Shown: positions 1 through 64,000 of the stretch, in pieces
Layout of the letters: the number at the start of each line of letters is the position of its first letter
Numbering within the stretch: position 1 is the first letter of the stretch
Virus record (IMG/VR): IMGVR_UViG_3300032516_000013
Coordinates: 26,333-90,332 of that record
Source of the DNA: a virus
Length of the DNA stretch: 64,000 nucleotides
Reading direction: 5' to 3' (one strand)
Notes under the pieces: generated by a model
Database searches by the model: none
What the model was told of the DNA's origin: nothing
The model's input: only the letters and a program-made list of their open reading frames with translations
Position numbers and translations under genes: made by a program

Positions 1-867
1 ATCAAACTGAGCACCAAGCGACCACTTTGCTCTCAGCGGGAAGTCTATTGCCTCAACAGCACTTTGAGAAAGAGTAATGTTCATCTCTGGCACACCGTCT
101 CGATTCCCATTAGCATCAGTAGGAAGATCATATTGATAATCATAGGAAAGCAGAATCGTAGCAGCAGAACTTACTCCAACAGTTGTAAAGGAATAAACAC
201 CATCAGCAGCAATTGAACCAGAACCAGTAATACCAGCACCAGTAACAACTCCGTTAGCATTAGAAGTACCCAACGTAGCATATGTGCTGCCAGTCTTACT
301 CTCAACCTTCACGTTCTCCAGATTAATCAAACCAGGAGCCGTCGAAGTTGTACCACTCTTTACACCATTACCAGCACCAACATTCTCTCGCTCAACACGT
401 GCGATGGCGTACCGACGCTCAGACTGACCAGTGTGATGACCAGTCTTTGCACCAATCATGGTCTCGCCACTAGTTGCCTCACCCTTTGCTGTTCCATACA
501 ACACATCCAGATAGAACACAGCCGCAATTCTTCGGTCAATAGCCTGAACAATCGCAACCTCATTCAACACCAGTGAAGGCAGCAAAGCTGAAATCACAGG
601 CAGCTGAATACCTAAGAAGGAAATACTGTCTTCGGTCGTAGCTTCAAACAAATGAGAGTTCTGCTTACAACCAGCTTCCAAAATAGCATTGTAAAGACAT
701 TGAGCAACATTCCGCTTCTCATACATCGTGATGGGACGACCTTGGGTCTTCTCAACCCACTTACTTACTGAACGAACGAAGGGCCGAATCTTAGGATGAT
801 TCATCAGAGCGTCCCTTTGCTCCTGCACCTTCTTCATTTCGTTCTGAATAACCTCGTTCATGTTCAT
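1..867 (-). CDS. Major capsid protein, T4 gp23-like (5' part; runs off the window start)
   Basis: Not in the ORF track. My translation from ATG at 867 gives MNMNEVIQNE...SHLFEATTEDSISFLGIQLPVISALLPSLVLNEVAIVQAIDRRIAAVFYLDVLYG, matching the gp23 pattern (propeptide ending LxE, then P..V.R..P.L....I..VQ....FY). It has a GGAGA RBS and follows the prohead protease. Confidence 0.9.
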   Translation of the reverse strand, partial: MNMNEVIQNEMKKVQEQRDALMNHPKIRPFVRSVSKWVEKTQGRPITMYEKRNVAQCLYNAILEAGCKQNSHLFEATTEDSISFLGIQLPVISALLPSLVLNEVAIVQAIDRRIAAVFYLDVLYGTAKGEATSGETMIGAKTGHHTGQSERRYAIARVERENVGAGNGVKSGTTSTAPGLINLENVKVESKTGSTYATLGTSNANGVVTGAGITGSGSIAADGVYSFTTVGVSSAATILLSYDYQYDLPTDANGNRDGVPEMNITLSQSAVEAIDFPLRAKWSLGAQFD

Positions 868-897
868 AAAAATAATCTCCTTATTTTCACAATAAAC

Positions 898-3636
898 CTA
901 ACCACCAAATCGTTTAAACATTCGACCCACAGCTTCATCGGCATCATTCTGCTCTGAGTCCACAGTTGCCTCCTGGATTTGTACTTTGGTTAGCGGCTTA
1001 GAATGAAGTGCACTCCTTCTCGCAATCCCTACAAGTCTTTCCATTAGGCTATCCACTTCTTGCAAATCTTGAATTTTCTCGAGAAGTGCCCGAGTGTTTT
1101 CATCTGTTTGCAATCTATGTTCATTAAGTTTAATTTCAAAATATTCTTTTACTAATTGTTTACGTCCTTCTTGAATAGCATCGTTTGCTATTTTTGTTAA
1201 CTCTTCTTGATGAGCAGCATGAAGAACGTCTAATTTCTTTTGGTTGGATAAAGATTCTTCCAACTTCTGATTTACATCATTTACTTCCTTTGCTTTCTTT
1301 TCTAACAAAGAACGGACTCCTTTTAGTTCGGCTTCCGCTTGGGTTAACTTTAGAAGTGCCTCAGTTAGCTTTGATTGTAAGATCTTAGAAACAATAGAAA
1401 CATCTCCCGCTTTATCCAAATGCTCCAGAGAGACTTCAAGTTCTGCTTTAGAAGTTGCTTCAGAAACTTTAAGATCAATTAACTCATCAGAAAGTTTTTT
1501 GACTGGATTTTTAGATTCCTTTTTAATAGGTTCAGGTTCTGTAGCTTTATCCCACAAATCATTTAATTGACGCAATTTTTCAATATCTGTTAAATCGCTA
1601 TCAATTATTCTTTTTCTTTCAGCATTAAGTTCAGTCACAGTCCATTGTTTTTGTTTTTCATTAACCTTAGTCTCTGTCAAATCCTTAAACTCAATATCCC
1701 AACTTCCTGCGTATTGCTTGCCTTGAGTAACAGCTGCTTCCTTTTCATCTAAACCATATTTAGTTAAAATACGTTCTGGACCTTTCCCTTTAAGAACAAC
1801 AACATAACCATCATCGTGTTCCTGAACTACAACAACTACTCCTTTTTGTTTGAGGAAGTTTCGTTCATTAGTTTTGGATTCGTTTGCTGGTCTTCCATAT
1901 CCACATACTGGACAGTATTGCTCCTTCTTGTCCTGATCCATTATTAATTCTTCACCACATTTTGGACAAACGTCCTCTGCTGGAACTAAATTCTCATTTA
2001 CTTTAGATTCCTTTTTAGCAGATCCTGAAGCAACTTTATCCAAAATAACATCTTCACCTGTCTTTTTATCAATATAACGCTCGCCATCTCTCTTTACTTC
2101 ATGCTCTGGAATTCCGGTACGGCTTCCAGAAACAATTTTGTAAACATTTATAGCTTCCGTTTCCTTCATTTGAGATTCTCCAACCATTGCCAACATAGCT
2201 TGCTTCGAAGCTTCCTCAAAGGAACCATATTTTCCTAAATGATCTCCTTTATGATAAAGATTAAAGGATTTACTTCCCTTTAAATTATCGTGAGAAACTA
2301 TAACCCAATCAAGATCAGTTGACAATTCCCAAAATGATTTTTCAGAATCACTTTTTCCTATAGATTTTTTCCAAGTTTCTTTTAATTCTGATTCAGAAAC
2401 CTTTTCCAAACCCAGCCCATCAACATTTCCCCAATCAACAGTTTTTACGTTTGCTTCTCCCACATCAGTTTGACCTTCTCCACTAATAGGTTCTAAATGA
2501 AGACTCAATGAATCAGAATCAGAAACCGTCCAAAGCTTTCCATCTTTATCTTTTAACAAATTTCCTTTTTGGAATCCATGATCTTCTGTAATTTTTGATT
2601 CTTTAACTTCAGCATATGCTTCTTTTGCTTGAGGAAGAAGAATATACTTCAAATAAACTGCTTCTATTTCCCCAAGATCTAAACCTTCAGGATCTTCGAC
2701 TCCCACATCTTCTAAGGATTCAAACTTACTAAGTTGATCAATCATATCTCCGTTTTCTGGGAATTCATTAGGAATAGTCTTATTTGTTATTGCCCAATTA
2801 AGGATCTTCTGATCTTCTGGATTTATGCCTGGAATTTCTCCTATTAATTCTTGAACAGATTCTTTTACATTTTTAGATTCTTCAAGTTTAGCAATTTTCC
2901 TTTGATGTTGTTCAGGAACACCTAATTCCATCTCACTCACTAAATTCCGAACTTTGCACTTCCCAGTACCACATCTACATTCTTTGCATTGAACAGATTC
3001 CAAAATCCTAGAAGCAAATTTCTTTTCAACAAGATTCATCTTGCCTTCTTTAACCAACGCAGAAACTGTTTCTACAACATTTCTTTCGATTTTTTGAGGC
3101 TCAACTCCGTCAGTAGAAGGATCTGCGGTAAAGTCGGTAGTCACAAAGTGATAAGTATCAGACACTACTTTTTGACATTTCTTCTTTTTACCATCAGCTT
3201 CATCTATTTCAAATTCCTCAAGATCTCCTTCAGCACGAGTTGAAACTCCCACTTTACAACCTGCCCGCAATAAAGTTTCCAAAATACGACCGGTAGGGGT
3301 ATCTAAAATCTCCATTTTCTGATAAACTTTGTTATCACTTTCATCAATCCACATCTTTGTTATAATATGTGAAGTTAGTTGAAGATCGCTTTGTGTTTCT
3401 GCTGGATGTTCCCCCTGTCCAAAAAGTGTCCTATCCGCTATTTTCTGCTGAATATTTTCGTCTGCTAAAACCTTCTCCCAAACATCAGATTCATAAATTC
3501 TGTTGTTTGCATTCACCTTTCCTATATTACAAATATTGTATGTTACGCAAGAAAGAACACCTTCAGGGAGTTTAACTTTTGTAACATCTTCAATTATAGG
3601 AGCAGAAGTAATAGTCTCATTGAGTTTCATTTCCAA
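898..3636 (-). CDS. Prohead protease (T4 gp21-like) fused to central modules and a C-terminal coiled-coil scaffold region
   Basis: N-terminal N-x-N-x-R-I-Y, G-x-x-x-H-P, SH, LDTPTG..L..L, GVSTR(A)EG and DFTADPS motifs of the gp21 family. The C-terminal ~200 aa is heptad-rich. Lies directly upstream of the capsid gene. Confidence 0.9.
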   Translation of the reverse strand: MEMKLNETITSAPIIEDVTKVKLPEGVLSCVTYNICNIGKVNANNRIYESDVWEKVLADENIQQKIADRTLFGQGEHPAETQSDLQLTSHIITKMWIDESDNKVYQKMEILDTPTGRILETLLRAGCKVGVSTRAEGDLEEFEIDEADGKKKKCQKVVSDTYHFVTTDFTADPSTDGVEPQKIERNVVETVSALVKEGKMNLVEKKFASRILESVQCKECRCGTGKCKVRNLVSEMELGVPEQHQRKIAKLEESKNVKESVQELIGEIPGINPEDQKILNWAITNKTIPNEFPENGDMIDQLSKFESLEDVGVEDPEGLDLGEIEAVYLKYILLPQAKEAYAEVKESKITEDHGFQKGNLLKDKDGKLWTVSDSDSLSLHLEPISGEGQTDVGEANVKTVDWGNVDGLGLEKVSESELKETWKKSIGKSDSEKSFWELSTDLDWVIVSHDNLKGSKSFNLYHKGDHLGKYGSFEEASKQAMLAMVGESQMKETEAINVYKIVSGSRTGIPEHEVKRDGERYIDKKTGEDVILDKVASGSAKKESKVNENLVPAEDVCPKCGEELIMDQDKKEQYCPVCGYGRPANESKTNERNFLKQKGVVVVVQEHDDGYVVVLKGKGPERILTKYGLDEKEAAVTQGKQYAGSWDIEFKDLTETKVNEKQKQWTVTELNAERKRIIDSDLTDIEKLRQLNDLWDKATEPEPIKKESKNPVKKLSDELIDLKVSEATSKAELEVSLEHLDKAGDVSIVSKILQSKLTEALLKLTQAEAELKGVRSLLEKKAKEVNDVNQKLEESLSNQKKLDVLHAAHQEELTKIANDAIQEGRKQLVKEYFEIKLNEHRLQTDENTRALLEKIQDLQEVDSLMERLVGIARRSALHSKPLTKVQIQEATVDSEQNDADEAVGRMFKRFGG

Positions 3637-3664
3637 TCCTCAACTAAGTTTAATCATATTTCTC

Positions 3665-6600
3665 TTAAAGTTTGTAAACTTGATACAAATCATCTCCATA
3701 CCAAGCTTGCTCTGCTTCAGAAGCCTTACCTGTTATCTCAACACCCTTCTCTTTGTTAATTGATCTTACAGTTGCTTCCTCAACAATAACCTTCAAATCT
3801 CTCTTTAGAACTATCTGAACTACGTCACCTTCCTTGATCTCTTCATCCTCTGTAACTTCACTAGATAAACCAAGAATTCTCTCTGCCATTGCAACCGCTT
3901 TTCTACCACCAAAAGCATCATCTTTTTTATCAGGCTTCACAAATTTACCTTCTAACAAACCATTATCCTTTGCATATTGATAAGCAGACTTATGCCAATC
4001 CTTTGCATCTAAGAAACCATCCTCCACTGCTTCCCAAACATCCTCATCATTCCATTCTTTAATAGTCTCGTTGGCTTTCTTATTGATAAGTTCAATATGA
4101 GCTCTATCTCGTTCAAACCAAGTATCAATCTCAGTGTCTTCAATAGTTATTTCTTCAAGAATTTTCTGAGATTCTTTTGCAGATTCCTTTTTTGCTTCTT
4201 GACATACTCCTCCAGACACTTTCTTAGCACTTAAAACTTTGACGCCCGGCTTTTTAGAAAGCATTCTCTTTGCTTCTTCTTCATCCAAAGCTTCTACTCT
4301 TGTATGTGTTTTCTTTCCATCCTTTTCGTATTCTACTTCATAGACTTCTTTAGTAAAGCCTACATCTTCACCACGAGCTTCGTTGGTTTTAGATTCAACA
4401 ATAAAAGTTTCCTCTCCCCTATCTTTTAATTTTTTATCATATTTTAACATCAAATTCTTTAACTCATTTTCCGGAACTTCATCTGCTGTTCGACAATGAT
4501 GTTTCTTCAACAAAGATTTCACTTCAGCATTCCATCCTTTGGAAAACTCTTCATCTTCAGAAAGAGTTTCATCCATATCTGGAAATATCTGATATATATT
4601 TTGTTCATGTTTCTCATTTGTTTTAGATTCAAATGGTAGTTTCTCCTCACCAGCAGCAACTTCTACTTCCTCTTCCTCCGGCTTCACTGCTTGTTCAGCA
4701 GCTTCCTCTTCTGGAGTTTCCATTTCCTCATGACCAAGTTCTCCTTCAGAAGGAACAGCTAATTCCTCTGGAGTAAGTGAAGCAGTTATAGGAGGTTCGG
4801 GTGGAGCAGGTATAACCGTTACAACACCATCATTACCAATATTAACTGCAGTATTACCATTTATGTTTACACTAACAGAAGCACCAGCTTCATCACCAAC
4901 TGTTAAAGAAATATTTGCTTCAGTAATCTTTGTAATTACAGCCGTCTTATCTTTATATTTAACTACTGTACCTTCTTGAAGCTTGCCTTCCTTTACAGCA
5001 TTCTTGATTATAAGTTTGGATTCCTTAGTAATGCATTCTGCATAATCTTTACCAGATTTCTTAAGAACACTCTTACAAATATTTGCAACATCTTCAAGTT
5101 CAACGCCTTCTTCTCCTGCCCAAACTTGAAGAACTAATCTACAAATATTTTCTAAAGTTGGTTCCTTACCACCTAAAAGATCCTCATTCATTTTAGATTC
5201 CTCAACTTTACCAGAACCAATTAGTTCAGCATATTCTCCATCATCCAAATGCTTAAGAGTTTCTAAAGCAAGTTCCTGCACACCTTCATTAGTCAATTTA
5301 CCAGAATCATCACTTCCAAACAACTTAGCAAAATCCGGTTGGAAATGAAAATCTCGCTTATTGATTTGGAGAGTTACTTCTTTATCGCTTCCCTCATCCA
5401 TAATCTGGACGCTAAAGGAATTACCTTTATCGTCCTTGACTTGAGTTGTTTCTGAAAGTGTATCTTCTTTTACTTCTTTTTCTTTCTTCATTTTCTTAGA
5501 TCCACATTTTTCAGATGTTTCTACGTCTTTTATATCTTCATCCTTTTCAACTCCACCACACTTCTCAAACGGCCAATGAGCCTTCTTACATTTAAAACAC
5601 GTAGGTGCTGTTTTTTCATCTACAGATTCCTTCTCTTCTGTATCCTTTTCATCTTTGGCTTTTGCATCACGATTCATTTTCTTGGACGCTTTAGCAGCGT
5701 CTGCGGCGTCATCTGCAACGTCTTCTAATGCTCTAGCAGCTTCTTCATAGTCCTTTACTTTCAATGCGTTAGAAGCGGCCCTAACTGCTGTTTTTAAGGA
5801 TCTCATATAATCAATACCCATTTTGGCTTCATTGGTTTGTATTTTTGATTCCCCAAAATATCCTTTAGCTTTTTCTCTGCTAGAAACATGGACAAGAACT
5901 CCTGCACCTTTATTTTCTGGATCTGGAATTGCTTCAATTCCTTCTTTTTTCAGATCAGCAAGAATTTCTTTTCTTCTATCTGGGTCCCAAACGGTATATG
6001 GAACCCATTCTCTGTCTTTATATATTACAGTATCTTTCTTCTCTTTCATTTTAGATTCCTCAACTTCTACATCCGCTTTTTCCAATTCAACTTTAAGAAT
6101 CTCTCCACTTCTCCACTTAGCCTGGAATCGACGTCTTGCTTCATTTTCATCTCTTCCATAATATCCAGCGACATGTTTTTGACCTTTGCCTTTGTTACTT
6201 TCTTCTCGTTTATTTCTCCAAGTAATGGTATACATATTGGTCTTATATTCTTGAACCTTCTTTGATTCTAAAGGTTTTTCTTTCTTAGATTTTTCTTCTC
6301 CAGGAACTTCTTCCTTAGAAACATCTTCTGGTTCTTCCAAACCCAATTCTTCTTCTGTATCTTCTTCCTCTTCAGCTTCTATTTCTTCTTTAGCCGGAGG
6401 CACAAGATATTGTAAAACCACGCTACGCTCAATCTGAGCAATATCAATTTCATCAATAGCTGCTAAAATAAACTGAGCAACATTTGTAGTATCTATTTCA
6501 TGCTCTTTAGCTGAATAAACTTTATTGCCTTCTTGATCATCTATTTTAAGATCTTCGATTTCACCTTGATCATTTTTGTCAACAACTACATAATAATGCA

Positions 6601-7186
6601 TATCGTCTTTACGACCTAAATAAAGCTTGTCGAAATCAGGTGTAGCTGCTTCTTCTGGTACTTCAGGAACATCTAAATCCTCTTCCTCTGGAGGAAGTTC
6701 ATCATCTCCTATAGGATTTTCAGGAGGAATATCATCACCAATCTCATTAATTTTATTCTCGTATTTCATAAGATTAGAATGTTTCTGAAGACAAGATTCA
6801 ACTTCTTTAAGACGGTTGGTTAATAATTCAAGAGCATCTGGTTCCCATTCTCTAGAAGAAATGCCCTTCTCTATACTAGATTTTAGATTTCTTAATCCTT
6901 CTACAAACATGTGTTCAGGATTTGCTGTACCAACCAAAAATTTGGCAGCTTCAATATCTCCGGCTCTCTCGATTAGTTTGGATTCTTTTGTTTCCTTCCC
7001 AGTGTCAACATCAATATCAACACCATTACATTTTGGGCATCTCATTTCAGTACTAGGATTCTTCCTATTAAATCTATAACCACATTCCTGACATTGCCAG
7101 TCTTTCATATCTTCCTGAAGTTTAGAATCTTCTTCCGACAGAAGCTGATCCTTATTCTCAATCATTTCCCGCATTATATCTTCCAT
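3665..7186 (-). CDS. Large acidic prohead core/internal head protein (putative polyprotein)
   Basis: 1173 aa, very E/K-rich, with two Cys/His Zn-ribbon-like modules and about 12 ESK-x-x-E-like motifs; next to the protease gene. Confidence 0.6.
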   Translation of the reverse strand: MEDIMREMIENKDQLLSEEDSKLQEDMKDWQCQECGYRFNRKNPSTEMRCPKCNGVDIDVDTGKETKESKLIERAGDIEAAKFLVGTANPEHMFVEGLRNLKSSIEKGISSREWEPDALELLTNRLKEVESCLQKHSNLMKYENKINEIGDDIPPENPIGDDELPPEEEDLDVPEVPEEAATPDFDKLYLGRKDDMHYYVVVDKNDQGEIEDLKIDDQEGNKVYSAKEHEIDTTNVAQFILAAIDEIDIAQIERSVVLQYLVPPAKEEIEAEEEEDTEEELGLEEPEDVSKEEVPGEEKSKKEKPLESKKVQEYKTNMYTITWRNKREESNKGKGQKHVAGYYGRDENEARRRFQAKWRSGEILKVELEKADVEVEESKMKEKKDTVIYKDREWVPYTVWDPDRRKEILADLKKEGIEAIPDPENKGAGVLVHVSSREKAKGYFGESKIQTNEAKMGIDYMRSLKTAVRAASNALKVKDYEEAARALEDVADDAADAAKASKKMNRDAKAKDEKDTEEKESVDEKTAPTCFKCKKAHWPFEKCGGVEKDEDIKDVETSEKCGSKKMKKEKEVKEDTLSETTQVKDDKGNSFSVQIMDEGSDKEVTLQINKRDFHFQPDFAKLFGSDDSGKLTNEGVQELALETLKHLDDGEYAELIGSGKVEESKMNEDLLGGKEPTLENICRLVLQVWAGEEGVELEDVANICKSVLKKSGKDYAECITKESKLIIKNAVKEGKLQEGTVVKYKDKTAVITKITEANISLTVGDEAGASVSVNINGNTAVNIGNDGVVTVIPAPPEPPITASLTPEELAVPSEGELGHEEMETPEEEAAEQAVKPEEEEVEVAAGEEKLPFESKTNEKHEQNIYQIFPDMDETLSEDEEFSKGWNAEVKSLLKKHHCRTADEVPENELKNLMLKYDKKLKDRGEETFIVESKTNEARGEDVGFTKEVYEVEYEKDGKKTHTRVEALDEEEAKRMLSKKPGVKVLSAKKVSGGVCQEAKKESAKESQKILEEITIEDTEIDTWFERDRAHIELINKKANETIKEWNDEDVWEAVEDGFLDAKDWHKSAYQYAKDNGLLEGKFVKPDKKDDAFGGRKAVAMAERILGLSSEVTEDEEIKEGDVVQIVLKRDLKVIVEEATVRSINKEKGVEITGKASEAEQAWYGDDLYQVYKL

Positions 7187-7194
7187 GTATTCTC

Positions 7195-7518
7195 CTAGAA
7201 TCCAAAAATATCCCCTACTACGGTCTCATATGAATTTTCCACATCATCGGTATTAGCTGGATTACTTCCAGCCTGATGATAAATAGCAACTTCGTGAGTG
7301 GCGGCAGGAAAACCAGCTGGAATTAAAACAGGAAATTGACCAGTCGTTCCCTTTTCTACTAATATAATAACCGAATCAGCCCAAGTGGTTGAATGGGAAA
7401 ATGCTAATGCAACATTATCCCAAACCATTCCATCTCCTCGACGGATTATTCTATAATAGTAAGTGTTGCCTGTATGTCCCAAAGCATCCATAAAAATGCG
7501 ATCAATATAAATATCCAT
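7195..7518 (-). CDS. Small beta-sandwich-like virion protein
   Basis: LVEKGTTGQF motif resembles neighbouring paralogues; head-module location. Confidence 0.45.
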   Translation of the reverse strand: MDIYIDRIFMDALGHTGNTYYYRIIRRGDGMVWDNVALAFSHSTTWADSVIILVEKGTTGQFPVLIPAGFPAATHEVAIYHQAGSNPANTDDVENSYETVVGDIFGF

Positions 7519-7537
7519 GTTAATCCCCCTTGATTAT

Positions 7538-8026
7538 TTATTTCTTCCCTAATTTTGCTTCTCTCATCTTTGCTTTAGTCTCTTCCGACCTAGGTTTTCT
7601 CAATTTCTGCTTGTGCTCTTCCGACTTAGGCTTCCCTAAATGAGATTCTCGTATTTTTTCAATAGTTTCCGCAGACATAGGGCCACGTTTCTTCCCTAAA
7701 TGAGATTCTCGTAATTTTTCAATAGTCTCATCAGAACATATCTTTCCCCCCTGTCCACCAGAATTAAGATTATATCCATTAGGCCATTGAGTGTTTAATT
7801 CAACAATATATGCTTGTTCAAGTTCGTACGCTTCTTCATAGCTGTCGGCTGCGTCGAGAATATCAAAATCAAAATCATGCTTTCTTAACTTGTTTCCAAT
7901 AAGAGAATTATTTTTTATGTGTTCATAAAATCTCTTCTCCGGATCTTTAGAAACACCAATGTAAGAAAATCCTTTTTCTAAATGGTTCTCATCAATATTA
8001 GTATAGATATAGATGTAGATCTTCAT
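7538..8026 (-). CDS. GIY-YIG homing endonuclease with NUMOD3 repeats
   Basis: IYIY...YIG..K....R...H, LE...I, GYN....GG, then repeated SxETIEKxRESHLG. Confidence 0.85.
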   Translation of the reverse strand: MKIYIYIYTNIDENHLEKGFSYIGVSKDPEKRFYEHIKNNSLIGNKLRKHDFDFDILDAADSYEEAYELEQAYIVELNTQWPNGYNLNSGGQGGKICSDETIEKLRESHLGKKRGPMSAETIEKIRESHLGKPKSEEHKQKLRKPRSEETKAKMREAKLGKK

Positions 8027-8232
8027 TTCTCTCTACGTTTTGCTCCATACTGTCGGAACAGTATCAGGATTATTCCGCCACATAATGATAAGAATGCTGT
8101 GAACAAGGCCAGAGTATAAATTGTGTGATGGTGAAGATGATTTGTCATCATGGTTTGGAACATATCTATTTTTGTAATAATTTGTATTAATAAATCATGA
8201 TCAGTTTCAATAAGAGATAAGATGTTAAACAT
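8023..8232 (-). CDS. Small single-TM membrane protein (holin-like)
   Basis: NHLHHH followed by a hydrophobic helix and a basic C-terminus. Confidence 0.45.
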   Translation of the reverse strand: MFNILSLIETDHDLLIQIITKIDMFQTMMTNHLHHHTIYTLALFTAFLSLCGGIILILFRQYGAKRREK

Positions 8233-8234
8233 GT

Positions 8235-8483
8235 TTAATCCCCAGATTCTTTCAATTGTTTAATCAATTCTTCCTTCTCTCGACGATTCGCTTCCGTATC
8301 AAAAAGTAAGTAGCGGACATTGACACGAATAACTGCTAGTGTGTCCATTAAGGTTTTAAAAGAAACATCCGGAGGACTATCTGTAAAATTAACATTTTTA
8401 TTTACAATAGTGATTATCTCAGCTGCTTCTTTTTCTGCCTCTTGCAACTTATTTCGCTCTTCTTGATTCATGGTAAAACTCAC
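8235..8483 (-). CDS. Hypothetical coiled-coil protein
   Basis: 82-aa ORF packed in the operon. Confidence 0.55.
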   Translation of the reverse strand: MSFTMNQEERNKLQEAEKEAAEIITIVNKNVNFTDSPPDVSFKTLMDTLAVIRVNVRYLLFDTEANRREKEELIKQLKESGD

Positions 8484-8508
8484 ACAATCAATAAATTCTC
8501 ATTTACAA

Positions 8509-8817
8509 TTATCCATTCAACAAATTTCCTGAACGTCTTTTAACTTCGGATGGAATTCTTTTGGTATTATAAGCTTGAACTGCTGTCTCCACATCATTCT
8601 CAGAAAACACAGCTATCCATATCCCTTCCATATAGAAATTAATCTCAGTGAAATAAATCCTTCCTACTTCTGAAACTTTTTCAAATGTTGGAAGATTCAC
8701 AACCTCTGAATTAGGATAATTGGGATCTAGAATCTTTGCTGTTATTATTAAATCATCAGTATCTTTCACTGCCTTATAATAGATTCTTTGAATCCCCGGA
8801 GGATATAATTCAGCCAC
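8509..8817 (-). CDS. Small beta-sandwich-like virion protein
   Basis: E.VSEVGRIY...F..EGIW pattern shared with neighbours. Confidence 0.5.
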   Translation of the reverse strand: MAELYPPGIQRIYYKAVKDTDDLIITAKILDPNYPNSEVVNLPTFEKVSEVGRIYFTEINFYMEGIWIAVFSENDVETAVQAYNTKRIPSEVKRRSGNLLNG

Positions 8818-8858
8818 ATTATTTTACCTCTTAACTCTTAAGATTAACCAAATAATTT

Positions 8859-9545
8859 CTAGAAGGCCATTGCCGGAGTATCAAGTCCACCCACAGCAAT
8901 AGCTATATTATCAACTGCAGTCTGTACATTACCAACAGCAACAGCAGTAGCAAGACCAGCAGCAGTTATTGCTGCAGCAGCGGCTGACTGAACTTGAACC
9001 TCACTAAGATTATTAAGAGCATTAATTAAATTAGCTAAAGCGGTTTGTGTGTCAGTTACATTGGTAGCAGTAGCTAAATTAGCAGCAGTGATTGCTGCAG
9101 CGGCAGCGGTCTGAACACCCCCAGCATCAATGTTATTAAGGGCGGCAATAGCATCTGTAATTGCACCTTGAGCTGTGGTAACATCGCCACTTGTAGCAAC
9201 ATCACCAAGAGCAGTAAGAGAAGATTGTACAGCCTCTACTGCTACACCAATATCGTTTAGATTATAATTACCTACGGAGTAAGCTTTGATGACCTGACCT
9301 TCTTTACTAAGAGCACCAGCCTTGTGTATAATAACCTGCCAAGTTCCAACAGCATTAGGAGTAAAACTACCGCGATATGTACCTGTGTCTGCTACCTCAA
9401 CCAATTCAACATTAGGAAAAAATGAATTCTTTGTCTTGTTGGGTAAATAAATCTCAGCCACAACTTCAAGTAAACCTGTTGCCGCATTTGGTGCCTGATA
9501 ACCAATTTCGATCGCTTCATTTATTTTAAATAATTTGTCTGCCAT
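8859..9545 (-). CDS. Virion protein with an Ig-like N-terminal domain and an Ala-rich helical repeat (head fibre/decoration-like)
   Basis: ELVEVADTGTYRGSFTP..VGTW, followed by repeated ALNN...VQ.AAAAAITAA.LATA. Confidence 0.55.
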   Translation of the reverse strand: MADKLFKINEAIEIGYQAPNAATGLLEVVAEIYLPNKTKNSFFPNVELVEVADTGTYRGSFTPNAVGTWQVIIHKAGALSKEGQVIKAYSVGNYNLNDIGVAVEAVQSSLTALGDVATSGDVTTAQGAITDAIAALNNIDAGGVQTAAAAAITAANLATATNVTDTQTALANLINALNNLSEVQVQSAAAAAITAAGLATAVAVGNVQTAVDNIAIAVGGLDTPAMAF

Positions 9546-9561
9546 TTTCTGTTTCCTTTCT

Positions 9562-9867
9562 TTAAGCTACCATAGGAAGAGTTGTTAATAAACTTTCAAT
9601 ACTTTTTTCAACTTCATACTGTTTTATTACTGAACTAGTTCCATCTGACTTATTAACATGCACTGTCCAAGTTCCAAGAGCATCAGGAGTAAAACTTCCT
9701 TGATATATTGAACATCCAGACAAGGGAATTTCTGTCATTGTAACATCAGGGAAATTTACTAAATCCTTAAATCCTGTTTCATCAATAATCTCCATTTTGA
9801 TTACTAGACCTGCTTCTCCACCAGCAGGCTGATACTCAACTCGAACAGATTGATTTAAATGAGCCAT
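9562..9867 (-). CDS. Small beta-sandwich-like virion protein, paralogue of the 8859..9545 N-terminus
   Basis: FPDV.M.E....YQGSFTPDALGTW. Confidence 0.55.
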   Translation of the reverse strand: MAHLNQSVRVEYQPAGGEAGLVIKMEIIDETGFKDLVNFPDVTMTEIPLSGCSIYQGSFTPDALGTWTVHVNKSDGTSSVIKQYEVEKSIESLLTTLPMVA

Positions 9868-9868
9868 C

Positions 9869-10252
9869 TTAACCCTTTTGAGCAGTCTCTACATTTAATA
9901 ACTTGCTGCCATATTTATTATCCCAAACATTTTGTGATATAACACTAAAATCTTGAAAAATAGGAAGTTCCCAAGTTCCTTGACGATAAGCATAAAAATA
10001 TAAAGAACCTAAAACATTTACATCACTAGGTATCAACTGTAAACTATAACAACCAGCAACATTATTAATATTTGTCCATTCTCTTGGAGATAATGTTACT
10101 GTTACACCATTTGCTTTTATCAAATGTGCATACATGCACTGACTTAACAGTGCCCCGTATATAGGAATAAAAGGGTCTGATAGTCGTGTTATTTTAGTAA
10201 GTACGACACCTAAATTGATAATTTGAGCTGTATTATATCTTAGTTCTATCAT
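9869..10252 (-). CDS. Putative virion protein (Ig-like)
   Basis: AGCYSLQL..SDVN.LG motif; head-module location. Confidence 0.45.
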   Translation of the reverse strand: MIELRYNTAQIINLGVVLTKITRLSDPFIPIYGALLSQCMYAHLIKANGVTVTLSPREWTNINNVAGCYSLQLIPSDVNVLGSLYFYAYRQGTWELPIFQDFSVISQNVWDNKYGSKLLNVETAQKG

Positions 10253-10266
10253 TGTTTAATTAAGGA

Positions 10267-10653
10267 TTAAACTTCGTCTTCCCCAGGTTCACCTATTGGA
10301 AGTTCTTCCTCATCAGCAGCTACTTCTTCTGTTTCCTCTTCAGCAGATTCACCTGAAATAAATATAGTATACATGTCCTCGATTCTATCGTCTTCACAAC
10401 CACGAACAAAATCCAATAATGCTTTCTTCATTTCTTCAATAGATAAAATTCCGCCTTCTTCACCTAGCTCTTCTGCTTTTCTTTCCTCGGCCTCTTCATT
10501 CACATTATCCAACTGAGGATCTTTGCCTTTCATCTCAGGACCTTTATCTGGACCCTTACCAGGCTGTTGGGCTTCTTTAATCTCCTCAGGAAAATCCTTC
10601 TCTGCATTTTGAGTTTCATTCAATAACTGCCGGAAACTTTGATCCATGTTCAT
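10267..10653 (-). CDS. Acidic putative prohead core/internal protein
   Basis: Highly acidic; N-terminal leader ends LLNE. Confidence 0.45.
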   Translation of the reverse strand: MNMDQSFRQLLNETQNAEKDFPEEIKEAQQPGKGPDKGPEMKGKDPQLDNVNEEAEERKAEELGEEGGILSIEEMKKALLDFVRGCEDDRIEDMYTIFISGESAEEETEEVAADEEELPIGEPGEDEV

Positions 10654-10654
10654 T

Positions 10655-11047
10655 TTATTCTCCCTTAAATAGTTCGAAACTTGTTTTGTTTAATCGATTC
10701 AATAACACAGGAATCAATTTTCTATATTCTAAATTACCTTTTTCACATTCAATAATCGTATGTGTGAGAATACTGGAAATACTCTTGATATAAGTAAGAT
10801 TCGATTCCCCTATTTTCTTAATTCTCTCCAATGTCTTATGAACGCTCTTACCTTTTAATTTCTCTACCAATTGACTCAGCAACTGCCCCTCAGAAGGAAG
10901 TTGCTTTAATGTTTTTCGAACAGCTGCAATATTACCTTGATCCCATTGAGCTTGAGCAGAATCCAATATCTTCTGGTACTTAGTTCCAGAGAAATATTTG
11001 CTTGCTTCATTTAAATCAATTAATATTTGTACAGAAAGAGGATTCAT
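10655..11047 (-). CDS. Hypothetical protein (possible head protein)
   Basis: ORF with GGAGA RBS; leader ends DLNE. Confidence 0.55.
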   Translation of the reverse strand: MNPLSVQILIDLNEASKYFSGTKYQKILDSAQAQWDQGNIAAVRKTLKQLPSEGQLLSQLVEKLKGKSVHKTLERIKKIGESNLTYIKSISSILTHTIIECEKGNLEYRKLIPVLLNRLNKTSFELFKGE

Positions 11048-11089
11048 ATTAAATAGAGTCTCCTACTAACAAATAAATAAATGAGAATA

Positions 11090-11986
11090 CTATTGTTTCG
11101 CTGCTAATTGCTCTAATAATTTTGGGATATTTTCCAAAATATCAGAAGATGAGACACAAAAACCTAATGTCCCATTGGGGTAAATAAGTGAAACTAATCC
11201 ATAACATTTTCCATTTAAACCAAAAATAGGACCACCAGAATTTCCCAGATTAACAGAAGTATCAACCTGTATAAAAATCTGACTCCCTCCTAAAAACTTT
11301 CCTATTCTGCTAACTACTCCAGTTGAAATACTATTTGTTAATCCTCCTGGATTCCCAATCATTAATAAACTTCGTCCGATTCTTAAATCTCTTATATCTC
11401 CGAACTGAACAGGAGTTAACTCTAAACAATCAGGAATATCAATCTTTAAAATTCCTAAATCGATTGAAGAAACAAGTGATTCTGGATTAGAAATATCAAA
11501 AGGAATATTAATAAAATTCCGTATTTCAAAAATTTCTCCAGAATATATCTGAACAGTTGCCTTAACATCCCAATATGTGTTAGGGTCAGATAAAAAACCT
11601 TTCAAAGAATCAACAACATGAGAAGCTGTTAAAATATTTCCTTCCTTATCTAAAACCATTCCAGAAGCATTAACATACGTTAGAACTTCTTTTCCTGTCA
11701 TTGGATGACGGGTTTTTGCTATTACATTCACACAAACAACTGTTGGATTAAGTCTTTCTACTAAATTCGGAATTTGTTCTTCACAAATATTATCTTGAAT
11801 ATTTCCCAACAATTTCTTATACAGCATGCAATCTCTCTCAACTAATTGTTCTACTAGCTGAGTAGTTCGACCTTGGGTGTATAAAATATCTAACTTCCTT
11901 GTTCGCATTTGATAGTTCAAAAAGCTTATATTAACAACAGCAACCAACAAAATCGAAACAATTGATATTTGAATCCATCTCTTCAT
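11090..11986 (-). CDS. Trypsin-like (HtrA/DegP-type, no PDZ) serine protease with N-terminal membrane anchor
   Basis: ILTASHV, DLGIL and VNLGNSGGP catalytic triad motifs; hydrophobic N-terminus. Confidence 0.9.
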   Translation of the reverse strand: MKRWIQISIVSILLVAVVNISFLNYQMRTRKLDILYTQGRTTQLVEQLVERDCMLYKKLLGNIQDNICEEQIPNLVERLNPTVVCVNVIAKTRHPMTGKEVLTYVNASGMVLDKEGNILTASHVVDSLKGFLSDPNTYWDVKATVQIYSGEIFEIRNFINIPFDISNPESLVSSIDLGILKIDIPDCLELTPVQFGDIRDLRIGRSLLMIGNPGGLTNSISTGVVSRIGKFLGGSQIFIQVDTSVNLGNSGGPIFGLNGKCYGLVSLIYPNGTLGFCVSSSDILENIPKLLEQLAAKQ

Positions 11987-11996
11987 GATAATCTCC

Positions 11997-12356
11997 TTAT
12001 TCTTTAGGAATATTTACCGGAATACCAGTTTCTTTTCCTTCTAAAATCCTGTCAATTTGTCCAAAAATCATGGAGGAAGCAATAAATTTTCCGACTACTA
12101 CCTTCACCAAAACTATTTCCTCTGTAATTAATTCAACTTCTTGTCCAGCTTCTACACCAAGAAGTCTTATTGCTAATCCATATCTCTTCATCTTTTCTTC
12201 TGCTGTCAGATTTCGCTCATCCGGATATGATGTACCTAAAGCAGATACCAACACAAATCCAAGATTAGCAGGATTTCTACTCGGCACTCCGAAAGATGTC
12301 TGAGGAAGCACATTGCCTTGAAAGTCACAAATAGGTTGCTGTAAATTAATCTTCAT
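11997..12356 (-). CDS. Hypothetical phage protein
   Basis: 119-aa ORF in the operon. Confidence 0.6.
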   Translation of the reverse strand: MKINLQQPICDFQGNVLPQTSFGVPSRNPANLGFVLVSALGTSYPDERNLTAEEKMKRYGLAIRLLGVEAGQEVELITEEIVLVKVVVGKFIASSMIFGQIDRILEGKETGIPVNIPKE

Positions 12357-12377
12357 CTTCTTTCCCTTTCAAAATAG

Positions 12378-12599
12378 TTATGTTTTTAATTGATTTATTT
12401 CCGATTCATACGCATCAATCTTTGCATATATATTTGATTTAGATTGTCCTTTAGGCATTGTTTTTGCCAAGTTTTCCAAATCCTTTATTCTCTTCTGCAA
12501 ATCTTCTATTTTGTCCATAGTGAACATTTTCTTAAGTTTGGGATCCGATATGGTTGAGACATCTTCTTTAATTATGTGCTCAAATAGTTCTTCAAACAT
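12378..12599 (-). CDS. Small putative internal head protein
   Basis: Leader MFEELFEHIIKE also occurs inside the upstream 789-aa protein. Confidence 0.5.
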   Translation of the reverse strand: MFEELFEHIIKEDVSTISDPKLKKMFTMDKIEDLQKRIKDLENLAKTMPKGQSKSNIYAKIDAYESEINQLKT

Positions 12600-12600
12600 A

Positions 12601-14970
12601 TCATCTCCCTAAAGACTTCTCCCAGTAAGCACCATCTTTAGTTTCTTCTGCTCTTTTGAAACCCATTTTCTCTAACATAGATTGGGATGCTATATTAAAA
12701 GATTCTACATATCCTCTTGCCTTAGTGACCCCATATTTTTCAATAGCATATTTTATTCCAAACTCCAATAATTCTGGACCATACCCGCTACCTTTTATCC
12801 GAGCATCTAATCTAGTCAAATATACTAATTTATCTTTACTATTTATGTCGAGGGTGGCTTCTACTACTAAATCATCACTTATATCAAGCCAAGTTTTGGT
12901 TTCTTTATTTAGCCGTCCATCAAAAAAAATTCTGACCTTCTTATCCGTAATTGTGATATCTAATCGTCTGGTTTTATATTCTCTCTTGTCTTCCTGAGTC
13001 TCTTCTCCAATTATATATTCAAATAGTTCTTCTTTAACTTTCTTGGTCTCTTTTGATTCTCTGATTTCTAATTTGGAACCACACTTTGGACAAGTCATAG
13101 TTTTAAGAACTTCTGGCTTTGTTTCCTTTACAGTTTTTCTATAACTACGCCAAGGACATTCCTTGCTCGTACAAACTAACTCAGTCCAATCTCTCCAATA
13201 TCCTCTAGCTTCTACAGCTTTTGTAATTTTGGATTTATGCATTACTCTTTTATCAAAACCAGCATTACCAAGTTCATCCAAATCATAATATGTCTTACCT
13301 TCATCAGTTGAGAAGCAAGTAGGACATCTCTTAGATTGCCAATCAGGTTTATGATCCGGAGATCTCGCATCATTAACATCCATCCACTCTTCTGGATTAT
13401 CTGTAAGTTCTGTTAAAGGTTTATACTCTGCCAATTTGTTAAATATGGAAGTTGTTAATCCCGCGGAGAATCCGGAATGTCCTTGATCAGCAAACTTCTG
13501 GATAAGATCCATTACTGCTTCACCAATCATTCCATCGTAGTCAGAATCTTTATCAAATAGTCCTGCTAATTGAAGTTCCTTCTTTGCAAAGTCAGTTAGA
13601 GATTCATTTATTGATTCCCAAGCTTCTGCTTCTTTTTTACCATAACCATAAGTAAGAATATATTCTAATTGATCTATATTTTTTATACTTATTGGAGAAC
13701 TACTATCAAAGTCTTCTCTATCTAGATCTAGAAACATCTTTTCAATTCCTGAACCATATTCTTTATACAGACGAAGAAAAGATTCTATTTGTTTCTGTGT
13801 AGGTTTGTTATTTCCTCCAGTTATCCCTATTTCTTTTGCATGCGGGGAAAAGTAACCAGCTATTGCTCCAGCAAAGTACATATCACTTGGAGCAATATCA
13901 ATTTTGTTAATAGTAACCAAATAAGCATAGAAAACTGGAATAACTGTTCCATCAGTAAGTAACCAAAACTTTAGTTCTCCTCTTTCTTTACCTGAGTAAG
14001 TACATGGAACTAACTTTTGACTTTTTCCTTTATAATAGTTCTTTAGCTTTGTTTGAACTTTACCAAGTGGTAAGAATGCTTCTTGAATGGATTCCCCCAT
14101 CTTCTTATATTTAGCAATATAGCTCTTTGTCTCTTCAGGAAGTTTAGATCCACCAACACCATTATTCCCCTTTAGATTACCAACACCCCAATTATAGGCA
14201 GCTAATCGATTCTCAAGATTATCCTCAAGATTATAATGCTTTAATAATCGAGGGATTTCTATGTTTAAATAATAAGAACCAACCTTCCTATTCTTGTTGG
14301 AATCGAATGCTTCTTCCCAAGACCATTGGACATTCATCTTGCGAGTCATCTCTTCCCAAGTAGGTTTTGTTATCTGAAGAAGACCTCTTGCTCCAGATCT
14401 TTTGTTCTCGGCCTTTGGATTATTTGAAGATTCGATTGATGCTATTTTAGATATGTTGATTTGAGGAGAAGCTTTTGGAGATACAATAGTAAACTTAGGA
14501 GTTACTTCTTGTCGAGAAGGGGCAGAGATAGTAGGTGGTTCGCTTTTGTCTTTAGGAACGCTTGTCTGCATACCTCCTAGGCCTATCAAACTGGCTGCTG
14601 CAGTTGTAACTAATGTTTTGCCTAGACCTTCCTCTAATTTGTTTACTCTATCTCTAAATTCTTCCCAATGACCAGTAGAACTATAAGATTCAAAATATTC
14701 TATATCCCCATCAGGATGAATCCAACCACCTTTATAAGATAATTGTTCATTCAATAATTCATTCTTCTTCGCCTGGATCTTCATTACAACATTACGAAAT
14801 GCTTCTGAACTTTCCTTGCACATATCATCAGAAGTGTCAATATTATCTAAGATTTGATAGAGAGCCTTAGCAACTTGCTCCCAGGTCATATCCTTGCTCT
14901 CTTTAAGAGAAATGAGTTTACCTAGAATCATTTGATCTGTGAAAAAAGAATTGGCTTCGATAAAATCCAT
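12601..14970 (-). CDS. Multidomain protein with an SLT lytic transglycosylase, a Zn ribbon and a C-terminal GNAT (putative internal virion polyprotein)
   Basis: IASIESS...SGARGLLQI...AAYNWG (SLT); IKGSGYG...N.AS..MLEKMGF (GNAT); ES-x-x-E linkers between modules. Confidence 0.8.
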   Translation of the reverse strand: MDFIEANSFFTDQMILGKLISLKESKDMTWEQVAKALYQILDNIDTSDDMCKESSEAFRNVVMKIQAKKNELLNEQLSYKGGWIHPDGDIEYFESYSSTGHWEEFRDRVNKLEEGLGKTLVTTAAASLIGLGGMQTSVPKDKSEPPTISAPSRQEVTPKFTIVSPKASPQINISKIASIESSNNPKAENKRSGARGLLQITKPTWEEMTRKMNVQWSWEEAFDSNKNRKVGSYYLNIEIPRLLKHYNLEDNLENRLAAYNWGVGNLKGNNGVGGSKLPEETKSYIAKYKKMGESIQEAFLPLGKVQTKLKNYYKGKSQKLVPCTYSGKERGELKFWLLTDGTVIPVFYAYLVTINKIDIAPSDMYFAGAIAGYFSPHAKEIGITGGNNKPTQKQIESFLRLYKEYGSGIEKMFLDLDREDFDSSSPISIKNIDQLEYILTYGYGKKEAEAWESINESLTDFAKKELQLAGLFDKDSDYDGMIGEAVMDLIQKFADQGHSGFSAGLTTSIFNKLAEYKPLTELTDNPEEWMDVNDARSPDHKPDWQSKRCPTCFSTDEGKTYYDLDELGNAGFDKRVMHKSKITKAVEARGYWRDWTELVCTSKECPWRSYRKTVKETKPEVLKTMTCPKCGSKLEIRESKETKKVKEELFEYIIGEETQEDKREYKTRRLDITITDKKVRIFFDGRLNKETKTWLDISDDLVVEATLDINSKDKLVYLTRLDARIKGSGYGPELLEFGIKYAIEKYGVTKARGYVESFNIASQSMLEKMGFKRAEETKDGAYWEKSLGR

Positions 14971-14982
14971 TTATTTATTTCC

Positions 14983-15249
14983 TTAAACTATTTCCTCTGC
15001 TCTTACAGGGGTCAGATACACTTCCATATTATTAGGAAACACTTCTACTATTCCAGTAACAATATCTACTACATAAACAACATCATCTCTTAATATAGGA
15101 GGCTGTTCTGGAGTAGCATTTTTAAACATATCCGTCTTTGTTAAATCAATAACTAGGAAGCATTGCATTTTCTCTATAAGTCGAAAGGTTTCTCCAACTT
15201 TAACTTCTCCAACCTTTAGCTTTTTTCTTAATTTCAAAACTGTTTCCAT
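14983..15249 (-). CDS. Hypothetical protein
   Basis: 88-aa ORF in the operon. Confidence 0.55.
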   Translation of the reverse strand: METVLKLRKKLKVGEVKVGETFRLIEKMQCFLVIDLTKTDMFKNATPEQPPILRDDVVYVVDIVTGIVEVFPNNMEVYLTPVRAEEIV

Positions 15250-15250
15250 A

Positions 15251-15409
15251 TTATTCCTTTAAATAGGATTTGGCTAAAATAAAACTCATAGTTGCTAGAA
15301 GACCAAAGAAAATAGCTCCTATAACATCTTGTTTGATTTCTAATCCATACAATGCAAAAATCAAAAGTTCTATTCCTAAAACAGAATATGCAACAGAATA
15401 GGAATTCAT
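15251..15409 (-). CDS. Small two-TM membrane protein (52 aa)
   Basis: My translation MNSYSVAYSVLGIELLIFALYGLEIKQDVIGAIFFGLLATMSFILAKSYLKE abuts the next gene. Confidence 0.5.
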   Translation of the reverse strand: MNSYSVAYSVLGIELLIFALYGLEIKQDVIGAIFFGLLATMSFILAKSYLKE

Positions 15410-15509
15410 ATATTTCTCTAAAATATATTAAGAAAGAGTGCTTATTACTAAATAAATGGGTAGAAGAAGAATATTTTGTAAATTAAAAAGCCTCTCCAAG
15501 ATATCATCC

Positions 15510-15881
15510 TTAGTGTTGGAGAGGCGGTAAAACATCCTTCTTCATCGAGAGTTTCTTTTCTATCTGCCCAAGCATATACAAAATCCTATATGCAAAACTC
15601 TTAGCAATATCTGGCTTCAACATTACCATATCCAACCAAGGATGTCCGGTCTTTAAGACACTCCAAGCACATCTAATTCTCCTAGGCCAAGATAGTTTTC
15701 CATTACCATAAGGACCAAATCCCCAGAAGCTAATGCTAATTCCATAATAGTTAAATTCATCTTCCATCTTTCCATCTCTGGAGACAACTACTTCAGAATC
15801 ATCATTTGCTAGGAATTCAGAATAGACAACGAGTCCCTCAGACAGGCAATCACATTCAAACAATGGCTTGGAATTTTTCAT
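15510..15881 (-). CDS. Hypothetical phage protein
   Basis: 123-aa ORF overlapping the end of the HNH gene. Confidence 0.55.
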   Translation of the reverse strand: MKNSKPLFECDCLSEGLVVYSEFLANDDSEVVVSRDGKMEDEFNYYGISISFWGFGPYGNGKLSWPRRIRCAWSVLKTGHPWLDMVMLKPDIAKSFAYRILYMLGQIEKKLSMKKDVLPPLQH

Positions 15882-16569
15882 TCATTAATTCCTTAAACAT
15901 TTCTTCCCAATATTCTCTACTATAGTTAGTTTTTATGTGGCAAGACAAACATAAAGTAATTAAATTATTTTCATCAAGATTCTCTTTATCATAATCAATG
16001 TGATGGACACAAAGATTTCTTTCTTCTTGTTCTTTTGTTTTTCCACAATTTTGACAAGTTTGATAATCTCTATTTCTTATATACTCTCTTAATTGTTCAG
16101 TCCAATTTTCAGGATAGGGATTAAAAGAGATTCCTCCCTGCCAATTATAGCTATTTTCTCCTCTCAATTCTCCTCTCAAAGCTCTACAGGCAACACACAA
16201 ACAATCTTCACGATGAAATTCTAGAGGAGTACAAAAAGTACAACCACAATCTGGTTTATGTAAATTTCCTTCTCTATCTTGATTAGAACATTTTCGAGAG
16301 CAATATTCATTATCCCAAGATCTTAGGACTTCAAATTCTTTATTACAATCATTATTTTTACAAATTCTAATTTCTCTTCTTTTATTGGCTTCGGCCCATC
16401 TTTGAACGTTTTCTGGAACATGCATAGGATGATTTACATGGACATTATGTCCATTTACAAACCGTTTGTTTCTTTTACCTTTAATTATTTCAGTTTTAAA
16501 TTGTTCTCCACAACCGCATTCACAATAAGCTGTTATATAAGAATGAATTGGAGGATAATCCCATCTCAT
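15856..16569 (-). CDS. HNH homing endonuclease
   Basis: CxCGCG, YCS..C, NWQGG, RD...CQNCG, VHHIDYDK.N...NLITLC.SCH. Confidence 0.9.
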   Translation of the reverse strand: MRWDYPPIHSYITAYCECGCGEQFKTEIIKGKRNKRFVNGHNVHVNHPMHVPENVQRWAEANKRREIRICKNNDCNKEFEVLRSWDNEYCSRKCSNQDREGNLHKPDCGCTFCTPLEFHREDCLCVACRALRGELRGENSYNWQGGISFNPYPENWTEQLREYIRNRDYQTCQNCGKTKEQEERNLCVHHIDYDKENLDENNLITLCLSCHIKTNYSREYWEEMFKELMNEKFQAIV

Positions 16570-16693
16570 TTAATTATCCCATTTAATTAATGCTGCAAAA
16601 ATAATACATTGATCAACGACTTCCTGAAGTCTTTCTACCTTTTTCTTAATACCTGGATCAAAAGATTCAATTGGATCAATTAAATCTAACTCT

Positions 16694-16867
16694 TTATCTG
16701 GTTTGTCTCTCATTTTGTTTCCCAGTTGCTCTCTTTATATCTTCGCTAATGCCTGGAAACAAATCCTCAAAAATTGATATTAGACTAAAATTATGCCCAC
16801 AAACACAAAACTCCTGTTTAAAAGAACAAGGGCATCTACATTTAGGACATATTTTAAATTCAGACAT
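16694..16867 (-). CDS. Small Cys-rich Zn-ribbon protein (57 aa)
   Basis: My translation MSEFKICPKCRCPCSFKQEFCVCGHNF...; AGGAG RBS. Confidence 0.5.
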   Translation of the reverse strand: MSEFKICPKCRCPCSFKQEFCVCGHNFSLISIFEDLFPGISEDIKRATGKQNERQTR

Positions 16868-16882
16868 TATTTATTCTCCTAA

Positions 16883-16956
16883 TCTGGGCAGCAGGATTCG
16901 AACCTGCGACTACCTGGTCCCAGGCCAGGTGGCATACCAGACTTGCCCATACCCAG
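16883..16956 (-). tRNA. tRNA-Pro(UGG), no encoded CCA
   Basis: Acceptor stem CTGGGTA/TGCCCAG plus A73, D-loop GG, anticodon arm CCTGG-CCTGGGA-CCAGG, T arm GCAGG-TTCGAAT-CCTGC. Confidence 0.88.
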
Positions 16957-17304
16957 AACTACTTACCATTCCCCAATCTCCAAATTAAATAAACCACACC
17001 TACTGTATCTACAACTAACTTTAAAATCAACCAAATCAATAAATAGAAATCACATCCTCTTAACATCCCTGCATCTCCCCCCCTTAATTCTCCGAAGACT
17101 TCGTAAGACGAGCAATCAAATTCTTAATTGCAGGCCCAAACAAAACACCAAGGGCAAACACCAATGCATGAGTTACTAGTACCATAATGATTCTCCTAAA
17201 AAATGTTAATACTGTTGTTTAGAACTCAAAACCTAGATTTTTTGCTGCCACAATTTCTATCTCTGTAAGATATCTTTGTATTTATTTTCCAAACTTCTTC
17301 ATAA

Positions 17305-18102
17305 TTAAATTATACTCACTTCATTTATGACTTTATAATCTAATCCGTTTCTCAACTGCACAACATCCTTTGTAACTGCAATAAATGTAGGATCAGTATC
17401 ACCAACCCAAGTTCCACAGTTAGCATAGATTCTTCGAGTAGTGGGTTTATAATCATAATTTTCATTTACATCAATAATCTCACAAACTTCAGCTTGATGA
17501 TTATGCCCAAATATAGAAATCTGATTCAAGTTATTTAGTTTAAGATTCTCCATATCCTTTATATTTCGAACCTTATTCTGCAGCAGAGCAGCATCAACTT
17601 TAAAATTACCAAATTTAGGCCGCATCTTCTTCAGCCAAACATCTACATCTGGATGAATCCATCTCCCCATTTCTGCTACAGACAATGTAACCCAATAACC
17701 AACAGGCCATTTGATGCTTCTAAGAGGGTTCTTAAACTTATTCCATTTATCGAACTGATGCCCATGCATAGCTGTAATATTTCCACTTTGATATTTCTCA
17801 GGAGTCAATTTAGCAAATGGAAGATAATCATGATTGCCAAATAGATATGTAATCTTCCTACTTCTCTTAGACAACTCATTCACAACATCATCATGAGCCC
17901 AAAATATCTTATCTAAATGAGCCTGCCAAAGTTCATAGAGATCGCCTACAATGATTATCTCACTTGCTCTGTTATCTGTCCACTCGAGGAAAGATATAAG
18001 TTCTTTGTCTCTATGGAAATCATCAGACTTAGAACCGTCTCCAAGATGGATATCACTTATGAATATCTTCATTCCTATCCTTTCTTCTGGCTCTTCAGCC
18101 AT
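17305..18102 (-). CDS. Calcineurin-like metallophosphoesterase (LpxH-like)
   Basis: SDIHLG, GDLYE, GNHD, HGH and GHNH motifs. Confidence 0.85.
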   Translation of the reverse strand: MAEEPEERIGMKIFISDIHLGDGSKSDDFHRDKELISFLEWTDNRASEIIIVGDLYELWQAHLDKIFWAHDDVVNELSKRSRKITYLFGNHDYLPFAKLTPEKYQSGNITAMHGHQFDKWNKFKNPLRSIKWPVGYWVTLSVAEMGRWIHPDVDVWLKKMRPKFGNFKVDAALLQNKVRNIKDMENLKLNNLNQISIFGHNHQAEVCEIIDVNENYDYKPTTRRIYANCGTWVGDTDPTFIAVTKDVVQLRNGLDYKVINEVSII

Positions 18103-18197
18103 GTTTGAAACACATGATTTCTAATCCTTAGTTAAGAAATACAATCCCACAACAAGAAGAAACAATCCTTCCACCATACATTGTAAAGTTATCATAA

Positions 18198-18422
18198 TTA
18201 AACCTCCCTAACATTATTATAAAATTCATCATCTGACCAAAAACCAAGAATCTTAGGAGACATCCTTCTTAATTTGCCTGTATTTACTTCTTCCATAAAC
18301 TCTCGAGCTTTTACTTCATCCTTAAACACATACAAGATTCTCCAAGGCATGGTATTTGAACATGACTGACCACAAGCCCCAGATGGACCTTTATCCTCAT
18401 AAGCTACATAATAAGTTGACAT
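18198..18422 (-). CDS. Hypothetical protein
   Basis: 74-aa ORF on the coding strand. Confidence 0.5.
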   Translation of the reverse strand: MSTYYVAYEDKGPSGACGQSCSNTMPWRILYVFKDEVKAREFMEEVNTGKLRRMSPKILGFWSDDEFYNNVREV

Positions 18423-18444
18423 TAATCACTTCCCCAAATTGATC

Positions 18445-19026
18445 CTAGTACACACAACCACAATCAGCACATGTATTAGAACTACCCATTACTAGTCTAC
18501 TACTTGGATTACCACAAACACAAATATATTGTTTCTTATCTCGAATATTTTTATCAATATATCCGGCTGTTTCTCTCTGAATATCGCTCTCTTCTATTTC
18601 AACAAAAGAAACTTCTATTACCACTGTATCTTCAAGAGCTTGGAACTGATGCTTCACACCAGCCCAAACAGTATAATTCTTTCCTGGAGACAAAAGATCA
18701 CTACAATCTTCTGCTTCAATATTCAACAATCCAGAAATAACATGGAAAGTATTGTGCTTCATTCTATGAGTATGCAAAGAGCTTGTTCCACCCTTCTTTA
18801 TACGAAGAACATTTACACTACAGAGATCATTGGAATGGATTACTCGATTTGTTCCCCAAACCTTAGGAGTGTCTGTTGCTTTCTTACATCCTTCCGAGCA
18901 ACTTCTGGAATCCAAATCAAAATCACATTTAGTTGCATCACATTTATCCTCCTCCCCTTCAAAATACATCGTAAGAGGACAAATAGGTTGAGGAATGTTT
19001 TGCATTGATTCTTCTTTATTTGTCAT
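18445..19026 (-). CDS. Cupin-domain protein (mannose-6-phosphate isomerase type II-like) with Cys-rich ends
   Basis: K.WG, SLHTH..KH.TF.V.SG, HQF, EVS, DI.R. Confidence 0.7.
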   Translation of the reverse strand: MTNKEESMQNIPQPICPLTMYFEGEEDKCDATKCDFDLDSRSCSEGCKKATDTPKVWGTNRVIHSNDLCSVNVLRIKKGGTSSLHTHRMKHNTFHVISGLLNIEAEDCSDLLSPGKNYTVWAGVKHQFQALEDTVVIEVSFVEIEESDIQRETAGYIDKNIRDKKQYICVCGNPSSRLVMGSSNTCADCGCVY

Positions 19027-19029
19027 TTT

Positions 19030-19212
19030 TCACCTCAGTTTCTCCTCAAGATATAAATTTACTAATTTGCTTGTTAATCTAATACACCAACCTTCAGGAA
19101 ATTTCATATCTTTCGGGATAAAATCTTTAGGCCAAAAACCTTCCTGAAACATTTCCTGAAATGCTTTCAAATGCTCAATATTTGTTGGATCAAACCATTC
19201 AATAATTGTCAT
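19030..19212 (-). CDS. Hypothetical protein
   Basis: 60-aa ORF. Confidence 0.5.
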   Translation of the reverse strand: MTIIEWFDPTNIEHLKAFQEMFQEGFWPKDFIPKDMKFPEGWCIRLTSKLVNLYLEEKLR

Positions 19213-19235
19213 AATTTCACCATTTCTATTATACT

Positions 19236-19272
19236 AAAAAATAAGGGAAGCTGAAAGATAATTCAACTTCCC
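19236..19272 (-). terminator. Rho-independent terminator after the portal gene
   Basis: Minus strand GGGAAGTTGAA-TTATCT-TTCAGCTTCCC followed by TTATTTTTT. Confidence 0.7.
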
Positions 19273-19312
19273 ACTCCTTTAATTCCTTGGTTATCCCTAA
19301 TTATTTTTAAGC

Positions 19313-21793
19313 TCACACTTCTTCAGGTTCATCCTTTATAAGATCTAACTCCTCTTCAACAACTTCCATTTCTGATTCTGGTTTGAACTCGACTATTGTC
19401 TTTGAAAACTTTAATTTCCAAGATCGAGCGTCTCTTTCTATTAACCAACCCGAACTAATGTCTTTGTCTCCTTTTCTCTTAGCTTCTAAAAGAGACTTAT
19501 CTCCAATCTTAATAGCTTCCTCATCATCTTGAACAGAAACTAAAGCTGGCAAATATGATCGAACATCCATGCTCTCAGTAGGACGCCTTCTTGTAAACAA
19601 TTTATCTCTTCGTTTTATTGCCTCATTTATTGCAACATCTGTTATGAGTTCATAATTAATATTTCCTGAACCCAATGTGTTATCCTCTGGTATAAGATTG
19701 CTATAAATGCTTTCAAATCCTGGCTTAGGAGGCTTCTTTTCTCCAGGTTGCTCTCCGGGTAATGCTGTAGGCTTTGCCGTTTCTTCTTTAGCCGCTTTAG
19801 CCGCAATCATTTGTTTTCTTAATTCATCTTCCTTTTGCATAACTTCAGGAGATTTAAAGAAATCTGTAATCTGGAAATCTTCCATCTTTAGAATCTTCTC
19901 ATTAAAATACTCCCAGATCTTCAGCATATCAATTCGATTACCAGCTACCTTTTTCAAAGTCTCAATAAATTTCCTAAATGAATCTATCCCAGAATTCAAA
20001 GACTTCATCATTTGAGCTTCTTCAGTTGAGGAAGTTTCAGACATATGAACTTCAAACAAAGCAGGATCCGGATCCATTCCCATATAAGCAAGATGTATCT
20101 GACATAGGCGAACAATGCCTGAAACTAGCGATCTCTGTAATCTTCTAGCAGATCTGGCGAATCGTATACCTAATTCTGATATAGCCTCAGAACCTAATGC
20201 TCCGGATGATTCCTTAGTAAATGCACCACCTAATGATGGAGAACATGCCATAGCAAATGCTAATTGATTCCTTAAGTTATCAACATCAACAATCCATCGA
20301 ATATCAGCCTCTCCTCCAACCTTCTCATACTTAAGATCATCAATGCTTCCCCACACAGGAACAAAAATATCTTCAATTGCAGTCAATGAATTTTGCTTGT
20401 TATCAAAACCAGGACTGCCATCTCTTGTATCAATAGCTCGAGCCTGAGTAATCAAAGTAGCATATTGATCCATCAAGCTACTAACAGCCTCAGCATTATT
20501 CATATCTACTTTCATCTTCCAAATATAACGAATAATGCCTCTTGTTACACGAGCTAACAGTAAACTATCCTCTGCTAATCGAAGTCTCTTATAAGCAGGT
20601 AATGCATTAAGAGCTATAGATGCTCCATATCTTGTATTTATCTGTTTAGTGTCTCCCCCTGTTACAAGATGGATTTGTCTCATCTCCGCATAACCAGGAT
20701 CGCCTCCAAATTTAGGTCTCTTCCTTTTAGTTCCAAGAAGTCTAAAATGCACATAATCCCATGGAGGAATCAATGCTTGAGATCTATCATCATATCCTGT
20801 CTGAGCAATACCCTGAGGTGTCCTATAGAATCCAACAAGCATTCCTTCCACTTCTACTCGACTTATATGCATTGGATAAACACCATCATCCAAAGAGATA
20901 ACTCCAATACCTGGAACTCCATTTGCTTTTATAAAGAGATCACCAAATGTAGCAACAGAAACAGCCCAGTCAAATATCTTCTCTTCTACTCCTACTTGAT
21001 CTAGAAAACTAGTAAGCTCCTTAGCATATGTATCGTTTTGAGAAGTCACCCAAACTGTTGCATTGTGGATGGGATTGAATGTCGTCGCAACATTCCCATA
21101 AAGATCAAGAGCAGGACCAACAAACCAATGCTCGCAATTACTTACAAAAACGCCAGCTTTCAATGGAAAGTTATGATTCTTCTCAGTTCTTAAACAGTAA
21201 ACATCCTCAAGATGAGGTAATTCCTGAACAATAACAACTTTATGATTCAAAAGACATTCCATTAATTTAGACATTAGGGAATCACCGGATTGAAGATACT
21301 GGGCTTCTTTATATGTTCCATCTCTCAGAAGAAATTTATGATCTAAGGTACAATCTATTTCTTCTCCATTATCCAAAGTAACTCTCACCAATTTAGAAGA
21401 TCTTCTAGTAAGACCAACAGCCATTATTTTATCTGGTTCTAATCCTAAAGTTTCTGGGTTAATACTCAAAGTGTATTTTCCAACAAAGTTCTCAGGATGT
21501 TCTGACATTTCTTTCAATGTTGGAGTTGTGTTGTTTAATAGATACACTTGGGTAGATCCTACAAAACAGGCTCTTTCCAGTTCCTGATACATTCCAAATC
21601 TATCAGCTGAAACTCTAACATCCTCCTCTATCGAACGCTGTAACATCTTAGCAGTCAACCCAGCTTTTTGTAACAGAAGAATTGCATCCTTATCTAACTT
21701 TTGTCCTACTCCACGAAAAGTATCAGCAGGAATCATCGGAGGTTTATCTGTTATACCTGGCAATAATTGAGTAAATGGATTTGTTGAAGGCAT
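19313..21793 (-). CDS. Portal protein (T4 gp20-like) containing an intein
   Basis: VHFRL, YGASI, LRLAEDSLLLARVTR...K.D, EDIFVP and DVDNLRNQL motifs of gp20-type portals. Confidence 0.88.
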   Translation of the reverse strand: MPSTNPFTQLLPGITDKPPMIPADTFRGVGQKLDKDAILLLQKAGLTAKMLQRSIEEDVRVSADRFGMYQELERACFVGSTQVYLLNNTTPTLKEMSEHPENFVGKYTLSINPETLGLEPDKIMAVGLTRRSSKLVRVTLDNGEEIDCTLDHKFLLRDGTYKEAQYLQSGDSLMSKLMECLLNHKVVIVQELPHLEDVYCLRTEKNHNFPLKAGVFVSNCEHWFVGPALDLYGNVATTFNPIHNATVWVTSQNDTYAKELTSFLDQVGVEEKIFDWAVSVATFGDLFIKANGVPGIGVISLDDGVYPMHISRVEVEGMLVGFYRTPQGIAQTGYDDRSQALIPPWDYVHFRLLGTKRKRPKFGGDPGYAEMRQIHLVTGGDTKQINTRYGASIALNALPAYKRLRLAEDSLLLARVTRGIIRYIWKMKVDMNNAEAVSSLMDQYATLITQARAIDTRDGSPGFDNKQNSLTAIEDIFVPVWGSIDDLKYEKVGGEADIRWIVDVDNLRNQLAFAMACSPSLGGAFTKESSGALGSEAISELGIRFARSARRLQRSLVSGIVRLCQIHLAYMGMDPDPALFEVHMSETSSTEEAQMMKSLNSGIDSFRKFIETLKKVAGNRIDMLKIWEYFNEKILKMEDFQITDFFKSPEVMQKEDELRKQMIAAKAAKEETAKPTALPGEQPGEKKPPKPGFESIYSNLIPEDNTLGSGNINYELITDVAINEAIKRRDKLFTRRRPTESMDVRSYLPALVSVQDDEEAIKIGDKSLLEAKRKGDKDISSGWLIERDARSWKLKFSKTIVEFKPESEMEVVEEELDLIKDEPEEV
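21137..21568 (-). mobile_element. Mini-intein (144 aa) in the portal
   Basis: Starts CFVGSTQVYL; block B CTLDHKF; block F DVYCL...HNF; ends VFVSN followed by Cys+1; no LAGLIDADG domain. Confidence 0.9.
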
Positions 21794-22038
21794 AGTTTCT
21801 ATCCCAAAAAGTTTGATGGTTAGTTATAAGAACAACTTGCTAATTAATAAATAAATGGAAATAAAGAGATAAAGGTGGAAAATAGAAATTTAATTAAGAA
21901 ACTTTTAATTCAAGTTCACTCATAAGCACATACCGCTCTACTTCCTGTTTAATTTTCTTAAACATTTCAAAAGCAACAATTTGAGCCGAAGTTGGATGAC
22001 TGCTACAGTCAAAAACTGATTGTGACTCAACATTTTCA

Positions 22039-22362
22039 TTACTTTCTTTTCTTAGATAATCGTTTCTTGTTTAGTCGAACTAACAGTTTATAAAACTCTA
22101 TTGGGTTATCCTCATAATCTATATCCCCTATACAATTAAAATTCTTATTTACTAAAATACCTGGGCACACAGTACATTCACCATTACTATAATCACAAAA
22201 ATAACAATCATTTTCTAAAGTATGCGGACTATATCCATTAGCAGTTAAATATAGATGTTTTAATTCTTCTATATCTTCTTCTGTAAGTCGTAGTCCTACT
22301 TGTGTAATCCACTTCCACATTCTAAGACACTCTGACCATGTTTTATTTAATGACATCTTCAT
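22039..22362 (-). CDS. Hypothetical Cys-rich phage protein
   Basis: CYFC...CTVCP. Confidence 0.55.
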   Translation of the reverse strand: MKMSLNKTWSECLRMWKWITQVGLRLTEEDIEELKHLYLTANGYSPHTLENDCYFCDYSNGECTVCPGILVNKNFNCIGDIDYEDNPIEFYKLLVRLNKKRLSKKRK

Positions 22363-22771
22363 AATCTTTCTCCTAAGTTAGTTCAAACAATAATAGTTGT
22401 TCATTAGGTTGTCTTAACATTTCTATATATCTTGTGGACAATTCCCAATACTACCCCAATGGTGCTTTAGGATTTTTAGTTGTTATACGAAATATATCAG
22501 AACTTATAACTGCTATTATTATACAGGGGTTCAAAGCATCTTCTTTCGCCTCTTTACACCAATCACTCTCAGGAAACAGTTTTACTCTATCACCAACTTT
22601 AAATTTAGTCCGGCCAATCATAGTCATTCCTTATTGCTAAAGTAAGATACTTTACTAATCCTTCAGCACGTTTCTTATTGTATGATTCTCTATACTTGGT
22701 ATATAAACATCTGTTTCAATACAAACTTACTTGTCTCCTTATCTTGTAATATCCAACCAAACTTTTTCATA

Positions 22772-22957
22772 TTATGTTATCTCCGGTGCTCTCTCTTTTC
22801 TTAATTCTTCACTTAACTCATTATTTGCAGTTTCTAAAGTTTGTAGTGCTTCCGCAGCCATTATGCATAAAACTAAATAAAATCCTTGAGATACTGGCTT
22901 ATCTGTATTTCCATATATCTTCAACACATTGATTAATGCTTGCGTAGATTCATCCAT
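22772..22957 (-). CDS. Hypothetical protein
   Basis: 61-aa ORF with GGAGG RBS. Confidence 0.5.
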   Translation of the reverse strand: MDESTQALINVLKIYGNTDKPVSQGFYLVLCIMAAEALQTLETANNELSEELRKERAPEIT

Positions 22958-23079
22958 TTTTAAACCCCCTCCAAAGTTACTTTAATCTTCACAACTATTT
23001 CTTGAGAATTTCTGTGTATACTTGCTACCGCAATTTTGTTCCTGCACGCACGCTCGTCAATAAATTGCCACATATCCAT

Positions 23080-23157
23080 TAAATCATAGCAAGGAGGGCT
23101 GATGTTAATAAGTCATCGAGCTTTTAAGGACTGTGCCACCTCCACGCTAATGATTTA
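23080..23157. ncRNA. Candidate structured RNA / long intergenic hairpin
   Basis: Nested complementarity TAAATCAT-AGC/GCTAATGATTTA, GGAGG-GC/GCC-A-CCTCC and GATG/CATC in a GC-richer intergenic gap. Confidence 0.35.
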
Positions 23158-23158
23158 T

Positions 23159-23446
23159 TCAATCTTCAATTGCCAAAACATCTTGCATGTCTATTATCCG
23201 GAGATTTTCATCCTTACTATCAAGTTCTTGTCCAGAAAAAGAAATTAAAACTCTATCCCCAACCTTTATAGACATAATATTCCTTTTTCCATTACCAAGA
23301 ATCCTACCAGGCCCAACTGCTCTCACCACACCAGTAGTTGGACTCTTCTTAGCAACTCCGGGAATAAGAATTCCTTTGTCTGTTCTATCTTTTGGAACAA
23401 TGTATTCCACCAATAATTTATCACCTAATAAAAGCTGAATGTTCAT
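23159..23446 (-). CDS. groES: Co-chaperonin GroES
   Basis: LGDKLLV...T.KGILIP....K.PTTG.V.AVGPG......IKVGDRVL...D.LAI. Confidence 0.9.
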   Translation of the reverse strand: MNIQLLLGDKLLVEYIVPKDRTDKGILIPGVAKKSPTTGVVRAVGPGRILGNGKRNIMSIKVGDRVLISFSGQELDSKDENLRIIDMQDVLAIED

Positions 23447-23772
23447 GATTTCTTTGTCCTAAAAATAAAATGATGAATTTTCCCCAAAAATGTAACAACA
23501 CTTACCTGCATATACGGCTCTTCTGCGGACATTGTCTGTGCTATATTTTCCCAATAAACCGCCTTAATAAAAGATTTCGGACCACCAACACAATTGAGTG
23601 ACATAAAAGTTGAGACCATCTCTCCCATTTTCAAAAAATTTCCGCTTCTTAATCCTGATTCAAACAAACCACTTAATCCATTATGAATATTATGAACTAT
23701 TGTATTCTCCACTATATAACCAGTTACTTCTGGAGAAGGAAGAGGAACAATTTTTGGACCTTCATCTCTCAT
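23443..23772 (-). CDS. Hypothetical protein
   Basis: Coupled to flanking ORFs. Confidence 0.55.
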   Translation of the reverse strand: MRDEGPKIVPLPSPEVTGYIVENTIVHNIHNGLSGLFESGLRSGNFLKMGEMVSTFMSLNCVGGPKSFIKAVYWENIAQTMSAEEPYMQVSVVTFLGKIHHFIFRTKKS

Positions 23773-24082
23773 CTGTTTTCTCAGGCTTTTTTACTTTCTT
23801 ATCCTCACTCTTTATCTTATACTCTGCTTCTTCCTTGGTGCAAGTAACTAAAACAGTTTTTCCAGGAAGAAATATTCGACATGCTACTTTTGTTTGAGAT
23901 TGTCCATCCGGACCCATCACTTCTAAAGGAATGATATCGGGAGCTAAATAGCAAACATGCTCAGCTACAATTGTAACTGACATATGACTTACTCGAATTT
24001 GCTTCTCACTAACTGGCTGAATAACTACTTCTGTAAACTCGACGAATCTCATGTTAGTTCTCCTTCTTAATGTCATCCACAT
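23762..24082 (-). CDS. Hypothetical protein
   Basis: ORF in the operon; start probably at MRFVE. Confidence 0.55.
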   Translation of the reverse strand: MWMTLRRRTNMRFVEFTEVVIQPVSEKQIRVSHMSVTIVAEHVCYLAPDIIPLEVMGPDGQSQTKVACRIFLPGKTVLVTCTKEEAEYKIKSEDKKVKKPEKTDER

Positions 24083-24253
24083 TAAACAAAAACTTTGCTT
24101 TCATCATATACACTTTCAATTGCTTCTTGTTATGTCCACAACAAATTCCTAAACAAAATACCTTTGGCTTTCGTTAGTGACCAAATAAATCATTTTCACG
24201 TTAACACTCATAAAAACATCACCATGTTTCCATTTTCTATTCATGTTTTTCTC

Positions 24254-24781
24254 CTAAAAGAATGTTTTACTATTTTTAACCCCCAATTCTTCTCGCACCC
24301 ATTGAGGATAAGATGATTCCATTTCCCAAGATCTTGTAATAGCATAAGGCAACTTAATTTCTGGATGCTCTTTTAACAATTTCGTAAGTTCCATATACAT
24401 TATATCATACTCTTGATCTGAGACTTCTGAACGAAATAAAACATAGTACAAGTAATCATATCTTGTTAGTTTTCTTTGAAGTTCAAAAATATGCTGCTCA
24501 ACTTCTTTTCCAGAAGTTTCAATTCTTGATTTTCCAACTTGTTTCGGTTCTTTCCATTCATATTTTTTAGGACGATTGATACAAGAACCGACAGAAGGCT
24601 GGAGATAATCTGGTTCAAAACTTAGAAACTCAGTTTCACATTTCCAACAATAAAATAAGCTGTAATACTTCCCATCCTTTTCAAGTGGTAAACAATTGCA
24701 TTGACACCAGTCATGCTCCTGACTAGCCATCAATTCGTCCCACCATGCTCGATGTTGTATTGGGTCAGTAAAGCAAGACAT
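24254..24781 (-). CDS. Stand-alone NAD-dependent ligase subdomain Ia (Nlig-Ia) with a Cys-rich N-terminus
   Basis: L...YDYLYYV....EVSDQEYD....EL..L..EHPE, with no adenylation domain. Confidence 0.7.
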   Translation of the reverse strand: MSCFTDPIQHRAWWDELMASQEHDWCQCNCLPLEKDGKYYSLFYCWKCETEFLSFEPDYLQPSVGSCINRPKKYEWKEPKQVGKSRIETSGKEVEQHIFELQRKLTRYDYLYYVLFRSEVSDQEYDIMYMELTKLLKEHPEIKLPYAITRSWEMESSYPQWVREELGVKNSKTFF

Positions 24782-24840
24782 TATTGTTTCCTAAAAGGGT
24801 GATCATTTTCATTTCTCTCATTTAGTTCTCTCTCATTATT

Positions 24841-24880
24841 TAAATTATACGGGATTTTTCAAGAAAACCAAATGAAAAAT
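24841..24880 (-). promoter_or_regulatory. Repeated sigma70-type (early) promoter, copy 1
   Basis: Minus strand CATTTGGTTTTCTTGAAAAATCCCGTATAATTTA; motif repeated six times. Confidence 0.7.
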
Positions 24881-24887
24881 TGAAAAA

Positions 24888-25718
24888 TCAAAAAAATATT
24901 TTTCTCTTATCTTTGAATGGTTTAATCCAAAGAACTTCTATTCTTTTATCTTCTTCATCACTTTTACCAACAAGAAAATTACTAACAACTTCCTTTTTAA
25001 GAACCTGCCAACCATTACTCTCTAAAGGCTTATAAATTTCATTTTCAAACCCACTCAAAACAACGTAGCCTTTCAAGCATAACAATCTTTCGATCAGTTC
25101 TGCGTGATCTGCATCAATCATTTCAAAATTATACCTACCTGATCTTCTAGTAGAATGAACATAAGGAGGATCAAGATAGAACAATGTTTCCAAAGAATCG
25201 TACTTTTCTAAAATATCTCGCCAGTCCAAATTCTCCAAAACAACTGATTGAAATCTTGAATGTATTTCCGGAAGACCTTTTATAATAGACAACCAAGCTG
25301 CTGCACTTCTGAATGATCTGCTCCAAGAATTATTATTTACAAATATTGCCCCAAATAAATTTCTCACCATAACGAACCATTTTGAAACTCTCTCTACTTT
25401 ATTCTCCTCTGATTGCCATGTTTTTAAACATTCATTAAATAGTTTTAAACTATAAGGCAAAACAGAAACTCTTCGATAAAACTGAGCAAAAAGATCTTCT
25501 TTACTAATAACATCAAAGAAATCATACAAAGCACTGTCTAAATCATTATAGATTTCTTCCCTTACATGTCTCTTTGCAATTAATAATCCTCCAGATCCAC
25601 CAAAAACTTCAACATATCTTTGATGTGGAACTGCTTCTAAAATAGGAAGTATCCAGTTCTGCAAATCCATCCTATTTTTTCCACCAAAAATTTTAATTGG
25701 TGATTTAAGTCTTGCCAT
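24888..25718 (-). CDS. D12-class (Dam-like) DNA adenine methyltransferase
   Basis: GGK, YVEVFGGSG, ND, YLDPPY; probable start MARLKSPI. Confidence 0.9.
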   Translation of the reverse strand: MARLKSPIKIFGGKNRMDLQNWILPILEAVPHQRYVEVFGGSGGLLIAKRHVREEIYNDLDSALYDFFDVISKEDLFAQFYRRVSVLPYSLKLFNECLKTWQSEENKVERVSKWFVMVRNLFGAIFVNNNSWSRSFRSAAAWLSIIKGLPEIHSRFQSVVLENLDWRDILEKYDSLETLFYLDPPYVHSTRRSGRYNFEMIDADHAELIERLLCLKGYVVLSGFENEIYKPLESNGWQVLKKEVVSNFLVGKSDEEDKRIEVLWIKPFKDKRKIFF

Positions 25719-25953
25719 TTTTTCTGAAATTGTTACATCTAAAACAAGGAATACTGTTTCTATCATAACGTGTGAATCTATGCAAACAAGATTGACAACA
25801 CTCAAATTCTGAAGTTCCAAATATGTAATTAACACAAAAATTTGAAAAGTCTAATTTACAAATTTTATGATGAAGGCATTTTGAGCAAGAAGTTTCTTTT
25901 TTAACAATAACATTAAACTCACATTCTCCGTATAACCAATGGGATATTTTCAT
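25705..25953 (-). CDS. Cys-rich hypothetical protein
   Basis: 82 aa with multiple CxxC; coupled to neighbours. Confidence 0.5.
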   Translation of the reverse strand: MKISHWLYGECEFNVIVKKETSCSKCLHHKICKLDFSNFCVNYIFGTSEFECCQSCLHRFTRYDRNSIPCFRCNNFRKNGKT

Positions 25954-26873
25954 TATTTAACTCCCTTCAATAACTCTGGTTCATTTCCTACTATCCAATA
26001 TACTATTTTTCCTTCATGAATTAAGGACTTTCCAATCAGATTCTTTTTAACCCAAGTAAATGTTTTCGCTTCGTAAACTGGATGAAATTTAATGTCTCCA
26101 AAGGAAATATCCTCTACCCTCTTTTCGTAAGTCATTCCTTCAGCAAACAGATCCATATAATTAAATGGATAATTCCAACAATTAACTCCTGTAAGCATCG
26201 CAAGATTTGAAAGTCTGTCTTGAACTTTCTTCTTACGACTAGGAGCAGTTCCTAACAACCAAACATGATTTACCTTCCTATTCCACTTCTGCAAGCCGTA
26301 GATTATCCCTGCAGCCGTGATCCCTGATCCACAGGTCACCGCTAAGTGTTCAATCTCTTCAGGTAGATTGTGAACTTGAATAGCTGTTGAATCATAAAAT
26401 GCCACAAGATTGTGAGGATCCTTGGAGTTCATCCCATAATTTACAATGAAATCACCATCCTCCTTTATCTTCTTAATTTCATGATAAAGAACCGAAGATC
26501 TTCCAGAATTTGCTATTTGAATCTCTGCTCCAAAGTGCTTAACCAACCGAGGCATGTGCTTTTCATCAAGATATTCCTTCTTTGTTCCTCCATAGAACAC
26601 AATACATTCCATGCCAAAATATTTGGATAGTGCTGCAATTATTGGTGCCTGCGGAGAGTTTAAAGAACATCCCGTTAAGATTCTCTTATAGCCTTGCTCT
26701 TTCGCTTGTGCTAAGAGAAATGCTCCTTGACGAAATTTGCCACCATTAACATTGCCAAGACCAAAAGGAGTAAACAAATCATCTCTCTTAAAGAATACAC
26801 CTTCAACCTCTTGAACTGGTGTTAATTCAAAGGCTCCAAGATCTTCTAATAATTGTTGAGAGGAAAGAATCAT
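25953..26873 (-). CDS. PLP-dependent enzyme (ACC deaminase/D-cysteine desulfhydrase fold)
   Basis: LTPV.....KRDD......GGK.R, SPQ, CGSGITAAG, P.YEAK, WIVG. Confidence 0.82.
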   Translation of the reverse strand: MILSSQQLLEDLGAFELTPVQEVEGVFFKRDDLFTPFGLGNVNGGKFRQGAFLLAQAKEQGYKRILTGCSLNSPQAPIIAALSKYFGMECIVFYGGTKKEYLDEKHMPRLVKHFGAEIQIANSGRSSVLYHEIKKIKEDGDFIVNYGMNSKDPHNLVAFYDSTAIQVHNLPEEIEHLAVTCGSGITAAGIIYGLQKWNRKVNHVWLLGTAPSRKKKVQDRLSNLAMLTGVNCWNYPFNYMDLFAEGMTYEKRVEDISFGDIKFHPVYEAKTFTWVKKNLIGKSLIHEGKIVYWIVGNEPELLKGVK

Positions 26874-26939
26874 TTGTTTAAATTATTCCTCCTATCAAAT
26901 CCGGTGCTCCATTCATGTCTGCTCCACTCAGTAAGGCTG

Positions 26940-27530
26940 CTAAGAGATCCGGTAAATATGCCGCAGGTCTGCTCCACGCAGGTCTGCTCCACTCAGGTTT
27001 GCTTCATTCATGTCTGCTCCATACAGGTTGGCTTCACACAGGTTTGCTCCACGCAGGTTTGCTCCATTCATGTCTGCTCCACTCAGGTTTGCTCCATACA
27101 GGTCTGCTCCATACAGGTCTGCTCCAATCAGGTTTGCTCCACTCAGGTTTGCTCCATACAGGTTTGCTCCACTCAGGTTTGCTCCATTCATGTCTGCTCC
27201 ACTCAGGTTTGCTCCATACAGGTCTGCTCCATACAGGTTTGCTCCACACAGGTTTGCTCCACTCAGGTTTGCTCCACTCAGGTTTGCTCCATACAGGTTT
27301 GCTCCACTCAGGTTGGCTTCACGCAGGTCTGCTCCATACATGTCTGCTCCACTCAGGTTTGCTCCACTCAGGTTTGCTCCATACAGGTCTGCTTCACGCA
27401 GGTTGGCTTCACGCAGGTCTGCTCCATACAGGTCTGCTCTACTCAGGTTTGCTCCATACAAGTTAGCTTTAGCTTTTATTTCATAACCATTTACATTCAC
27501 ATTCACTTCTGTTTTCTTTTTATTTTTCAT
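26940..27530 (-). CDS. Pentapeptide-repeat protein, copy A (3' end appears frameshifted)
   Basis: A(N/D)LxG repeats encoded by 15-bp units. Confidence 0.85.
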   Translation of the reverse strand: MKNKKKTEVNVNVNGYEIKAKANLYGANLSRADLYGADLREANLREADLYGANLSGANLSGADMYGADLREANLSGANLYGANLSGANLSGANLCGANLYGADLYGANLSGADMNGANLSGANLYGANLSGANLIGADLYGADLYGANLSGADMNGANLRGANLCEANLYGADMNEANLSGADLRGADLRHIYRIS

Positions 27531-27539
27531 ATCTTCTCC

Positions 27540-27555
27540 TATTTGCCTATTTGCC
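27540..27555 (-). repeat. 8-bp tandem repeat (GGCAAATA)x2 in the 5' leader
   Basis: Counted directly. Confidence 0.8.
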
Positions 27556-27569
27556 TTCTCTCACTAATT

Positions 27570-27610
27570 AAATTATACGGGATGATTTAGAAAAAGCCAA
27601 ATGAAATCTT
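27570..27610 (-). promoter_or_regulatory. Repeated early promoter, copy 2
   Basis: CATTTGGCTTTTTCTAAATCATCCCGTATAATTTA. Confidence 0.7.
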
Positions 27611-27640
27611 AGGAAAAAGAAAAATTTATTTTGTTAATTT

Positions 27641-27663
27641 GTGAAACAAACAATTTGCTTCAC
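27641..27663 (-). repeat. Repeated stem-loop GTGAAGCAAA-TTG-TTTGTTTCAC
   Basis: Identical 23-mer at 27641, 54156, 55067 and 63918, each just after a gene end. Confidence 0.75.
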
Positions 27664-27692
27664 TTGTTAGTTAACCAATAACAACACCTAAA

Positions 27693-28166
27693 TTAACAAA
27701 AATTATTTCCATCTGTTCTTTTGTAATTTTTTGCTCCATTCATGTCTGCTCCATACATGTCTGCTCCACGCAGGTTTGCTCCACGCAGGTTTGCTCCATA
27801 CATGTCTGCTCCACTCAGGTTTGCTCTACTCAGGTTTGCTCCAATCAGGTTTGCTCCACGCAGGTTTGCTCCATTCATGTCTGCTCCATTCATGTCTGCT
27901 CCATACAGGTTTGCTCCACTCAGGTTTGCTCCACTCAGGTCTGCTCCACGCAGGTTTGCTCCATACAGGTCTGCTCCATTCATGTCTGCTCCATACAGGT
28001 TTGCTCCACGCAGGTTTGCTCCACGCAGGTTGGCTTCACTCAGGTTTGCTTCATACAGGTCTGCTCCACGCAGTTCTACTCCACGCAGGTTTGCTCCATG
28101 CAAGTTAGCTTTAGCTTTTATTTTATAACCATTTACGTTCACTTCTGTTTTCTTTTTATTTTTCAT
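27693..28166 (-). CDS. Pentapeptide-repeat protein, copy B (C-terminus frameshifted by one extra A)
   Basis: Same N-terminus as copy C; A6 instead of A5 before the conserved tail. Confidence 0.85.
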   Translation of the reverse strand: MKNKKKTEVNVNGYKIKAKANLHGANLRGVELRGADLYEANLSEANLRGANLRGANLYGADMNGADLYGANLRGADLSGANLSGANLYGADMNGADMNGANLRGANLIGANLSRANLSGADMYGANLRGANLRGADMYGADMNGAKNYKRTDGNNFC

Positions 28167-28175
28167 ATCTTCTCC

Positions 28176-28247
28176 TATTTGCCTATTTGCCTATTTGCCT
28201 ATTTGCCTATTTGCCTATTTGCCTATTTGCCTATTTGCCTATTTGCC
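28176..28247 (-). repeat. 8-bp tandem repeat (GGCAAATA)x9
   Basis: 72 bp, counted directly. Confidence 0.9.
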
Positions 28248-28260
28248 TTCTCTCACTAAT

Positions 28261-28300
28261 TAAATTATACGAGATGAATTGAGAAAACCAAATGAAATCT
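28261..28300 (-). promoter_or_regulatory. Repeated early promoter, copy 3
   Basis: CATTTGGTTTTCTCAATTCATCTCGTATAATTTA. Confidence 0.7.
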
Positions 28301-28315
28301 TAGAAAAAGAAAAAT

Positions 28316-28534
28316 TTATTTTTGCACTATTTCAATTCCCTCTGGCACAGAAATAGGTCTTGTTCCATCAAGTGAAAAAATGAAATTAAGGCTGAGATCT
28401 TTTCCTATCTTTTTCAGATTCTCTATCATTTCTCCTAAAGATTCTGGATCTTCAAGCAATCTACTTCTGCTTATGGTGATCCAGTATATCTTTCCAGGTT
28501 CAAGAGATTTTATGTCTTCGATTTCAATGTTCAT
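28316..28534 (-). CDS. Hypothetical protein
   Basis: 72-aa ORF. Confidence 0.55.
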   Translation of the reverse strand: MNIEIEDIKSLEPGKIYWITISRSRLLEDPESLGEMIENLKKIGKDLSLNFIFSLDGTRPISVPEGIEIVQK

Positions 28535-28543
28535 ATTACATCC

Positions 28544-29638
28544 TCACATCTTAATATCAAAAGCCTTTGCTCGACTCTCAATATCAAGACCCATTGTCTT
28601 ATAACCATATTCACTCTTTGCTATTTCTCTCATCATAACATCAAAAGGTATTTGATCCAACACATCTCCACACCATGCGCTTTGCTGAAGCGTCCTAAAA
28701 CAAACTGTTGTGCCAACTTTTTTCATTGCAGGAGTGGGTTGAGGATCTTCTCCCATATAGATGTGGTTAAGATTATATTTATTACCAACAAATCCTGGCA
28801 TATCATCACACCCACAGCAACCAAGACTATCTCCCATCCATCTTAAACGATTTTCCCCACAAAAGAAAGCTAATCCTAAATCTTTTGCTCTTGTTCTGAT
28901 CTTTGTAAAATGTTCTTCCAATAACCAAGTAGGATAACATAAATCGCCTCCCACTTGTTCCATTCCGGGAAGCTTGCCTTCATAGCATTTCATTCCTTCG
29001 ATTACAACACCATATACTCCAGCCTCTTTAGATTTAGGTAATGTAATATTCAATACATTGTCCAATTCCTCAATCATGTAAGGCTGGATTCGAACTATCA
29101 TTCTAGGCACTACTGCTGCTACCTTCTTGATTATCTCTAATCTTTGATAAAACGAAGGAGCACCAGGCTCAAGTTTATCATATTCTGGAGATACAAGTGA
29201 ATACTGAAAGCAGACATTGCACTTTGATAGCAAAGACAAATATTCCGGATTTGCTGGTAAAGCATGTTTTGTAGAAACAATCCAAGGATATTCTGTTTCA
29301 GCTAATATTTCCATGCATTGAAACATCCGACGCTTTTCCCTTTCAACGGGCTGAAAACAGTCTGACATACCCCCAAAATGCAGAGGAAATTTCCAATCAG
29401 AATCAATCCAGGAAACTTCATGCTTTCTTTCACCATCTATAAAGTTCCTTAATGCTTGAGGTCCTTCATCATTTTCAACTTCTACTTTAGTACCAATTAT
29501 TTCATCTTTTTTACGTCTCGTGAAGCAATAACGGCAGCCCGAAACGCAGCCTTTATAAGTATCAAATCTTACTGGATAATCACACAAAACTACTTGGGAA
29601 CCTGCTCTTGGCATTTTTATTCCTCCTTCTTTCCACAC
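28544..29638 (-). CDS. Radical SAM enzyme (spore photoproduct lyase-like clade)
   Basis: DTYKGCVSGCRYCF (CxxxCxxC), GGMSDCFQP.E, STK, LEPGAPS...R, VRIQP. Confidence 0.88.
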   Translation of the reverse strand: MWKEGGIKMPRAGSQVVLCDYPVRFDTYKGCVSGCRYCFTRRKKDEIIGTKVEVENDEGPQALRNFIDGERKHEVSWIDSDWKFPLHFGGMSDCFQPVEREKRRMFQCMEILAETEYPWIVSTKHALPANPEYLSLLSKCNVCFQYSLVSPEYDKLEPGAPSFYQRLEIIKKVAAVVPRMIVRIQPYMIEELDNVLNITLPKSKEAGVYGVVIEGMKCYEGKLPGMEQVGGDLCYPTWLLEEHFTKIRTRAKDLGLAFFCGENRLRWMGDSLGCCGCDDMPGFVGNKYNLNHIYMGEDPQPTPAMKKVGTTVCFRTLQQSAWCGDVLDQIPFDVMMREIAKSEYGYKTMGLDIESRAKAFDIKM

Positions 29639-29841
29639 ACCATTTCTATAATCATTTTCACAATCGGCTCCTTGCCATGTTCCTTCATATAAGCTTCCAC
29701 CTTCTCAAAATCATCGAGCCTAAAAATAAATGAGGTTGACATAAAGAGTTTAGCTCCCATTATTTCTGCAGCTCCAAAAATAGCATCTTTAACTCCTTTA
29801 TGCTTGAGTCCCGCCCAGGCCGGTGCTTTAAATCTATCCAT
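29617..29841 (-). CDS. Hypothetical protein
   Basis: Probable start MDRFK after GGAGGA; overlaps the rSAM start. Confidence 0.45.
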   Translation of the reverse strand: MDRFKAPAWAGLKHKGVKDAIFGAAEIMGAKLFMSTSFIFRLDDFEKVEAYMKEHGKEPIVKMIIEMVCGKKEE

Positions 29842-29842
29842 G

Positions 29843-30655
29843 CTATATTTCCTCCAAATGTTTCTTTGTTTGCCAATAATAATTTTCACAGTTGCCGCAG
29901 TCTTTGCAGTATCCGCTCTCAGGAGTACCACACATCGTAACCAACCGACCACCAATATTCTTCATTCTCTTCAACACGTATCTCATATACTCTGAAGTTG
30001 GGCACCAATAAGAATTTATATGACGAACTTTCCAAGTGTAAGCTATTCTTCCAAAATCTTTTCGATCAGAAAGTATACATATATTTTTATCCCAATCTTC
30101 TAAATTTTTTCTAACATTTTCCTGTTTCGGCGGCTTAATGGTTCCTGGCGGAAGTTGATCATAGTATGCCATGTATGTAAGGACGCAATTAACCCCCAAT
30201 GTAGTAATATTTCTTATAGCATGTTCTATATGCAGAAGATTTGTTGGAGAAACTCTAAGTCTAATAAACATCATATTTTCTGGAATTTTGGTTTCCCCAA
30301 ACATAAAAACAGGTTTTTCCTCTTTTGGATTCGCCGTAAATACAACAGGACCAGGAAAATCAAATTTTGGAATAGATGTATTGAAAAAGAAATGCTTATA
30401 CTGTTTTGCAGTTTCAATAACCAGATCTCTTTGAAGATTGCTGTCGTTTCCACAGTTTATGCGACATATTCCATCCCCAACTTCTTCTGATGTAGGAATG
30501 CTTGGTTGATCAATAGGAACATAAAATGCTCCAGGCCTGTTGTAGAAACATTGATTACATTGATTTCGACAAGGTCCTACTTGAGGAATACAATCGAACA
30601 AATTAGAACCTTCTTGTTTAGGATTTCGTTTGGTCATTTTTATTTTTCTCTGCAA
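29843..30655 (-). CDS. Divergent radical SAM-like Fe-S protein
   Basis: GPCRNQCNQCFY (CxxxCxxC) plus a C-terminal C..C..C cluster. Confidence 0.6.
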   Translation of the reverse strand: MQRKIKMTKRNPKQEGSNLFDCIPQVGPCRNQCNQCFYNRPGAFYVPIDQPSIPTSEEVGDGICRINCGNDSNLQRDLVIETAKQYKHFFFNTSIPKFDFPGPVVFTANPKEEKPVFMFGETKIPENMMFIRLRVSPTNLLHIEHAIRNITTLGVNCVLTYMAYYDQLPPGTIKPPKQENVRKNLEDWDKNICILSDRKDFGRIAYTWKVRHINSYWCPTSEYMRYVLKRMKNIGGRLVTMCGTPESGYCKDCGNCENYYWQTKKHLEEI

Positions 30656-30900
30656 GATATTTCAGAAATTTGTGTTGAATGTTCTCATTAAGCACATGTA
30701 TCGCCAGTTGTGTGTCAAAGATGTTCATATTTTTTAATAGTTTTATAAACCCTGGACGTAACCTCGTCATACCAATCTATTTTATTAGAACGAGTTATAA
30801 ACTCATAAACATCTTTTAGTAGTTTTAATACGTTTTTAGGTAGTGGTGTTGGTTTCATTTTTTCTTTAGACATATATATTCCTCAATCTATCTCCTAAAA

Positions 30901-31338
30901 TTAAAGGTTTTTACCTTTCTCAGTAAATGGTTTTACACAGTATGGGTATTTTTGAATTATTTCTTCAGCCTGCTTATTTAACTGAGAAATATCCAAACCT
31001 TCAGGATATTTGAGTGGTCTATCGTCTTCACAATTTCCCATAAGCATTGAGTCTCTTAATACAAAAAGACAGGCTATTGCTTTAATAATATGAAAGACAC
31101 CACTATCTGGATCAATATCTTCTCCTTCCCACCAAGCCATAAGATGTCGAATTACAGCATCATAATATACTGAAGATCTTACACCAACACTCCTATAATT
31201 GTGGGAACCATACTTACGACCACCTTCCATCATAGCCAAACCTAGTTCCATTAAAGGACCACATGGTACACAGTGAAAAGGAACTTTTTTAATTCCTAAT
31301 GCATCCTTTGGATTAGTTGGTTTAGTTTTTTCGATCAC
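30901..31338 (-). CDS. dATP/dGTP diphosphohydrolase-like protein (DUF5664-type)
   Basis: NPKD..G.KK.P, G..KYG..N.R, Y.DA..RHL.AWWEGED.DPDSG..H..A.A, DDRP. Confidence 0.8.
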   Translation of the reverse strand: MIEKTKPTNPKDALGIKKVPFHCVPCGPLMELGLAMMEGGRKYGSHNYRSVGVRSSVYYDAVIRHLMAWWEGEDIDPDSGVFHIIKAIACLFVLRDSMLMGNCEDDRPLKYPEGLDISQLNKQAEEIIQKYPYCVKPFTEKGKNL

Positions 31339-31355
31339 TATTAAACACCTCTAAT

Positions 31356-31562
31356 TTATTTCCTTAATTTTGCTAAAAACCAATTTAACATTTGCTTAAA
31401 CCAACTCAATTTCTTTTCTACAATCTCTTTTTCACATAAATTCTGAAATCTCTTTTTCAAAAGAAAAGTTTCAGCTACAAGATTTGCCTCATTCCGAACA
31501 GATCTAATTTGTTTTTTATTTAACAAAGGAAGTTCTTTGTATTTATACCAAGGAAACTTCAT
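31356..31562 (-). CDS. Hypothetical protein
   Basis: 68-aa ORF coupled to the sigma gene. Confidence 0.45.
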   Translation of the reverse strand: MKFPWYKYKELPLLNKKQIRSVRNEANLVAETFLLKKRFQNLCEKEIVEKKLSWFKQMLNWFLAKLRK

Positions 31563-32164
31563 TTTTGATCCTCTAAAATTCCTCTTACCCTAAATTGATG
31601 TCGAATTCTTAATAAAGCATCCTGTATATATTTTCTAACAGTTCCTTCAGGCATATCAAATAATTTTGATATTTTTTCACAAGAAAATTCTCTCTTGTAT
31701 CGAAGTAAAACTAAATTCAATTCTTTTTGTGTTAAAATTTCTTCTTTAACCAATTGTTCCAATGATTCTTGTATAAATTCATTCTCCAATTCTAAAAAAG
31801 CAGAATTATCTACTTCAACAGATTTCTGACTTAAAATAAACTCTTCTGGCATTGGCTTATACGGAAATTCCACCCTAATAGCACACTTCATATAAGCTAT
31901 CATACGAGCTATCATGAGATCTGAAGATTCTTCTAACTTAACTTTTAATAAACCATTATTCAATCCTATTAAAGCAGTCTGGTAAATATCCTCAGCATCT
32001 TCGTCCATTAAATGAGGACAAACTTTACGACAACCATGTACAACAGAAAGAACTAAATTATCCACTCTGGATAAAATTCTTTCAAACAATTGAGGATCTA
32101 ATTTTTCTTGGTACTCTAAAACTAATTCTTTCAACACACCTTTAAAAATCTTGTCCGATTCCAT
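31559..32164 (-). CDS. Sigma70-family RNA polymerase sigma factor
   Basis: EDIYQTALIGL (region 2); LT.KE..LVLLRY....S.EKIS......EGTV (region 4 HTH). Confidence 0.75.
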   Translation of the reverse strand: MESDKIFKGVLKELVLEYQEKLDPQLFERILSRVDNLVLSVVHGCRKVCPHLMDEDAEDIYQTALIGLNNGLLKVKLEESSDLMIARMIAYMKCAIRVEFPYKPMPEEFILSQKSVEVDNSAFLELENEFIQESLEQLVKEEILTQKELNLVLLRYKREFSCEKISKLFDMPEGTVRKYIQDALLRIRHQFRVRGILEDQK

Positions 32165-34130
32165 GTTGTCCTTTCTGTAAACATTTAGCTTTCCTCAATA
32201 ACATATTATACGAAGAAAGCTGCTCCTTTGAAACTCCAGTTTCAATTTTTTCTTCCCTTTTAACTTCCACACCAGCTAAACGTAAATATTCAGAGTTAAC
32301 AACATCTTTTGGTTTTGACATAGTTCTATTTAACAAATTCTTCATGATTTCTTGATCCGGAGGCATTATACATTTTTCAATAGCTCTTGTTACTGAGGCC
32401 GCCACAGAATCAGAAATATCCTTACTTCCTTTTAATACTATTTCTCTAGTGTTTCCATCTTCCAAAAATTCCAACTCTGCCACCTCTTCTGGATGATCAA
32501 TCATATTTTTATCTGAATCTTCTTCCAAGTTCTTCAACTCAAAATGAAGATAAGGATGCCAAGGACTACTCCATCTTTCTTCCAAAATTAAATTTCTAAA
32601 TCCCCTATAAATATTTGGATCCTTATCCACAGAAAAATAATCACAAGCTATTCCTGCTCTTTCCAATATTTGTTTATCACTCTCTGTAGCCAATCTTAAA
32701 TCAAAGGTACATTCTGCAATATTAAATCCATGAACACTCTTTAAATCTAATATCATCTTTCGAACCAATGCTAAAGGTATTCTGTCGCCAGGATAAGCTT
32801 TGATTCGAAGAGCAAAATCTGTTGCTGCCACAGGAACTTTTTCCACATGAAAAGTACCATCTGCATTCTCTACATTTTTTCTTGCCCAGCCAGAAATGCA
32901 AGACATTGCGAGTCCAAAGGCATCCCCATCCCCGGAATAAGCAAAGTCTCCGTGTATAAATCTAGGAACATTTCGTGGAATCTTAATTAAATTTAAATCC
33001 AAAAAATTCAACAAGTTTATGTCATCTTTTAATCCAACATTTAATGTCATAACTTTGACAGGATTTGGCTCTTCTGTAAAGCATTTCAAAATCAAACTCT
33101 CAGAAGGAAATAACTTTGTGGCTCGAATATGAGATACAGATATACCTCCGATATCTCGGAGACTTCCGTTCACATCCCGCAAAAACAGATCATAAAAATC
33201 CATCGGAACTCTGATAATTTGATATCCTGCTCGAGTAACTTGTTCTAATTCTTCTGGTGTTTCTACTATTTTTGGTGGGTTGTAAACATCTCCACAAGAC
33301 ACAGTAAACTCTTCCTTAGAAAAATCTGCTCTAGGTCTTGCCAACCAAAGAGGAACGTCTACAATAACAATGCTTTTAGAATTTTTGTACTTTGCTATAA
33401 AAGTATTCAAAAAAGATAATCTTTCCTGCTTTGAAGCAACCATAAAGAATCGGCCTATCGTTTCCTCATGTGTAACGAAACGAGATTCCAATCTTCTTCG
33501 AGCATTCTCATAAGCGGATACAACTTTTTCTCTTTGGATTTCTGAAGCTATTGGAGAATCTACTTCATCCAATAATGCAAGTATAATATGCTCCCCCTGC
33601 GAACCCCAGCCGGGAACAAAGGGAGAAGCAAAGGTATATTTAAAAAGAGGAAACTCCAATTTAGGATTTAATTCCGATCCACCTAAAAATCCTCTCTCCC
33701 TAAACCAAGGAGAATTTACCAAACAATTTTGAAACAACTTATATGCTGTACTTTCACTTTGACTCTTTGTCAAATTGAAAAACACAATAGACATCTGACT
33801 GCCTGGAGCTTTTCCAAAATATGCCCAAGGGTCTTTAAGACAAAGGACACGACACATTGTGTAAAGCATGCCATAAATCGCACAGAACGTCTTACCTATC
33901 CCAATCGCACCCGTTAGTACATAAACATATTTAGAATCCTCCTTAGCAACCAATTCAAGAGTATCTTTCCAAACCGGATAAACAGATTTTCCATTATTTG
34001 TCAATTTCCCCAGATATTGAGGACTAGAAAGAAATTCCTCCATACTAGGAGGCTGTTCCTTATAGTTAAGGCCAGTAACATAACTAAGATAGTTATGAAT
34101 CAAATCCTTTTTACTCATTCTTTGATTCAT
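32142..34130 (-). CDS. terL: Terminase large subunit
   Basis: Walker A GAIGIGKT, Walker B LALLDE, RNase H-like HGDF...GDA, IDHP and KDISDSVA. Confidence 0.85.
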   Translation of the reverse strand: MNQRMSKKDLIHNYLSYVTGLNYKEQPPSMEEFLSSPQYLGKLTNNGKSVYPVWKDTLELVAKEDSKYVYVLTGAIGIGKTFCAIYGMLYTMCRVLCLKDPWAYFGKAPGSQMSIVFFNLTKSQSESTAYKLFQNCLVNSPWFRERGFLGGSELNPKLEFPLFKYTFASPFVPGWGSQGEHIILALLDEVDSPIASEIQREKVVSAYENARRRLESRFVTHEETIGRFFMVASKQERLSFLNTFIAKYKNSKSIVIVDVPLWLARPRADFSKEEFTVSCGDVYNPPKIVETPEELEQVTRAGYQIIRVPMDFYDLFLRDVNGSLRDIGGISVSHIRATKLFPSESLILKCFTEEPNPVKVMTLNVGLKDDINLLNFLDLNLIKIPRNVPRFIHGDFAYSGDGDAFGLAMSCISGWARKNVENADGTFHVEKVPVAATDFALRIKAYPGDRIPLALVRKMILDLKSVHGFNIAECTFDLRLATESDKQILERAGIACDYFSVDKDPNIYRGFRNLILEERWSSPWHPYLHFELKNLEEDSDKNMIDHPEEVAELEFLEDGNTREIVLKGSKDISDSVAASVTRAIEKCIMPPDQEIMKNLLNRTMSKPKDVVNSEYLRLAGVEVKREEKIETGVSKEQLSSYNMLLRKAKCLQKGQHGIGQDF

Positions 34131-34839
34131 TTCCCTTATTCCCTTCCACAAATTCAGCATTTGTTGCTTCTTGAGCTAAATTTGTTAGTTGATGAATCAA
34201 TTTTTCTCTTTCCATAGGAGTCATTTCTTCCGCCTTTTTTGCTATTGATGATTCAACAGGAATCCCAGAAAGAGGAGGGTTGTTTTGTTGCTGATTAACA
34301 AATATGTAATTTTTGTCCCCCTTAGAAGTTGGCTCTCCTGATTCTGCTATAAACCCCATTTCTTTTGCAAATTTCATGAGATGCTCACTCTCTAATCTCA
34401 TATCTTTAATCAGGCGAAGCTTCAGATTTTCCAGGTCCAGATTCTTTGCTTTTGCAACATTACAAGTATTATTGCATTTTAAGCATCTGTAATAGATATT
34501 TCCCTCAATAGTTTCATGTTTATCTACAGGAAATTCACAACAAGCAGAGACTAAAGGTTCCTCCTTTCCATCCCAATGTGTGTATATTGCTTCCAGTTTA
34601 GCCTGCCGACTCATAGATTGTCGGAGAACCTCTTGAGCTAAATTACAAGCAACCCAATATTTGACATCTCTGTCCTGCTTAGTTTTAAACTTAACTAAAA
34701 TCTTATTGACAACAGAAACTGGAACATCAGTTCCCGCATAATTAGACGCTTCTTCTGCAACTCTATCCAAATTCTGTGGATATCTCAAAAGAAGAAATCT
34801 AATGTGCTCTTCTAACTTTAGTTTTACTATATTTCCCAT
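34111..34839 (-). CDS. Putative terminase small subunit
   Basis: Directly upstream of and overlapping terL; helical with a Cys cluster. Confidence 0.4.
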   Translation of the reverse strand: MGNIVKLKLEEHIRFLLLRYPQNLDRVAEEASNYAGTDVPVSVVNKILVKFKTKQDRDVKYWVACNLAQEVLRQSMSRQAKLEAIYTHWDGKEEPLVSACCEFPVDKHETIEGNIYYRCLKCNNTCNVAKAKNLDLENLKLRLIKDMRLESEHLMKFAKEMGFIAESGEPTSKGDKNYIFVNQQQNNPPLSGIPVESSIAKKAEEMTPMEREKLIHQLTNLAQEATNAEFVEGNKGNESKNE

Positions 34840-34840
34840 A

Positions 34841-35203
34841 TCAATTCTCTAAAACACAAAGAACATCAGATTCCCCACAAAGAACCACAACGTATTGCTT
34901 TCCATCCAACCCCTGAACCACTTGTTTCCAAGGCACTGTAATATCATAGTAAACCTTAACACCAGGTTTTAAAAGAGAAGAAACAGCTTTCCATTTACCT
35001 CTCTCATCATAAAATCCAGGACCTGCCGCTAAAAGAATTCCAATTCCCTCCTGATAAAAATCTTGGAATAATTTTGGAATTTCTATTAATCCTTTTTCCT
35101 GAAACTTTTCCGGTGGAGAAGATGGATAAATAAAAACTCGGTCTGCTGTAGGATTCCAATGGAAATTAATGTTTCCCTGTTCATCATGAAATGGTGTAAT
35201 CAT
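34841..35203 (-). CDS. GroES-like co-chaperonin (second, divergent)
   Basis: PTADRVFI...KGLIEIP...GILLAAGPG.....LKPG.KV.Y.......ESDVLCVL. Confidence 0.7.
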   Translation of the reverse strand: MITPFHDEQGNINFHWNPTADRVFIYPSSPPEKFQEKGLIEIPKLFQDFYQEGIGILLAAGPGFYDERGKWKAVSSLLKPGVKVYYDITVPWKQVVQGLDGKQYVVVLCGESDVLCVLEN

Positions 35204-35418
35204 TTATCCTCCAATTCTTGTTCAATAATTTCAAGAGTTGATAAATTGCCTGAAATACCATAATGTAAATCTAATAATTGTCCATTTTGTAATACCCACT
35301 CCAATGCTGCTTTCCACGCATGTTTTCTTTGACGTAAACAATCTCGTCCAATTGGGCCTCTTTCAATTGTTGGTGACAAAGGGTATTCTTTTGCATCCCA
35401 TTCTTCAAATGCTTTCAT
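35200..35418 (-). CDS. Hypothetical protein
   Basis: 72-aa coupled ORF. Confidence 0.5.
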   Translation of the reverse strand: MKAFEEWDAKEYPLSPTIERGPIGRDCLRQRKHAWKAALEWVLQNGQLLDLHYGISGNLSTLEIIEQELEDK

Positions 35419-35422
35419 AAAT

Positions 35423-36025
35423 CTAATTCTCCTTTGGTTGTTTTACTAAAGGCATTGGAGGATCTTGTTGCTTCCATAATCTTGATCTTTCCTTTTCTTT
35501 TTTTCTTTTGCGGCCGGCCTGCTTTTCTTCTTTCTTTTTCAAAACAGACTTTATACTTCCTACAAGGTTTTCAGTAACTCTATTCTGGTTCTTCCAAAAT
35601 GTCTCATTGATTTGATCCTTAAGTTCTGGAAGTTTCATCTTTAACTCCTGAACAGCTTGAACACTTTGGAATTGGAACTGTCTATTCCTAATCAACATTG
35701 CTACCACAACACAAATAGCTGCTATACATCCTCCTAGGGCAAGCCACCTACCAAATTCTGCAACCATCAGGGAAAGAACAATACCTCCAACATTCCCCAA
35801 TGCTACAACCCAACCAAACTTAAAACCTCCAAATCCAGCAATTATCCCAACAACTGCTCCTACCATAAATAATGAAAATAACCAGTCAACTTTCACTGTT
35901 GTACTAGAACCTGCTCCTGCAGAATTATTATATCCTGTATTTGGTCCAGGCTGTGAAGGATTTGCCATCTTACAACCACAAAACATCAATATCAATAAAC
36001 ATAATCCAATTAATGCATTCCTCAT
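35423..36025 (-). CDS. Membrane lipoprotein-like protein (lipobox-like Cys plus 3 TM helices)
   Basis: MRNALIGLCLLILMFCGC, three hydrophobic segments, basic tail. Confidence 0.55.
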   Translation of the reverse strand: MRNALIGLCLLILMFCGCKMANPSQPGPNTGYNNSAGAGSSTTVKVDWLFSLFMVGAVVGIIAGFGGFKFGWVVALGNVGGIVLSLMVAEFGRWLALGGCIAAICVVVAMLIRNRQFQFQSVQAVQELKMKLPELKDQINETFWKNQNRVTENLVGSIKSVLKKKEEKQAGRKRKKEKERSRLWKQQDPPMPLVKQPKEN

Positions 36026-36125
36026 TTTCTCTCACTCCCAATTCTTTTTCTCATCTTAAACTCAAATCTAGCAGATTTTAATGTTAAACAAGTCTCACAT
36101 TTACCACAAGCTTGAATTTTCGATT

Positions 36126-36776
36126 TTATTTTAACATTTCTACGTGGCTTATTCCTTTAGACAGCGTTACCAAAAATGAACGGTCTGCTATATCAATCAA
36201 ATCATACTCGTGAGAAACCATTATTATTTGAAGACCCAACATATCAGAAAAACTCTTCAGCATTTTTCCTACCAACATCATTTTATCTCGAGAAACAAAT
36301 TTTAATGGTTCATCCAAAATAAATATTGGCTCTGTCTTTTCTACTTGTATTGCCCAAAAAATGATCCTTAATGCAAAAGATATAATATCCAAAACTCCAC
36401 CACCCAATTCATCTTCCAAAGAACGTCGAACTCCATCCTTCACAACAAACATATGAGTCTCTGGCTGATTTCTAAATATCTGATTATCTAACTCAAATGA
36501 ATAATTTTCCCCAAACACGTATTGCAAAGCTTCGGTAACAAGCTTCTCTACAACCTCTTGAAATTGACTTTGAGCTAAAACTCCAGCAGCATTAAGAATC
36601 TCTTGAGCCTCAATTAAAGACTTGCCCAATTCTTTCAATGTGCTCAACTTATTTTCCAAATCTTCTTTTTGTGAAGAAATAATTGTATAAAGAGCTTTAT
36701 TCTCTTCTAAAAATTTTCGAAATTTGATTATATGATTATTCACTTTACAAAATCCCACCAGCCAAATCACATTCAT
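36126..36776 (-). CDS. sbcC: SbcC/Rad50 (gp46-like) C-terminal half
   Basis: Coiled coil, then signature-like LGGG, Walker B IFILDEP and H-loop VSHE. Confidence 0.8.
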   Translation of the reverse strand: MNVIWLVGFCKVNNHIIKFRKFLEENKALYTIISSQKEDLENKLSTLKELGKSLIEAQEILNAAGVLAQSQFQEVVEKLVTEALQYVFGENYSFELDNQIFRNQPETHMFVVKDGVRRSLEDELGGGVLDIISFALRIIFWAIQVEKTEPIFILDEPLKFVSRDKMMLVGKMLKSFSDMLGLQIIMVSHEYDLIDIADRSFLVTLSKGISHVEMLK

Positions 36777-36802
36777 ATTTCTTAATCAAGTTCTTCATTT
36801 TC

Positions 36803-37111
36803 TTACTCCTCTGGAACAAGCCAATCAATTCTAGTACCTAATTGTATATTTCCATGCGTGGGAAATACAAGAGGCTGTTGGGGTGAAAGATTTGTATGAG
36901 CTTCTCCATCTCCATTAAATGTAGCCCACATTTTCATTCCTGAAATATCATCTTTGATAAGTATAGCGTAACCAATAAGTTTCATTTTTGGTTTTGGATT
37001 TTCTACTAAAAACCAATCCCCATAATTATTCGTAAGAATTGAAGGGTTTGGAGAAGACACATTAAACTTTTTCTCTTTCCCATTTTGTTCATTTCTATAA
37101 AGAACCCACAT
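36803..37111 (-). CDS. Hypothetical protein
   Basis: 102-aa ORF. Confidence 0.5.
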   Translation of the reverse strand: MWVLYRNEQNGKEKKFNVSSPNPSILTNNYGDWFLVENPKPKMKLIGYAILIKDDISGMKMWATFNGDGEAHTNLSPQQPLVFPTHGNIQLGTRIDWLVPEE

Positions 37112-37112
37112 T

Positions 37113-37394
37113 TTATTCTCCTACCTTAGCGTTTGTTATAATAGAATCCATTTCTTTTTCTAATTGTACTAATTGAGCTTCATCCTCAGAATTCTGAGCA
37201 GCAATCTTAGCCATTTCCTCTTGAGCAGACAGTATTGAATCTACTCCAAACTCCTCTTGCAAAGTCTTCTTTAACTGATCCTCTCGACCCTGCCTTCTCT
37301 CTTCTTGACGAAGCATATTCTGTATCTCTTCTTGCTTTTTCTGAAGTCTTTGAATAATATCATCAGCCATTTGATTTATTTTCCTCCTCAGCAA
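37113..37394 (-). CDS. Short coiled-coil protein in the SbcCD cluster
   Basis: Heptad-rich. Confidence 0.55.
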   Translation of the reverse strand: MLRRKINQMADDIIQRLQKKQEEIQNMLRQEERRQGREDQLKKTLQEEFGVDSILSAQEEMAKIAAQNSEDEAQLVQLEKEMDSIITNAKVGE

Positions 37395-38298
37395 TTTCTA
37401 TTTGTTTTTGAGCTTCTTTCGATGCTCCTCTTTCCTCAATCACTTGTAACAAAATCTTCTTCCAAGCTACCACTGATTTTCCCTTTGAACTTCTAATATC
37501 TTCAATAAGTTGATTTAATGCTTGAGCATTGTTTTTTGTTTCTTTACGAGACAAATCAAATATTTCTTCTGCTGGGCTAACATCCAATTCCTTTGCTTCA
37601 ACTTCTAAAGTTTCCAAATCTATCACAAACACAGAAGGCTTCAGCCCTAACTCTATATCAGTTATACTCTGTCGCATCAAAGCCCCAGGATTAATTATTA
37701 ACTGATCTTTTAATCGGTCAATAAAGTGATAATGATAGTCTCCTACTATTACAACACGGTACTGAGGATAGCTTCGAAGGAATGATCTAGGATCCTCTAA
37801 TGGTTGGCCAGGCCACAAAGGTCGATTGCCAATCATTCTATGGGTAGCAAGTATATTATAAAATTCCGGATGAGGTGGATTAGGAATTTCCTCTCCAAAG
37901 GAAGCTCCATAAGCCCAAACAAGAATGCCGTCAATCATACCAAGTTGATGACCAAACTCCAAAATATTTATTGATTTAGAAGCTTCCAAAACAGCCAAAG
38001 GACTATTTGGAAAAGTAGAGGATGAATGGCCAGAAATATCATGCTGACCATAGCAAGCATAGACAGGCATTTTCTGCATATAAGGCATCAACAATCTTAT
38101 AACAGCAACTTCCACCCTTCTTGCTACAGTAGGAGAATCAAAGAAATCTCCAGGCTGAAATACACAAGAACAATTTCTAGATTCAAAGAAATCCATTGCC
38201 TGTTGAATCTTTCCTAAAGCAGTTTGCAGAAAATCATCCTTCCTTCTTTCAGGATTTCTGTTAGTTAAATGAAGATCTCCAATAACCCCGAATTTCAT
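37363..38298 (-). CDS. sbcD: SbcD/Mre11 (gp47-like) nuclease
   Basis: GDLH, GDFFD, GQHD, TH, GDYH, NPG. Confidence 0.88.
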   Translation of the reverse strand: MKFGVIGDLHLTNRNPERRKDDFLQTALGKIQQAMDFFESRNCSCVFQPGDFFDSPTVARRVEVAVIRLLMPYMQKMPVYACYGQHDISGHSSSTFPNSPLAVLEASKSINILEFGHQLGMIDGILVWAYGASFGEEIPNPPHPEFYNILATHRMIGNRPLWPGQPLEDPRSFLRSYPQYRVVIVGDYHYHFIDRLKDQLIINPGALMRQSITDIELGLKPSVFVIDLETLEVEAKELDVSPAEEIFDLSRKETKNNAQALNQLIEDIRSSKGKSVVAWKKILLQVIEERGASKEAQKQIEIAEEENKSNG

Positions 38299-38302
38299 AT
38301 GC

Positions 38303-39520
38303 TCACCCGCCCAATAACACTTCTCTCGATTTCTCAGTCAATTCCATCCCACATTTTGGGCATACTTTCAATTGTTGTTGAAGTTCCTTCTCCTCCTCTT
38401 TTAGCTTTTCCAAATCCAATTGAGCCTTTTCTGCTTCCAAACTAGAAAATTTAATAGTCTCTATTAATTCATGTATCCTCAACAGCTTCTGGCAAGAACT
38501 TCTATATTGTTCAGCAAGCTCTTTAACAGATTCTACATTAAAGGAAATTTCTAAAGTTTCCTCTCTTAAATTCTTCCAAAGAGATAAACTAGAAGATAAT
38601 TTAGTTCTTTTAGAAATTCCTGCTTCATATCTTTTTAAAGTTTCCTGAATATCTTTTTCCAAAACTTCAAAACGATCTTTTGAAATTTCAACTTTCTCAG
38701 CAACAAGTATCTTCCAAAGATTCAAATTTGCTAATAACTGGTTCTTTCTTAAATTATTTTTCTCAAACCTCTGGGAAGTTTCACTAATCTCTCTTCCTAT
38801 TTGCAGAAACCTTTTTTCTGGTATATAAATTACAGAAGCTTTTAACGCTTTTAATTGACGACAAATATCTTCTAATAACTCTAACTGTTCTTGCTTCTCA
38901 GCAGATTGTTGAAACAATTCTTCAAATGTCTCCAAAGTTAATTCAAATTCCTTTAACGGAATTCTTTCAAGAATTTTTATCTTTTTTAATAATTCCGCCA
39001 ACCCAACTTCTTCCCTTGTTAATTCTGCTTTATTTTTTCTTACTTTAGAAGAAACTATTTCTGTTATTCTATCTATTTCAGCCAAACCGGTAGCAGATTT
39101 AATATACTTAGCCACAACACCCGGACTATCCATAACCAAGAAGTAAGGAGAAAATTGGCGTTGTAAATTGATATCAGACAAATTAATTGCTTCTAAAACC
39201 TCTTTAGGTGGAGAAGTTCCAAAAGCAGTAAAATCCTCATAACCAGACAAGGAATAAAGATTTTCTGTTTTGTTTCTCTTTCTTCCTACGTCTAAATTTT
39301 TATCTTCTTTACCCCAAACAGTTTTAACAGCAACTTCATTTGATCCATGATGAATAAACCCTTCTCCCAAAGGACGATTCTTCAAAATCCAATAAATACT
39401 TCGAAGAATGGCTGTCTTTCCTGCGTCAGAAGAACCCACAAAAACATTGACCCCGGACACAAGTTCGACAACTGTGCTCTTATGAGATTGGAAATCTTGG
39501 ATAGTTAGTTTCTGAAGCAT
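38303..39520 (-). CDS. sbcC: SbcC/Rad50 (gp46-like) N-terminal half ending in the Zn hook
   Basis: FQSH, Walker A GSSDAGKT, Q-loop, coiled coil, terminal CPKC. Confidence 0.85.
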   Translation of the reverse strand: MLQKLTIQDFQSHKSTVVELVSGVNVFVGSSDAGKTAILRSIYWILKNRPLGEGFIHHGSNEVAVKTVWGKEDKNLDVGRKRNKTENLYSLSGYEDFTAFGTSPPKEVLEAINLSDINLQRQFSPYFLVMDSPGVVAKYIKSATGLAEIDRITEIVSSKVRKNKAELTREEVGLAELLKKIKILERIPLKEFELTLETFEELFQQSAEKQEQLELLEDICRQLKALKASVIYIPEKRFLQIGREISETSQRFEKNNLRKNQLLANLNLWKILVAEKVEISKDRFEVLEKDIQETLKRYEAGISKRTKLSSSLSLWKNLREETLEISFNVESVKELAEQYRSSCQKLLRIHELIETIKFSSLEAEKAQLDLEKLKEEEKELQQQLKVCPKCGMELTEKSREVLLGG

Positions 39521-39522
39521 TT

Positions 39523-40254
39523 TTAATTATTCTGCTGTATAAATGGCCTAGCCAGAATGTTCACAGGATACATTTTTGTTGTTCGATTAAACACTTGAAT
39601 TTGATGGAGAGACAAATCTTGAAGAGATATCTTTCCTTCTCTTAATTGTAATTCTGTCCAAAGAAGTCGAGCAAGAAAATAAGCATCCACAACATCGGTC
39701 AGGAGACCTTCACAATCATCAATCATTACTTTGTTTCTTTTTCGTTTAACATATTTAACAGGAATTTGTTTTACCAACTCTTCCCCTAAAAACTTTTCTT
39801 TCAATGCCTGATCCACCATTTCTTTCTTAGTTGCATTCCCTTTTCCTGTAGCAAAAAACTTTACACTTATTGGATCATGAATTCTCATAATCCCACCTGC
39901 TCTATAAATACTTGTCTTTAAAGCCCCTGTCAATTCTGCTATTTGACACAAAGAATTAGTTATAGCACCATAAGCATAACCTTCAAAAACAACATAAAAT
40001 GGACAAAGTCTCTGAACAACTTCTATAATATGATCAGAAAAAAGTTCTCGATAACGACATGCTCTGCGAATATTGTATCTTTCCAATTCTTCACCTAGTT
40101 CTCTCTTTAAACCCAAAAAAACCACAGAGGAAGCATTTTTCTCCACATCTTTTTTATTGTTGCTAAAATATTTATAATAGTCGACCTGACCATTTTCATT
40201 CAAAAAACAAAAACCTCCGTGTTCCAAAGATACATCACAGCCTATGATTACCAT
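39523..40254 (-). CDS. RuvC-like Holliday junction resolvase
   Basis: IGCD.S...G, VVFEGY, AEL.G..K, KFFATGKGNATK, D..DA. Confidence 0.8.
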   Translation of the reverse strand: MVIIGCDVSLEHGGFCFLNENGQVDYYKYFSNNKKDVEKNASSVVFLGLKRELGEELERYNIRRACRYRELFSDHIIEVVQRLCPFYVVFEGYAYGAITNSLCQIAELTGALKTSIYRAGGIMRIHDPISVKFFATGKGNATKKEMVDQALKEKFLGEELVKQIPVKYVKRKRNKVMIDDCEGLLTDVVDAYFLARLLWTELQLREGKISLQDLSLHQIQVFNRTTKMYPVNILARPFIQQNN

Positions 40255-41396
40255 ACTCGAACTTTCCTTTCTTCTGTAGCATATTCTTCTTTCCAAACTT
40301 TAGAAACATATTGTCTTAAATTTATTTCCTGGTTATTTTCTTCAATATAAGCAACCCAATCCATAATTCGTTTTGCCAAGAGTTCGGGAAATCCGTCACA
40401 GTTTTTTGATTTACAAGCAACACTCATTTCATTTTGAATACATCCACATTTAGAACAAACAGGTAATGCTATCGAAGTAGTCATTAAATACTCTTCATCT
40501 TTTTTACATTCAGGATCAGCACCAACTAACCAAGATAGCATAGAAGTTACGTCATCAAGTCCATAATCAAATAATATCTTGAAGTGTCCTCTCCTAAATG
40601 GAGGACCTACTTTGTTCTTATCAACCTTAAACTTTACCCAAATTCCTATTTCTTTCTTTTGAGTATTTACCACATCTTTATCATGCTTAAGATATAAACG
40701 AACAGAAGAATAAAACTCCAACCCTCTTCCACCGTTAGTGACTTCTGAAGATCCAAATCCTCCCACATTGTCTCTCGTTTGATCTATACAAATTAATGTT
40801 ACATTCTTTCTATTTATTTCTCCCAAATACTTTCTCAATCCTAAGCTTATTGCCTTTGCCCTAGAAGTAGCAAATCCCTGCTCTGTCATTGAAGTCTTTA
40901 ATTCTATAGCAGAAGGCAAAGCAGTAATGCTATCCACAACCACTATTTTAGGTTTTCTGCTTCTTGACTTCAAAATTCCGGCCAACCATTCATCAAAAAA
41001 CTCTTCTAAAGTTACAGGCTGATCATTATCATGTTTTTTATCCGAAAAACTATAACCACAAAAGAAATCCGGATTTGCACAATCCAAACCATAATAACGA
41101 GCAAAGGTAGGAACCAAAGTATGCTCAACATCTGCTAAATAGGCTTGTTTACCTGATCTTAAAGCGTAACCCAAAATGGTTGTGGCTAAAACTGTTTTAG
41201 CTGTGCTAGCCCCACCAAACAACTGGATTACCCGTCCTATTGGAACTCCTCCAGGAAGTTTATTTGCAATAGCTAAATCTAAAGGAGTACACCCTGTAGA
41301 GCACCAATCAGTTACTTCGGACAATCCCAACAACTCCGCAGCTTTAGCAGTTTCTTCCATTTCTTTAATAACCTGATCTTTTTCAGTCGGGGTCAC
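40248..41396 (-). CDS. recA: RecA/UvsX recombinase
   Basis: STG...LD.A...GG.P.GR, GGASTAKT, D.EH, VVDS, Q.R, GG.GL.FYSSVR, KNKVGPPFR. Confidence 0.92.
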   Translation of the reverse strand: MTPTEKDQVIKEMEETAKAAELLGLSEVTDWCSTGCTPLDLAIANKLPGGVPIGRVIQLFGGASTAKTVLATTILGYALRSGKQAYLADVEHTLVPTFARYYGLDCANPDFFCGYSFSDKKHDNDQPVTLEEFFDEWLAGILKSRSRKPKIVVVDSITALPSAIELKTSMTEQGFATSRAKAISLGLRKYLGEINRKNVTLICIDQTRDNVGGFGSSEVTNGGRGLEFYSSVRLYLKHDKDVVNTQKKEIGIWVKFKVDKNKVGPPFRRGHFKILFDYGLDDVTSMLSWLVGADPECKKDEEYLMTTSIALPVCSKCGCIQNEMSVACKSKNCDGFPELLAKRIMDWVAYIEENNQEINLRQYVSKVWKEEYATEERKVRVW

Positions 41397-41928
41397 GAGT
41401 GTTTTCCTCCTTTGTATCTTCGACTCTTTGAACAGCTATTCTTTGTCTGTGAACCAATACTTCTTCTTCCGAAACTTTAGACAAGGATTTCTTTTCTGGG
41501 GCCATATCTTGGCTGCTCATATAATACTGGTGAATGAACAAAGAAACAACATCCCGGAGAGTGGACTTTCTTTGTCCGGCAGCTTCCAGCATCACAAATC
41601 CAGCGTCTGCCAAATGTTGAGCATCAGAAGAATCTGTAAGTGCTGCTCGATATTCTGTGTTAACTTGGCAAGCATCTTCTACAGCATCCACAGTAGGTTT
41701 TAACAAACCATAAGATGCAGGATTTGCCCGAATCTTATTTCGAATATCGGCTCGGACAAACTCAAGATGATCCTTCTTTACTCTTGCCTCACTTTTCAAA
41801 TCCATTATAAAACTCCCAATGGATTCGTAAAGAGAGGCTTGTCCTGCAGCTTCGCTCTCTAAACGATCTCTGTCTATAGGAAGTTGTTTTCTGAACTCTT
41901 CTAGTTGTTTTCTAATGTCTTCAAGCAT
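41383..41928 (-). CDS. UvsY-like recombination mediator
   Basis: Helical protein between SSB and RecA; ID...L..E...Q pattern. Confidence 0.5.
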   Translation of the reverse strand: MLEDIRKQLEEFRKQLPIDRDRLESEAAGQASLYESIGSFIMDLKSEARVKKDHLEFVRADIRNKIRANPASYGLLKPTVDAVEDACQVNTEYRAALTDSSDAQHLADAGFVMLEAAGQRKSTLRDVVSLFIHQYYMSSQDMAPEKKSLSKVSEEEVLVHRQRIAVQRVEDTKEENTRDPD

Positions 41929-42955
41929 TGGTATTTCCTCTATTCCGAAGTACTTTTATCCTTGCCAAAACTTCTGGATCCACATTTTCTCTACCTTCTC
42001 TAGCAGTTGCTCTAGTTTCAGGCTGAGAAGGCTCTCCTCTTTCCCTAGTTGTTCTTGTTTCTGCAACTGAAACAGAAGCTTCCGGAGCTCTTGTATTTGA
42101 AGCAGGAGGAGCAGTTGGTGGATCTACATCTCTCTGTACTTCTACTCTCTGCACCTCAGGAGGAACAGGATCTCTATGTTCCTGTCTAGTTCCTGCTTCC
42201 GATCTTGACGATGCTGGATCCTCAACAGTTTCATGAGTCGTTCTGTTTCCTCTATCCTCAAAAACAGGACCCAAAGCCTCGGCTACAGTTTCATAAGAAG
42301 GATAAAGAATGAATTCTTCAAAATCATCGGGAACACTGTCATACCAAGACTTTGGAGGAACTCCATTATCCCGCAAACAAAATCCTCTATACTCGGTATT
42401 ATTCATCCCTTTGCCTATCCTCTCAAATTCAATATCCATACCTTCTTCTCGTGTACTAACATCGATAAACTTTCCGGTGCGTTTATCCCTAGAAATAGAA
42501 ATCACTTCTACCTTAAATGTAACAGGGGCATCATACCAATGAAGTCCCTTCTTTTCCGTCTCTGCGTTTTTGACATCATACACGAAGAACAGATAGTCTC
42601 GATAAGACCACAAAGCCTTAACCTTTTCCTTATCTCCATCTGATGTCTTTAATCTCTCAGCTAACTCGCAAATCGGACAGGGTAAATTCTTCATCTTTTT
42701 CAAACAAACGAATGTACGATCATCTGCTCCAATATGAGAATGCGTCCACACTTCTTTCCAAAAAGAAGGAAGGTCATTTGGAGGATACTTGGAAAACTTC
42801 GGGGAAATAATTCTCACAAAATTATCTCCAGGCTCTGCCTTATAACTCATAATTCCCAACTTTTCCAAAGCTCGAGTATCCACATAATTGTACTTGCCAC
42901 CAGAACCTTCTTTTGCTTTACGATGTTCATCTGCCAATATTTCTTGACGACCCAT
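41921..42955 (-). CDS. Single-stranded DNA-binding protein (T4 gp32-like)
   Basis: G.N.VRI, H..., C.......CPIC, G.D..FER.GKG..TEY; low-complexity tail. Confidence 0.7.
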   Translation of the reverse strand: MGRQEILADEHRKAKEGSGGKYNYVDTRALEKLGIMSYKAEPGDNFVRIISPKFSKYPPNDLPSFWKEVWTHSHIGADDRTFVCLKKMKNLPCPICELAERLKTSDGDKEKVKALWSYRDYLFFVYDVKNAETEKKGLHWYDAPVTFKVEVISISRDKRTGKFIDVSTREEGMDIEFERIGKGMNNTEYRGFCLRDNGVPPKSWYDSVPDDFEEFILYPSYETVAEALGPVFEDRGNRTTHETVEDPASSRSEAGTRQEHRDPVPPEVQRVEVQRDVDPPTAPPASNTRAPEASVSVAETRTTRERGEPSQPETRATAREGRENVDPEVLARIKVLRNRGNTNA

Positions 42956-43028
42956 AATTTGACCTCCAAAAACATTGCTTTTTTGATTTACTTTCCAACA
43001 ATAACATTATACGAAAGAAAACACTATT

Positions 43029-43976
43029 CTAAGTAAAGATTCTTTTAAAACATGCTTCTGCAACTTGAGCTCCTAATTGGGATTTTCCACCATAAAAACA
43101 ATTAACAGAAAATATCTTTATAAGATAAGCAAGATCCGAAGCCTCCTCAGAATCCTTACAAGTAACTAACATCTTATAAAGATAACCCATGATTGACTTG
43201 CGAACTTTTTCTGGTTCATCTTCAATCATATCGAAAGTATTGATTATAGTTGACCACTTACTTTTACGCACTTCAGGATTGCAATTCAAAAGTTTGCAAA
43301 GCTCAATAATTGAGACATCATTCTCTGTTCCTTTTAATAGCAGCTGTATGGCTGTATCCAAATCTGTAATATCTTTTACTTTTTCCAACGCGACCAACGT
43401 AGCTCTTGGGGATCCCTCAGATGTAGCTGCAACAGCTTGAACTATTTGTAGCGACACATTTAGCTTTGCTTTCTCACAAGCCTTCTCCAATAGAACCAGC
43501 AACTCTTTACCTGTAAGCTTTCCCACTTCATAATCAGTACAGCGATTTCTGATTGTTGGGATAAGATTTGCTGGTTCAGTTGTGCAAAGAATGAAGTAGC
43601 AGTTTGGTGGACTTTCCTCTAAAACTTTCAAAAAGGCTTCTTGTGCCGCAGAAGTCAATTGATGGGATTCATCCACGATATATGTTTTTGCTCCCCCACC
43701 TAAAGTTGAAAGTGGGGCTGTTCGAGCAATCTCCCGAATATCCTCGATGCCTCGAGTATTGGCTGCATTCAACTCAAAGATGCTGTCTTCATTGGAACCA
43801 AACTCTTTAGCAAGGATCCTAGCGATGGTTGTTTTTCCACAACCACTTTGTCCTCTTAAAAGAATGGCATGAGGCCTTTTTGCACTCTTTACCATCTTTT
43901 CTAAGGCTCGAACTGTGTTTACATTCCCAACTATTTCAGCCAAACTGGATGGTCGAACTTCACGATACAAAGACAT
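43029..43976 (-). CDS. dnaX: Clamp loader, DNA polymerase III gamma/tau-like
   Basis: LYR..RP, GQSGCGKTT, ELNAA..RG, VDESH, LEE.P, TIRNRC, GSPR. Confidence 0.9.
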   Translation of the reverse strand: MSLYREVRPSSLAEIVGNVNTVRALEKMVKSAKRPHAILLRGQSGCGKTTIARILAKEFGSNEDSIFELNAANTRGIEDIREIARTAPLSTLGGGAKTYIVDESHQLTSAAQEAFLKVLEESPPNCYFILCTTEPANLIPTIRNRCTDYEVGKLTGKELLVLLEKACEKAKLNVSLQIVQAVAATSEGSPRATLVALEKVKDITDLDTAIQLLLKGTENDVSIIELCKLLNCNPEVRKSKWSTIINTFDMIEDEPEKVRKSIMGYLYKMLVTCKDSEEASDLAYLIKIFSVNCFYGGKSQLGAQVAEACFKRIFT

Positions 43977-44005
43977 AATTCCTCCTCAAAAATACTGATC
44001 CTATC

Positions 44006-44057
44006 TTGGCCTTCGGATCTCTACATTCACCGTCGTAAATGTACCAAGCAAGGCCAA
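44006..44057 (-). promoter_or_regulatory. Two-tier intergenic stem-loop upstream of the dnaX-like gene
   Basis: TTGGCCTT/AAGGCCAA outer stem and TACATTTAC-GACG-GTGAATGTA inner stem. Confidence 0.5.
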
Positions 44058-44067
44058 CATCAACCAA

Positions 44068-45102
44068 TTAACTTTCGTAAAGACTTCCACAATGATCACA
44101 AATAGAGACTTCTCTAACGAGATCGCCGGCGACACAACGAAGTTCCCTAGCAGAACTCAAACTAAGTTTTGGAGAATGTGTGGCAACTCTTGTCACAGAA
44201 TTCCAGATATCATACATTGTCTTCGGACCTTCTCCAGCATTCATTGAAGCCGCTTCTCCAACTATTTCCTTTTGAGTTCTTGTGGGAATCCCAAACTTCA
44301 AAAATAAACTACGTAAAGTATTATCAGCTCTTTCCCCCACAGGCACTTCTGTCAACTTCTTAATTCGGTGAAATTCTCCCTCAATTCTTTGCACAGATCC
44401 AGTAGTTGCAGATTGAGCCCACAATCCAAAATTCTCATCTCCTTTTCGGCTCCATCGACCGATACTCTCACTTACAATCATTCCATTCGTGCAAACCTGC
44501 CTAAAAATAAACGGAGCTATCTCTATAGATCTCTCACCAATAACCGAGTTCTGTACTTCAATTCCGCCAAACAAGCGATCCCCTGTTATTGCTTCAAAAT
44601 TTCGATTTACTATGATAGAAAACACTGAATGATCTAAAGAAGATGATGGGTTATGATAACCAAGAATTTCTTCAGACTTCAACACTTTTTCCACATTATC
44701 CAAGATTTCCATATTGGTATGATAAGAAGGAGTATTGGCAGTACATCCAATAACTATATTGTTTTGCAAGAAAAATCGAGCCTTACCAGATCCGCCCAAT
44801 CCAAACCAATGCTCCAAATGCGGAAATATCATCTCGCTAGGGCATCTATTAGCATAAGCTTGAGGCACCCCCACAGTACGAGCGGCTTCCAATAATGCAG
44901 AAGAAGTTAATGGATATTCTTCCCCATTAATGGAAATGTGGGGAACATTTTGAACTTTTTCTACGTCCGTAAGACGAAAACGAATTTTTGCGTTGCCCCC
45001 CAATTCTACGTCTTTGTGTAAAATGTTCTCACAAGGCTCAAAAATCTTCTCTAACTCATCTCGTTTCATTAATGTCAATTCTGGCATTTTGTTCTCCTCC
45101 AA
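44068..45102 (-). CDS. DUF932/DUF945-like phage protein
   Basis: NS..G..S.....FR.VC.NG.I and YD.WN..T motifs. Confidence 0.65.
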   Translation of the reverse strand: MEENKMPELTLMKRDELEKIFEPCENILHKDVELGGNAKIRFRLTDVEKVQNVPHISINGEEYPLTSSALLEAARTVGVPQAYANRCPSEMIFPHLEHWFGLGGSGKARFFLQNNIVIGCTANTPSYHTNMEILDNVEKVLKSEEILGYHNPSSSLDHSVFSIIVNRNFEAITGDRLFGGIEVQNSVIGERSIEIAPFIFRQVCTNGMIVSESIGRWSRKGDENFGLWAQSATTGSVQRIEGEFHRIKKLTEVPVGERADNTLRSLFLKFGIPTRTQKEIVGEAASMNAGEGPKTMYDIWNSVTRVATHSPKLSLSSARELRCVAGDLVREVSICDHCGSLYES

Positions 45103-45121
45103 TCAATATTATACTAAAAAA

Positions 45122-47887
45122 TTATTTAACTCCCACTAAAATCTTTTCTTTATTCTGACAATAACCACATTCAAAATGTTCTTCTTTTGTCCCATTTTCC
45201 AATTTTATCGTTTCTTTGCCTTGAGGAGCAGAAGTTTTTCCGCAAGCAGGACAAGATCTAAAGACTAAACTTTTTAACTCAAACCAATTCTTCCCTATTT
45301 CCCAGTCAACCCCCATAGGCACGTTTCTTTGCCAGTCAAACCAATTACATATCATTGCTTCAGAAACTAACTTCACTAAATCCTCTGCTTCCGAAGCCAA
45401 AGCATCAAATGTTATACTGTCGTGCACCTCAAAAAGCGGATGAGATTTAAAACCATTTTTTGCCAATAAACTGTTTACATCATAATCCAGATGTATCAAA
45501 CTATTTAAACAGAGATGAAAACCCGGTCCTTGAATAGGTGTGTTGTAAATCTTATTGATATTTAAAGGACCATATCTTCTAAATCCTGAAACTGCTTCAA
45601 TATAACCAAGTTTCTTGTAAGTTTCAATAGTTCTATTTTGCCAACGCTTTACTCCTTTATACTCATTCCAAAACTTTTCCTGTACATAAGCAAAATGCTT
45701 CTTTGAAACTTTACTAAAGAGATCCGAATAACGGGGCATAGCGTCTGGGGTTCCACCATAAAAAGATTTAAAAACAAAACCATTTTTAGCTTCATATCTT
45801 TCATCATAGGTAATTTCCTTTCCTGGTTTTTCAAATATTTCAGAAGCCCATTTTCTATGTGTATCTATTCCATTTATAATCTGACGAATTAATTCCTCAT
45901 CCCCTGATGCCATTGCTACAACTCGAACTTCCAAACCACTTTCATCTACCTCCAAAAGTATCCTACCGGGAGAAGGAATTACTATTTTTCTAAACCCCAT
46001 TAATTCTTTATCATGCTTATAGACATTTTGGATACTGGGACTTTCAGCAGAAGATCGAAAAGTGTCTGTTAACAAATAAAAGGCCGGATGGACTTTATTT
46101 TCAGAATCCATGTTCTGCCAATAATTTTTTGCTCTCTTCAATATTGAACCACATTTTCGAAATCGCAAAAGAGACTTAATCAAATTTTTAACTTCTAAAT
46201 TACCAACATTATCCATTATAAGGGGCAGAGCATCTTCATCTGTACAAAGTCTTCCTGTTTTGGTTGTAGGTAATTTATTTTCTTTTGTTGGGATAACTTT
46301 ATAATGATTTCTAAGAATAGAAGCAAATTGAGGAGAAGATTCTGGATTAAATTCCGCTTTCTTATCTTCTTCATATTTAACGACTCCAGGACATCTTTTC
46401 ATTTCTGAGACTCTGCGTTCCAATTCTTCTCCAAACTTCTTTTCCAGTGCTTTAAGTTCCTTAGAATCAATTAAAATACCACGACATTGCAATCCCAACA
46501 AAACCTCTTCACCCTTAACCAAAAAATCATTAAATTCCTTCAATCTTCCTTCTATTTCTAATCTGGGTTTTTGATAATAATATGCCATCAAAGTATATCG
46601 AGAATCCCAACAATTATAATGAAATAAATTCTCCAACTTGGAAGCCATAATATTATGCGTATTCACCATCTCCTTATAATCATGTCCTGTCATTAAATAG
46701 ACTTGAAAAGCTAAACTAGCTGTGTTTTTTCTGCAATGTAGAACATGAGAACCCAACATTGTATCATGAAGAACATTGTTGGTTCGAACTCCTAAATGTA
46801 TTCTATCCCAAGAACCTTCCATGTTCAAATTCTGAACTATTTTAGAAGTATTACTTAAAAGAAATTTCTTCCAAGCTTCCTTTATCCTAAAAACTTCATT
46901 TTCAGTAAAAAATGGTCGAAATGTTGCTGGATTTATGAAATTAAGTGGAATAAAATATGCAGAATCAACATTAGAACAAAAAGCAATTGAAACAATCTGA
47001 GCTTTCTTTTCCCAAGGAGTTAAACATGTTGTCTCGTAATCATAAGCAACCGGATCCTTAATATCTGTAAAGCTTTCGATCTTTGCAATAATTTCATCCA
47101 CATCACTTAACAGATGATTCCCTTCTTCTGTAAGAGGATGAGGAAGAGGTTGCTCCAAATAACTCAAAGCACTAGCTATATCAAACAATAGTAAATTTTC
47201 GTCATCTGGAACCTTTGGATCATTCTTTCTTCGAATGTAAAACGCAGGATGATAAGAAGATCCAACACAACAACCAAATTCTTTGCTGGGAATTACTAAA
47301 CCATGCATCATTCCAGCATAAAAACTTCCTGAAAAGCCACAAGCCTTAGGTTTAATCAGCACAGCGTTTATTGCTATATCCCCAAAGGCAATTATCAATT
47401 TAGGCTGAACTTCATGAATGTCCTGTAAAAGATTTTTAGAGCATGCTTTTATTTGTTCTGTAGTAGGATCTTCATCCTTGAAGCAGGCAACAACATTAGT
47501 CCGAACACAATCCTCATCTATATCAATACCCAATTTAATCAAATTCCTCCGAAGCATTTGCCCAGATTCCCCAACAAAAGGTACTCCATATCTGTCTTCA
47601 TCCTTTCCTGGACAAATATCAACCAACAAGATTCCTTTCTTTCCTCTTCCATATCTTTTAATTTTAGGGTTGCGGCAATTTTTACTTAAACCACAAGTAG
47701 AGCAATCATATGTTGTTTCTTGAGTAGATCCTCTAGAAACTCTTTCTTTAGAAGCATCCCACCAATCTCCAGAACTTCTCCTAGAACTAATTATTGGAGA
47801 ATCCTTTTGAGATCTTGATCTTATAGGTGTTAAACCTACTTCTGATCTATCGGGAAATAAGCTTTCCTGTTTTCCCATATTAACCAA
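45122..47887 (-). CDS. polA: Family A DNA polymerase with an N-terminal family-4 UDG-like domain (SPO1-type architecture)
   Basis: UDG: C..C....C, PG.DED..G.PFVG.SG, TN.V.C, YHP. Exonuclease: DYET, DTML, YN..D. Polymerase: D.SGLE.R, R..AK...F...YG, NTPIQG, VHDS. Confidence 0.92.
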   Translation of the reverse strand: MVNMGKQESLFPDRSEVGLTPIRSRSQKDSPIISSRRSSGDWWDASKERVSRGSTQETTYDCSTCGLSKNCRNPKIKRYGRGKKGILLVDICPGKDEDRYGVPFVGESGQMLRRNLIKLGIDIDEDCVRTNVVACFKDEDPTTEQIKACSKNLLQDIHEVQPKLIIAFGDIAINAVLIKPKACGFSGSFYAGMMHGLVIPSKEFGCCVGSSYHPAFYIRRKNDPKVPDDENLLLFDIASALSYLEQPLPHPLTEEGNHLLSDVDEIIAKIESFTDIKDPVAYDYETTCLTPWEKKAQIVSIAFCSNVDSAYFIPLNFINPATFRPFFTENEVFRIKEAWKKFLLSNTSKIVQNLNMEGSWDRIHLGVRTNNVLHDTMLGSHVLHCRKNTASLAFQVYLMTGHDYKEMVNTHNIMASKLENLFHYNCWDSRYTLMAYYYQKPRLEIEGRLKEFNDFLVKGEEVLLGLQCRGILIDSKELKALEKKFGEELERRVSEMKRCPGVVKYEEDKKAEFNPESSPQFASILRNHYKVIPTKENKLPTTKTGRLCTDEDALPLIMDNVGNLEVKNLIKSLLRFRKCGSILKRAKNYWQNMDSENKVHPAFYLLTDTFRSSAESPSIQNVYKHDKELMGFRKIVIPSPGRILLEVDESGLEVRVVAMASGDEELIRQIINGIDTHRKWASEIFEKPGKEITYDERYEAKNGFVFKSFYGGTPDAMPRYSDLFSKVSKKHFAYVQEKFWNEYKGVKRWQNRTIETYKKLGYIEAVSGFRRYGPLNINKIYNTPIQGPGFHLCLNSLIHLDYDVNSLLAKNGFKSHPLFEVHDSITFDALASEAEDLVKLVSEAMICNWFDWQRNVPMGVDWEIGKNWFELKSLVFRSCPACGKTSAPQGKETIKLENGTKEEHFECGYCQNKEKILVGVK

Positions 47888-48092
47888 TCGTCTTCGGAAG
47901 CACTGTCATACCTTCCAATGTATGAATTCTATCTTCTAATTTAACAGCGTAAGCAAAGAGTTCGCAAATTGCGTTATCTCCTAAAAAGCTTCTCCAAGGA
48001 TTTGGTTCTCCAATTTTGTCGCAGCAAAGAACACCATTTTTGGATGTGTAAAATTTGTATCTGCCATGATCTAAATCAATTATTCGAATCAT
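47880..48092 (-). CDS. Hypothetical protein
   Basis: 70-aa coupled ORF. Confidence 0.5.
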   Translation of the reverse strand: MIRIIDLDHGRYKFYTSKNGVLCCDKIGEPNPWRSFLGDNAICELFAYAVKLEDRIHTLEGMTVLPKTIG

Positions 48093-48102
48093 TTTTGTCT
48101 CC

Positions 48103-49161
48103 TTAAGATCTCGCCTTAACTAAATAACGAAACTTATTTTCCAAAGAAAACAAAACAACTGAATTCTCTGCAAAATAACGAAACTCCAAACACAAACTAA
48201 CCACGTCTTTCAAAAGAACAGGATTAACACAGAACTCAAATTGTTTGCCTGTTCTCTTAGTTTTAAGAGGAACAACTTCCCTCAAACTTCTCTCCTTTTG
48301 TCCACCCACAATAAATTTCTGAGATGTGGTCTCCGCACTCTCTTCCAAAACAGTAAATTGCACTTCCTTATCCTCTCCAGAAACATCCTTCAAAAGACCC
48401 AAATGCCTTTCCAAAATACTGGGGAAACTATCATCCAAAGTTATTGTTTCGGCCCCTTCTCCATTTGGAAAGAATCCACTTAGATCTTTATACTCTCCTT
48501 CAATGGTAGTTGCCCATATTAATGTTCCATCCTTCAAAGTTATTCCAAAACAACCTCCAAAATTCTTCCCCGGAGCAAAACGCATCTTATCTATATCTCC
48601 CCGAAATTCATACAAAATACTAGCTAATCTGGCAGGAACGCAACAATTTAATCCTATAGGATTTTTAAGTTTCCAATTCAAAATCCTATATTTGTCACAA
48701 CTCCACAAAGAATCATCCTGTATCTTAACACCAGAAAGGAGACCAACAGTCTCATCCTTTGAAGTCCCCAATTGACAGAACCTTAATCCAGCTATAAAAT
48801 CCTCTAAATCCCCAACAATCACATCGCTACCATTCTCTGGAACAGCAACTGGAACAGGATCAGAAATAGCAAACTCGCCCTCCAAATTCTTAGCGGTGAT
48901 AAACATTTTCCCATCCCGCATATCCAAATCTAATTCCTTTGCAGAAAGCCGCTTCAAAAGAAAATAAAATGGTTCAGCCTGCACTCTCAAGTTTAATCTT
49001 ACACCCTCTGGAAGAATTGTATTTATGCATATGTTACCGTTTGTTGCTTGAAGTCTGTCATCACAAAAATTCAGAAGTTGATAATCTGGTGCTGACTTAG
49101 CACTTATAACAGGCATAACTCTTTCCAAGCAATCTAGCAAAACTTTTCTACTGACCTTCAT
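48103..49161 (-). CDS. dnaN: DNA polymerase sliding clamp, beta (DnaN)-like
   Basis: About 350 aa; L.ATN, LSGV, CD.YR, EG.Y.D, NP.LL.D three-domain pattern; next to pol and loader. Confidence 0.7.
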   Translation of the reverse strand: MKVSRKVLLDCLERVMPVISAKSAPDYQLLNFCDDRLQATNGNICINTILPEGVRLNLRVQAEPFYFLLKRLSAKELDLDMRDGKMFITAKNLEGEFAISDPVPVAVPENGSDVIVGDLEDFIAGLRFCQLGTSKDETVGLLSGVKIQDDSLWSCDKYRILNWKLKNPIGLNCCVPARLASILYEFRGDIDKMRFAPGKNFGGCFGITLKDGTLIWATTIEGEYKDLSGFFPNGEGAETITLDDSFPSILERHLGLLKDVSGEDKEVQFTVLEESAETTSQKFIVGGQKERSLREVVPLKTKRTGKQFEFCVNPVLLKDVVSLCLEFRYFAENSVVLFSLENKFRYLVKARS

Positions 49162-49172
49162 GTTTTCACCTT

Positions 49173-50141
49173 TCAAATTAAACATTCCTCTTTGATAAGT
49201 TGCCACACATTCTCAGCACCCCAACTATCGGGGTCCTCATTTACATGTTCTGTAAAACTCTTCCAAAAATAAGGAAGTTGAATAACAAAAACTTCATCAA
49301 TAAAAGGCATAAAGTATTGGGATTCTCTCTCCCCAATAAAATATGCGTCACCGTCGTAAGCAAAGATTAATTTTTTTGGTTTAAGTTTTATCAGCAATCT
49401 CTTCTGTTGTTCCGTCAAAGCAGTTCCAAAAGAAGCTAAAGTATTTCCTCCAAGCCTCCAAGCGTCTAGCAAACCTTCAACTATAATAACATAACCCAAA
49501 CTTCTATCCAACATATCCCAACGATAAAAATATTGCTTAATCTCACTATCTTTTGTATCCGCTTTATATTTTGACTCTGCCTTTCCTGTCATATCAGCTG
49601 CTTGAAATCCTATCAATTTTCCTTCAAAGAAAATAGGGGCAATCAGTCTATTCATATACTCGCCCACACAACAAATTCCACACTTATGTTCAATTAAAGT
49701 TTCTAAGGAAAGTTTTCTTCTCTTAATATAATCCTGCAACAAAAGAGAATCAACATTCTGAACCGGCTCAAAAAACTTAGGAAGTTGAATTGATCCTCGT
49801 TTCCATTTCTCTTCCTTCTCCTTAGGTTCCTCCCGAAATATCTTAAGAATTTGCTGCTCAGAATCCTGAATAAATGAAGAATCAGAAGATTGTATTATTT
49901 CTAACTGACAAAGTTCTTTTGGCCTATGAGTAATAACTGATAAAAGGTAAGCAAAATCTCCACTTTGCCCACATTTCCAACAATGGAATAATGTGGAATC
50001 CCTAAATATGCCGCAATGGTTGGACTGATCTGTACAAAGAGGACATTGAATATTTACAGAATTAGAAACATTTTTCCCTTCTGTCCAATAAGGAACAGAA
50101 TATTTTTCAAGAAGAGAAATAATAGTATTAATATAATCCAT
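49173..50141 (-). CDS. DNA primase (Zn finger + TOPRIM)
   Basis: CPLC.D...H......FHCWKCG; VEG..D, FG, YDGD, DPD. Confidence 0.88.
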   Translation of the reverse strand: MDYINTIISLLEKYSVPYWTEGKNVSNSVNIQCPLCTDQSNHCGIFRDSTLFHCWKCGQSGDFAYLLSVITHRPKELCQLEIIQSSDSSFIQDSEQQILKIFREEPKEKEEKWKRGSIQLPKFFEPVQNVDSLLLQDYIKRRKLSLETLIEHKCGICCVGEYMNRLIAPIFFEGKLIGFQAADMTGKAESKYKADTKDSEIKQYFYRWDMLDRSLGYVIIVEGLLDAWRLGGNTLASFGTALTEQQKRLLIKLKPKKLIFAYDGDAYFIGERESQYFMPFIDEVFVIQLPYFWKSFTEHVNEDPDSWGAENVWQLIKEECLI

Positions 50142-50142
50142 A

Positions 50143-50412
50143 TTAAAATCTATTTTTATCCATTCCTCTTACTGGATGTGGGATTAAATTCTCATAACGC
50201 GTTTTTGAGGCGGCTATATACAAGAGTTCATGTAATTTATCTCTACTCCAGCCAAACCCCAAAAGTTTTAACCTAAATTTTTCCAATTCCCCTTCTAAAC
50301 CATTTAAAAGAAGATCATGAAAATCTAGCAAGGCACGAAAATGTAATATGACAGATCGTTCATTCAAATAATCAACTTGGGCTGGTTCAGGCAAAATATA
50401 ATAATTGCTCAT
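50143..50412 (-). CDS. Hypothetical protein
   Basis: Coupled ORF. Confidence 0.5.
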   Translation of the reverse strand: MSNYYILPEPAQVDYLNERSVILHFRALLDFHDLLLNGLEGELEKFRLKLLGFGWSRDKLHELLYIAASKTRYENLIPHPVRGMDKNRF

Positions 50413-51620
50413 AAATTATCCTCCACATCTCCTTGTTCTTTTTCCATCTTCTTATCTTGATCCATTAAGAATTCCTCAGATTTGTGTTTTAAGCAAGTCC
50501 AATTTCCATTTCTATCAGTAAACCAAACAACTACTCCTTCTCTCAAAGTGTTGGCATCTAAAGTAGATCTGCCTTTAGCATAAAATTGAACATTGTCTAC
50601 TATTCCGTCTACAGTTGTCAAGGCAATATTACGTCCAGAATTAGTAAACATAAAAGGTTTTTCTAATCCCAGTTCTCCTGCACGATGATATACTTGTTCT
50701 CTATTTAAGTCTACTGTAAAACCATTAGGAGTAGTTATAGTAACTCTATACAGCATGCACTTAAACTCACCAGGTCGACAATTGTATGGATACCCTTCTT
50801 GAATCATAGATCCATTTACATCATACCCGTATATTTCGTAATAGATCTCTTCCCCTTTGTGAAGGTGAGGAGCAACTTTACGTTCAATTTCTGCTCGAAC
50901 TTGTGGAATATGATTATTTATACTATCAAATCTGCGAATTCCTGAAACAATTCTCCATGTAGGTTCTGATTTTCTCCAGCATCTCCACCACTTTTTACCT
51001 ACGGGACAAAGAACATTCCCTGTCCTTCCAGAAGTTCCATGAATCTTTTCTTCAATATAGCAAACAGCATCTTCAGGAATATCATCCAACTGTCTCATCA
51101 GTTGCTTTGTATCCCAATGCTTGTGGAACATATCAGAAATAGGCTTTGAAGGCTGTCCTGGACATCCTTTTATTGAAACAATATATTTGCTACAAATTTC
51201 AATTCCATTTATGTGTGTAAATTCTGTACCTTCTGGAAGATTTATCTCTAATGTTTGCACAGATGGACCTTGCAAAGGAAGGCACAATAAACTTGATAAT
51301 TCTGCAACATACCCATTACTCATCTCTCCACGAAACTTCTGTGCTCTGACTTTACCATCCTTACCAAAACGCCCTTTCTTTGTGGAATCAACGTTCATTT
51401 CTGAACTGGAATATAAATTGTTCCAACGAAGATAATCGTGGGATAATCGTAAGTTGGAATCAAAATAGATAACCAAATCGTCATCTTTTACATCCAAACC
51501 CACAATCACAGTAGTTCCTAAAATGGTAGCAAGCTGTAAACGATCCGCATTGGGGTGCTTTCTTACGTTTTTCAAGCGAGTAATTACAGCATTATTTGTT
51601 TCTGATTTAGTTAACATCAA
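50409..51620 (-). CDS. RNA ligase (DRB0094/Rnl2-like, with N-terminal OB domain)
   Basis: HPNADRL, K.RG..S.G, EEKIHGT, E.YG, REGVV, LK.KS..F. Confidence 0.85.
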   Translation of the reverse strand: MMLTKSETNNAVITRLKNVRKHPNADRLQLATILGTTVIVGLDVKDDDLVIYFDSNLRLSHDYLRWNNLYSSSEMNVDSTKKGRFGKDGKVRAQKFRGEMSNGYVAELSSLLCLPLQGPSVQTLEINLPEGTEFTHINGIEICSKYIVSIKGCPGQPSKPISDMFHKHWDTKQLMRQLDDIPEDAVCYIEEKIHGTSGRTGNVLCPVGKKWWRCWRKSEPTWRIVSGIRRFDSINNHIPQVRAEIERKVAPHLHKGEEIYYEIYGYDVNGSMIQEGYPYNCRPGEFKCMLYRVTITTPNGFTVDLNREQVYHRAGELGLEKPFMFTNSGRNIALTTVDGIVDNVQFYAKGRSTLDANTLREGVVVWFTDRNGNWTCLKHKSEEFLMDQDKKMEKEQGDVEDNL

Positions 51621-51873
51621 ATTCCTCTAGCAACATATTCATGTCTTGAGCAGAAATACAGACTTGAAATCCGTTATGATTTCTTCCCATAATATCTATA
51701 CAAAAATCTTTTTCGTAAGGATAGTTTTCTAGCAAATCTCCTATATAATACGAAACAGGCCAGCCAAAATCCAGAACCATTCTATTTTTATCAAATTCTG
51801 AATTTCTCAAAATAACTTTCTTCTTGAATTTATTTCCCATTGTATCAAAGGCTTTTATTTCAATTTCTTTCAT
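51607..51873 (-). CDS. Hypothetical protein
   Basis: 88-aa ORF. Confidence 0.5.
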   Translation of the reverse strand: MKEIEIKAFDTMGNKFKKKVILRNSEFDKNRMVLDFGWPVSYYIGDLLENYPYEKDFCIDIMGRNHNGFQVCISAQDMNMLLEEFDVN

Positions 51874-51874
51874 A

Positions 51875-52327
51875 TTAATCCCACCAAGTTCTTACCTGCT
51901 TTTTTATTATACGAAGCAAAAGATCAATATCCTGTTGAATCATTTTTTCTTTATATTTAAAACCCCAATCAATATATTTTCTTTCTAAATCCGTGCAATT
52001 ATCAACAAGTCTTAAAACACCTTTTCCTTCATCTACAAAATCAAATTGATCAAAAGCTTTAAAATTTCGATCTTCCCAAGGAGAAGTATAATCCTCTTCT
52101 ATCAATCTCTTGCAAAGAAGTTTGCATATCCTAACCTGCTTCGCCACATGTTTAGCATCAGCAGACATTGCCATATTTGAATTATAAAACTCTTCCATCA
52201 ATTGAAACTTAAACTGCAACAAACTAAAAAGAAAACATTCATCCCAGGGTTGATCTCTCCAAATGACAGGAAGCCATCTAGCAAGAAGAACTATCTTCCT
52301 AAAGAATCTTCGAATCCTCCAAATCAT
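51875..52327 (-). CDS. Conserved hypothetical phage protein
   Basis: W.P.IW.D..WD...WWD pattern. Confidence 0.6.
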   Translation of the reverse strand: MIWRIRRFFRKIVLLARWLPVIWRDQPWDECFLFSLLQFKFQLMEEFYNSNMAMSADAKHVAKQVRICKLLCKRLIEEDYTSPWEDRNFKAFDQFDFVDEGKGVLRLVDNCTDLERKYIDWGFKYKEKMIQQDIDLLLRIIKKQVRTWWD

Positions 52328-52614
52328 CTCACATCCTCCAGTGAAGAAGAATCCAAAGTGCTCACAGATCCATTCTCTCTCTTTTTAACATCCTCATAAG
52401 GAGCGGCAATTTGACGATAAAGTTCCAACTTTGCACATTCAAGAATACCAATAACTTCATTTATCCGAGCATATTTTAAACCAAGTCCCTGAAGATATAA
52501 ATGAATCAGTTTGGTGATTGCATAATTCATCTGCCCACAATGACCAATACTTTTAATCATTTCATTTAGAAGTTTGTCAATTTCTTCTCTTTCAAGTTGT
52601 CTTACGTAGGGCAT
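52324..52614 (-). CDS. Conserved hypothetical phage protein
   Basis: MPY...G..NY.IT....Y..IN..IG.LECAK.E.YR....PYED.K...NG. Confidence 0.65.
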   Translation of the reverse strand: MPYVRQLEREEIDKLLNEMIKSIGHCGQMNYAITKLIHLYLQGLGLKYARINEVIGILECAKLELYRQIAAPYEDVKKRENGSVSTLDSSSLEDVR

Positions 52615-52625
52615 ATTTTCTCCTA

Positions 52626-53153
52626 TTAATCCTCTATTAATTGAAAATAAGTTTCCAAAACATCTTTACAAATGCTATAATAATTACTCTCTTTTAGTTC
52701 TTCTTCCAAAAAGACAAAGTATCTTATATCTCCATCATATCTATCGTCTTCCCCAGCATAACCAATTGAGTAAGTAGAACCAACAACACCTTCTCTCTCA
52801 TTACCAAAATCAAACTCCTTTATACATTGATATTTCTGAACAGAATCTAAAGCACTTTTAAGCTGAACTTCTTCAAATTTTTCGTCTTCCTGAACCTGTT
52901 GAGCAGATTCTCGATAACTATGTATTGCTTCTTCCAAGATTCCCAATGCTTCATAATGACTACGAGAAGCCCAATTTACTATTTCAAAAATAAGAAGGGA
53001 AGCTGCACCAGATTTAAAACCATTAGAACTATCTGGTATTTGCTGAAATAAATTAATAAGCCTTTCTTTCTCAACTTCAATATCGTCCCAAGTTATTGTT
53101 TCAAATATATTTTCAGGCATTATAATTCCTCCGTTTCTAAACCAAAGCAACAT
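52626..53153 (-). CDS. Hypothetical acidic protein
   Basis: ORF; probable start MPENI. Confidence 0.55.
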   Translation of the reverse strand: MLLWFRNGGIIMPENIFETITWDDIEVEKERLINLFQQIPDSSNGFKSGAASLLIFEIVNWASRSHYEALGILEEAIHSYRESAQQVQEDEKFEEVQLKSALDSVQKYQCIKEFDFGNEREGVVGSTYSIGYAGEDDRYDGDIRYFVFLEEELKESNYYSICKDVLETYFQLIED

Positions 53154-53199
53154 ACCCCTCGTAATATGTGCTGATGGGTATGCTCTCTGGCAAACATAC

Positions 53200-54123
53200 T
53201 TATCGATACAATTCAGCTACTACATAAGCCCTGGAAAGCTTCTCTCCGGTACTCGAACCAATACCTGTGGCTCCGTTAAAGACACTTGTTGAACCAGCAG
53301 TCTGAGCACCACCACCACCCAAAACTGCTGAGCTAACCTTCGTCACTGGATTCGAAAAGGTTCGAAATACAACCAGTTTGGCACCGGCCTCTGCAGCCTT
53401 AACTGCCATAGCAGCCATTGCCTGATGCTCACTCTTACAAAGCTTCTTCGAATATGCCTGAGCCTCACCTATCTTTGTCATGTTTGTGGCAACATAGTCG
53501 GAAGACACAACTACTCGAATTCGACTAACTGCCTTCTCCTTAGTAAAAACAGCTACTTCAACCTGATAAGTGCTTTCCCAATCCGACCACAAAATACTAA
53601 GGCAACGACCAGGATTTGCAAATCTAGTCAGCTCTGTAACTGTGTACTCAGCACGCTGGAGCTTAAACATGCTTGTGGTCATTGTAAGCTCATCACCAAT
53701 CGTCCGGTACATAGGAGCTACTGAACCTGGAGCCAAAAGCTGTGTCGGATTAATTGTGGTATCAGTAATTGAAACACTGTTGCCATGATTTGTAGCACTG
53801 CTGTTGTTCTCGTTAGCATTTGCATTCTCGTTGCTGTTCTCGTTAACGTTCTCATTGGTGTTTTCGTTAGTGTTCTTAACACTATTTTTGACGTTGTTCG
53901 TAATATCATTGTTGTTCTTCACATCAACATCAATCTTGTTGGTATTGGTAGTATCACCAATCCGAACTGAACCCCCATCTCCACCTTCAGCAGTAACATT
54001 ACCAATACTCTGGGTTTGATCTTGCTTATTCAACCCAGGAGGATCACCCTGAGGAGTTCCATAACTCACATTCACTGACCAAAACAATCCAACCAACAAA
54101 ACTACTGCAATTAACTTCTTCAT
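53200..54123 (-). CDS. Secreted/exported protein with an Asn-rich low-complexity segment
   Basis: Signal peptide MKKLIAVVLLVGLF...; N-x-N-E repeats; GGGAGGA RBS. Confidence 0.7.
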   Translation of the reverse strand: MKKLIAVVLLVGLFWSVNVSYGTPQGDPPGLNKQDQTQSIGNVTAEGGDGGSVRIGDTTNTNKIDVDVKNNNDITNNVKNSVKNTNENTNENVNENSNENANANENNSSATNHGNSVSITDTTINPTQLLAPGSVAPMYRTIGDELTMTTSMFKLQRAEYTVTELTRFANPGRCLSILWSDWESTYQVEVAVFTKEKAVSRIRVVVSSDYVATNMTKIGEAQAYSKKLCKSEHQAMAAMAVKAAEAGAKLVVFRTFSNPVTKVSSAVLGGGGAQTAGSTSVFNGATGIGSSTGEKLSRAYVVAELYR

Positions 54124-54155
54124 CTTACAATCCTCCCAAATAAATTAATACTTTT

Positions 54156-54178
54156 GTGAAACAAACAATTTGCTTCAC
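54156..54178 (-). repeat. Repeated stem-loop
   Basis: Identical 23-mer. Confidence 0.75.
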
Positions 54179-54185
54179 TTGTTAG

Positions 54186-54935
54186 TTAACCAATAACAAC
54201 ACCTAAATTAACAAAAATTATTTCCATCTGTTCTTTTGTAATTTTTGCTCTACTCATGTTTGCTCCATACATGTCTGCTCCATTCATGTCTGCTCCACGC
54301 AGGTTGGCTTCACGCAGGTTTGCTCCACTCAGGTCTGCTTCACACATGTCTGCTCCACGCAGGTCTGCTCCACGCAGGTCTGCTCCACGCAGGTCTGCTC
54401 CACGCAGGTCTGCTTCACTCAGGTTTGCTCCATACAGGTTTGCTCCACGCAGGTTGGCTTCACGCAGGTTTGCTCCACTCAGGTCTGCTCCATACAGGTC
54501 TGCTTCACACAGGTTGGCTTCACACAGGTCTGCTCCACTCAGGTTTGCTCCACTCAGGTTTGCTTCATACAGGTCTGCTCCATACAGGTCTGCTTCACGC
54601 AGGTTTGCTCCACTCAGGTTTGCTTCATACAGGTCTGCTCCATACAGGTTTGCTTCACGCAGGTCTGCTCCATACAGGTCTGCTTCACTCAGGTTTGCTC
54701 CATACAGGTTTGCTCCACGCAGGTTGGCTTCACGCAGGTTTGCTCCACTCAGGTCTGCTCCATTCATGTCTGCTCCACGCAGGTCTGCTCCACGCAGGTC
54801 TGCTCCACGCAGGTCTGCTCCACGCAGGTCTGCTCCACTCAGGTCTGCTCCATACAGGTCTGCTTCACGCAAGTTAGCTTTAGCTTTTATTTTATAACCA
54901 TTTACGTTCACTTCTGTTTTCTTTTTATTTTTCAT
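54186..54935 (-). CDS. Pentapeptide-repeat protein, copy C (intact tail)
   Basis: About 42 A(N/D)Lx(G/E) repeats, tail [20 protein letters not shown]. Confidence 0.9.
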
Positions 54936-54944
54936 ATCTTCTCC

Positions 54945-54984
54945 TATTTGCCTATTTGCCTATTTGCCTATTTGCCTATTTGCC
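54945..54984 (-). repeat. 8-bp tandem repeat (GGCAAATA)x5
   Basis: 40 bp, counted directly. Confidence 0.9.
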
Positions 54985-54997
54985 TTCTCTCACTAAT

Positions 54998-55035
54998 TAA
55001 ATTATACGAGATGAATTGAGAAACTAAATGAAATC
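54998..55035 (-). promoter_or_regulatory. Repeated early promoter, copy 4
   Basis: CATTTAGTTTCTCAATTCATCTCGTATAATTTA. Confidence 0.65.
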
Positions 55036-55066
55036 TTTAAAAATAAAAAATTTATTTTGTTAATTT

Positions 55067-55089
55067 GTGAAACAAACAATTTGCTTCAC
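55067..55089 (-). repeat. Repeated stem-loop
   Basis: Identical 23-mer, after the methyltransferase gene. Confidence 0.75.
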
Positions 55090-55108
55090 TTGTTAGTTAT
55101 ACTAATGA

Positions 55109-56596
55109 TTAAACCTTAAAAGTTAAATTCGTTAGTTCTATAGTTGGAATATCCAACTTCTTTCCTCCCAACAATTCCCCAACTGTTATAATCTGAATCT
55201 TAGGATGATCCTTCCAAAGAGATTTATATCTTCCTGCTCCTGCTGCTTCTGCAATCATAGGCTGTGTTGGTTCTTTAAAACAAATGAAGACACCCATCTC
55301 TGCCTTTTCTCGCTCTATAACTCCTCTTAAGTCACGAACTTGAGTGACATCTACATTCCCAGCTTTTACACTAAAAATAATTTGTTTGGTTTTCTTATTG
55401 TCTGCTTCATCATGGAAGTATAATCTACCATCGATACCTTTATCTGCACCTTTCTTTTGCTCAACAGGCCTAGCACCAACCAGTCCTAAAGACCACCATT
55501 GAAATTGATATGGATCATCTTGTGCCAACTTTTCAGCCCCTGCAAGATCTTCAGGTTCTCCTATCACTTTGTAATTTTCATTAGGAATTCTTCTTTTTGT
55601 TGTAGATATAGCGACGTGGGTGACATCAATTCCAATCCACTGACGATTTAATCTATCCGATACTACACAAGTTGTTCCTCCACCGCAAAACGGATCAAGC
55701 ACAACATCACCTTCCTTAGAAGATGCTTTAATTATGCGCTCAAGTAATGCTTCTGGCTTTTGGGTGGGATATTCTGATTTATTTTCCCCTAAAATATCCA
55801 CCCAAGTGGTGTTTATAGCATTTCCTTTTGCTTCATCTAAATAATCTTTCACATATTTTCTTCCAGTTGAAGAAATCCAAATTTCTCCATTAACTTCAAA
55901 TCTCTTTATTGATTCTTCGGAATAATCACCAAGAGAAAAAGTTGTAAATTTTCTACCATCCGGATCTTTCTTCGAATAATTATTTGCAATTTGTTCATCC
56001 GTATATGGAGCATAAGGTCTTTGAAAGAACCAATTTTGCGTTTTTGAATAAAATAAAATTGTGTCAGCAACTCTATGAAATTGTTTTGCCTGATTAGTTA
56101 TTCCCCTACCTGCAGGTCTTCTATTCCAAACAATCTCATTTCGATAATTTTGAACACCAAACACAGCATCCATCAACAATTTAATGTAATGAGAAATAGA
56201 TGGATCACAATGCAGATAAATTGATCCTGTATTCTTTAACACTCTTCGAAGTTCTTTTAATCTTGGAGCCATCATTGACAAATAAGATAACAAACCACAA
56301 TCGCCAAGAAATATTCGAAATGCTTGTAAAACTTGAGATATTTTCCCCCCCGATACAACCACCTCAAAATAAGACTTTGAAGAATCCTCATTCCAATACC
56401 AGGTATCCTTGAAGGCATTTAATTGGGCTTGAGATTCCTCTCCTGACTGCTCTCTAAACAGAACATTGAAATCTCTGTTTGTGTTGAATGGTGGATCTAA
56501 GTATATGAGATCAACTGTCTCATCTTTGACATATCTGCGAAGGATATCAAGATTGTCGCCATAGTATAATGTGTTCATATTCCTTCCTTTTGGCAT
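55109..56596 (-). CDS. N6/N4 DNA methyltransferase (beta class) fused to an Mrr-like PD-(D/E)xK domain
   Basis: GDNL, YLDPPF, YPTQKP..LL.RII..SS..GD.VLDPFCG.GTT; C-terminal ADKGIDG...SVK.G. Confidence 0.88.
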   Translation of the reverse strand: MPKGRNMNTLYYGDNLDILRRYVKDETVDLIYLDPPFNTNRDFNVLFREQSGEESQAQLNAFKDTWYWNEDSSKSYFEVVVSGGKISQVLQAFRIFLGDCGLLSYLSMMAPRLKELRRVLKNTGSIYLHCDPSISHYIKLLMDAVFGVQNYRNEIVWNRRPAGRGITNQAKQFHRVADTILFYSKTQNWFFQRPYAPYTDEQIANNYSKKDPDGRKFTTFSLGDYSEESIKRFEVNGEIWISSTGRKYVKDYLDEAKGNAINTTWVDILGENKSEYPTQKPEALLERIIKASSKEGDVVLDPFCGGGTTCVVSDRLNRQWIGIDVTHVAISTTKRRIPNENYKVIGEPEDLAGAEKLAQDDPYQFQWWSLGLVGARPVEQKKGADKGIDGRLYFHDEADNKKTKQIIFSVKAGNVDVTQVRDLRGVIEREKAEMGVFICFKEPTQPMIAEAAGAGRYKSLWKDHPKIQIITVGELLGGKKLDIPTIELTNLTFKV

Positions 56597-56618
56597 AATT
56601 TAAAACTTAGTTTCTACT

Positions 56619-56660
56619 TAAATTATACCGGATGTTTCTGAAAAGCCAAATGAAAAATCA
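56619..56660 (-). promoter_or_regulatory. Repeated early promoter, copy 5
   Basis: CATTTGGCTTTTCAGAAACATCCGGTATAATTTA. Confidence 0.65.
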
Positions 56661-56674
56661 GAAAAACAAAAAAT

Positions 56675-58243
56675 TTATTTCCCCTGAATATACTCCATAT
56701 ATTCTTCAACTTCCGTTTTTCGACTTCCCTGATTTTTCTTCGTCACTTCATTTATACTCTTTTCAAGAACCAGTTCAATAACTAAAGTAGCTTTTGTTTG
56801 CCCACTTCGAAGCATTCGTCCAATACACTGCTTCCTAATTTTTGGACTAGAAATAATATCCCAAAACACAACCACTTCTGCCGAAAATCCGTCCCAACCT
56901 TCTGCTCCAGCAGCTTCCTGAACCACAGCCCCTAATACCTCTGGATCCTCCTGAAATTGCCTTTCGAGCTCCGATCTCTCTTCTGGCTTCAATCCTCCCT
57001 TTAATCGAATATACCTTGTCCCTTGCTTCTGCAAAGCTTCACAAAGGATATCCCCAACTTCCTCAAACCTATGAAACACAATCATCTTCTTCCCACAATC
57101 AAACAATTCCAGAACTGCCTCCAATTTTGGATTTTCTTTCAGCCTATAAGCCACCCTATTGTTTCTATCTTCGTTAAAATAAAGAAATCCGTCTGTTAAC
57201 TGCTTCAACTTAATAACTTTTGTAGAAGCTTGAACAAATATAGCAGATAAACCTAAAACCTCCAATGGAATTCCACCAATAACCTTCATTTCTAAATCTT
57301 GAAACTCTTTGGTCGGTTGCAATAATAAAACTTCTTCCTGACATTCCGGCAAATCAAAACACTCTTTCCTATCAAAACTAAGAGAAGATGTTGCCCATTT
57401 CTCCAATAAACGATCTTTCTGCTCCTTTGATTTAATTTGCCAATCAAATCCCCATTTAGTAAAATAACTACTTCGAAAACCCAAAAAGTTCCAGCCAAAA
57501 GTCTTTCCTAAATCCAAAACTCTGTAGATATTAAATAATTCCAGAAGGCATCTATCCACAGGGGTCCCGGAAAGCCCCACAGTAAATTTTGCCCTTTTAC
57601 TTAACTCTAAGCATATCTCAGATTGTAGTGCTGAATAATTATTGCATCTATGTATCTCATCAAAAATAATGCAGTCAAAATGAATAAATGAAGTTTCATC
57701 AATCTTCCAACTTCGAGACTTCTCTTTAACAACCAAATATTTTCCTGGGTTTTCCTTATCCAGAATTACTTTCCTCCTATCATCTTCTTTAACTAATTCT
57801 GAAGCATCTTCAGCAGTCAAATTCCCTTTCAAAATCGTATAACCAAGTGTTTTACCTAGTTTTGCAAATACTGTTTTCAAACTTTCATATTGTAGGATAG
57901 ATACACATTGTCTCTGCAGTATTTTAGCCTTTCGCTCTGATGTTTCTCCTGAAATAATTTCATAGGAGTAATTGGTTTTCTTTGCATCCCGCACCCACGC
58001 AGAAATAGCCGAGCCTGGGCAAACAACAAGGATTTTATGACATCCCCATTGCATAGCTGACCAATATGCTGTAAGAGTTTTTCCAACACCGACGTCCATC
58101 CAAAAACCTATGCGTTTTTCATTGGCAGCAAAAGCCATGCCTATCAGTTGATGCCTATAAGGTCGGGTCTTCTTAAATGGAAAATCCTTATAAACCCATT
58201 CCAAATCTTGCAAAGAAAGAGATTTCCAATTAAAATTATTCAT
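56675..58243 (-). CDS. SNF2-family (SF2) helicase
   Basis: PY.HQ, DVGVGKT, FDEIH, LSGTP, K.IVF, G.EG, Q..GR..R.GQ; probable start MNNFNW. Confidence 0.88.
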   Translation of the reverse strand: MNNFNWKSLSLQDLEWVYKDFPFKKTRPYRHQLIGMAFAANEKRIGFWMDVGVGKTLTAYWSAMQWGCHKILVVCPGSAISAWVRDAKKTNYSYEIISGETSERKAKILQRQCVSILQYESLKTVFAKLGKTLGYTILKGNLTAEDASELVKEDDRRKVILDKENPGKYLVVKEKSRSWKIDETSFIHFDCIIFDEIHRCNNYSALQSEICLELSKRAKFTVGLSGTPVDRCLLELFNIYRVLDLGKTFGWNFLGFRSSYFTKWGFDWQIKSKEQKDRLLEKWATSSLSFDRKECFDLPECQEEVLLLQPTKEFQDLEMKVIGGIPLEVLGLSAIFVQASTKVIKLKQLTDGFLYFNEDRNNRVAYRLKENPKLEAVLELFDCGKKMIVFHRFEEVGDILCEALQKQGTRYIRLKGGLKPEERSELERQFQEDPEVLGAVVQEAAGAEGWDGFSAEVVVFWDIISSPKIRKQCIGRMLRSGQTKATLVIELVLEKSINEVTKKNQGSRKTEVEEYMEYIQGK

Positions 58244-58421
58244 TATCTTCCACGTCATTAGTAAATTCCACAAAATTGTTGTTCCTTCCACAAAATGGAT
58301 CGCACCAACCTTTTCCATCTTCTATATATCGAAAGATCAAATCCTTTATTGGTTTAATAGAAAATGTCCAGGCGGAAGGCATTGACCAAACTCTATTTAT
58401 AATAACAGACATACAGTTCAT
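58236..58421 (-). pseudogene. Truncated adenine methyltransferase-like remnant (N-terminal part only)
   Basis: R.W.MPS..TF.I.PI..LI.RY......DPFCG......TND; stops before any DPPY-type motif. Confidence 0.5.
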
Positions 58422-59293
58422 TAAAATAATCTCCTATTTTTAGTTCTTGCTTGCATAAGAGAAACAAAACCCAATTCTTCAAACATAGGATTAAGCTTTT
58501 CCCAATCAAAATCTTTCACTTCCATTGCTTTAAAATCAATATCCAAAGGAACATTTCTCCTTATAGTTACAAGATCTTTACTTAAGATAAAATCTTCTTT
58601 GCCATCTCTTAATTTCTGAGCTGTCTTTTCATTAATTGAATCAAGATTTTCATAAATGTTTTCTGAAGAACACCAACATTTTAAAAGCTCAACTGCTTTC
58701 TTTGGACCAATCCCTCGAATACCCGGAACATTATCAGAAGGATCTCCCTGTAAGGCTAGAAAATCAATAAACTGAGAAGGAAAAACACCCCACTTATCAA
58801 ACACTTCCATAAATCCAGTCCGAATATCCTTGTTTATATCGAGAACATCAACATAGCTCTTTTTAACTAATTGCAAAACATCTTTATCACGTGTACATAT
58901 TGTGACCATAATATCCCGATCTTGAGCTTTTTCCACAATAGTCCCGAGGATGTCGTCAGCCTCGTAGCCAGGTGCATGATAAACAGGGATTCCCATAATC
59001 CCCAATATTTGCTCGATGCGTTCTATTTGCTGAGAAATTCCTTCAGGCATATTCTCAGGACGATTGGATTTATACCCATCAAAAAGTTGCTTACGAAAGG
59101 TTTTAAAGTGACTATCCATAGCTACAGCCAGTAAATCCACAGAATAATTTTTCAAGAGTTTAAATAGTGTTTTCACAAACACATATGTAGCTGTAGTGAG
59201 TTCACCGGCAGGAGATGTTAATTGCTTTCCCATATGGGCAAAATAACTTGTATAAATCCACATATATCCATCTATCAAAAAGAGATTTTTCAT
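58421..59293 (-). CDS. 5'-3' exonuclease / flap endonuclease (Pol I N-terminal domain)
   Basis: LIDG, TFR....YK.NR, GYEADD, DKD..QL, L.GD.SDN.PGI.GIGPK.A. Confidence 0.92.
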   Translation of the reverse strand: MKNLFLIDGYMWIYTSYFAHMGKQLTSPAGELTTATYVFVKTLFKLLKNYSVDLLAVAMDSHFKTFRKQLFDGYKSNRPENMPEGISQQIERIEQILGIMGIPVYHAPGYEADDILGTIVEKAQDRDIMVTICTRDKDVLQLVKKSYVDVLDINKDIRTGFMEVFDKWGVFPSQFIDFLALQGDPSDNVPGIRGIGPKKAVELLKCWCSSENIYENLDSINEKTAQKLRDGKEDFILSKDLVTIRRNVPLDIDFKAMEVKDFDWEKLNPMFEELGFVSLMQARTKNRRLF

Positions 59294-60709
59294 TTAAGAT
59301 TCCCTATCATCTTCCTCTCCTCTACTTCTTTTCTTAGCAGAACTATTATACTCCCAACTACCTAAACAAAACTGCCCAATCTCCAAATTCATTGAAAACT
59401 TACAACCAAAATCCATTGCCCCATGACGATTCGCTAAAACCCACATAAGCATTCGATTCATTTCTGCCATCTCATCTGTCTGCGATAAAGCCAACACAAT
59501 ATCAGCATTACCCAATTTCCGAATATCTTCTGCAAAGTCTTTCTGATCAAGTTTGTGCTTTCTTAAAGCTTCTCGAGTAGTCTGGCTAACAGTTACAGAA
59601 AGAAGTTTCCTCTCATCAGCAATACCCTTCATTTCCATATACATATCATTTATAAGATCTCTTCTACCTTCTCCTGCTGGAATTTTCATCTTTTCTACAT
59701 AATCATTAAGCAAAATATCTGGAACAAATCCTTCAAAAGATTCCAAATAATCCAAATAACGAATTATTTCCCCCATGGTGCAAGAACCCATATCATATTT
59801 TTGTATAATCAATCCTCCTCCTAAACGTCCTATTTTTCTCCTCACGCTGTTGATCACCAAGTCTGAATTTGCAACCGTAGGAACCTCTACTGTCTCCATC
59901 TTTCCTAAACTTCCATCTTCTCCAGGATTTTCAATGCAGACATTATCCTTTAATTTCTCCAGTTCTCCAGATAAAGATCCGTGCATCATATCATAACGTA
60001 TTGCTGTATCGTTCAAAGAAAGCTCATGAGAAATATGCAAAACTTTCAATCCTCTCAACAATCCAAGCATTCCCAAATAAATGCATGCCCAAGACTTCTT
60101 TCCTTTGTATCCACCCAGCAAACATAGAAAATCCGTCCTACAAAGCCCTCGAGGGAATCTTTTGTCAATCGGTGGCATTCCTAAGTTAATAAGCTTTTCG
60201 CTAGAACTGTGAGGCATCAAATAGCCTGGAAAGTCCTCCTTGAAATACTTCAAACCAACTTCTTCATTTGCTATTCCAGATCTAAGAACTTTCTGCATCA
60301 CCTCTCGAGCTTTTTCAAAATCTCCATCTTTTGCCAATCTTGCTATATCTACAGCACCCTTTTCCATTTCCCGAGCTTGGCAAAATCGGTTTATTCTGGA
60401 AATAATATAAGCTCGATTAGGAAGATCTAACTCCTGGATTCTCTCCAGATAAGTCATAGTCAAATCAATGTCATCTTTGTTCCTTCCTTCCAAAAATCGG
60501 ATCATTTCATCTTTGAAATGCTTTCCTGGAGAAGTAGCAAACTGATCAAAAAAGTTGTAACAAATCTGAACTATTTCTTGGGTAACTTGACTGCCAAAAT
60601 AAGCTGGCTTAATAGAATGCCGAGCAGCCCTTACAAATCGATCATCAGAAATAGCAAGCAGAACAAAATAGTCCTGCACACGTTGATCAACCACACCATT
60701 CTTTTCCAT
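59294..60709 (-). CDS. Replicative helicase (DnaB/gp41-like)
   Basis: Variant Walker A GGYKGKKS, HISHE, DY, SQ..R, AED..K...AD, NR.G. Confidence 0.8.
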   Translation of the reverse strand: MEKNGVVDQRVQDYFVLLAISDDRFVRAARHSIKPAYFGSQVTQEIVQICYNFFDQFATSPGKHFKDEMIRFLEGRNKDDIDLTMTYLERIQELDLPNRAYIISRINRFCQAREMEKGAVDIARLAKDGDFEKAREVMQKVLRSGIANEEVGLKYFKEDFPGYLMPHSSSEKLINLGMPPIDKRFPRGLCRTDFLCLLGGYKGKKSWACIYLGMLGLLRGLKVLHISHELSLNDTAIRYDMMHGSLSGELEKLKDNVCIENPGEDGSLGKMETVEVPTVANSDLVINSVRRKIGRLGGGLIIQKYDMGSCTMGEIIRYLDYLESFEGFVPDILLNDYVEKMKIPAGEGRRDLINDMYMEMKGIADERKLLSVTVSQTTREALRKHKLDQKDFAEDIRKLGNADIVLALSQTDEMAEMNRMLMWVLANRHGAMDFGCKFSMNLEIGQFCLGSWEYNSSAKKRSRGEEDDRES

Positions 60710-60722
60710 ATTTCTCTCTTAT

Positions 60723-61469
60723 TTATTCAAAGAATTTTTGAAAATCTGTTTTAATATTTTCTGCTGGAAAAATCTTAATGTTTTTCTTTGGTATTTCAAA
60801 TCCTAAAGAAGCCCAAGGTTCTAAAGGTTCTAACCAATCTATAATTTCAGACAAATAAGTATCAATACCCAAATCGTTAGCAGTTCTCTGTAAATGCTTC
60901 AACACTAACAAATCCCAAGTCAATTCTTTTGCATCAAACTGCCTAAATACTGTTTTGCAATCAGAAATCCAACGAAATCCAAAACCATGTTTAGTTAAAC
61001 TAGCAACTTGATTTTTGGAAGAATATCCTATACAAATATGAGGCAACATACAATTAACAGGCTTCACAGCATGGATAGAACATTTGCCATCCTGTTGTCT
61101 CAAACTACACTTCTTAGTATCTGATAAGGGATAAGCCCACCAATGTTTCAACTGCTCATTAACTATCAAATCCTTTTGCAACAAATTAAATCGTAATTCT
61201 CGCACACTACTCAAGTCATAGAAATACTCAGAAGATGCCTGCCCAGATATAATGTTGTCAATAATCTGAACATCTGATGCTGTATAAATACAGGGAACTT
61301 TACAGCAAGAACCGCATCCAACACAGGCAGCACTTCTAAAAAACAGTGGAGAAATAACAACTTCCTTTGGTGGGATATATTGCTTTCTCTTTCTGGCTAA
61401 TTGAACAGTAAAGGGAATTTTTGTTAGTCTACCAATATAATCCAGGATGTAAAATAATGATTGATCCAT
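60723..61469 (-). CDS. YkgJ-like Fe-S/Zn cluster protein
   Basis: C.GCG.CC ... C.L....G.CSIH..KP..C. Confidence 0.65.
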   Translation of the reverse strand: MDQSLFYILDYIGRLTKIPFTVQLARKRKQYIPPKEVVISPLFFRSAACVGCGSCCKVPCIYTASDVQIIDNIISGQASSEYFYDLSSVRELRFNLLQKDLIVNEQLKHWWAYPLSDTKKCSLRQQDGKCSIHAVKPVNCMLPHICIGYSSKNQVASLTKHGFGFRWISDCKTVFRQFDAKELTWDLLVLKHLQRTANDLGIDTYLSEIIDWLEPLEPWASLGFEIPKKNIKIFPAENIKTDFQKFFE

Positions 61470-62135
61470 TTAATCCAAACCTGCAACAACTAAAAATTGA
61501 GGCATAAGTATACCCCAAGTATGATCCGAACATAAATGTCCCGGATAAATTGTTTCGCTCTTATTTACGTATTTCTTTTCCAAGCAATCAAGAAGATAAT
61601 CTACCCAATAATCTTCATGAATGTCTTTGTTTGAAAAGAATATCTCCATTTTAACTCGAGCTTCAACAAATTTAGTGTGTTCCTTAGGGCTAGGACTATA
61701 CTCTGAATTATTTATCAATGCCCGAAAAGCCCTAATTATTTTTTTAGTTAATTTAGGATTAGAGTCCTCCGCCATAGAACCGATACCTTTTTCTTTCATT
61801 TGCCTCAAGAGTGTTTCATACTTTTCACGAAACTTGTAAGCAGACAAAATATTGTGCTTCCAAAAATCATCCTCCTGTGACCATTCAAGAATCTCAATAA
61901 CTTCCCTTTGATCTTTCTTGTCACGATTTAACAGTTGATGGAAATAATAAGCTTGATTTTGCAAAATAACTGTTAAGGCTTCAGGATTGTTTAAATATCT
62001 TGCATATGTATTTCTTCTTTGGTTAACCAAATCAAATAATAACTTCCCAAACATATAAGCTATTGAATCTGAAGGGAAATTTTTCTTAATTAATCTTTGT
62101 GGGATTTTTTTCAATTCTTCCATATTTTTCTTCAA
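61470..62135 (-). CDS. Putative replication initiator/helicase-loader-like protein
   Basis: W...D.FW..NILS..KFREKY..L motif typical of phage replication-protein C-termini. Confidence 0.5.
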   Translation of the reverse strand: MKKNMEELKKIPQRLIKKNFPSDSIAYMFGKLLFDLVNQRRNTYARYLNNPEALTVILQNQAYYFHQLLNRDKKDQREVIEILEWSQEDDFWKHNILSAYKFREKYETLLRQMKEKGIGSMAEDSNPKLTKKIIRAFRALINNSEYSPSPKEHTKFVEARVKMEIFFSNKDIHEDYWVDYLLDCLEKKYVNKSETIYPGHLCSDHTWGILMPQFLVVAGLD

Positions 62136-62158
62136 ATAAATTTTTGTCTCTTTAAAAA

Positions 62159-62704
62159 TTATCTTTCCTCTAAAAACAAAAATCTTATTGAGTTTCTTAA
62201 ATAATCCTCGTCTTTTTCATTGATGTTTAACTGAACCCGAACTCGTTCTCGAAATCCATTAATATCCTTGATTCTCTCCTCTAAGCAAAGTCTTATGTAC
62301 TTTCTTTCCAAACGAGTAAATCTGTTTTCTACTAAATCAAGTAAATCAATGAATTCCTCAAAAGGAGTTACAAGGTGTTGGAAAGGACTAAGATCTTCTA
62401 AAACTGTTGTAGTAATTTTGCGATAAGAATACCAAACAATATCACAATAATGTCTTTCTAGAATAAACTGTATCCATGTTGAAAGTTTTGTTCCTTTGGA
62501 CTCATCCCAATTATTTAGAGCCTTTATACAAGCAGCATATCCTTCCTGTATGAGATCATCCAAATCGTACGCAGAAGGTTTTCTTATTTTTCCAAAAGCT
62601 TTGTAAGCCATCCTTTTGATTAGCTCAGAATGCTCTTGCAATAGCGAACTAGTATTTAGGCTACAATCCATGCGGATCTCCTTAATTTTGTATGCAAAGG
62701 CCAC
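62159..62704 (-). CDS. Sigma70-family sigma factor (region 2)
   Basis: DDLIQEG.....KA...WD.SKG.KLSTW. Confidence 0.8.
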   Translation of the reverse strand: MAFAYKIKEIRMDCSLNTSSLLQEHSELIKRMAYKAFGKIRKPSAYDLDDLIQEGYAACIKALNNWDESKGTKLSTWIQFILERHYCDIVWYSYRKITTTVLEDLSPFQHLVTPFEEFIDLLDLVENRFTRLERKYIRLCLEERIKDINGFRERVRVQLNINEKDEDYLRNSIRFLFLEER

Positions 62705-62897
62705 AAAGACCTTCTGTATGACAATATGATCCTCTCTTTACCCAAAGTTCCTTCCCACATCTCCAACACTTAATCAGAACACTATTCTTCTTTTCCTTAA
62801 GAACAATAACTTCTCCGGAAGTGGGATTCTGAATTTCCTCTCCATCTTTTCCTTTCACAACACTTCGAACTTTCTTAAGCAAATCTGACAACTTCAT
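62682..62897 (-). CDS. Small Zn-ribbon protein
   Basis: CWRC...C....LC..C. Confidence 0.5.
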   Translation of the reverse strand: MKLSDLLKKVRSVVKGKDGEEIQNPTSGEVIVLKEKKNSVLIKCWRCGKELWVKRGSYCHTEGLCGLCIQN

Positions 62898-62908
62898 TGG
62901 ATTCTCCC

Positions 62909-63205
62909 TTAAATTGCTGTAGGTTTTATATAATCCATAGCGACACCTAACCTTATTGCTGCTAGTTCTAACCCTGAAATTGGCTTCACATCATTGATTA
63001 AAACATCTCCCACAAGGATACTAAGTAAAAATGTTCCTGTTCCCTCTTCTAAATCAAAAGCCTTATCCAAATAACTTCCTCGAATAATTTCATAATCTCC
63101 TAATTCGGGTATTTTTTCCCAAGTTCCAAGAACTGGAGATTCACTATTAAAATCCGGAGCATCTTTCCAATCTTCTGAATTACCACATTCTTCGCCGTCA
63201 AACAT
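62909..63205 (-). CDS. Hypothetical protein
   Basis: 98-aa ORF with AGGGG RBS. Confidence 0.55.
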   Translation of the reverse strand: MFDGEECGNSEDWKDAPDFNSESPVLGTWEKIPELGDYEIIRGSYLDKAFDLEEGTGTFLLSILVGDVLINDVKPISGLELAAIRLGVAMDYIKPTAI

Positions 63206-63566
63206 GTTTTATCCCCTAAAACAGATAGAAGCTAAAGCCCCACAGAAATAACACAGCATTCCTCCAATAAGAGATGGTTCTGCACCTTTGCAACCAACTA
63301 AAACCATCCCAACACACCCAAATAATAGTGTTAGAAGGAACAACCTAAATGTCTTTGAAGATATATCCTGTCTCTTTGTCATTTTATCTCCAATTCTTTT
63401 TCAATTATAATTTGTAAATCCGTGATAGTCATTCCCGGAGTATTCCTCATAGAATAAATCCATTCTACTGCCGCTCTCCACGTTTCTTCTTGACCCGGAC
63501 AAACTGGTATAATACCGAAAAGGAGGTCGGGTTTTATTTTCCCGCCATTTTTCAAATTCTTTCATA

Positions 63567-63797
63567 TTATTCATTCTCCAAAATCGGTTCTGTTTCCAAA
63601 CCCTTTATCAAAGCTCGTATATACTCTTTCTTTTCCATAGGATCAGGAAATTCTCTTCGAAGGACATAATCCTTTATTGCGAGATCTTCCCTTGATTTTC
63701 TCGCAAAAAGTTCATCTCTGTCTAAAGGTCTACGTCTTTTGATTTTGAGTTTCTTTGCCATTACATCATTGCAATAAAAGCCATTATCGCCAACCAA
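63567..63797 (-). CDS. Hypothetical protein
   Basis: First ORF after promoter copy 6; probable start MAKKL. Confidence 0.45.
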   Translation of the reverse strand: MVGDNGFYCNDVMAKKLKIKRRRPLDRDELFARKSREDLAIKDYVLRREFPDPMEKKEYIRALIKGLETEPILENE

Positions 63798-63846
63798 ATG
63801 ATTTCGCGATCCATGTTTAATCCCTTATTTAGTTTCTCTCACTAAT

Positions 63847-63890
63847 TAAATTATACGGGATTTTTCAAGAAAACCAAATGAAATCTTAGG
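63847..63890 (-). promoter_or_regulatory. Repeated early promoter, copy 6
   Basis: CATTTGGTTTTCTTGAAAAATCCCGTATAATTTA, identical core to copy 1. Confidence 0.7.
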
Positions 63891-63917
63891 AAAAAGAAAA
63901 ATTTATTTTGTTAATTT

Positions 63918-63940
63918 GTGAAACAAACAATTTGCTTCAC
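63918..63940 (-). repeat. Repeated stem-loop
   Basis: Identical 23-mer. Confidence 0.75.
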
Positions 63941-63947
63941 TTGTTAG

Positions 63948-64000
63948 TTAACCAATAACAACACCTAAATTAACAAAAATTATTTCCATCTGTTCTTTTG
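63948..64000 (-). CDS. 3' end of a probable fourth pentapeptide-repeat gene (copy D; continues beyond the window)
   Basis: Identical to the copy C tail encoding [16 protein letters not shown]. Confidence 0.65.
   Translation of the reverse strand, partial: KEQMEIIFVNLGVVIG

Follow-up and report, generated by a model that had tools for sequence, protein, structure and literature searches.

Two adjacent genes directly upstream of a gp23-type major capsid gene in an uncultured phage encode long head proteins, p1173 and p912, whose small modules are separated by a recurring linker, E-S-(K/Q)-hydrophobic-x-E. Cleavage of this linker by the phage's own protease, carried on p912, is our best reading, because the linker is conserved across the clade, lies between domains, bounds module insertions and deletions, and resembles a site in the capsid protein. 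We judge that the linkers are probably cut, whatever the fate of the pieces, and lean, with less assurance, towards at least some modules then being retained in the head. The window analysed is a 64,000-nucleotide stretch of IMG/VR record IMGVR_UViG_3300032516_000013 (positions 26,333 to 90,332 of that record; Table 1), in which the gene order is p1173, p912, capsid, with 31 bp between the end of the p912 gene and the capsid gene. Translation of p912 was taken from a TTG codon at 3636; the database gene call uses an ATG two codons on, at 3630, giving 910 aa.

Table 1. Features of the head-gene region, in window coordinates.
Feature	Position	Strand	Basis or remark
gp23-type major capsid protein, N-terminal 289 aa of 502 aa	1..867	-	rest beyond the window's left edge
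NSHLFE, capsid protein residues 70-75, predicted propeptide cleavage site before ATTEDSISFLG	643..660	-	20-protein alignment
p912, protease, putative cargo modules and scaffold-like tail in a single chain	898..3636	-	ORF, Pfam, PHROG, AF2
p912 conserved C-terminal coiled-coil, scaffold-like domain, residues 661-912	901..1656	-	AF2, conservation
NTRALLE site in p912 tail	1078-1098	-	near-invariant N-[ST]-R-A-L-L-E
p912 variable module region, residues 253-660	1657..2880	-	motifs and low coverage among relatives
S77 (T4 gp21-type) prohead protease domain, p912 residues ~1-215	2992..3636	-	PF03420, phrog_207, alignment to 5jbl_A
p1173, 1173-aa multi-module head protein	3665..7186	-	ORF; gene directly upstream of protease gene
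p1173 linker motifs, n=11	4154..7129	-	re-translated coordinates
DSKLQE	7112-7129	-	
ESKLIE	6968-6985	-	
ENKINE	6743-6760	-	
ESKKVQE	6248-6268	-	
ESKMKE	6041-6058	-	
ESKIQTNE	5828-5851	-	
ESVDE	5615-5629	-	
ESKMNE	5183-5200	-	
ESKTNE	4613-4630	-	
ESKTNE	4379-4396	-	
ESQKILE	4154-4174	-	
Third multi-module protein, 789 aa, same linker grammar	12601..14970	-	Pfam and motifs

The original prediction had listed eight such motifs in p912 and eleven in p1173, and every one was found in place in the translations; those separating blocks in the p912 variable region are ESKNVKE, ESKITE, ESELKE, ESQMKE, ESKVNE, ESKTNE and ETKVNE. The enrichment in head genes that it had proposed to test was far above chance, both in shuffles and against the rest of the contig. 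The pattern ES[KQ].{0,3}[VILMT].E has 5 copies in p912 and 8 in p1173 (shuffled means, 0.14 and 0.21), a total of 13 against ~0.35 expected, with none of 5000 shuffles as high in either protein, and just two in the other 116 ORFs (26,637 aa) of the 90-kb contig. The two proteins also hold 9 of the 10 contig copies of the stricter ES[KQ]xxE. The linker can also lack the lysine, as in ES-[VILMT]-x-E, 7 of whose 9 contig copies fall in four head-region multi-module proteins.

The same linker marks a large uncultured clade. Across 72 extensions (46,677 aa) at the C-termini of related long S77 proteases, ESK was observed 217 times against 47.9 expected, typically followed by a hydrophobic residue (V in 71, I in 30 and L in 27 of 216), then N, D or K, then Glu (123 of 216). 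Motif density in 28 IMG/VR loci (L009 left out as a near-duplicate of L007) was 1.76 per 1000 aa for the protease and upstream genes versus 0.25 elsewhere. The motif is specific to head genes.

At its N-terminus, p912 passes the Peptidase S77 model (PF03420, 40.7 bits against a cut-off of 27, residues 40-142) and matches phrog_207, 'head maturation protease', at 3e-33 over residues 35-208; its only PDB sequence match is T4 gp21 (5jbl_A, E 0.0098). His77 and Ser132 occur in all 25 aligned long proteases and line up with two positions, those of the T4 gp21 catalytic residues, that are Ala in the crystallised T4 chain. Because the Pfam cut-off is passed and these residues are invariant, the p912 protease looks active. 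The protease N-terminus carries a conserved M-x-L-x-E in the 25-sequence alignment. Coverage among 134 related proteins is 100-125 over the protease domain, falls to 3-23 in the variable region and returns to 80-90 in the tail, which AF2 models as helices at 711-742, 745-839 (these two long), 858-876 and 894-910. Within the tail site, N847, A850, L851 and L852 do not vary among the 25 sequences, at least 90% of which retain E853. A long coiled-coil, a conserved C-terminal 200 aa and a position directly upstream of the capsid gene place the tail in the scaffolding class, an assignment from architecture only because the tail matched no sequence family. P2 gpO and lambda C/Nu3 likewise combine an N-terminal maturation protease and C-terminal scaffolding in one frame directly upstream of the capsid gene, using other protease families, and we know of no cassette region between protease and scaffold in fusions of that type.

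The capsid protein itself (Pfam Gp23 match; T4 gp23 structures at 3e-16) offers a comparison for the linker. In 20 of 20 aligned capsid proteins, its N-terminal region contains [LMIV]-x-E right before (A/T/S/N)T, with K, R or H at P4 in 15 of 20 and S or T at P5 in 11 of 20, so that linker and capsid site share the core rule [S/T]-[K/R/H]-hydrophobic-x-E. This conserved site is presumably the maturation cut; by a very weak alignment (0.7 bits), it lies ~16 residues further towards the conserved core than would the cut in T4 gp23. The excerpted text of PMC9026906 describes T4 gp21 as cleaving behind the Glu of L/I-x-E and T4 core proteins as having several cut sites. The proposed fit of the linker to the gp21 rule held: it ends in hydrophobic-x-Glu and resembles the capsid site.

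The blocks between motifs proved as varied as predicted: mostly 43-92 aa, with a few of 162-252 aa, and comprising Zn ribbons, beta domains, hairpins and acidic stretches. The p912 variable region holds six modules of 43-92 aa. Zn ribbons were weak Pfam matches (p912 556-580, p1173 30-54), and in the AF2 models of both proteins there are small beta domains, helical hairpins and acidic stretches lacking structure; p1173 has the appearance of beads on a string. In p1173, a conserved backbone (residues ~177-263, ~577-660, ~940-990 and ~1097-1173) alternates with variable modules; backbone modules occur in the upstream genes of related loci and are conserved in up to 25 relatives, while several optional modules are unique among 130 related proteins. 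Its start is a predicted helix (residues 2-28, pLDDT 54-72) that contains DSKLQE at 20-25; among the p1173 homologues (P0002-P0009), the leader is similar in P0002-P0008. In the models, the linkers are exposed, between predicted domains: 16 of 18 sites (10 of 11 in p1173, 6 of 7 in p912) fall in segments with pLDDT<50, which make up 41% of p1173 and 33% of p912 residues and whose low scores are partly due to shallow alignments (25 and 21 sequences). The exceptions, ESELKE in p912 and DSKLQE in p1173, fall within helices predicted with medium or high confidence. The modules are for the most part acidic or neutral; T4 IPII and IPIII are basic. Searches of Pfam, PHROGs and structures gave no recognisable effector function for any p912 or p1173 module: PHROGs returned the protease only, and no family for p1173; Pfam returned S77 and weak Zn ribbons only, with just the latter in p1173; and Foldseek found no PDB match to the modules at E <= 0.001, the best VIA Z being 7.1, for a helical hairpin. 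The label 'cargo' is thus drawn from analogy and from a neighbouring gene.

That neighbour, the 789-aa protein, combines an SLT transglycosylase (residues 173-269), the linker ESIQE (14080-14094), a module without assignment, ESINE (13603-13617), Tad3 (457-563, 2.8e-34), ETKKVKE and GNAT (722-772; domains from Pfam). Tad3 is a Thoeris inhibitor, and the protein brings known cargo-type domains into the neighbourhood of the p912 and p1173 genes.

Comparison of close relatives revealed modules in motion. Among four orthologues with 98% identity (962 of 983 columns), 74-aa and 58-aa indels span exactly from motif to motif, and a 63-aa Zn-ribbon insert ends with ESKINE. The claim that indel boundaries coincide with the motif stood for these whole modules and failed in part in a wider sample: of nine distinct insertions between pairs at least 80% identical, three had the strict motif at both ends, one at one end and five at neither (random expectation per end, 0.18; boundaries were BLAST segment ends and are rough). 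An exhaustive search with one 68-aa module gave eight genuine matches, with the strict motif at 5 of 8 upstream and 7 of 8 downstream ends and EAKVKE at one further downstream end. The suggestion that modules also occur as stand-alone ORFs was not upheld for this module, the shortest of ten matches being a 403-aa protein in which it is internal; a search for shorter p1173 relatives gave only two proteins, of 551 and 597 aa. Modules are movable units, with exchange between protease and upstream genes seen in relatives: 20 relatives carry p1173 residues 669-858 inside the protease gene and 6 inside the upstream gene, and p912 residues 253-351 also occur in upstream-type and third genes.

We propose that p912 and p1173 are prohead-core polyproteins. 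In p912, the S77 protease would be joined via optional small modules to the coiled-coil tail, which would bring the chain into the assembling prohead; p1173 would hold the place of the T4 prohead-core genes, with a backbone of three or four modules and optional ones inserted between. The protease would recognise the hydrophobic-x-Glu end of the linker as its own site, with specificity added by the Ser-Lys before it. Upon closure of the shell, the activated protease would cut after the second Glu, and perhaps also the first. Its targets would be all the linkers, the scaffold tail and the capsid protein in its N-terminal region, and the cuts would free, inside the capsid, the protease domain and ~20 small folded proteins of 5-10 kDa. 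Each module would travel with its own linker, so that its gain, loss or transfer from one head gene to another would leave the remainder undisturbed.

The linkers might instead be cut only to dismantle the core, the pieces leaving before DNA entry and the modules serving as filler or size determinants. In T4, cleavage breaks gp22, gp67 and gp68 into several fragments, most of which exit the head (PMC9026906, excerpts), and the genes described here sit at the position of T4 gp67-gp68-gp21-gp22, just before the capsid gene; the prevailing module charge, the p1173 backbone shared by up to 25 relatives and the lack of detected effector domains in p912 and p1173 also agree with this. However, optional modules that differ between 98%-identical phages, several of them unique among 130 proteins, are unexpected in essential core parts; passage through shell pores would be unlikely for Zn ribbons and for folded domains of 5-10 kDa; and the same linkers part SLT, Tad3 and GNAT in the 789-aa protein, domains that would make sense only if delivered. 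We regard dismantling as unlikely, if a serious contender. An uncut flexible spacer, in intact multi-domain head-core or internal proteins through which a favoured soluble linker spread with its modules, seems distinctly improbable. E/K/S-rich linkers are common in modular proteins, and the vRNAP of phage N4 is packaged unprocessed, as noted by the authors of PMC5512222 in its excerpted text, but a spacer has no need of a fixed hydrophobic-x-Glu register, would not recur at the capsid site or scaffold tail, and would not be restricted to head genes beside a Glu-specific protease family.

Very little weight falls on cleavage by another enzyme. Some trypsin-fold enzymes are Glu-specific, and a candidate trypsin-fold serine protease with a hydrophobic N-terminal segment lies at 11090-11986 of the window; this 298-aa ORF hits phrog_11383, a family of unknown function, and gives a weak match to a protease PHROG, and 6 of 29 related loci have relatives of it in their head region. 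It is absent, however, from the 20-kb neighbourhoods of the other 23, including L007 with 11 ESK in the two genes, and its N-terminus suggests a membrane or periplasmic location. The S77 protease accompanies the motif throughout. Hardly credible, finally, is a recombination scar, in which a conserved 9-nt microhomology, GAA TCN AAA, drives DNA-level shuffling and the peptide is functionless. All 17 linker Ser codons in the window belong to the TCN family, against a 22% share of AGY among Ser codons across the two genes, and GAATCTAAA is the most frequent linker spelling in relatives. Yet linker Ser in relatives is drawn from both codon families (107 TCN and 20 AGY of 127), which argues that selection acts on the protein sequence; Glu and Lys codons also vary, as do the spelling and spacing of the functional part, hydrophobic-x-E. 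Microhomology may help shuffling, but it leaves the capsid and scaffold sites unexplained.

Read as protease-cut polyproteins, p912 and p1173 have one of their closest counterparts in the T4 prohead core (gp22, gp67, gp68, IPI-III, Alt), which shares an S77 protease in the core, a hydrophobic-x-Glu rule, multi-site core proteins, genes just before the gp23-type capsid gene, and small internal proteins freed in the head, some of them ejected (PMC9026906, excerpts). However, each T4 internal protein is a separate gene with a short N-terminal leader, the capsid targeting sequence, that ends in a gp21 site and directs the protein to the core, whereas here ~20 modules are chained in the 912-aa and 1173-aa ORFs, with an extended E-S-K-h-x-E site and cassette shuffling; T4 gp21 is ~200 aa and gp22 a separate scaffold, whereas here a protease-scaffold fusion carries modules. 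In the giant phages phiKZ (gp175) and SPN3US (gp245), gp21-related proteases also cut after Glu (S/A-x-E or A/S/G-x-E), long propeptides carry redundant sites, the protease's C-terminal propeptide is removed and many proteins are ejected; there, however, cuts mostly take N-terminal propeptides off single proteins (13 of 14 sites in SPN3US), P3 is small rather than hydrophobic, and no beads-on-a-string arrangement or protease-gene cargo is described (PMC10052503 and PMC9026906, in the excerpts of both).

Polyvalent proteins (Iyer et al. 2017, PMC5512222, excerpts) are likewise large and multi-domain; their genes lie among virion genes, and they are predicted to enter the particle and to be delivered with the DNA, in some cases after proteolytic processing, but they are defined by enzymatic or anti-defence effectors, and their processing is ascribed to built-in zincin-like peptidases. 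By contrast, p912 and p1173 have tiny domains of unknown function and a regular linker fitting the prohead protease; no Pfam zincin-like metallopeptidase family matched them at E <= 0.1, a search that could miss a divergent domain. Several effector or anti-defence domains are found together in the 789-aa protein (SLT, Tad3, GNAT) and not in p912 or p1173, so it is closer to the polyvalent class. Our literature search found no paper describing such linker-joined head polyproteins.

Tentatively, these phages may represent a large uncultured T4-like clade with true capsid-cargo polyproteins, in which the maturation protease itself would pull the train of cassettes, a six-residue linker would be both cut site and plug-in point, and any small gene set between two linkers would automatically be packaged, released in the head and injected with the DNA; we hold this full form to be possible rather than probable. 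If it is true, anti-defence proteins such as the neighbouring Tad3 module would be delivered this way, and the arrangement would constitute a general, evolvable protein-delivery system, together with a large stock of uncharacterised early proteins made in advance.

The source is an uncultured tailed phage, whose 90,332-bp contig, partly covered by the window, carries nearly all of its genes on the minus strand, among them those for a T4-type portal, a family-A-like DNA polymerase, helicases, an RNA ligase and a gp23-type major capsid protein. Two head proteins concern us here: p912, a 912-aa protein comprising a protease, modules and a scaffold-like tail, and p1173, a multi-module protein of 1173 aa. 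A single 107-aa ORF separates p1173 from a homing endonuclease gene.

Features of the head region and its neighbourhood (window positions unless given as L002 and G000 C1, two numberings of the same locus)
Feature	Position	Strand	Remarks
gp23-type major capsid gene, 502 aa	867 to beyond left window edge	-	after p912
p912	898-3636	-	between p1173 and capsid gene
p1173	3665-7186	-	first in minus-strand order, before p912
Widely shared beta-beta-alpha-beta module, p1173 937-992	4211-4378	-	pLDDT ~95
GIY-YIG homing endonuclease	7538-8026	-	phrog_314, 1.9e-31; near head genes
Trypsin-fold serine protease	11090-11986	-	GNSGGP motif, N-terminal hydrophobic segment; head region
789-aa protein	12601-14970	-	SLT transglycosylase, unknown module, Tad3 Thoeris inhibitor (2.8e-34), then GNAT
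123-aa ORF	15510-15881	-	
T4-type portal, 826 aa	19313-21793	-	Pfam Portal_T4 at residues 373-646
286-aa protein	L002 829-1689 = G000 C1 17829-18689	-	DUF5661 at 166-209, ESKLKE at 215-220
1010-aa protein	L002 3009-6041 = G000 C1 20009-23041	-	downstream of capsid gene, left of window

The N-terminus of p912 is an S77 prohead-protease domain (Pfam 40.7 bits, cut-off 27; phrog_207, 3e-33), and T4 gp21 was the sole PDB sequence match of the protein. His77 and Ser132, which we take to be the catalytic pair, are invariant among 25 aligned relatives and align with the two sites that are Ala in the T4 chain used for crystallisation. GenBank phage matches to the protease domain reached 27-39% identity at most; no relative of p1173 was found among GenBank phages, and this protein gave weak Zn-ribbon matches and otherwise no family. 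A protein search returned 98 long S77 proteases of 503-1306 aa, the nearer ones 42-68% identical in the protease domain, together with nine relatives of p1173. Protease-type proteins span 533-1545 aa (median 846), and because the shortest consist of protease and tail only, the middle region is optional. BLAST coverage of p912 extended over residues 1-220 and 700-912 in 80-125 of 134 relatives and over residues 240-700 in 3-23.

All 19 linker motifs listed in the original prediction were present in the translations. Every copy terminates in [VILMT]-x-E, 0-2 residues past E-S-K/Q, and the motif is therefore E-S-(K/Q)-(0-2 aa)-hydrophobic-x-E. Counted as ES[KQ].{0,3}[VILMT].E, it occurred five times in p912 and eight times in p1173 versus 0.14 and 0.21 in shuffled sequences (counts reached by 0/5000 shuffles), and twice in the remaining 26,637 aa of the contig; the proposed enrichment in head genes was thus borne out, with 13 copies against 2. 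A lysine-less form, ES-[VILMT]-x-E, was found nine times in the contig, seven of them in four head-region proteins (p912, p1173, the 789-aa protein in the window and the 1010-aa protein just outside it). Across 72 protease extensions, ESK was observed 217 times versus 47.9 expected, with the aligned context E-S-K-[V/I/L]-[N/D/K]-E. A single-protein scan of IMG/VR gave no match; an alignment-based scan succeeded, and most of the 29 loci fetched encode a large motif-bearing protein, then a long protease, then a capsid gene. After one locus (L009) was dropped as a duplicate, motif density was 1.76 per 1000 aa in the protease and upstream genes versus 0.25 in other ORFs. One protein, P0010 (1242 aa), has a very different, R/A/G/P-rich make-up and a single module in common with p1173 (residues 1012-1080, 61% identity); it lacks ESK and has a recurrent x-N-P dipeptide instead (12 observed versus 2.4 expected; 0/2000 shuffles reach 12), which may be another linker code.

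As described in passages of PMC9026906, T4 gp21 recognises L/I-x-E, cleaving behind the Glu, and has several sites in core proteins, in agreement with the (I/L)-x-E rule cited for it in the original prediction; for the phiKZ and SPN3US enzymes, portions of PMC9026906 and PMC10052503 give cleavage behind the Glu of S/A/G-x-E and long propeptides that contain such sites redundantly. Aligned capsid proteins carry [LMIV]-x-E at one position of the N-terminal region in 20/20 cases, directly before (A/T/S/N)T-T-E-D, with K/R/H at P4 in 15/20 and S/T at P5 in 11/20; the window sequence reads N-S-H-L-F-E|A. The scaffold-like tail of the long proteases bears a near-invariant N-S-R-A-L-L-E, and the protease N-terminus a conserved M-x-L-x-E. 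Capsid protein, tail and protease N-terminus, three further expected substrates, share the linker rule, and cleavage at the linkers is well motivated. The residue two before the linker's first Glu is likewise often hydrophobic (V, L, I or T in 97/216 contexts), which makes a double cut releasing a hexapeptide possible. Linkers and capsid-protein sites were also compared for co-variation between loci, which was uninformative since one rule applies throughout the clade. The 123-aa ORF starts M-K-N-S-K-P-L-F-E, a short leader that closes on this S-K...hydrophobic-x-E rule and may serve in capsid targeting.

Modules behave in part as cassettes. Four p1173 orthologues (P0003, P0004, P0006 and P0007), 98% identical over ungapped columns (962/983), differ by seven gap blocks: modules of 74 and 58 aa inserted exactly motif-to-motif, a 63-aa Zn-ribbon module with a terminal ESKINE, three indels of just 4, 6 and 9 aa within the motifs themselves, and one of 16 aa where the sequence is acidic and of low complexity. 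A broader but rougher sample of nine distinct insertions, from pairs at least 80% identical, had the strict motif at both ends in three, at one end in one and at neither in five, the chance of a motif being 0.18 per insertion end. Insertion exactly between linkers, as originally proposed, is seen for the 74- and 58-aa modules of the near-identical orthologues, and the wider sample fits it only in part. Modules also recur across genes, with p1173 residues 669-858 found in 20 relatives within the protease gene and in six within the upstream gene, residues 446-512, 520-580 and 1108-1173 in some protease extensions, and p912 residues 253-351 in upstream-type and third genes. When 1.84 billion representatives were searched exhaustively by HMMER with one module of 68 aa, ten matches came back, two of which look spurious; the remaining eight lie internal to proteins of 403-925 aa, flanked by the strict motif upstream in 5/8 and downstream in 7/8, with one further downstream end reading EAKVKE. 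A search for shorter p1173 relatives among the 8000 candidates sharing the most words yielded two proteins, 597 and 551 aa long, and not one module standing alone, so that neither search bore out the idea that modules also exist as separate ORFs.

AlphaFold2 models of p912 and p1173, built from shallow alignments (25 and 21 sequences; mean pLDDT 63 and 61), contained confident small domains with low-confidence stretches between them. Sites fell mostly in the low-confidence stretches: 10/11 in p1173 and 6/7 in p912 lie in segments with pLDDT<50 (41% and 33% of all residues, respectively), and dips at p912 346-352 and 484-490 sit almost exactly at motifs; because low pLDDT stems partly from thin alignments, these positions are supportive, not decisive. 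Two sites, DSKLQE (p1173 20-25) and ESELKE (p912 415-420), fall in predicted helices. Foldseek comparison of the p1173 model with the PDB returned nothing at E <= 0.001. VIA-align yielded nothing beyond generic small folds. It related residues 448-522 to a helical hairpin (Z 7.1) and residues 724-787 and 1116-1173 to SH3/Tudor-like barrels (Z 5.3-5.9), and it matched the beta-beta-alpha-beta module weakly to a chain of 73 aa in the P74-26 portal-vertex map (Z 6.6, 25% identity), to YkzG, which binds RNA polymerase (Z 5.6), and to a vertex chain of phicrAss001 (Z 5.1). Every score is under the tool's informative level, and we therefore read no function into these matches. No p912 or p1173 module had a recognisable function (Foldseek and VIA-align on the p1173 model), and ESM Atlas gave no usable match for p1173 residues 177-266.

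Similar separators occur in neighbouring multi-module proteins. In the 789-aa protein, ESIQE and ESINE separate the SLT domain, the unknown module and Tad3, with ETKKVKE also among the separators; ESKDMTWE at residues 24-31 might end a targeting leader. In the 1010-aa protein a larger intein, which includes an HNH endonuclease, spans residues 126-481 and is followed by modules separated by KESIQE, KESIEE and KESIQE, and its last 156 aa resemble residues 285-453 of the 789-aa protein (39% identity). 'Modules' common to this protein and the portal were ruled out as cargo, being inteins (portal residues 86-219; Intein_splicing, 2.9e-14). The ESKLKE of the 286-aa protein is the only strict ES[KQ]xxE outside p912 and p1173, and DUF5661 recurs as a module in relatives' polyproteins too.

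We lean, by slightly better than even judgement, towards linkers that are cut to yield cargo; the cargo part draws on analogy with T4, on how much the modules vary and on the SLT, Tad3 and GNAT domains of the neighbouring 789-aa protein. The main rival, in which the linkers are cut only to dispose of the core, is rather unlikely in our estimate and is in keeping with most modules being acidic or neutral. An uncut spacer would leave the fixed hydrophobic-x-Glu register unexplained, along with the capsid-protein and scaffold sites, and we consider it improbable. Cutting by the trypsin-fold protease of the head region is very improbable, as its relatives occur in only 6/29 of the fetched 20-kb neighbourhoods and are missing from motif-rich ones such as L007. 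Linker Ser codons in relatives comprise 107 TCN and 20 AGY; this use of both families indicates selection on the peptide, and DNA microhomology driving module shuffling with a functionless peptide, the least credible reading of all, cannot account for everything. Microhomology may nevertheless help shuffling, and the 17/17 TCN codons in the window are consistent with linkers moving together with their modules.

The favoured arrangement of cleaved, cargo-bearing linkers follows the scheme of T4 gp21 and the internal and core proteins of T4, with three differences: many modules are chained, some lie inside a protease-scaffold fusion, and the cleavage site is longer. There is conceptual overlap with polyvalent proteins as portrayed in parts of PMC5512222; p912 and p1173 are without the effector domains described there, and Pfam reported no zincin peptidase in either at E <= 0.1. 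A full-text literature search found no paper describing such linkers. Should the pieces simply leave the head instead, the locus still shows how a protease-scaffold fusion accommodates large inserts and swaps them. With cleavage at the linkers, the specificity known for gp21-type proteases would grow from three residues to about six, the motif would offer a simple sequence rule for spotting candidate injected proteins in metagenomes, and a ready-made design for loading foreign proteins into phage heads would be suggested. Cleavage would also imply a so far undescribed modular loading and diversifying of capsid cargo in tailed phages, with dozens of small, functionally uncharacterised domains acting at the very start of infection.

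Follow-up and report, generated by a model that had tools for sequence, protein, structure and literature searches.

Why would a myovirus string a cell-wall hydrolase, a relative of an anti-defence protein and an acetyltransferase-like domain into one reading frame among its head genes? We examined this question in an uncultured myovirus from a sediment metagenome, using a window of 64,000 nucleotides, the whole stretch of DNA that was analysed (positions 26,333 to 90,332 of IMG/VR record IMGVR_UViG_3300032516_000013). The ORF at 12601-14970 on the minus strand has an ATG start and encodes 789 aa (P0001 in our protein set); it is real and modular, with the following parts.

14746..14970, minus strand: N-terminal conserved domain, residues 1-75 (alignments, module BLAST)
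14629..14745, minus strand: short "GWIHPDG" segment, residues 76-114, between L-N-E75 and L-E-E114
14080..14628, minus strand: SLT module, residues 115-297, terminating in ESIQE297 (Pfam, PHROGs)
13603..14079, minus strand: module X ("KFWLLTDGT..."), residues 298-456, flanked by ESIQE297 and ESINE456 (BLAST, AlphaFold2 model)
13216..13602, minus strand: Tad3-family domain, residues 457-585 (Pfam PF25185, PDB 9b7d_B)
13030..13215, minus strand: linker, putative zinc ribbon and helix, residues 586-647 (weak Pfam matches, model)
12604..13029, minus strand: GNAT-fold module, residues 648-789, the C-terminal-most module (Foldseek, sub-threshold Pfam)

Our main reading, to which we give a probability of about one half, is that the gene may encode an accessory prohead-core protein, a "cargo polyprotein", in a myovirus with T4-type head genes; it draws on sequence comparison, structural models and analogy with known phages. 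The identities of the domains, their setting in the head module, the placement of the motif, the shuffling of modules and the dispensability of the gene slot are directly supported and are considered in turn.

The first-pass annotation had placed an SLT lytic transglycosylase domain at about 14110-14460, and the Pfam match to PF01464 falls inside that range (14164-14454, residues 173-269; E 4.2e-13, 49.3 bits versus a cut-off of 21.3). The sequence contains "IESS", "GLLQI" and "AYNWG", which we take to be the hallmark motifs of SLT domains, including the catalytic Glu-Ser. PHROG matches of the region are to lytic tail protein, endolysin and internal virion protein with endolysin domain, with the SLT domain matching PHROG 342 at 1e-05. 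The domain is preceded by a Gly/Ala-rich, weakly hydrophobic helix at about residues 117-135 (hydropathy peak of 1.22 at residue 120). Free-standing SLT relatives of 190-300 aa have the same helix after a short acidic leader; they begin at about residues 108-119 of our protein, and their leaders mostly end in [ILVM]xE.

By profile, the domain beginning at residue 457 clearly belongs to the Tad3 family. PF25185 matches residues 457-563 (profile positions 2-102 of 119) at E 2.8e-34, scoring 117.9 bits versus a cut-off of 27, and this match (13282-13602) gives a family to the self-contained "GHSGFSA...WQ.KR" domain noted earlier at about 13240-13600. The sole significant PDB sequence match is 9b7d_B, the solved Tad3 (3.3e-05 when the sequence was searched by itself, 6.1e-12 when a profile was used), and the AlphaFold2 model of the domain has a pLDDT of about 80-92 over residues 457-569.

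An acetyltransferase of the GNAT type, previously proposed at about 12601-12990, scores below the curated Pfam cut-offs (Acetyltransf_3, 23.7 versus 25.4 bits; Acetyltransf_1, 18.4 versus 20.7). In the AlphaFold2 model of residues 457-789, the GNAT fold is confirmed for residues 661-786, where pLDDT is mostly 77-93 with one 10-residue block at 63, and acetyltransferase activity is predicted. Foldseek against the PDB returned 339 matches at E<=0.001, and every top match listed is a GNAT acetyltransferase (best 3owc_B, 9.6e-07; target-normalised TM-scores of 0.5-0.63 for the top matches). The R-x-x-G-x-G stretch RIKGSG is presumably the acetyl-CoA motif. A free-standing GNAT relative of 140 aa (P0009) is 67% identical, and its Met aligns at about residue 649. 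For the zinc ribbon suggested earlier, four Cys are arranged as CX4C...CX2C at about residues 598-629; the Pfam zinc-ribbon matches are weak (E 0.04-0.9) and model confidence is moderate over the strands at about 597-638. From sequence and model, a zinc ribbon at about 598-629 is plausible. The linker at 571-595 has a pLDDT <50, and the helix after the ribbon ends in a cluster of [ILVM]xE sites at 638, 647, 651 and 656.

Two further domains, module X and the conserved N-terminal domain of about 75 aa, were absent from the first description. Both are abundant domains without an assigned fold or function. The N-terminal domain is common to 42 of 152 other representative proteins, 39 of which also have a Tad3 domain; E24, W30 and E31 are invariant in 6/6 aligned relatives, as is [LI]-x-E at residues 22-24, which is also found at two further loci (L006 and L010). 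No Pfam family matched this domain at E<=1, and the ESM Atlas gave no usable match for residues 1-116. By analogy with T4, residues 1-75 are proposed as a prohead-targeting or propeptide region. Module X occurs a second time at the end of a 1010-aa head ORF outside the window (39% identity, 3e-19) and is repeated up to 6 times in other proteins. Its AlphaFold2 model is well defined (pLDDT 88.7, pTM 0.84). Module X had no match in Pfam, PHROGs or NCBIfam, no usable ESM Atlas match (residues 298-456), and no Foldseek match of the model in the PDB or BFVD at E<=0.001; the best BFVD matches (E 0.008-0.04) are all uncharacterised phage proteins. A gelsolin-like domain, the best PDB Foldseek match (E 0.26, probability 0.44), was rejected as noise.

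The proposed cargo gene lies in a block of head genes, in which transcription runs from the portal through an HNH gene, the cargo gene, an HtrA-like protease, small ORFs and a 1173-aa modular protein to an S77 protease fusion, a gp23-type capsid protein just beyond the window start, and then the tail sheath. The features of this block on which the argument draws are the following.

19313..21793, minus strand: T4-type portal with intein, at the upstream end of the head block (Portal_T4 1.7e-19, Intein_splicing 2.9e-14)
12378..12599, minus strand: 73-aa ORF immediately downstream of the cargo gene (sequences compared by eye)
11090..11986, minus strand: 298-aa serine protease of the HtrA/trypsin type, with a hydrophobic anchor at its N-terminus (Trypsin_2 8.4e-18)
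898..3636, minus strand: 912-aa protein in which a T4 gp21-type (S77) prohead protease domain at the N-terminus is joined to a long modular extension

The 912-aa protein matches Pfam Peptidase_S77 at 2.4e-10 and PHROG 207 (head maturation protease) at 3e-33, and from these matches it is the candidate processing enzyme. The HtrA-like protease (NCBIfam Do/HtrA family at 9e-23, under the cut-off) might be an alternative processing enzyme, or a partner. A stretch closely similar to the 73-aa ORF, as judged by eye, is fused to the C-terminus of a relative (P0002) past its Tad3 domain. One 56-base Logan record was placed on a 5-kb stretch and is uninformative on assembly either way. One DNA sequencing run contains the sequence and may be the source sample; none of RNA was listed.

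With the cargo gene between the portal and the prohead protease, it has the location of T4 core proteins (PMC9026906). This position bears on whether the product is a virion protein at all. It might instead be a late cytoplasmic or membrane protein that happens to be encoded in the head block, such as a lysis or cell-wall remodelling factor to which accessory domains have been fused, or a tail-associated lysin. The best PHROG matches of the SLT region ("lytic tail protein" and "endolysin") fit such a role, the weakly hydrophobic helix of the SLT module resembles those of membrane-tethered lysins, and the N-terminal membrane anchor of the HtrA-like neighbour suggests envelope-directed functions in the block. 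We nevertheless regard a non-virion protein as improbable: apart from the gene's location, a copy of module X and the linker motif described below are shared with other head-block ORFs, the motif is present in the protease itself, and an inhibitor of an infection sensor that is produced only late would be of little use.

One motif at the module boundaries is ES(K)[ILVM]xE. It marks two junctions in the 789-aa protein, ESIQE at 293-297 and ESINE at 452-456, which exactly bracket the 159-aa module that recurs in the second head ORF; this count of 2 compares with 0.11 expected and was reached in 6 of 2000 shuffles. Genome-wide, the motif occurs 15 times in 29,832 aa of minus-strand ORFs, and 13 of these occurrences fall within five head-region ORFs totalling 4,170 aa. 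For the four large head ORFs, the observed counts were reached by 0, 2, 1 and 6 of 2000 shuffles. The relatives P0002-P0005 are likewise enriched (observed count reached in 0, 0, 1 and 7 of 1000 shuffles), and P0006 is not (99 of 1000); all these figures concern a motif defined post hoc from these proteins, whose related sequences are non-independent, and the binomial figure is descriptive only. The 13 head-ORF copies differ in codons at synonymous positions, which points to selection on the peptide rather than a DNA repeat; on the same ground, a DNA recombination scar was rejected as an origin of the motif.

The separators listed in the first-pass annotation fall into two groups. GESIQE and WESINE correspond to the ES(K)[ILVM]xE motif and bracket the recurring module, whereas KESK (L-K-E24), LLNE (E75), KLEE (E114) and VKEE (V-K-E647) are plain [ILVM]xE candidates with positional support only. 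Over the protein as a whole, the tripeptide itself shows no enrichment (19 sites, or 2.4% of positions, versus 2.9% in 103 relatives); only the position and the "ES" prefix of the sites stand out. As to position, E114 coincides with the start of free-standing SLT relatives, and E647 lies two residues ahead of the start of the free-standing GNAT. The Tad3-family domain begins immediately past I-N-E456, where its free-standing homologues also start; in the homologue from Rhizobium phage RHph_I1_23, the Met is aligned to E456. Across 103 embedded Tad3 domains, [ILVM]xE is found exactly at P3-P1 of the junction in 50 and one residue off in 10 more (background 2.9%); at several further loci, P3 is occupied by T, A or K. 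The likely propeptide site of the capsid protein, I-L-E64, lacks the "ES(K)" prefix. A general short N-terminal leader was also considered as a rule and dropped, the pattern matching only 2 of 144 minus-strand ORFs in the genome.

Whether these junctions are cut is a separate matter. The product might be packaged or virion-associated and still remain a single uncleaved multidomain chain, in which ES(K)[ILV]xE would serve as a hydrophilic helix-capping linker inherited with the modules. The N4 virion RNA polymerase is an example of an uncleaved multidomain virion chain. Some polyvalent proteins are also described as packaged or transferred unprocessed (passages of PMC5512222). In our protein the junctions are not clearly disordered in two models, where their residues form helix ends rather than long disordered linkers, and 43 of the 103 embedded Tad3 junctions lack [ILVM]xE even at a one-residue offset. 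On the other hand, the genome encodes a gp21-type protease, a family that cuts after exactly such sites; the 912-aa protease chain itself carries the motif three times and its 1173-aa neighbour repeatedly; and the starts of free-standing homologues fall no more than two residues from the junction glutamates. These observations make an uncleaved chain unlikely in our view. In line with the earlier polyprotein interpretation, the head block includes a gp21-type protease and the Glu-ending junction motifs fit the cut sites of its family.

Comparison with relatives bears out the proposed chain of exchangeable modules, with an architecture that varies among them. A representative search yielded 114 Tad3-domain proteins among its best 150 matches. 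The Tad3 domain is embedded in 103 of these, and in the other 11 the start of the protein lies no more than 5 residues from that of the domain; 39 of the 114 share the N-terminal head-associated domain. Pieces of about 35 aa resembling the "GWIHPDG" segment were found by module BLAST in P0019, P0043, P0044 and P0046. In a tblastn search of GenBank phages, none of the 51 records covered >=80% of the 789-aa query, and the 30 listed matches all fall within residues 452-578. A single-protein search of IMG/VR gave 8 pattern matches, none of them confirmed. IMG/VR contained 37 loci with a Tad3 relative. The domain is embedded after [ILV]xE in all four loci with related head genes (L006, L007, L010 and L012) and in only two (L035 and L042) of the other 33; the remaining loci have short ORFs that mostly begin at or just ahead of the Tad3 domain. 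At L010, the syntenic gene encodes 220 aa with the N-terminal and Tad3 domains only. At L058, whose portal is 54% identical, the homologue of the flanking 88-aa ORF and the HtrA-like gene are kept with no cargo gene between them. Relatives carry other module sets, and the slot is dispensable; the absence of the gene at L058 argues against an essential morphogenetic role.

The primary study of Tad3 is reportedly that of Yirmiya et al. 2025 (Cell 188:1681). As described in passages of two later papers, Tad3 is a free protein whose homodimer binds two molecules of ThsB and inhibits this Thoeris type I sensor (PMC13728456, PMC13402655), thereby blocking signal synthesis (PMC13728456); the mechanism is also covered in PMC13712596. 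In the main texts of the library searched, nothing on point turned up about Tad3 or any anti-Thoeris protein that is fused or packaged in virions. The first-pass annotation had singled out the acetyltransferase as a possible anti-defence effector. Because Tad3 is a known anti-Thoeris family, the Tad3-family domain appears from its sequence to be a candidate anti-defence cargo at least as much as the GNAT.

How far the activity of the solved protein can be transferred depends on its distance from our domain. The alignment to 9b7d spans only Tad3 residues 33-117 (about 85) of a PDB chain of 194 aa, with the N-terminal 32 residues unaligned, and the solved Tad3 has Gln in place of the His of "GHSG", which hardly varies across the family alignment. 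Because of this partial alignment and the exchanged residue, ThsB binding may not extend to the whole family. The domain might then be enzymatic or ligand-binding through the His-Ser of "GHSG", or might regulate the HtrA-like protease or partner it in morphogenesis, and we put a role outside Thoeris at clearly less than even odds. Besides the His/Gln difference and the limit of about 80 residues alignable with Tad3, it has in its favour that the HtrA-like gene lies directly 3' of the gene for the N-terminal and Tad3 domains at L010, L045, L050 and L052, four of seven further loci with enough downstream sequence. Against it stand the Pfam score far over the cut-off and the absence of the gene from the same slot in the close portal relative. 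Free-standing family members, moreover, are placed like anti-defence genes, in early or accessory parts of phage genomes that are unrelated to one another, and N4-like phages are reported to have Tad3 genes in anti-signalling hotspots (bioRxiv 10.64898/2026.06.04.730250). A non-Thoeris role of this domain is compatible with the modular polyprotein reading.

For the cargo polyprotein, we infer packaging, cleavage, ejection and anti-Thoeris activity, which might proceed as follows. The N-terminal residues, about 75 in number, would bring the chain into the prohead during its assembly, in the manner of the capsid-targeting propeptides of T4. The gp21-type S77 protease, or less likely the HtrA-like protease, would then cut after Glu at exposed junctions, with candidate cuts at the ES(K)[ILV]xE sites E297 and E456 and at the plain [LIV]xE sites E24, E75, E114 and E647. 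Four products would result: a helix-anchored SLT, module X, the Tad3-like domain (perhaps with the zinc ribbon) and a minimal GNAT. The released pieces would exit the capsid along with the DNA. Once ejected, the SLT piece could help in opening the peptidoglycan layer. The Tad3-like piece would be on hand from the very start of infection and could bind ThsB, the TIR sensor of Thoeris, before any signal is made, and the GNAT piece could acetylate some host target.

A broader generalisation is put forward as doubtful: that a clade of uncultured phages with T4-type heads strings exchangeable cargo cassettes together by short ES(K)[ILV]xE linkers for separation by the capsid protease, one recurrent cassette being a Tad3-family ThsB inhibitor. 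Such a phage would bring a finished inhibitor of a TIR signalling defence with it into the cell. To our knowledge, known Thoeris and CBASS inhibitors are described as early-expressed free proteins. If a Tad3-family domain were delivered from the capsid, anti-signalling defence would start before any phage gene expression, and the timing of sensing versus inhibition would need rethinking. The numbers of embedded domains (103/114) and of those with the same N-terminal domain (39) among the best 150 matches suggest that the arrangement is not a one-off. If the linker motif is a protease site, it would provide a simple rule for spotting capsid cargo in metagenomic phages and a design taken from nature for packing multiple proteins into one phage head.

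Among known systems, internal virion proteins of the T7 gp16 type likewise have a lytic transglycosylase domain, the capsid-interior location being proposed for our protein. In the giant phages phiKZ and SPN3US, the prohead protease is related to gp21 and cleaves numerous head and ejection proteins after Glu, some at several sites (passages of PMC10052503); the cleavages reported mostly remove N-terminal propeptides. In contrast to both systems, the 789-aa protein has the look of distinct functional cargo domains joined in series, and similarity in sequence does not extend past the SLT domain. Polyvalent proteins (Iyer et al. 2017) combine 2-15 conflict-related domains in phages of the portal-terminase type and are predicted to be packaged and delivered with DNA; sections of that survey describe them as sometimes processed by a peptidase, include GNATs among their modules and mention a lytic transglycosylase once (PMC5512222). 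Our protein similarly joins several unrelated domains (SLT, Tad3-like, GNAT, a putative zinc ribbon and two unassigned) in a portal context. It differs in that none of the polyvalent signature domains was found among its Pfam matches at E<=1, and in that a capsid maturation protease would act at a repeated linker in place of an in-chain metallopeptidase. The 2017 survey predates the description of the Tad3 family by years. Whereas Tad3 is a free protein, the domain studied here (residues 457-585) is embedded in a head-block protein and, as noted above, is distant in sequence from the solved member.

The closest comparison is with the internal proteins and Alt of T4. IPI, Ip2 and Ip3 of T4 target type IV restriction enzymes. 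IPI is an injected anti-restriction inhibitor (PMC9026906), and Ip2 and Ip3 likewise inhibit restriction enzymes (PMC12373910). According to passages of PMC9026906, T4 internal proteins are targeted to the core by short propeptides of 10-19 residues, far shorter than the conserved N-terminal domain described here, and gp21 cleaves after L/I-x-E, a specificity that does not include the additional "ES(K)" prefix. T4 cargo consists of single small proteins, whereas up to six modules are joined here in one chain of 789 aa; the presumed target here is a TIR signalling defence and not a restriction enzyme. Despite these differences, both systems have the same head gene set (gp20-type portal, gp21-type S77 protease and gp23-type capsid protein). 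The junctions, in which P1 is Glu and P3 is hydrophobic, resemble the L/I-x-E sites of T4 (PMC9026906), and as in T4 the gene is an accessory one that varies from relative to relative, with a member of a known anti-defence family among its cargo.

The window makes up the 3′-terminal 64 kb of an IMG/VR virus record of 90,332 bases with an estimated completeness of 58%, and nearly all its long ORFs are carried by the minus strand; a sediment metagenome is the only sequencing run with the record and may be the source sample. The polyprotein ORF described in the first-pass annotation was recovered at 12601-14970 on the minus strand and encodes 789 aa (P0001, to which residue numbers refer). What had been seen in the sequence was confirmed and enriched. 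Two matches passed the curated Pfam cut-offs: the proposed SLT domain (residues 173-269, E 4.2e-13) and PF25185, "Type I Thoeris inhibitor Tad3" (residues 457-563, E 2.8e-34, 117.9 bits vs 27), which coincides exactly with the "GHSGFSA...WQ.KR" domain previously noted and left unnamed. Pfam matches for the GNAT scored below cut-off; an AlphaFold2 model of residues 457-789 (mean pLDDT 78) is confidently folded over 661-786, and Foldseek with this model retrieved 339 PDB chains at E<=0.001, every listed top match being a GNAT acetyltransferase, in agreement with the earlier reading. The zinc ribbon also suggested there holds in part: a four-cysteine segment is present, but profile matches are weak and model confidence is moderate. 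Module X (residues 298-456) was modelled confidently (pLDDT 88.7, pTM 0.84) and had no PDB or BFVD match at E<=0.001, and residues 1-75 form a conserved N-terminal domain that received no family name from Pfam or ESM Atlas searches.

Judged from sequence, membership of the P0001 domain in the Tad3 family is firm and its relationship to the solved Tad3 is distant. The solved chain 9b7d_B (194 aa) is the sole significant PDB sequence match both of P0001 (3.3e-05) and of a 23-sequence profile (6.1e-12); the alignment covers only Tad3 residues 33-117, and the "GHSG" histidine, nearly invariant in the family, is glutamine in the solved protein. According to excerpts of a 2026 review (PMC13728456) and a 2026 paper (PMC13402655), both of which cite Yirmiya et al. 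(Cell 2025) for Tad3, the inhibitor was discovered by co-folding phage proteins with ThsB, ThsB co-purifies with it, a Thoeris-sensitive phage regains growth, and the Tad3 homodimer binds two ThsB monomers. Phage rescue by Tad3 is reported from Bacillus subtilis with type I Thoeris. We infer at about even odds that ThsB binding carries over to the Tad3-like domain of P0001; that this piece blocks Thoeris is possible, at slightly less than even chances. No packaged or fused Tad3 was described in the main texts covered by our literature search; homologue architectures may be given in the primary Tad3 paper or in supplementary data. Tad3 also occurs in a second set of proteins, represented by P0007, P0008 and locus L042, which has a nucleotidyltransferase-like N-terminus with DUF5661, weak similarity to crAss cargo protein 2 (E 0.0046) and a junction of the form [LI]-N-E without the ES prefix; in L042 only a 9-residue leader, ending I-L-K-E, stands ahead of the Tad3 domain.

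P0001 is located in a block of head genes, which reads as follows.

Head-gene block in transcription order (window coordinates, except where those of the whole record, G000, are indicated)
19313-21793, minus: T4-type portal with intein, first of the block
between portal and P0001: small ORFs and an HNH endonuclease
12601-14970, minus: P0001, after the HNH endonuclease
next after P0001: ORFs of 73 aa and 119 aa
11090-11986, minus: HtrA/trypsin-like serine protease with N-terminal hydrophobic anchor
after the HtrA-like protease: small acidic and Ig-like ORFs, GIY-YIG endonuclease
3665-7186, minus: 1173-aa protein without family, after the GIY-YIG endonuclease
898-3636, minus: 912-aa protein, N-terminus, to about its own residue 220, a T4 gp21-type S77 prohead protease
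straddling the window start: gp23-type major capsid protein
G000 23043-24134, outside the window: M42 glutamyl-aminopeptidase (Pfam 4.9e-53), right after the major capsid gene
G000 20009-23041, outside the window: 1010-aa intein-bearing head ORF, after the aminopeptidase
further on than the 1010-aa ORF: tail sheath

In T4, the prohead-core genes lie between portal and protease. Because P0001 is found between portal and protease in the block order, it occupies the position of these genes; the composition of the T4 core is outlined in excerpts of PMC9026906. Identity of the major capsid protein to its counterpart in any cultured phage does not exceed 29%. The intein-splicing domains of the portal and the 1010-aa ORF are alike (37% identity over 109 aa), the latter intein contains an HNH_3-like insert, and in the portal relatives L057 and L059-L062 intein-like insertions are located elsewhere. 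The HNH endonuclease gene is separated from a metallophosphatase-like ORF by a single tRNA-Pro gene (anticodon TGG; 16882-16957, minus), and self-BLAST identified three paralogous ORFs with internal repeats (26940-27530, 27693-28166 and 54186-54935, minus; 60-71% identical).

The linker was tested as the pattern ES(K)[ILVM]xE, defined post hoc from these same proteins, in ORFs of 50 aa or more on the minus strand (29,832 aa in total), where it occurs 15 times, 13 of them in five ORFs of the head region with a combined length of 4,170 aa; for the four large ORFs, the observed counts were reached in 0, 2, 1 and 6 of 2000 shuffles. Synonymous codon positions differ among the 13 head-ORF copies, which points to selection on the motif peptide. 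Bare [ILVM]xE shows no enrichment in P0001 (19 sites, 2.4% vs 2.9% in relatives), and the likely propeptide site of the capsid protein has no ES prefix. Module X of P0001 is flanked exactly by the motif sites E297 and E456; another copy of this module (39% identical, 3e-19), likewise preceded by ESIQE, forms the end of the 1010-aa ORF. The 1173-aa protein (3665-7186, minus) and the protease extension (898-3636, minus) contain many more "ESK...E" variants, with T at P3 (the third residue before the presumed cut) or longer spacing (e.g., ESKTNE, ESKKVQE); the strict pattern misses these, so that its counts understate the breadth of the motif family.

A word-indexed search returned seven relatives, all with the Tad3 domain and five with the N-terminal domain, and an exhaustive search of 1.84 billion representatives returned 3,912 proteins at E<=0.001. 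The best 150 of these, together with earlier matches, made up a set of 153 sequences including P0001, in which modules were assigned by BLAST. Tad3 alone (73 sequences), the N-terminal domain with Tad3 (35) and SLT alone (28) were identified, as was the N-terminal domain followed by one or two copies of X and Tad3 (4); further architectures contain as many as six copies of X or combine GNAT with different pieces, and the full module order of P0001 is not repeated in any sequence of this set. An HNH_3-like module is motif-bracketed in the related proteins P0002 and P0004, and motif-flanked modules recur elsewhere. Eleven of the 114 Tad3-bearing representatives in the set begin within 5 residues of the domain; among the 103 with an embedded Tad3, [ILVM]xE falls exactly at P3-P1 in 50 (16 of these with the ES(K) prefix) and one residue off in 10 more. 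In stand-alone relatives, the start coincides with a junction or falls close to one. The initial Met of a Rhizobium phage RHph_I1_23 protein (138 aa, encoded near a cro-like repressor gene) and that of a Xanthomonas jumbo-phage protein align with E456. For the stand-alone GNAT P0009 (140 aa, 67% identical) the first residue corresponds to about residue 649, shortly past V-K-E647; for stand-alone SLT proteins it corresponds to about residues 108-119, and their short acidic leaders mostly end in [ILVM]xE.

A Tad3 relative is encoded in 37 IMG/VR loci, of which four (L006, L007, L010 and L012) also have head genes related to those of this phage. In all four, the embedded Tad3 follows [ILV]xE, as it does among the other 33 only in L035 and L042 (in the latter after the 9-residue leader); the remaining loci have short ORFs starting mostly at or just ahead of the domain. 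In L007 (9614-10453) and L012 (9605-10393), Tad3 is fused by I-S-E or I-N-E behind a DxDG-motif domain of about 140 aa that looks like a HAD-type phosphatase, and the fusion gene is located after the capsid gene, not after the portal. The syntenic gene of L010, whose portal is 55% identical, encodes only the N-terminal domain and Tad3 (220 aa), and its end runs into the beginning of the HtrA-like protease gene (L010 10639-11559). Such a gene is also directly followed by an HtrA-like gene in metagenome loci L045, L050 and L052; counting L010, the pair is present in four of the seven further loci in which the gene is complete and the downstream sequence long enough. Among ten portal relatives checked for this slot, L058 (portal 54% identical) keeps the HtrA-like gene and a counterpart of the 88-aa ORF that lies upstream of P0001, with no match to the N-terminal domain, Tad3, SLT, X or GNAT between them; L056 and L064 have no match to these modules within 10 kb downstream of the portal. 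These comparisons mark the slot as accessory, with contents that vary. The fixed architecture that the first-pass annotation had named as counting against its reading was not found, as module sets vary and the slot may be empty.

In T4, gp21 cleaves behind L/I-x-E, and internal proteins are directed to the core by short N-terminal propeptides and leave the capsid in their mature form; one of them, IPI, inhibits a type IV restriction enzyme (excerpts of PMC9026906); Ip2 and Ip3 act likewise against restriction enzymes (excerpt of PMC12373910). By analogy, P0001 would enter the prohead via its N-terminal domain, be cut at E297 and E456 and probably also at E24, E75, E114 and E647, and its pieces would exit the capsid with the DNA. 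The first-pass interpretation, in which cleavage lets the virion deliver a hydrolase and an acetyltransferase, is partly supported: the motifs and domains are present, and we infer the mechanism beyond them. We consider P0001 to be virion-associated with a probability of roughly 0.7, and cleavage at the motif sites to be somewhat favoured. As candidate cutters, the S77 enzyme fits by family specificity and the HtrA-like enzyme by conserved adjacency; the HtrA-like protease might serve as a processing enzyme, as cargo or in an envelope function. The M42 glutamyl-aminopeptidase, an unusual head-block gene, could trim Glu-ended or Glu-started peptides from maturation cleavage.

In function, the nearest known counterparts of P0001 are the T4 internal proteins and the "polyvalent proteins" surveyed by Iyer et al. 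(2017, PMC5512222); GNATs are among the modules of the latter, for which packaging and, in some cases, processing are predicted. By Pfam, P0001 has none of the signature domains of that survey. It differs further in its Tad3-family module and in being a multi-cargo chain that, on this reading, would be processed by the capsid protease at a repeated linker.

Follow-up and report, generated by a model that had tools for sequence, protein, structure and literature searches.

The closest described counterpart of the locus analyzed here is found in the Pseudomonas phage M6 (Yuavirus), in which the isomerase gp53 and the decarboxylase gp52 are the proven finishing enzymes of 5-NedU synthesis; the same phage encodes the amino acid:DNA transferase gp51, the 5-hmdU DNA kinase gp54/gp55, and the thymidylate-synthase-like gp58 (PMC8989533). 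Spore photoproduct lyase (SPL) is a radical SAM enzyme that acts on thymine in DNA via a thymine methylene radical (discussion of PMC8989533). Phage thymine dioxygenases are activated on double-stranded DNA by ParB-like proteins, and their genes are found together with those for ParB and terminase (PMC13229309). Two single-domain phage proteins are also relevant: in phage Wayne, a stand-alone DUF5664 protein has hydrolase activity on dATP, dGTP, and dUTP (PMC12884076), and solo Nlig-Ia proteins form a described class tied to NAD+ rather than to base modification (PMC9503650).

The window, the whole 64,000-nucleotide stretch that was analyzed, belongs to a 90-kb (90,332-bp) viral contig rated 58% complete, and the genes of interest form an island between the terminase and portal genes. 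All genes named in a preliminary description of this stretch were found, on the minus strand and in the order given there. That description had proposed a DNA hypermodification cluster; a radical SAM-PLP gene pair does recur side by side in other phages, but the 7 kb is a mosaic and not a single conserved cluster. On the best explanation, the stretch comes from an uncultured T4-like myovirus and is an accessory island of mosaic make-up that occupies the variable gap between the terminase and portal genes. On this reading, its functional core is a three-gene module that encodes a 74-amino-acid protein, a radical SAM enzyme with the SPL fold, and a PLP enzyme of fold type II; its separate cargo comprises a DUF5664 hydrolase, a 270-amino-acid radical-SAM-like protein, a Dam-like methylase, a solo Nlig-Ia protein, and two pentapeptide cassettes. 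A unit consisting of a hairpin, a T-run, and a promoter is repeated on the contig, and five such units were aligned. Its -10-like core, TCNCGTATAATTTAA, lies at 24840..24854 (minus strand) in one of six copies, with further sequence matches at 27568, 28260, 54997, 56618, and 63846; six matches were observed versus 0.71 expected, and none of 100 shuffles reached six. The first pentapeptide cassette has a terminator-promoter unit at 28206-28321, and the promoter units of the second cassette and of the Nlig-Ia gene lie at 27514-27629 and 24786-24901, respectively. The pentapeptide and Nlig-Ia genes, previously taken as parts of the cluster, are separate cassettes, and the radical SAM and PLP genes lie 1.7 kb apart, with inserted cassettes carrying their own promoters and terminators between them.

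The PLP enzyme (25953..26873, minus strand) is a fold-type-II member of the ViI gp226/M6 gp52 family. It matched PALP (PF00291) with 49 bits (cut-off, 35) and phrog_3650 with an E value of 1e-45, and a BLASTP alignment with M6 gp52 was full-length (E, 1e-12). Residue K46, which aligns with K36 of the M6 protein, is retained in 94 of 96 aligned sequences. The family was detected by tblastn in 403 phage records, including 160 from Salmonella, 44 from Klebsiella, 29 from Escherichia, and 46 from Pseudomonas phages, and it occurs in various fusions (HMUD2 kinase + PLP + AADT, AADT + PLP, PLP + AADT, kinase + PLP, and N6_N4 methylase + PLP). In a quick tree the window protein clusters with all 10 PLP enzymes whose genes adjoin a radical SAM gene (SH-aLRT, 91), and this group is sister to a clade with four kinase- or AADT-fused forms. 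A phylogeny against M6 had been suggested earlier; in this tree the position of M6 gp52 is unreliable (branch length, 3.8).

The SPL-fold radical SAM enzyme (28544..29638, minus strand) is 364 amino acids long as listed and 356 in the gene call, which starts at a Met near 29614. It scored 21.9 bits against PF04055, under the cut-off of 29.5, and matched the NCBIfam PA0069-type radical SAM model with an E value of 2e-13. The CxxxCxxC motif (C31, C35, and C38) is invariant across 26 sequences, and hhalign aligned the family profile with M6 gp53 over 260 columns (probability, 94.6%; E, 7e-8). A profile search against PDB sequences gave an E value of 1.5, and with the AF2 model (pLDDT, 89.4) the best six Foldseek matches were all SPL (E, 2.5e-7 to 1e-6; TM, 0.50 to 0.57). 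The earlier suggestion that the two enzymes are related to those of M6 is borne out by BLASTP, hhalign, and fold. The small ORF directly upstream (29617-29955, minus strand) probably has a shorter real product of 74 amino acids (29617..29841, minus strand). Homologues of the 74-amino-acid protein occupy the equivalent position in four relatives (loci L227, L065/L228, L229, and L231), with 11 invariant residues in the alignment; only one further homologue was found in a big protein index, and no family was found in Pfam, PHROG, or NCBIfam, which were searched with the long form. On the 3' side of the radical SAM gene, the ORF list contains a predicted 72-amino-acid ORF (28316..28534, minus strand), which had no family match and no tblastn match in related loci.

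The radical SAM and PLP genes are frequently neighbors. Of 88 loci, 46 have a PLP gene no more than 600 nt downstream of the radical SAM gene; the same holds for 56 of 80 loci from metagenomes, a set that overlaps the 88. The pairing is not obligatory, since the locus lacks a PLP gene in the other 42 of the 88, of which 35 include 1.5 kb or more of flanking sequence on each side. The order 74-amino-acid gene, radical SAM gene, PLP gene recurs within the T4-like lineage (the window, L227, L065/L228, and L229), and the other island genes vary among these relatives. In phages of gut anaerobes, the radical SAM gene has upstream of it a ParB-like gene whose end is no more than 700 nt away (40/80 loci), and TerS or TerL follows within 3 kb (61/80 loci). 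Position rather than function may explain why ParB-like and terminase genes occur together.

The preliminary description had not seen a 5hmU kinase, an amino acid:DNA transferase, or a dUMP hydroxymethylase, and this holds for the whole contig at its 58% completeness: profile searches detected no thymidylate-synthase-like, AADT, 5-hmdU kinase, or TET/JBP gene. PF00303, PF18724, PF18723, and PF12851 had no match on the contig, and the sole match of PF18748 (11 bits; E, 0.01) lies within a DnaB-like ORF. The known entry enzymes were likewise absent from all 20 records carrying the radical SAM gene, 18 of which have a completeness of 90% or more; among the records are five proviruses and 13 with the PLP partner. 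M6 served as the positive control and matched PF18724, PF18748, and PF18723; the searches with PF18747 and PF12851 had no positive control. The Tet_JBP domain, likewise without a positive control, gave no match in 21 of 21 records. Divergent entry enzymes beyond the Pfam models are possible.

The absence of known entry enzymes favors the option, raised earlier, of a different and undescribed modification, and the presence of a radical SAM and a PLP enzyme related to the two M6 finishing enzymes, with no known starting enzyme beside them, hints at an undescribed route of phage DNA modification. Our tentative reading, to which we give slightly less than an even chance, is that the module carries out a post-replicative modification of DNA (thymine) that begins independently of the known entry steps. 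What was observed is homology, fold, intact cofactor motifs, repeated adjacency, and the lack of entry genes; the substrate, radical chemistry, and product we infer as follows. Modification would follow replication and would target thymine of the phage's own double-stranded DNA. Cleavage of SAM by the radical SAM enzyme would give a 5'-deoxyadenosyl radical, which would yield a thymine C5-methylene radical, the intermediate common to SPL and M6 gp53; the SPL mechanism proceeds through a thymine methylene radical in DNA. This radical would then be joined to an amino-acid-derived group, and the PLP enzyme would decarboxylate the adduct through its Schiff-base lysine K46, like M6 gp52 and ViI gp226. 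With the known entry steps (5-hmdU supply, 5-hmdU DNA kinase, and amino acid:DNA transferase) missing, it would fall to the radical SAM enzyme to initiate the chemistry.

The substrate of the module could also be something other than DNA. We consider it unlikely, however, that the radical SAM enzyme is an SPL-like lesion-repair lyase beside an unrelated PLP gene or that both enzymes act on a nucleotide, metabolite, or peptide. Relatives of the radical SAM enzyme are labelled "DNA repair photolyase" by their sources, and the curated families closest to it (PA0069 and Rv2578c types) are uncharacterised; yet neither radical SAM protein reaches the SPL family models (PF20903 had no match at an E value of ≤1 on the contig, and TIGR04070 gave 13 bits versus a cut-off of 400), and the close prophage copies have gut taxa as named hosts, which we take to be anaerobes for which UV photoproducts matter little. 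The PLP enzyme has similarity to ACC deaminase and D-cysteine desulfhydrase, but it scores 30 bits against solved metabolic enzymes compared with 111 to 144 bits against phage proteins that carry fused AADT or kinase domains. The loci with the radical SAM gene alone fit separate functions, whereas the 46 loci in which the two genes abut argue against them. A small ORF upstream of a radical SAM gene is reminiscent of peptide-modifying systems, and SkfB ranks seventh among the fold matches; however, the 74-amino-acid protein is missing from the gut clade, being present in 2/80 IMG/VR and 4/80 metagenome loci.

It is rather improbable that the two enzymes are plain functional orthologues of gp53 and gp52 in an ordinary M6-type pathway, in which T is replaced by 5-hmdU, phosphorylated, and joined to glycine. 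The contig is only 58% complete, so the roughly 42% of the genome outside it could carry the entry genes, and its right end falls just after a repeated promoter unit; the homology to gp53 and gp52 and the fusions of PLP family members to AADT and kinase domains are also in keeping with such a pathway. In M6, however, the five genes are contiguous, whereas no homologue of gp51, gp54, gp55, or gp58 lies near the pair in the window, L227, L065, or L229. Moreover, the radical SAM gene occurs without entry families in 18 of 18 near-complete genomes, proviruses included, and wholesale replacement of T is unlikely for proviruses. The quick tree, too, puts the window PLP enzyme in the radical SAM-adjacent clade and not with the fused forms.

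The remaining genes behave as independent cargo. The DUF5664 protein (30901..31338, minus strand; PF18909 dGTP_diPhyd_N, E, 4e-24, 84.8 bits, cut-off 27; phrog_2252, E, 4e-57) is likely a dNTP pyrophosphohydrolase, and its presence beside the 270-amino-acid family in just 3/62 IMG/VR loci does not support its membership in a cluster. The 270-amino-acid Cys-rich protein (29843..30655, minus strand; gene call, 264 amino acids) carries a CxxxCxxC motif and had no Pfam, PHROG, NCBIfam, or PDB sequence match; its AF2 model (pLDDT, 77.7) resembles generic barrels only (Z ≤ 6.8). Its family is large (607 of 728 candidates at an E value of ≤1e-3) and has no Pfam model; C29, C33, C36, and five C-terminal Cys are invariant in it, and hhalign against the SPL-like family gives a probability of 15%. 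Contrary to its earlier assignment to the cluster, this protein is independent of the radical SAM-PLP pair: no SPL-like radical SAM or PLP gene lies within 10 kb of the family in 62 IMG/VR loci, and the family appears in 0/80 IMG/VR and 1/80 metagenome loci of the pair. Pentapeptide cassette 1 (27693..28166, minus strand; PF00805, E, 4e-56), between the radical SAM and PLP genes, is missing from every related locus (0/62, 0/80, and 0/80); cassette 2 (26940..27530, minus strand) matched PF00805 with an E value of 3e-87. The 82-amino-acid Cys-rich ORF, known from the ORF list (25705..25953, minus strand), overlaps the PLP stop with its start and had no family match and no homologue in related loci. 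L227 has an HNH-type ORF, its motif read by eye, between the PLP and methylase genes, and no homologue of the 82-amino-acid ORF. The Dam-like DNA adenine methyltransferase (24888..25718, minus strand; long ORF, 24888-25835) matched phrog_56 (E, 1e-45) and, far under the cut-off, TIGR00571 dam (35.8 bits; E, 7e-9). Its true start is likely the Met near 25718, and homology begins at residue 44 of the long ORF; the gene follows the PLP gene in L227 (61% identity), precedes the radical SAM gene in L229, and is absent in L065. The Nlig-Ia protein (24254..24781, minus strand; PF22745, 28.9 bits, cut-off 27) has a Cys-rich N terminus, and the link of its class to NAD+ speaks against the part in base modification once assigned to it. 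A single pathway running from DUF5664 through Nlig-Ia to a new, possibly purine-derived base is very improbable: the genes adjoin on one strand, the closest relative, L227, retains the order 270-amino-acid gene, 74-amino-acid gene, radical SAM, PLP, and methylase, and DUF5664 proteins hydrolyse dATP and dGTP (PMC12884076), but L229 and L065 have the pair without the 270-amino-acid gene and L029 the reverse, that family usually neighbors replication and nucleotide-metabolism genes, separate promoter units serve the Nlig-Ia and pentapeptide genes, and there is no sign of a purine modification, the contig having no PurZ/PurA-type, TGT/DpdA, or DUF550 domain match (the DUF550 search without a positive control).

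Among known systems, the cargo proteins resemble the DUF5664 protein of Arthrobacter phage Wayne (PMC12884076) and the described solo Nlig-Ia proteins (PMC9503650) in being single-domain phage proteins (PF18909 and PF22745), although the window Nlig-Ia has an extra Cys-rich N-terminal part. With no PurZ-type gene on the contig, the DUF5664 protein is not linked to a Z-genome, and neither protein type is linked to the radical SAM-PLP pair in other loci. The window PLP enzyme shares its family, phrog_3650, with gp226 of Salmonella phage ViI; ViI, according to PMC8989533, has a kinase and a transferase but no radical SAM partner, whereas the window enzyme falls in a subclade whose sampled members adjoin an SPL-like radical SAM gene. 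The window resembles M6 in having homologues of gp53 (a radical SAM enzyme with the SPL fold) and of gp52 (a PLP enzyme of fold type II), which are encoded side by side in relatives and whose cluster cysteines and Schiff-base lysine are intact. Unlike in M6, transferase, kinase, and hydroxymethylase are absent from the contig and from the 18 near-complete genomes with the radical SAM gene, the gene order is reversed (radical SAM, then PLP), and identity is low (22 to 24%); the radical SAM enzyme also lacks the N-terminal part of gp53 of about 120 residues, because the alignment begins at gp53 residue 119. Its best structural match is SplB (PDB 4fhc and others), but in contrast to SPL it is unmatched by SPL family models, is encoded by a phage, and frequently has a PLP partner. 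It also differs from the Fe(II)/2-oxoglutarate enzymes of the 5mYOX type in belonging to the radical SAM superfamily, whose members, unlike that type, need no oxygen. A ParB_N gene, in a further difference from 5mYOX, was not found on the window's own contig. The words "radical" and "PLP" do not appear in the text of the 5mYOX study (PMC13229309). Gut-phage relatives of the window nevertheless share with 5mYOX (O'Toole et al., PNAS 2026, PMC13229309) the order of ParB-like gene(s), DNA-modifying enzyme, and terminase, and the action proposed here for the window module would, as with 5mYOX, be post-replicative and directed at thymine in double-stranded DNA.

The island (window 24254-31338, minus strand) lies on a single linear IMG/VR contig of 90,332 bp, of which the window is bases 26333-90332 and which CheckV rates as 58% complete, and the minus strand holds nearly all genes of the window. 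The left part of the contig carries T4-like structural genes (gp23-type capsid protein, baseplate proteins, and tail tube), and the right part is a replication module with DNA polymerase A, a 5'-3' exonuclease, RecA, a clamp-loader-like protein, an N6_N4 methylase, a UDG-superfamily protein, an SNF2 helicase, and a third pentapeptide gene. The large terminase gene (32142-34160) and a sigma-factor gene (31559-32164) flank the island on one side, and the portal gene (19313-21793) flanks it on the other. All island genes named in the preliminary description were recovered by the ORF list and profile searches, in the order it gave and with the expected family signals; its "small ORF" is best taken as a 74-aa protein (29617-29841) that is kept in relatives, and since the methylase is Dam-like only from residue 44 onward, its start is probably the Met near 25718. 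A 95-aa protein between island and portal (23159-23446), GroES-like by eye, is conserved in L227 and L065, two loci from related records. The portal ORF comprises 826 aa, about 170 aa more than the L065 portal (653 aa), and its insert appears intein-like by eye, starting with Cys and ending with His-Asn-type residues before Cys; one protein from the contig's left part has an Intein_splicing domain (E, 3e-16). The structural region left of the window (G000:C1:1-26000; L145 and L146) additionally encodes an M42 glutamyl aminopeptidase (E, 5e-53), a group-1 glycosyltransferase, and a class-I methyltransferase.

Enzymes of the type of two island genes, an SPL-like radical SAM enzyme (28544-29638) and a PLP enzyme (25953-26873), recur as a pair in hundreds of viral and metagenomic stretches, near-complete temperate phages without entry enzymes (5-hmdU source, kinase, and amino acid:DNA transferase [AADT]) among them. 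All 26 aligned family members keep the radical SAM enzyme's C31-x3-C35-R-Y-C38 motif, in which the third Cys follows an aromatic residue (mean column identity of this alignment, 61%), and the enzyme's CxxxCxxC [4Fe-4S]/SAM motif aligns with CTVGCAFC of gp53 from the 5-NedU pathway (gp51 to gp58) of Pseudomonas phage M6. The family comprises 371 of 1068 candidates at E ≤ 1e-3, and its profile matched gp53 over 260 columns (hhalign probability, 94.6%; E, 7e-8). According to the main text of PMC8989533, N-alpha-glycinylthymine in DNA is isomerised to C-alpha-glycinylthymine by the SPL-like radical SAM enzyme gp53 and then decarboxylated to 5-NedU by gp52, a PLP enzyme for which PDB 1j0a was the modelling template, and ViI gp226 is a decarboxylase homologous to gp52. 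In the AlphaFold model of the window's radical SAM enzyme (pLDDT, 89.4), the six best PDB matches are all spore photoproduct lyase, ahead of other radical SAM enzymes (Foldseek). A repair or non-DNA role for the two enzymes is one that we consider unlikely; the sequence of the radical SAM enzyme stays far below the family threshold of TIGR04070 (SPL; 13 bits versus a cut-off of 400), and the Spore photoproduct lyase model PF20903 has no match at E ≤ 1 on the contig.

Relatives of the radical SAM enzyme were confirmed by alignment-based scans in 282 of 307 candidate stretches from IMG/VR and in 287 of 389 from metagenomes; scans of both collections with single sequences returned no close relatives of it or of the PLP enzyme. 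Close copies also occur in bacterial records titled Lachnospiraceae, Ruminococcus, Collinsella, Peptoniphilaceae, Victivallis, Clostridium, Coriobacteriaceae, and Ellagibacter, beyond which similarity is at most 29%, in cellular Rv2578c/PA0069-type proteins; the Peptoniphilaceae copy (L150) comes from the genome of a cultured strain.

The PLP enzyme matches the fold-type-II model PF00291 (PALP; 49 bits versus a cut-off of 35). Its K46, retained in 94 of 96 aligned family sequences, aligns with K36 of M6 gp52, the proposed Schiff-base lysine, and the Gly-Ser phosphate loop is likewise kept (G182 in 93/96, S183 in 92/96). M6 gp52 aligns with it end to end (24% identity; E, 1e-12), and phrog_3650 is matched at an E value of 1e-45. 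Phage proteins fused to AADT or kinase domains score 111 to 144 bits against the enzyme, and the solved structure nearest to it by sequence, the ACC deaminase 1j0a, scores 30 bits; judged by these scores, the phage DNA-modification family is a nearer relative of the PLP enzyme than are the metabolic PALP enzymes. Homologues were located by tblastn in 403 phage records, mostly of Salmonella, Vibrio, Pseudomonas, and Klebsiella phages. Ten longer proteins among the 791 representatives of the PLP family (E ≤ 1e-3) were scanned for domains, yielding the arrangements HMUD2 kinase-PLP-AADT, AADT-PLP, and PLP-AADT, and further fusions are kinase-PLP and N6_N4 methylase-PLP. Because of these fusion proteins, the PLP family as a whole is tied to DNA chemistry. 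A quick tree built from 96 PLP sequences places the window's enzyme with all ten PLP enzymes that adjoin a radical SAM gene (SH-aLRT, 91); the sister clade of this group (SH-aLRT, 100) contains the four forms fused to a kinase or AADT, and M6 gp52 lies outside both clades on a very long branch, which makes its placement unsure.

Entry enzymes had not been seen in the window, and their absence extends to the whole contig: PF00303, PF18724, PF18723, and PF12851 have no match, PF18747 is also absent by profile search, and PF18748 gives only an 11-bit chance-level match inside a DnaB-like ORF. These negatives cover about 58% of the genome, and entry genes on the unseen 42% would make the pathway a canonical one. 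That explanation appears improbable in light of 20 viral records with this radical SAM enzyme, 18 of them at least 90% complete, five of them proviruses, and two with terminal repeats. None of the 20 matches PF18724 (AADT), PF18748, or PF18723, for which M6 served as the positive control, PF00303, whose control was positive in 10 of 14 genomes, or PF18747 and PF12851, which were run without a positive control; the PLP gene is adjacent in 13 of the records, 11 of which are at least 90% complete. In the main texts of PMC8989533 and PMC13458397, the described thymidine hypermodifications all start from 5-hmdU, followed by phosphorylation and substitution. Because the published survey of metaviromes took the 5-hmdU kinase as its anchor (PMC8989533, section 21), modules without that kinase were invisible to it.

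The reading that we tentatively prefer, at slightly less than even chances, is that the pair modifies thymine after replication: the radical SAM enzyme would couple an amino-acid-derived group and the PLP enzyme would decarboxylate the adduct. The radical SAM enzyme itself would make the thymine C5-methylene radical and join it to the amino-acid-derived group; the PLP enzyme would then decarboxylate the thymine adduct, and in phages without the PLP gene the carboxylated adduct would stay. Homology, fold, motifs, adjacency, and the missing entry genes are the observations from which we infer this chemistry.

Among 88 loci with the radical SAM gene (80 from IMG/VR and 8 from bacterial genomes), a PLP homologue starts within 600 nt downstream in 46 and nowhere else in the locus; the remaining 42 carry no PLP gene, and in 35 of these both flanks extend for at least 1.5 kb. 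Metagenome loci, a set that partly overlaps the IMG/VR one, have the adjacent PLP gene in 56 of 80 cases and no PLP gene at all in 23, including 20 with at least 1.5 kb downstream. In the window, the pentapeptide cassettes separate the two genes. The order 74-aa gene, radical SAM gene, PLP gene (the triplet) is retained in phages that share the window's terminase and portal, and the surroundings vary. In L227, a 120-aa ORF (DUF5664-like by eye; BLASTP E, 0.038), the gene of the 270-aa Cys-rich protein, and extra ORFs precede the triplet, which is followed by an HNH-type ORF and a methylase; the order in L229 is terminase, sigma factor, methylase, triplet, and portal, and in L065/L228 it is terminase, sigma factor, zinc ribbon, T4-type dNMP kinase, triplet, SLOG protein, and portal. 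L029 has terminase, sigma factor, DUF5664, the 270-aa gene, and portal, with no triplet. Because the triplet order stays while its neighbours change, the terminase-portal gap is a hotspot for exchangeable cargo, and the triplet is one cargo unit of it. For the 74-aa protein, there was no Atlas match, and a word-indexed search gave only one other homologue.

The preliminary description had treated all genes from DUF5664 to Nlig-Ia as one putative cluster, an arrangement that fell apart into separate modules when the island proteins were compared by tblastn with 62 loci of the 270-aa family and 80 plus 80 loci of the SPL-like radical SAM enzyme. Such an all-in-one cluster has the common location of its genes in its favour, and we hold it to be very improbable; inside the terminase-portal hotspot, adjacency says little about which genes share a pathway, and the island genes outside the triplet are independent of it. 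The kinase adjoining the pair in L065 was rejected as a hidden 5-hmdU DNA kinase, being a T4-type dNMP kinase (PF21448). In L227, a small ORF just before the 74-aa gene (2774-3148) shows by eye a cytidine/dCMP-deaminase-like HAE...PCxxC motif, and the HNH-type ORF between the PLP and methylase genes (7331-7966) takes approximately the position of the window's 82-aa Cys-rich ORF.

No Pfam model exists for the large viral family of the 270-aa protein (29843-30655), which takes in 607 of 728 candidates at E ≤ 1e-3 (50 to 64% identity) and in which C29, C33, and C36 (CxxxCxxC) and five C-terminal cysteines are invariant among 26 sequences; the residue before its third motif Cys is the non-aromatic Q. 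The protein has no Pfam match, including PF04055, and no Foldseek match at E ≤ 1e-3; its model is a generic alpha/beta barrel to which neither Foldseek nor VIA assigned a specific fold family (best VIA Z score, 6.8, among generic barrels; 6.4 to PFL-AE and 6.1 to Mmp10), with Atlas TM values of 0.58 to 0.59 to radical SAM and viral SPL-family clusters. Membership in DUF5131 or GP88, as suggested by the Atlas, was discarded since these Pfam models do not match the contig, and paralogy with the SPL-like radical SAM enzyme was rejected at the sequence level (hhalign of the family alignments, probability 15%). Within 10 kb in 62 IMG/VR loci of the 270-aa family, the SPL-like radical SAM enzyme, PLP enzyme, pentapeptide, Nlig-Ia, and Cys-rich ORF were each found in none, DUF5664 in 3, and the methylase in 5. 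Genes for replication and nucleotide metabolism are the usual neighbours: DNA polymerase A (33 loci), N6_N4 methylase (33), ATP-dependent ligase (32), a weak nucleoside-deoxyribosyltransferase-like protein (31), ParB (23), DeoC aldolase (20), and RNA ligase (14), as well as a thymidylate-kinase-like protein and 5'-deoxyribonucleotidase. We call the 270-aa protein radical-SAM-like; it likely acts in nucleotide or DNA metabolism, and the family together with its nucleotide-metabolism neighbours may represent a separate, undescribed nucleotide or DNA pathway. Among these loci (L003-L064), the thymidylate-kinase-like gene lies directly downstream of the 270-aa gene in 7, and a 334-aa protein without a family occurs in 28. 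The thymidylate-kinase-like neighbour was rejected as a 5-hmdU DNA kinase, having only the P-loop in common with M6 gp54.

The DUF5664 protein matches PF18909 over profile positions 2 to 99 of 99 (84.8 bits versus a cut-off of 27). As reported in the main text of PMC12884076, a stand-alone DUF5664 protein hydrolyses dATP, dGTP, and dUTP, and the domain is found also in phages with canonical DNA. A purine-derived or 7-deazaguanine modification received no support: on the incomplete contig there was no match to PurZ/PurZ0 of Z-genome (2-aminoadenine) systems (PF00709, the adenylosuccinate-synthetase family; control positive in 14/14 genomes), to TGT in a profile search, or to DUF550, the last searched without a positive control. 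DUF5664 is no sign of base replacement here because none of the PurZ-type, TGT, and DUF550 families is matched on the contig. In the 175-aa Nlig-Ia protein, PF22745 covers residues 96 to 143 (28.9 bits versus a cut-off of 27), and LigA models align with only their first ~50 positions, and no ligase catalytic module lies in the same protein; solo Nlig-Ia proteins are a described phage class of predicted NAD+ binders in the account of PMC9503650. A repeated unit of hairpin, T-run, and sigma-70-like promoter lies upstream of both pentapeptide genes and the Nlig-Ia gene of the island, and its promoter core TCNCGTATAATTTAA has 6 copies in the window versus 0.71 expected. Copies of the unit are at 24786-24901, 27514-27723, 28206-28321, 54101-54238, 54943-55099, 56618-56632, and 63792-64000, preceding three pentapeptide genes, the Nlig-Ia gene, and a gene that starts at the contig end; the last 100 bases of the contig are a copy of window ~27624-27723. 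The third pentapeptide-repeat gene (54186-54935), in the replication module, has the same unit upstream, and one member of the protein set scanned with it matched the pentapeptide Pfam at an E value of 2e-85. Tandem GGCAAATA octamers are contained in the pentapeptide leaders.

In gut-phage relatives, the prevailing gene order is RecU, HTH protein, one or two ParB-like proteins, radical SAM enzyme, optional PLP enzyme, TerS, TerL, and portal. Counted in radical-SAM-bearing loci only, a ParB-like gene ends at most 700 nt upstream of the radical SAM gene in 40 of 80, and TerS or TerL lies within 3 kb downstream in 61 of 80. The contig of the window's phage has no ParB_N gene, and the 74-aa protein stands in that position. 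A 301-aa protein with an N-terminal PemK/MazF toxin domain occurs often in gut-phage relatives with the radical SAM gene (17 of 80 loci); in the locus L106 (2925-3830; E, 6e-24) it lies ~7 kb upstream of the radical SAM gene. O'Toole et al. (PNAS 2026; main text of PMC13229309) describe a subclass of phage thymine dioxygenases that requires a ParB-like activator on double-stranded DNA, and such dioxygenases co-occur with ParB (27%) and terminase (19%) genes; the words "radical" and "PLP" are absent from that text. The preferred thymine modification could be taken further, to a form that we regard as possible yet doubtful: the radical SAM enzyme would be an O2-independent entry enzyme that attacks the C5-methyl of plain T in double-stranded DNA and directly attaches the amino-acid-derived group, which the PLP enzyme trims, making it an anaerobic counterpart of the ParB-dependent dioxygenases that would suit lysogeny and be widespread among gut-anaerobe phages. 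If true, two enzymes would lead from plain T to a hypermodified base without 5-hmdU, kinase, or transferase.

If the pair modifies DNA, modified thymine would have a new and minimal route of synthesis that probably needs no oxygen, DNA-directed radical SAM chemistry would reach beyond SPL and gp53, and restriction-resistant DNA would be predicted in many gut phages, with a bearing on host-range prediction, sequencing bias, and DNA-labelling enzymes. The enzyme families are already known; new are the pair's orphan state, how widely it is spread, its occurrence in temperate phages, and its ParB/terminase context. The main texts of the literature yielded no description of a radical SAM-PLP pair without a kinase or of the 270-aa family; contigs of this sort might appear in Supplementary Fig. 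S15 of PMC8989533 and in Dataset S10 of PMC13229309.

Compared with the thymidine hypermodification scheme of Lee et al. (5-hmdU source, 5-HMUDK, AADT, and tailoring enzymes), the 5-hmdU source, a thymidylate-synthase-like dUMP hydroxymethylase (PF00303) or a TET/JBP dioxygenase (PF12851, run without a positive control), has no match on the contig, which covers about 58% of the genome, or in the records of 20 of 20 relatives. The radical SAM enzyme shares the motif, catalytic-domain homology, and SPL-like fold of M6 gp53; however, gp53 acts on N-alpha-glycinylthymine supplied by a co-encoded kinase and AADT, whereas the window's enzyme is found without those genes on an incomplete contig. From the shared ParB and terminase neighbourhood, which was counted in radical SAM loci only, the SPL-like enzyme occupies the same genomic niche as the ParB-dependent thymine dioxygenases, in phages of strict anaerobes. 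The PLP enzyme has in common with the ViI gp226 and M6 gp52 decarboxylases the fold-type-II domain, the Schiff-base lysine, and the Gly-Ser loop, and it is by this likeness a putative decarboxylase of the same kind, acting on an amino acid carried by thymine.
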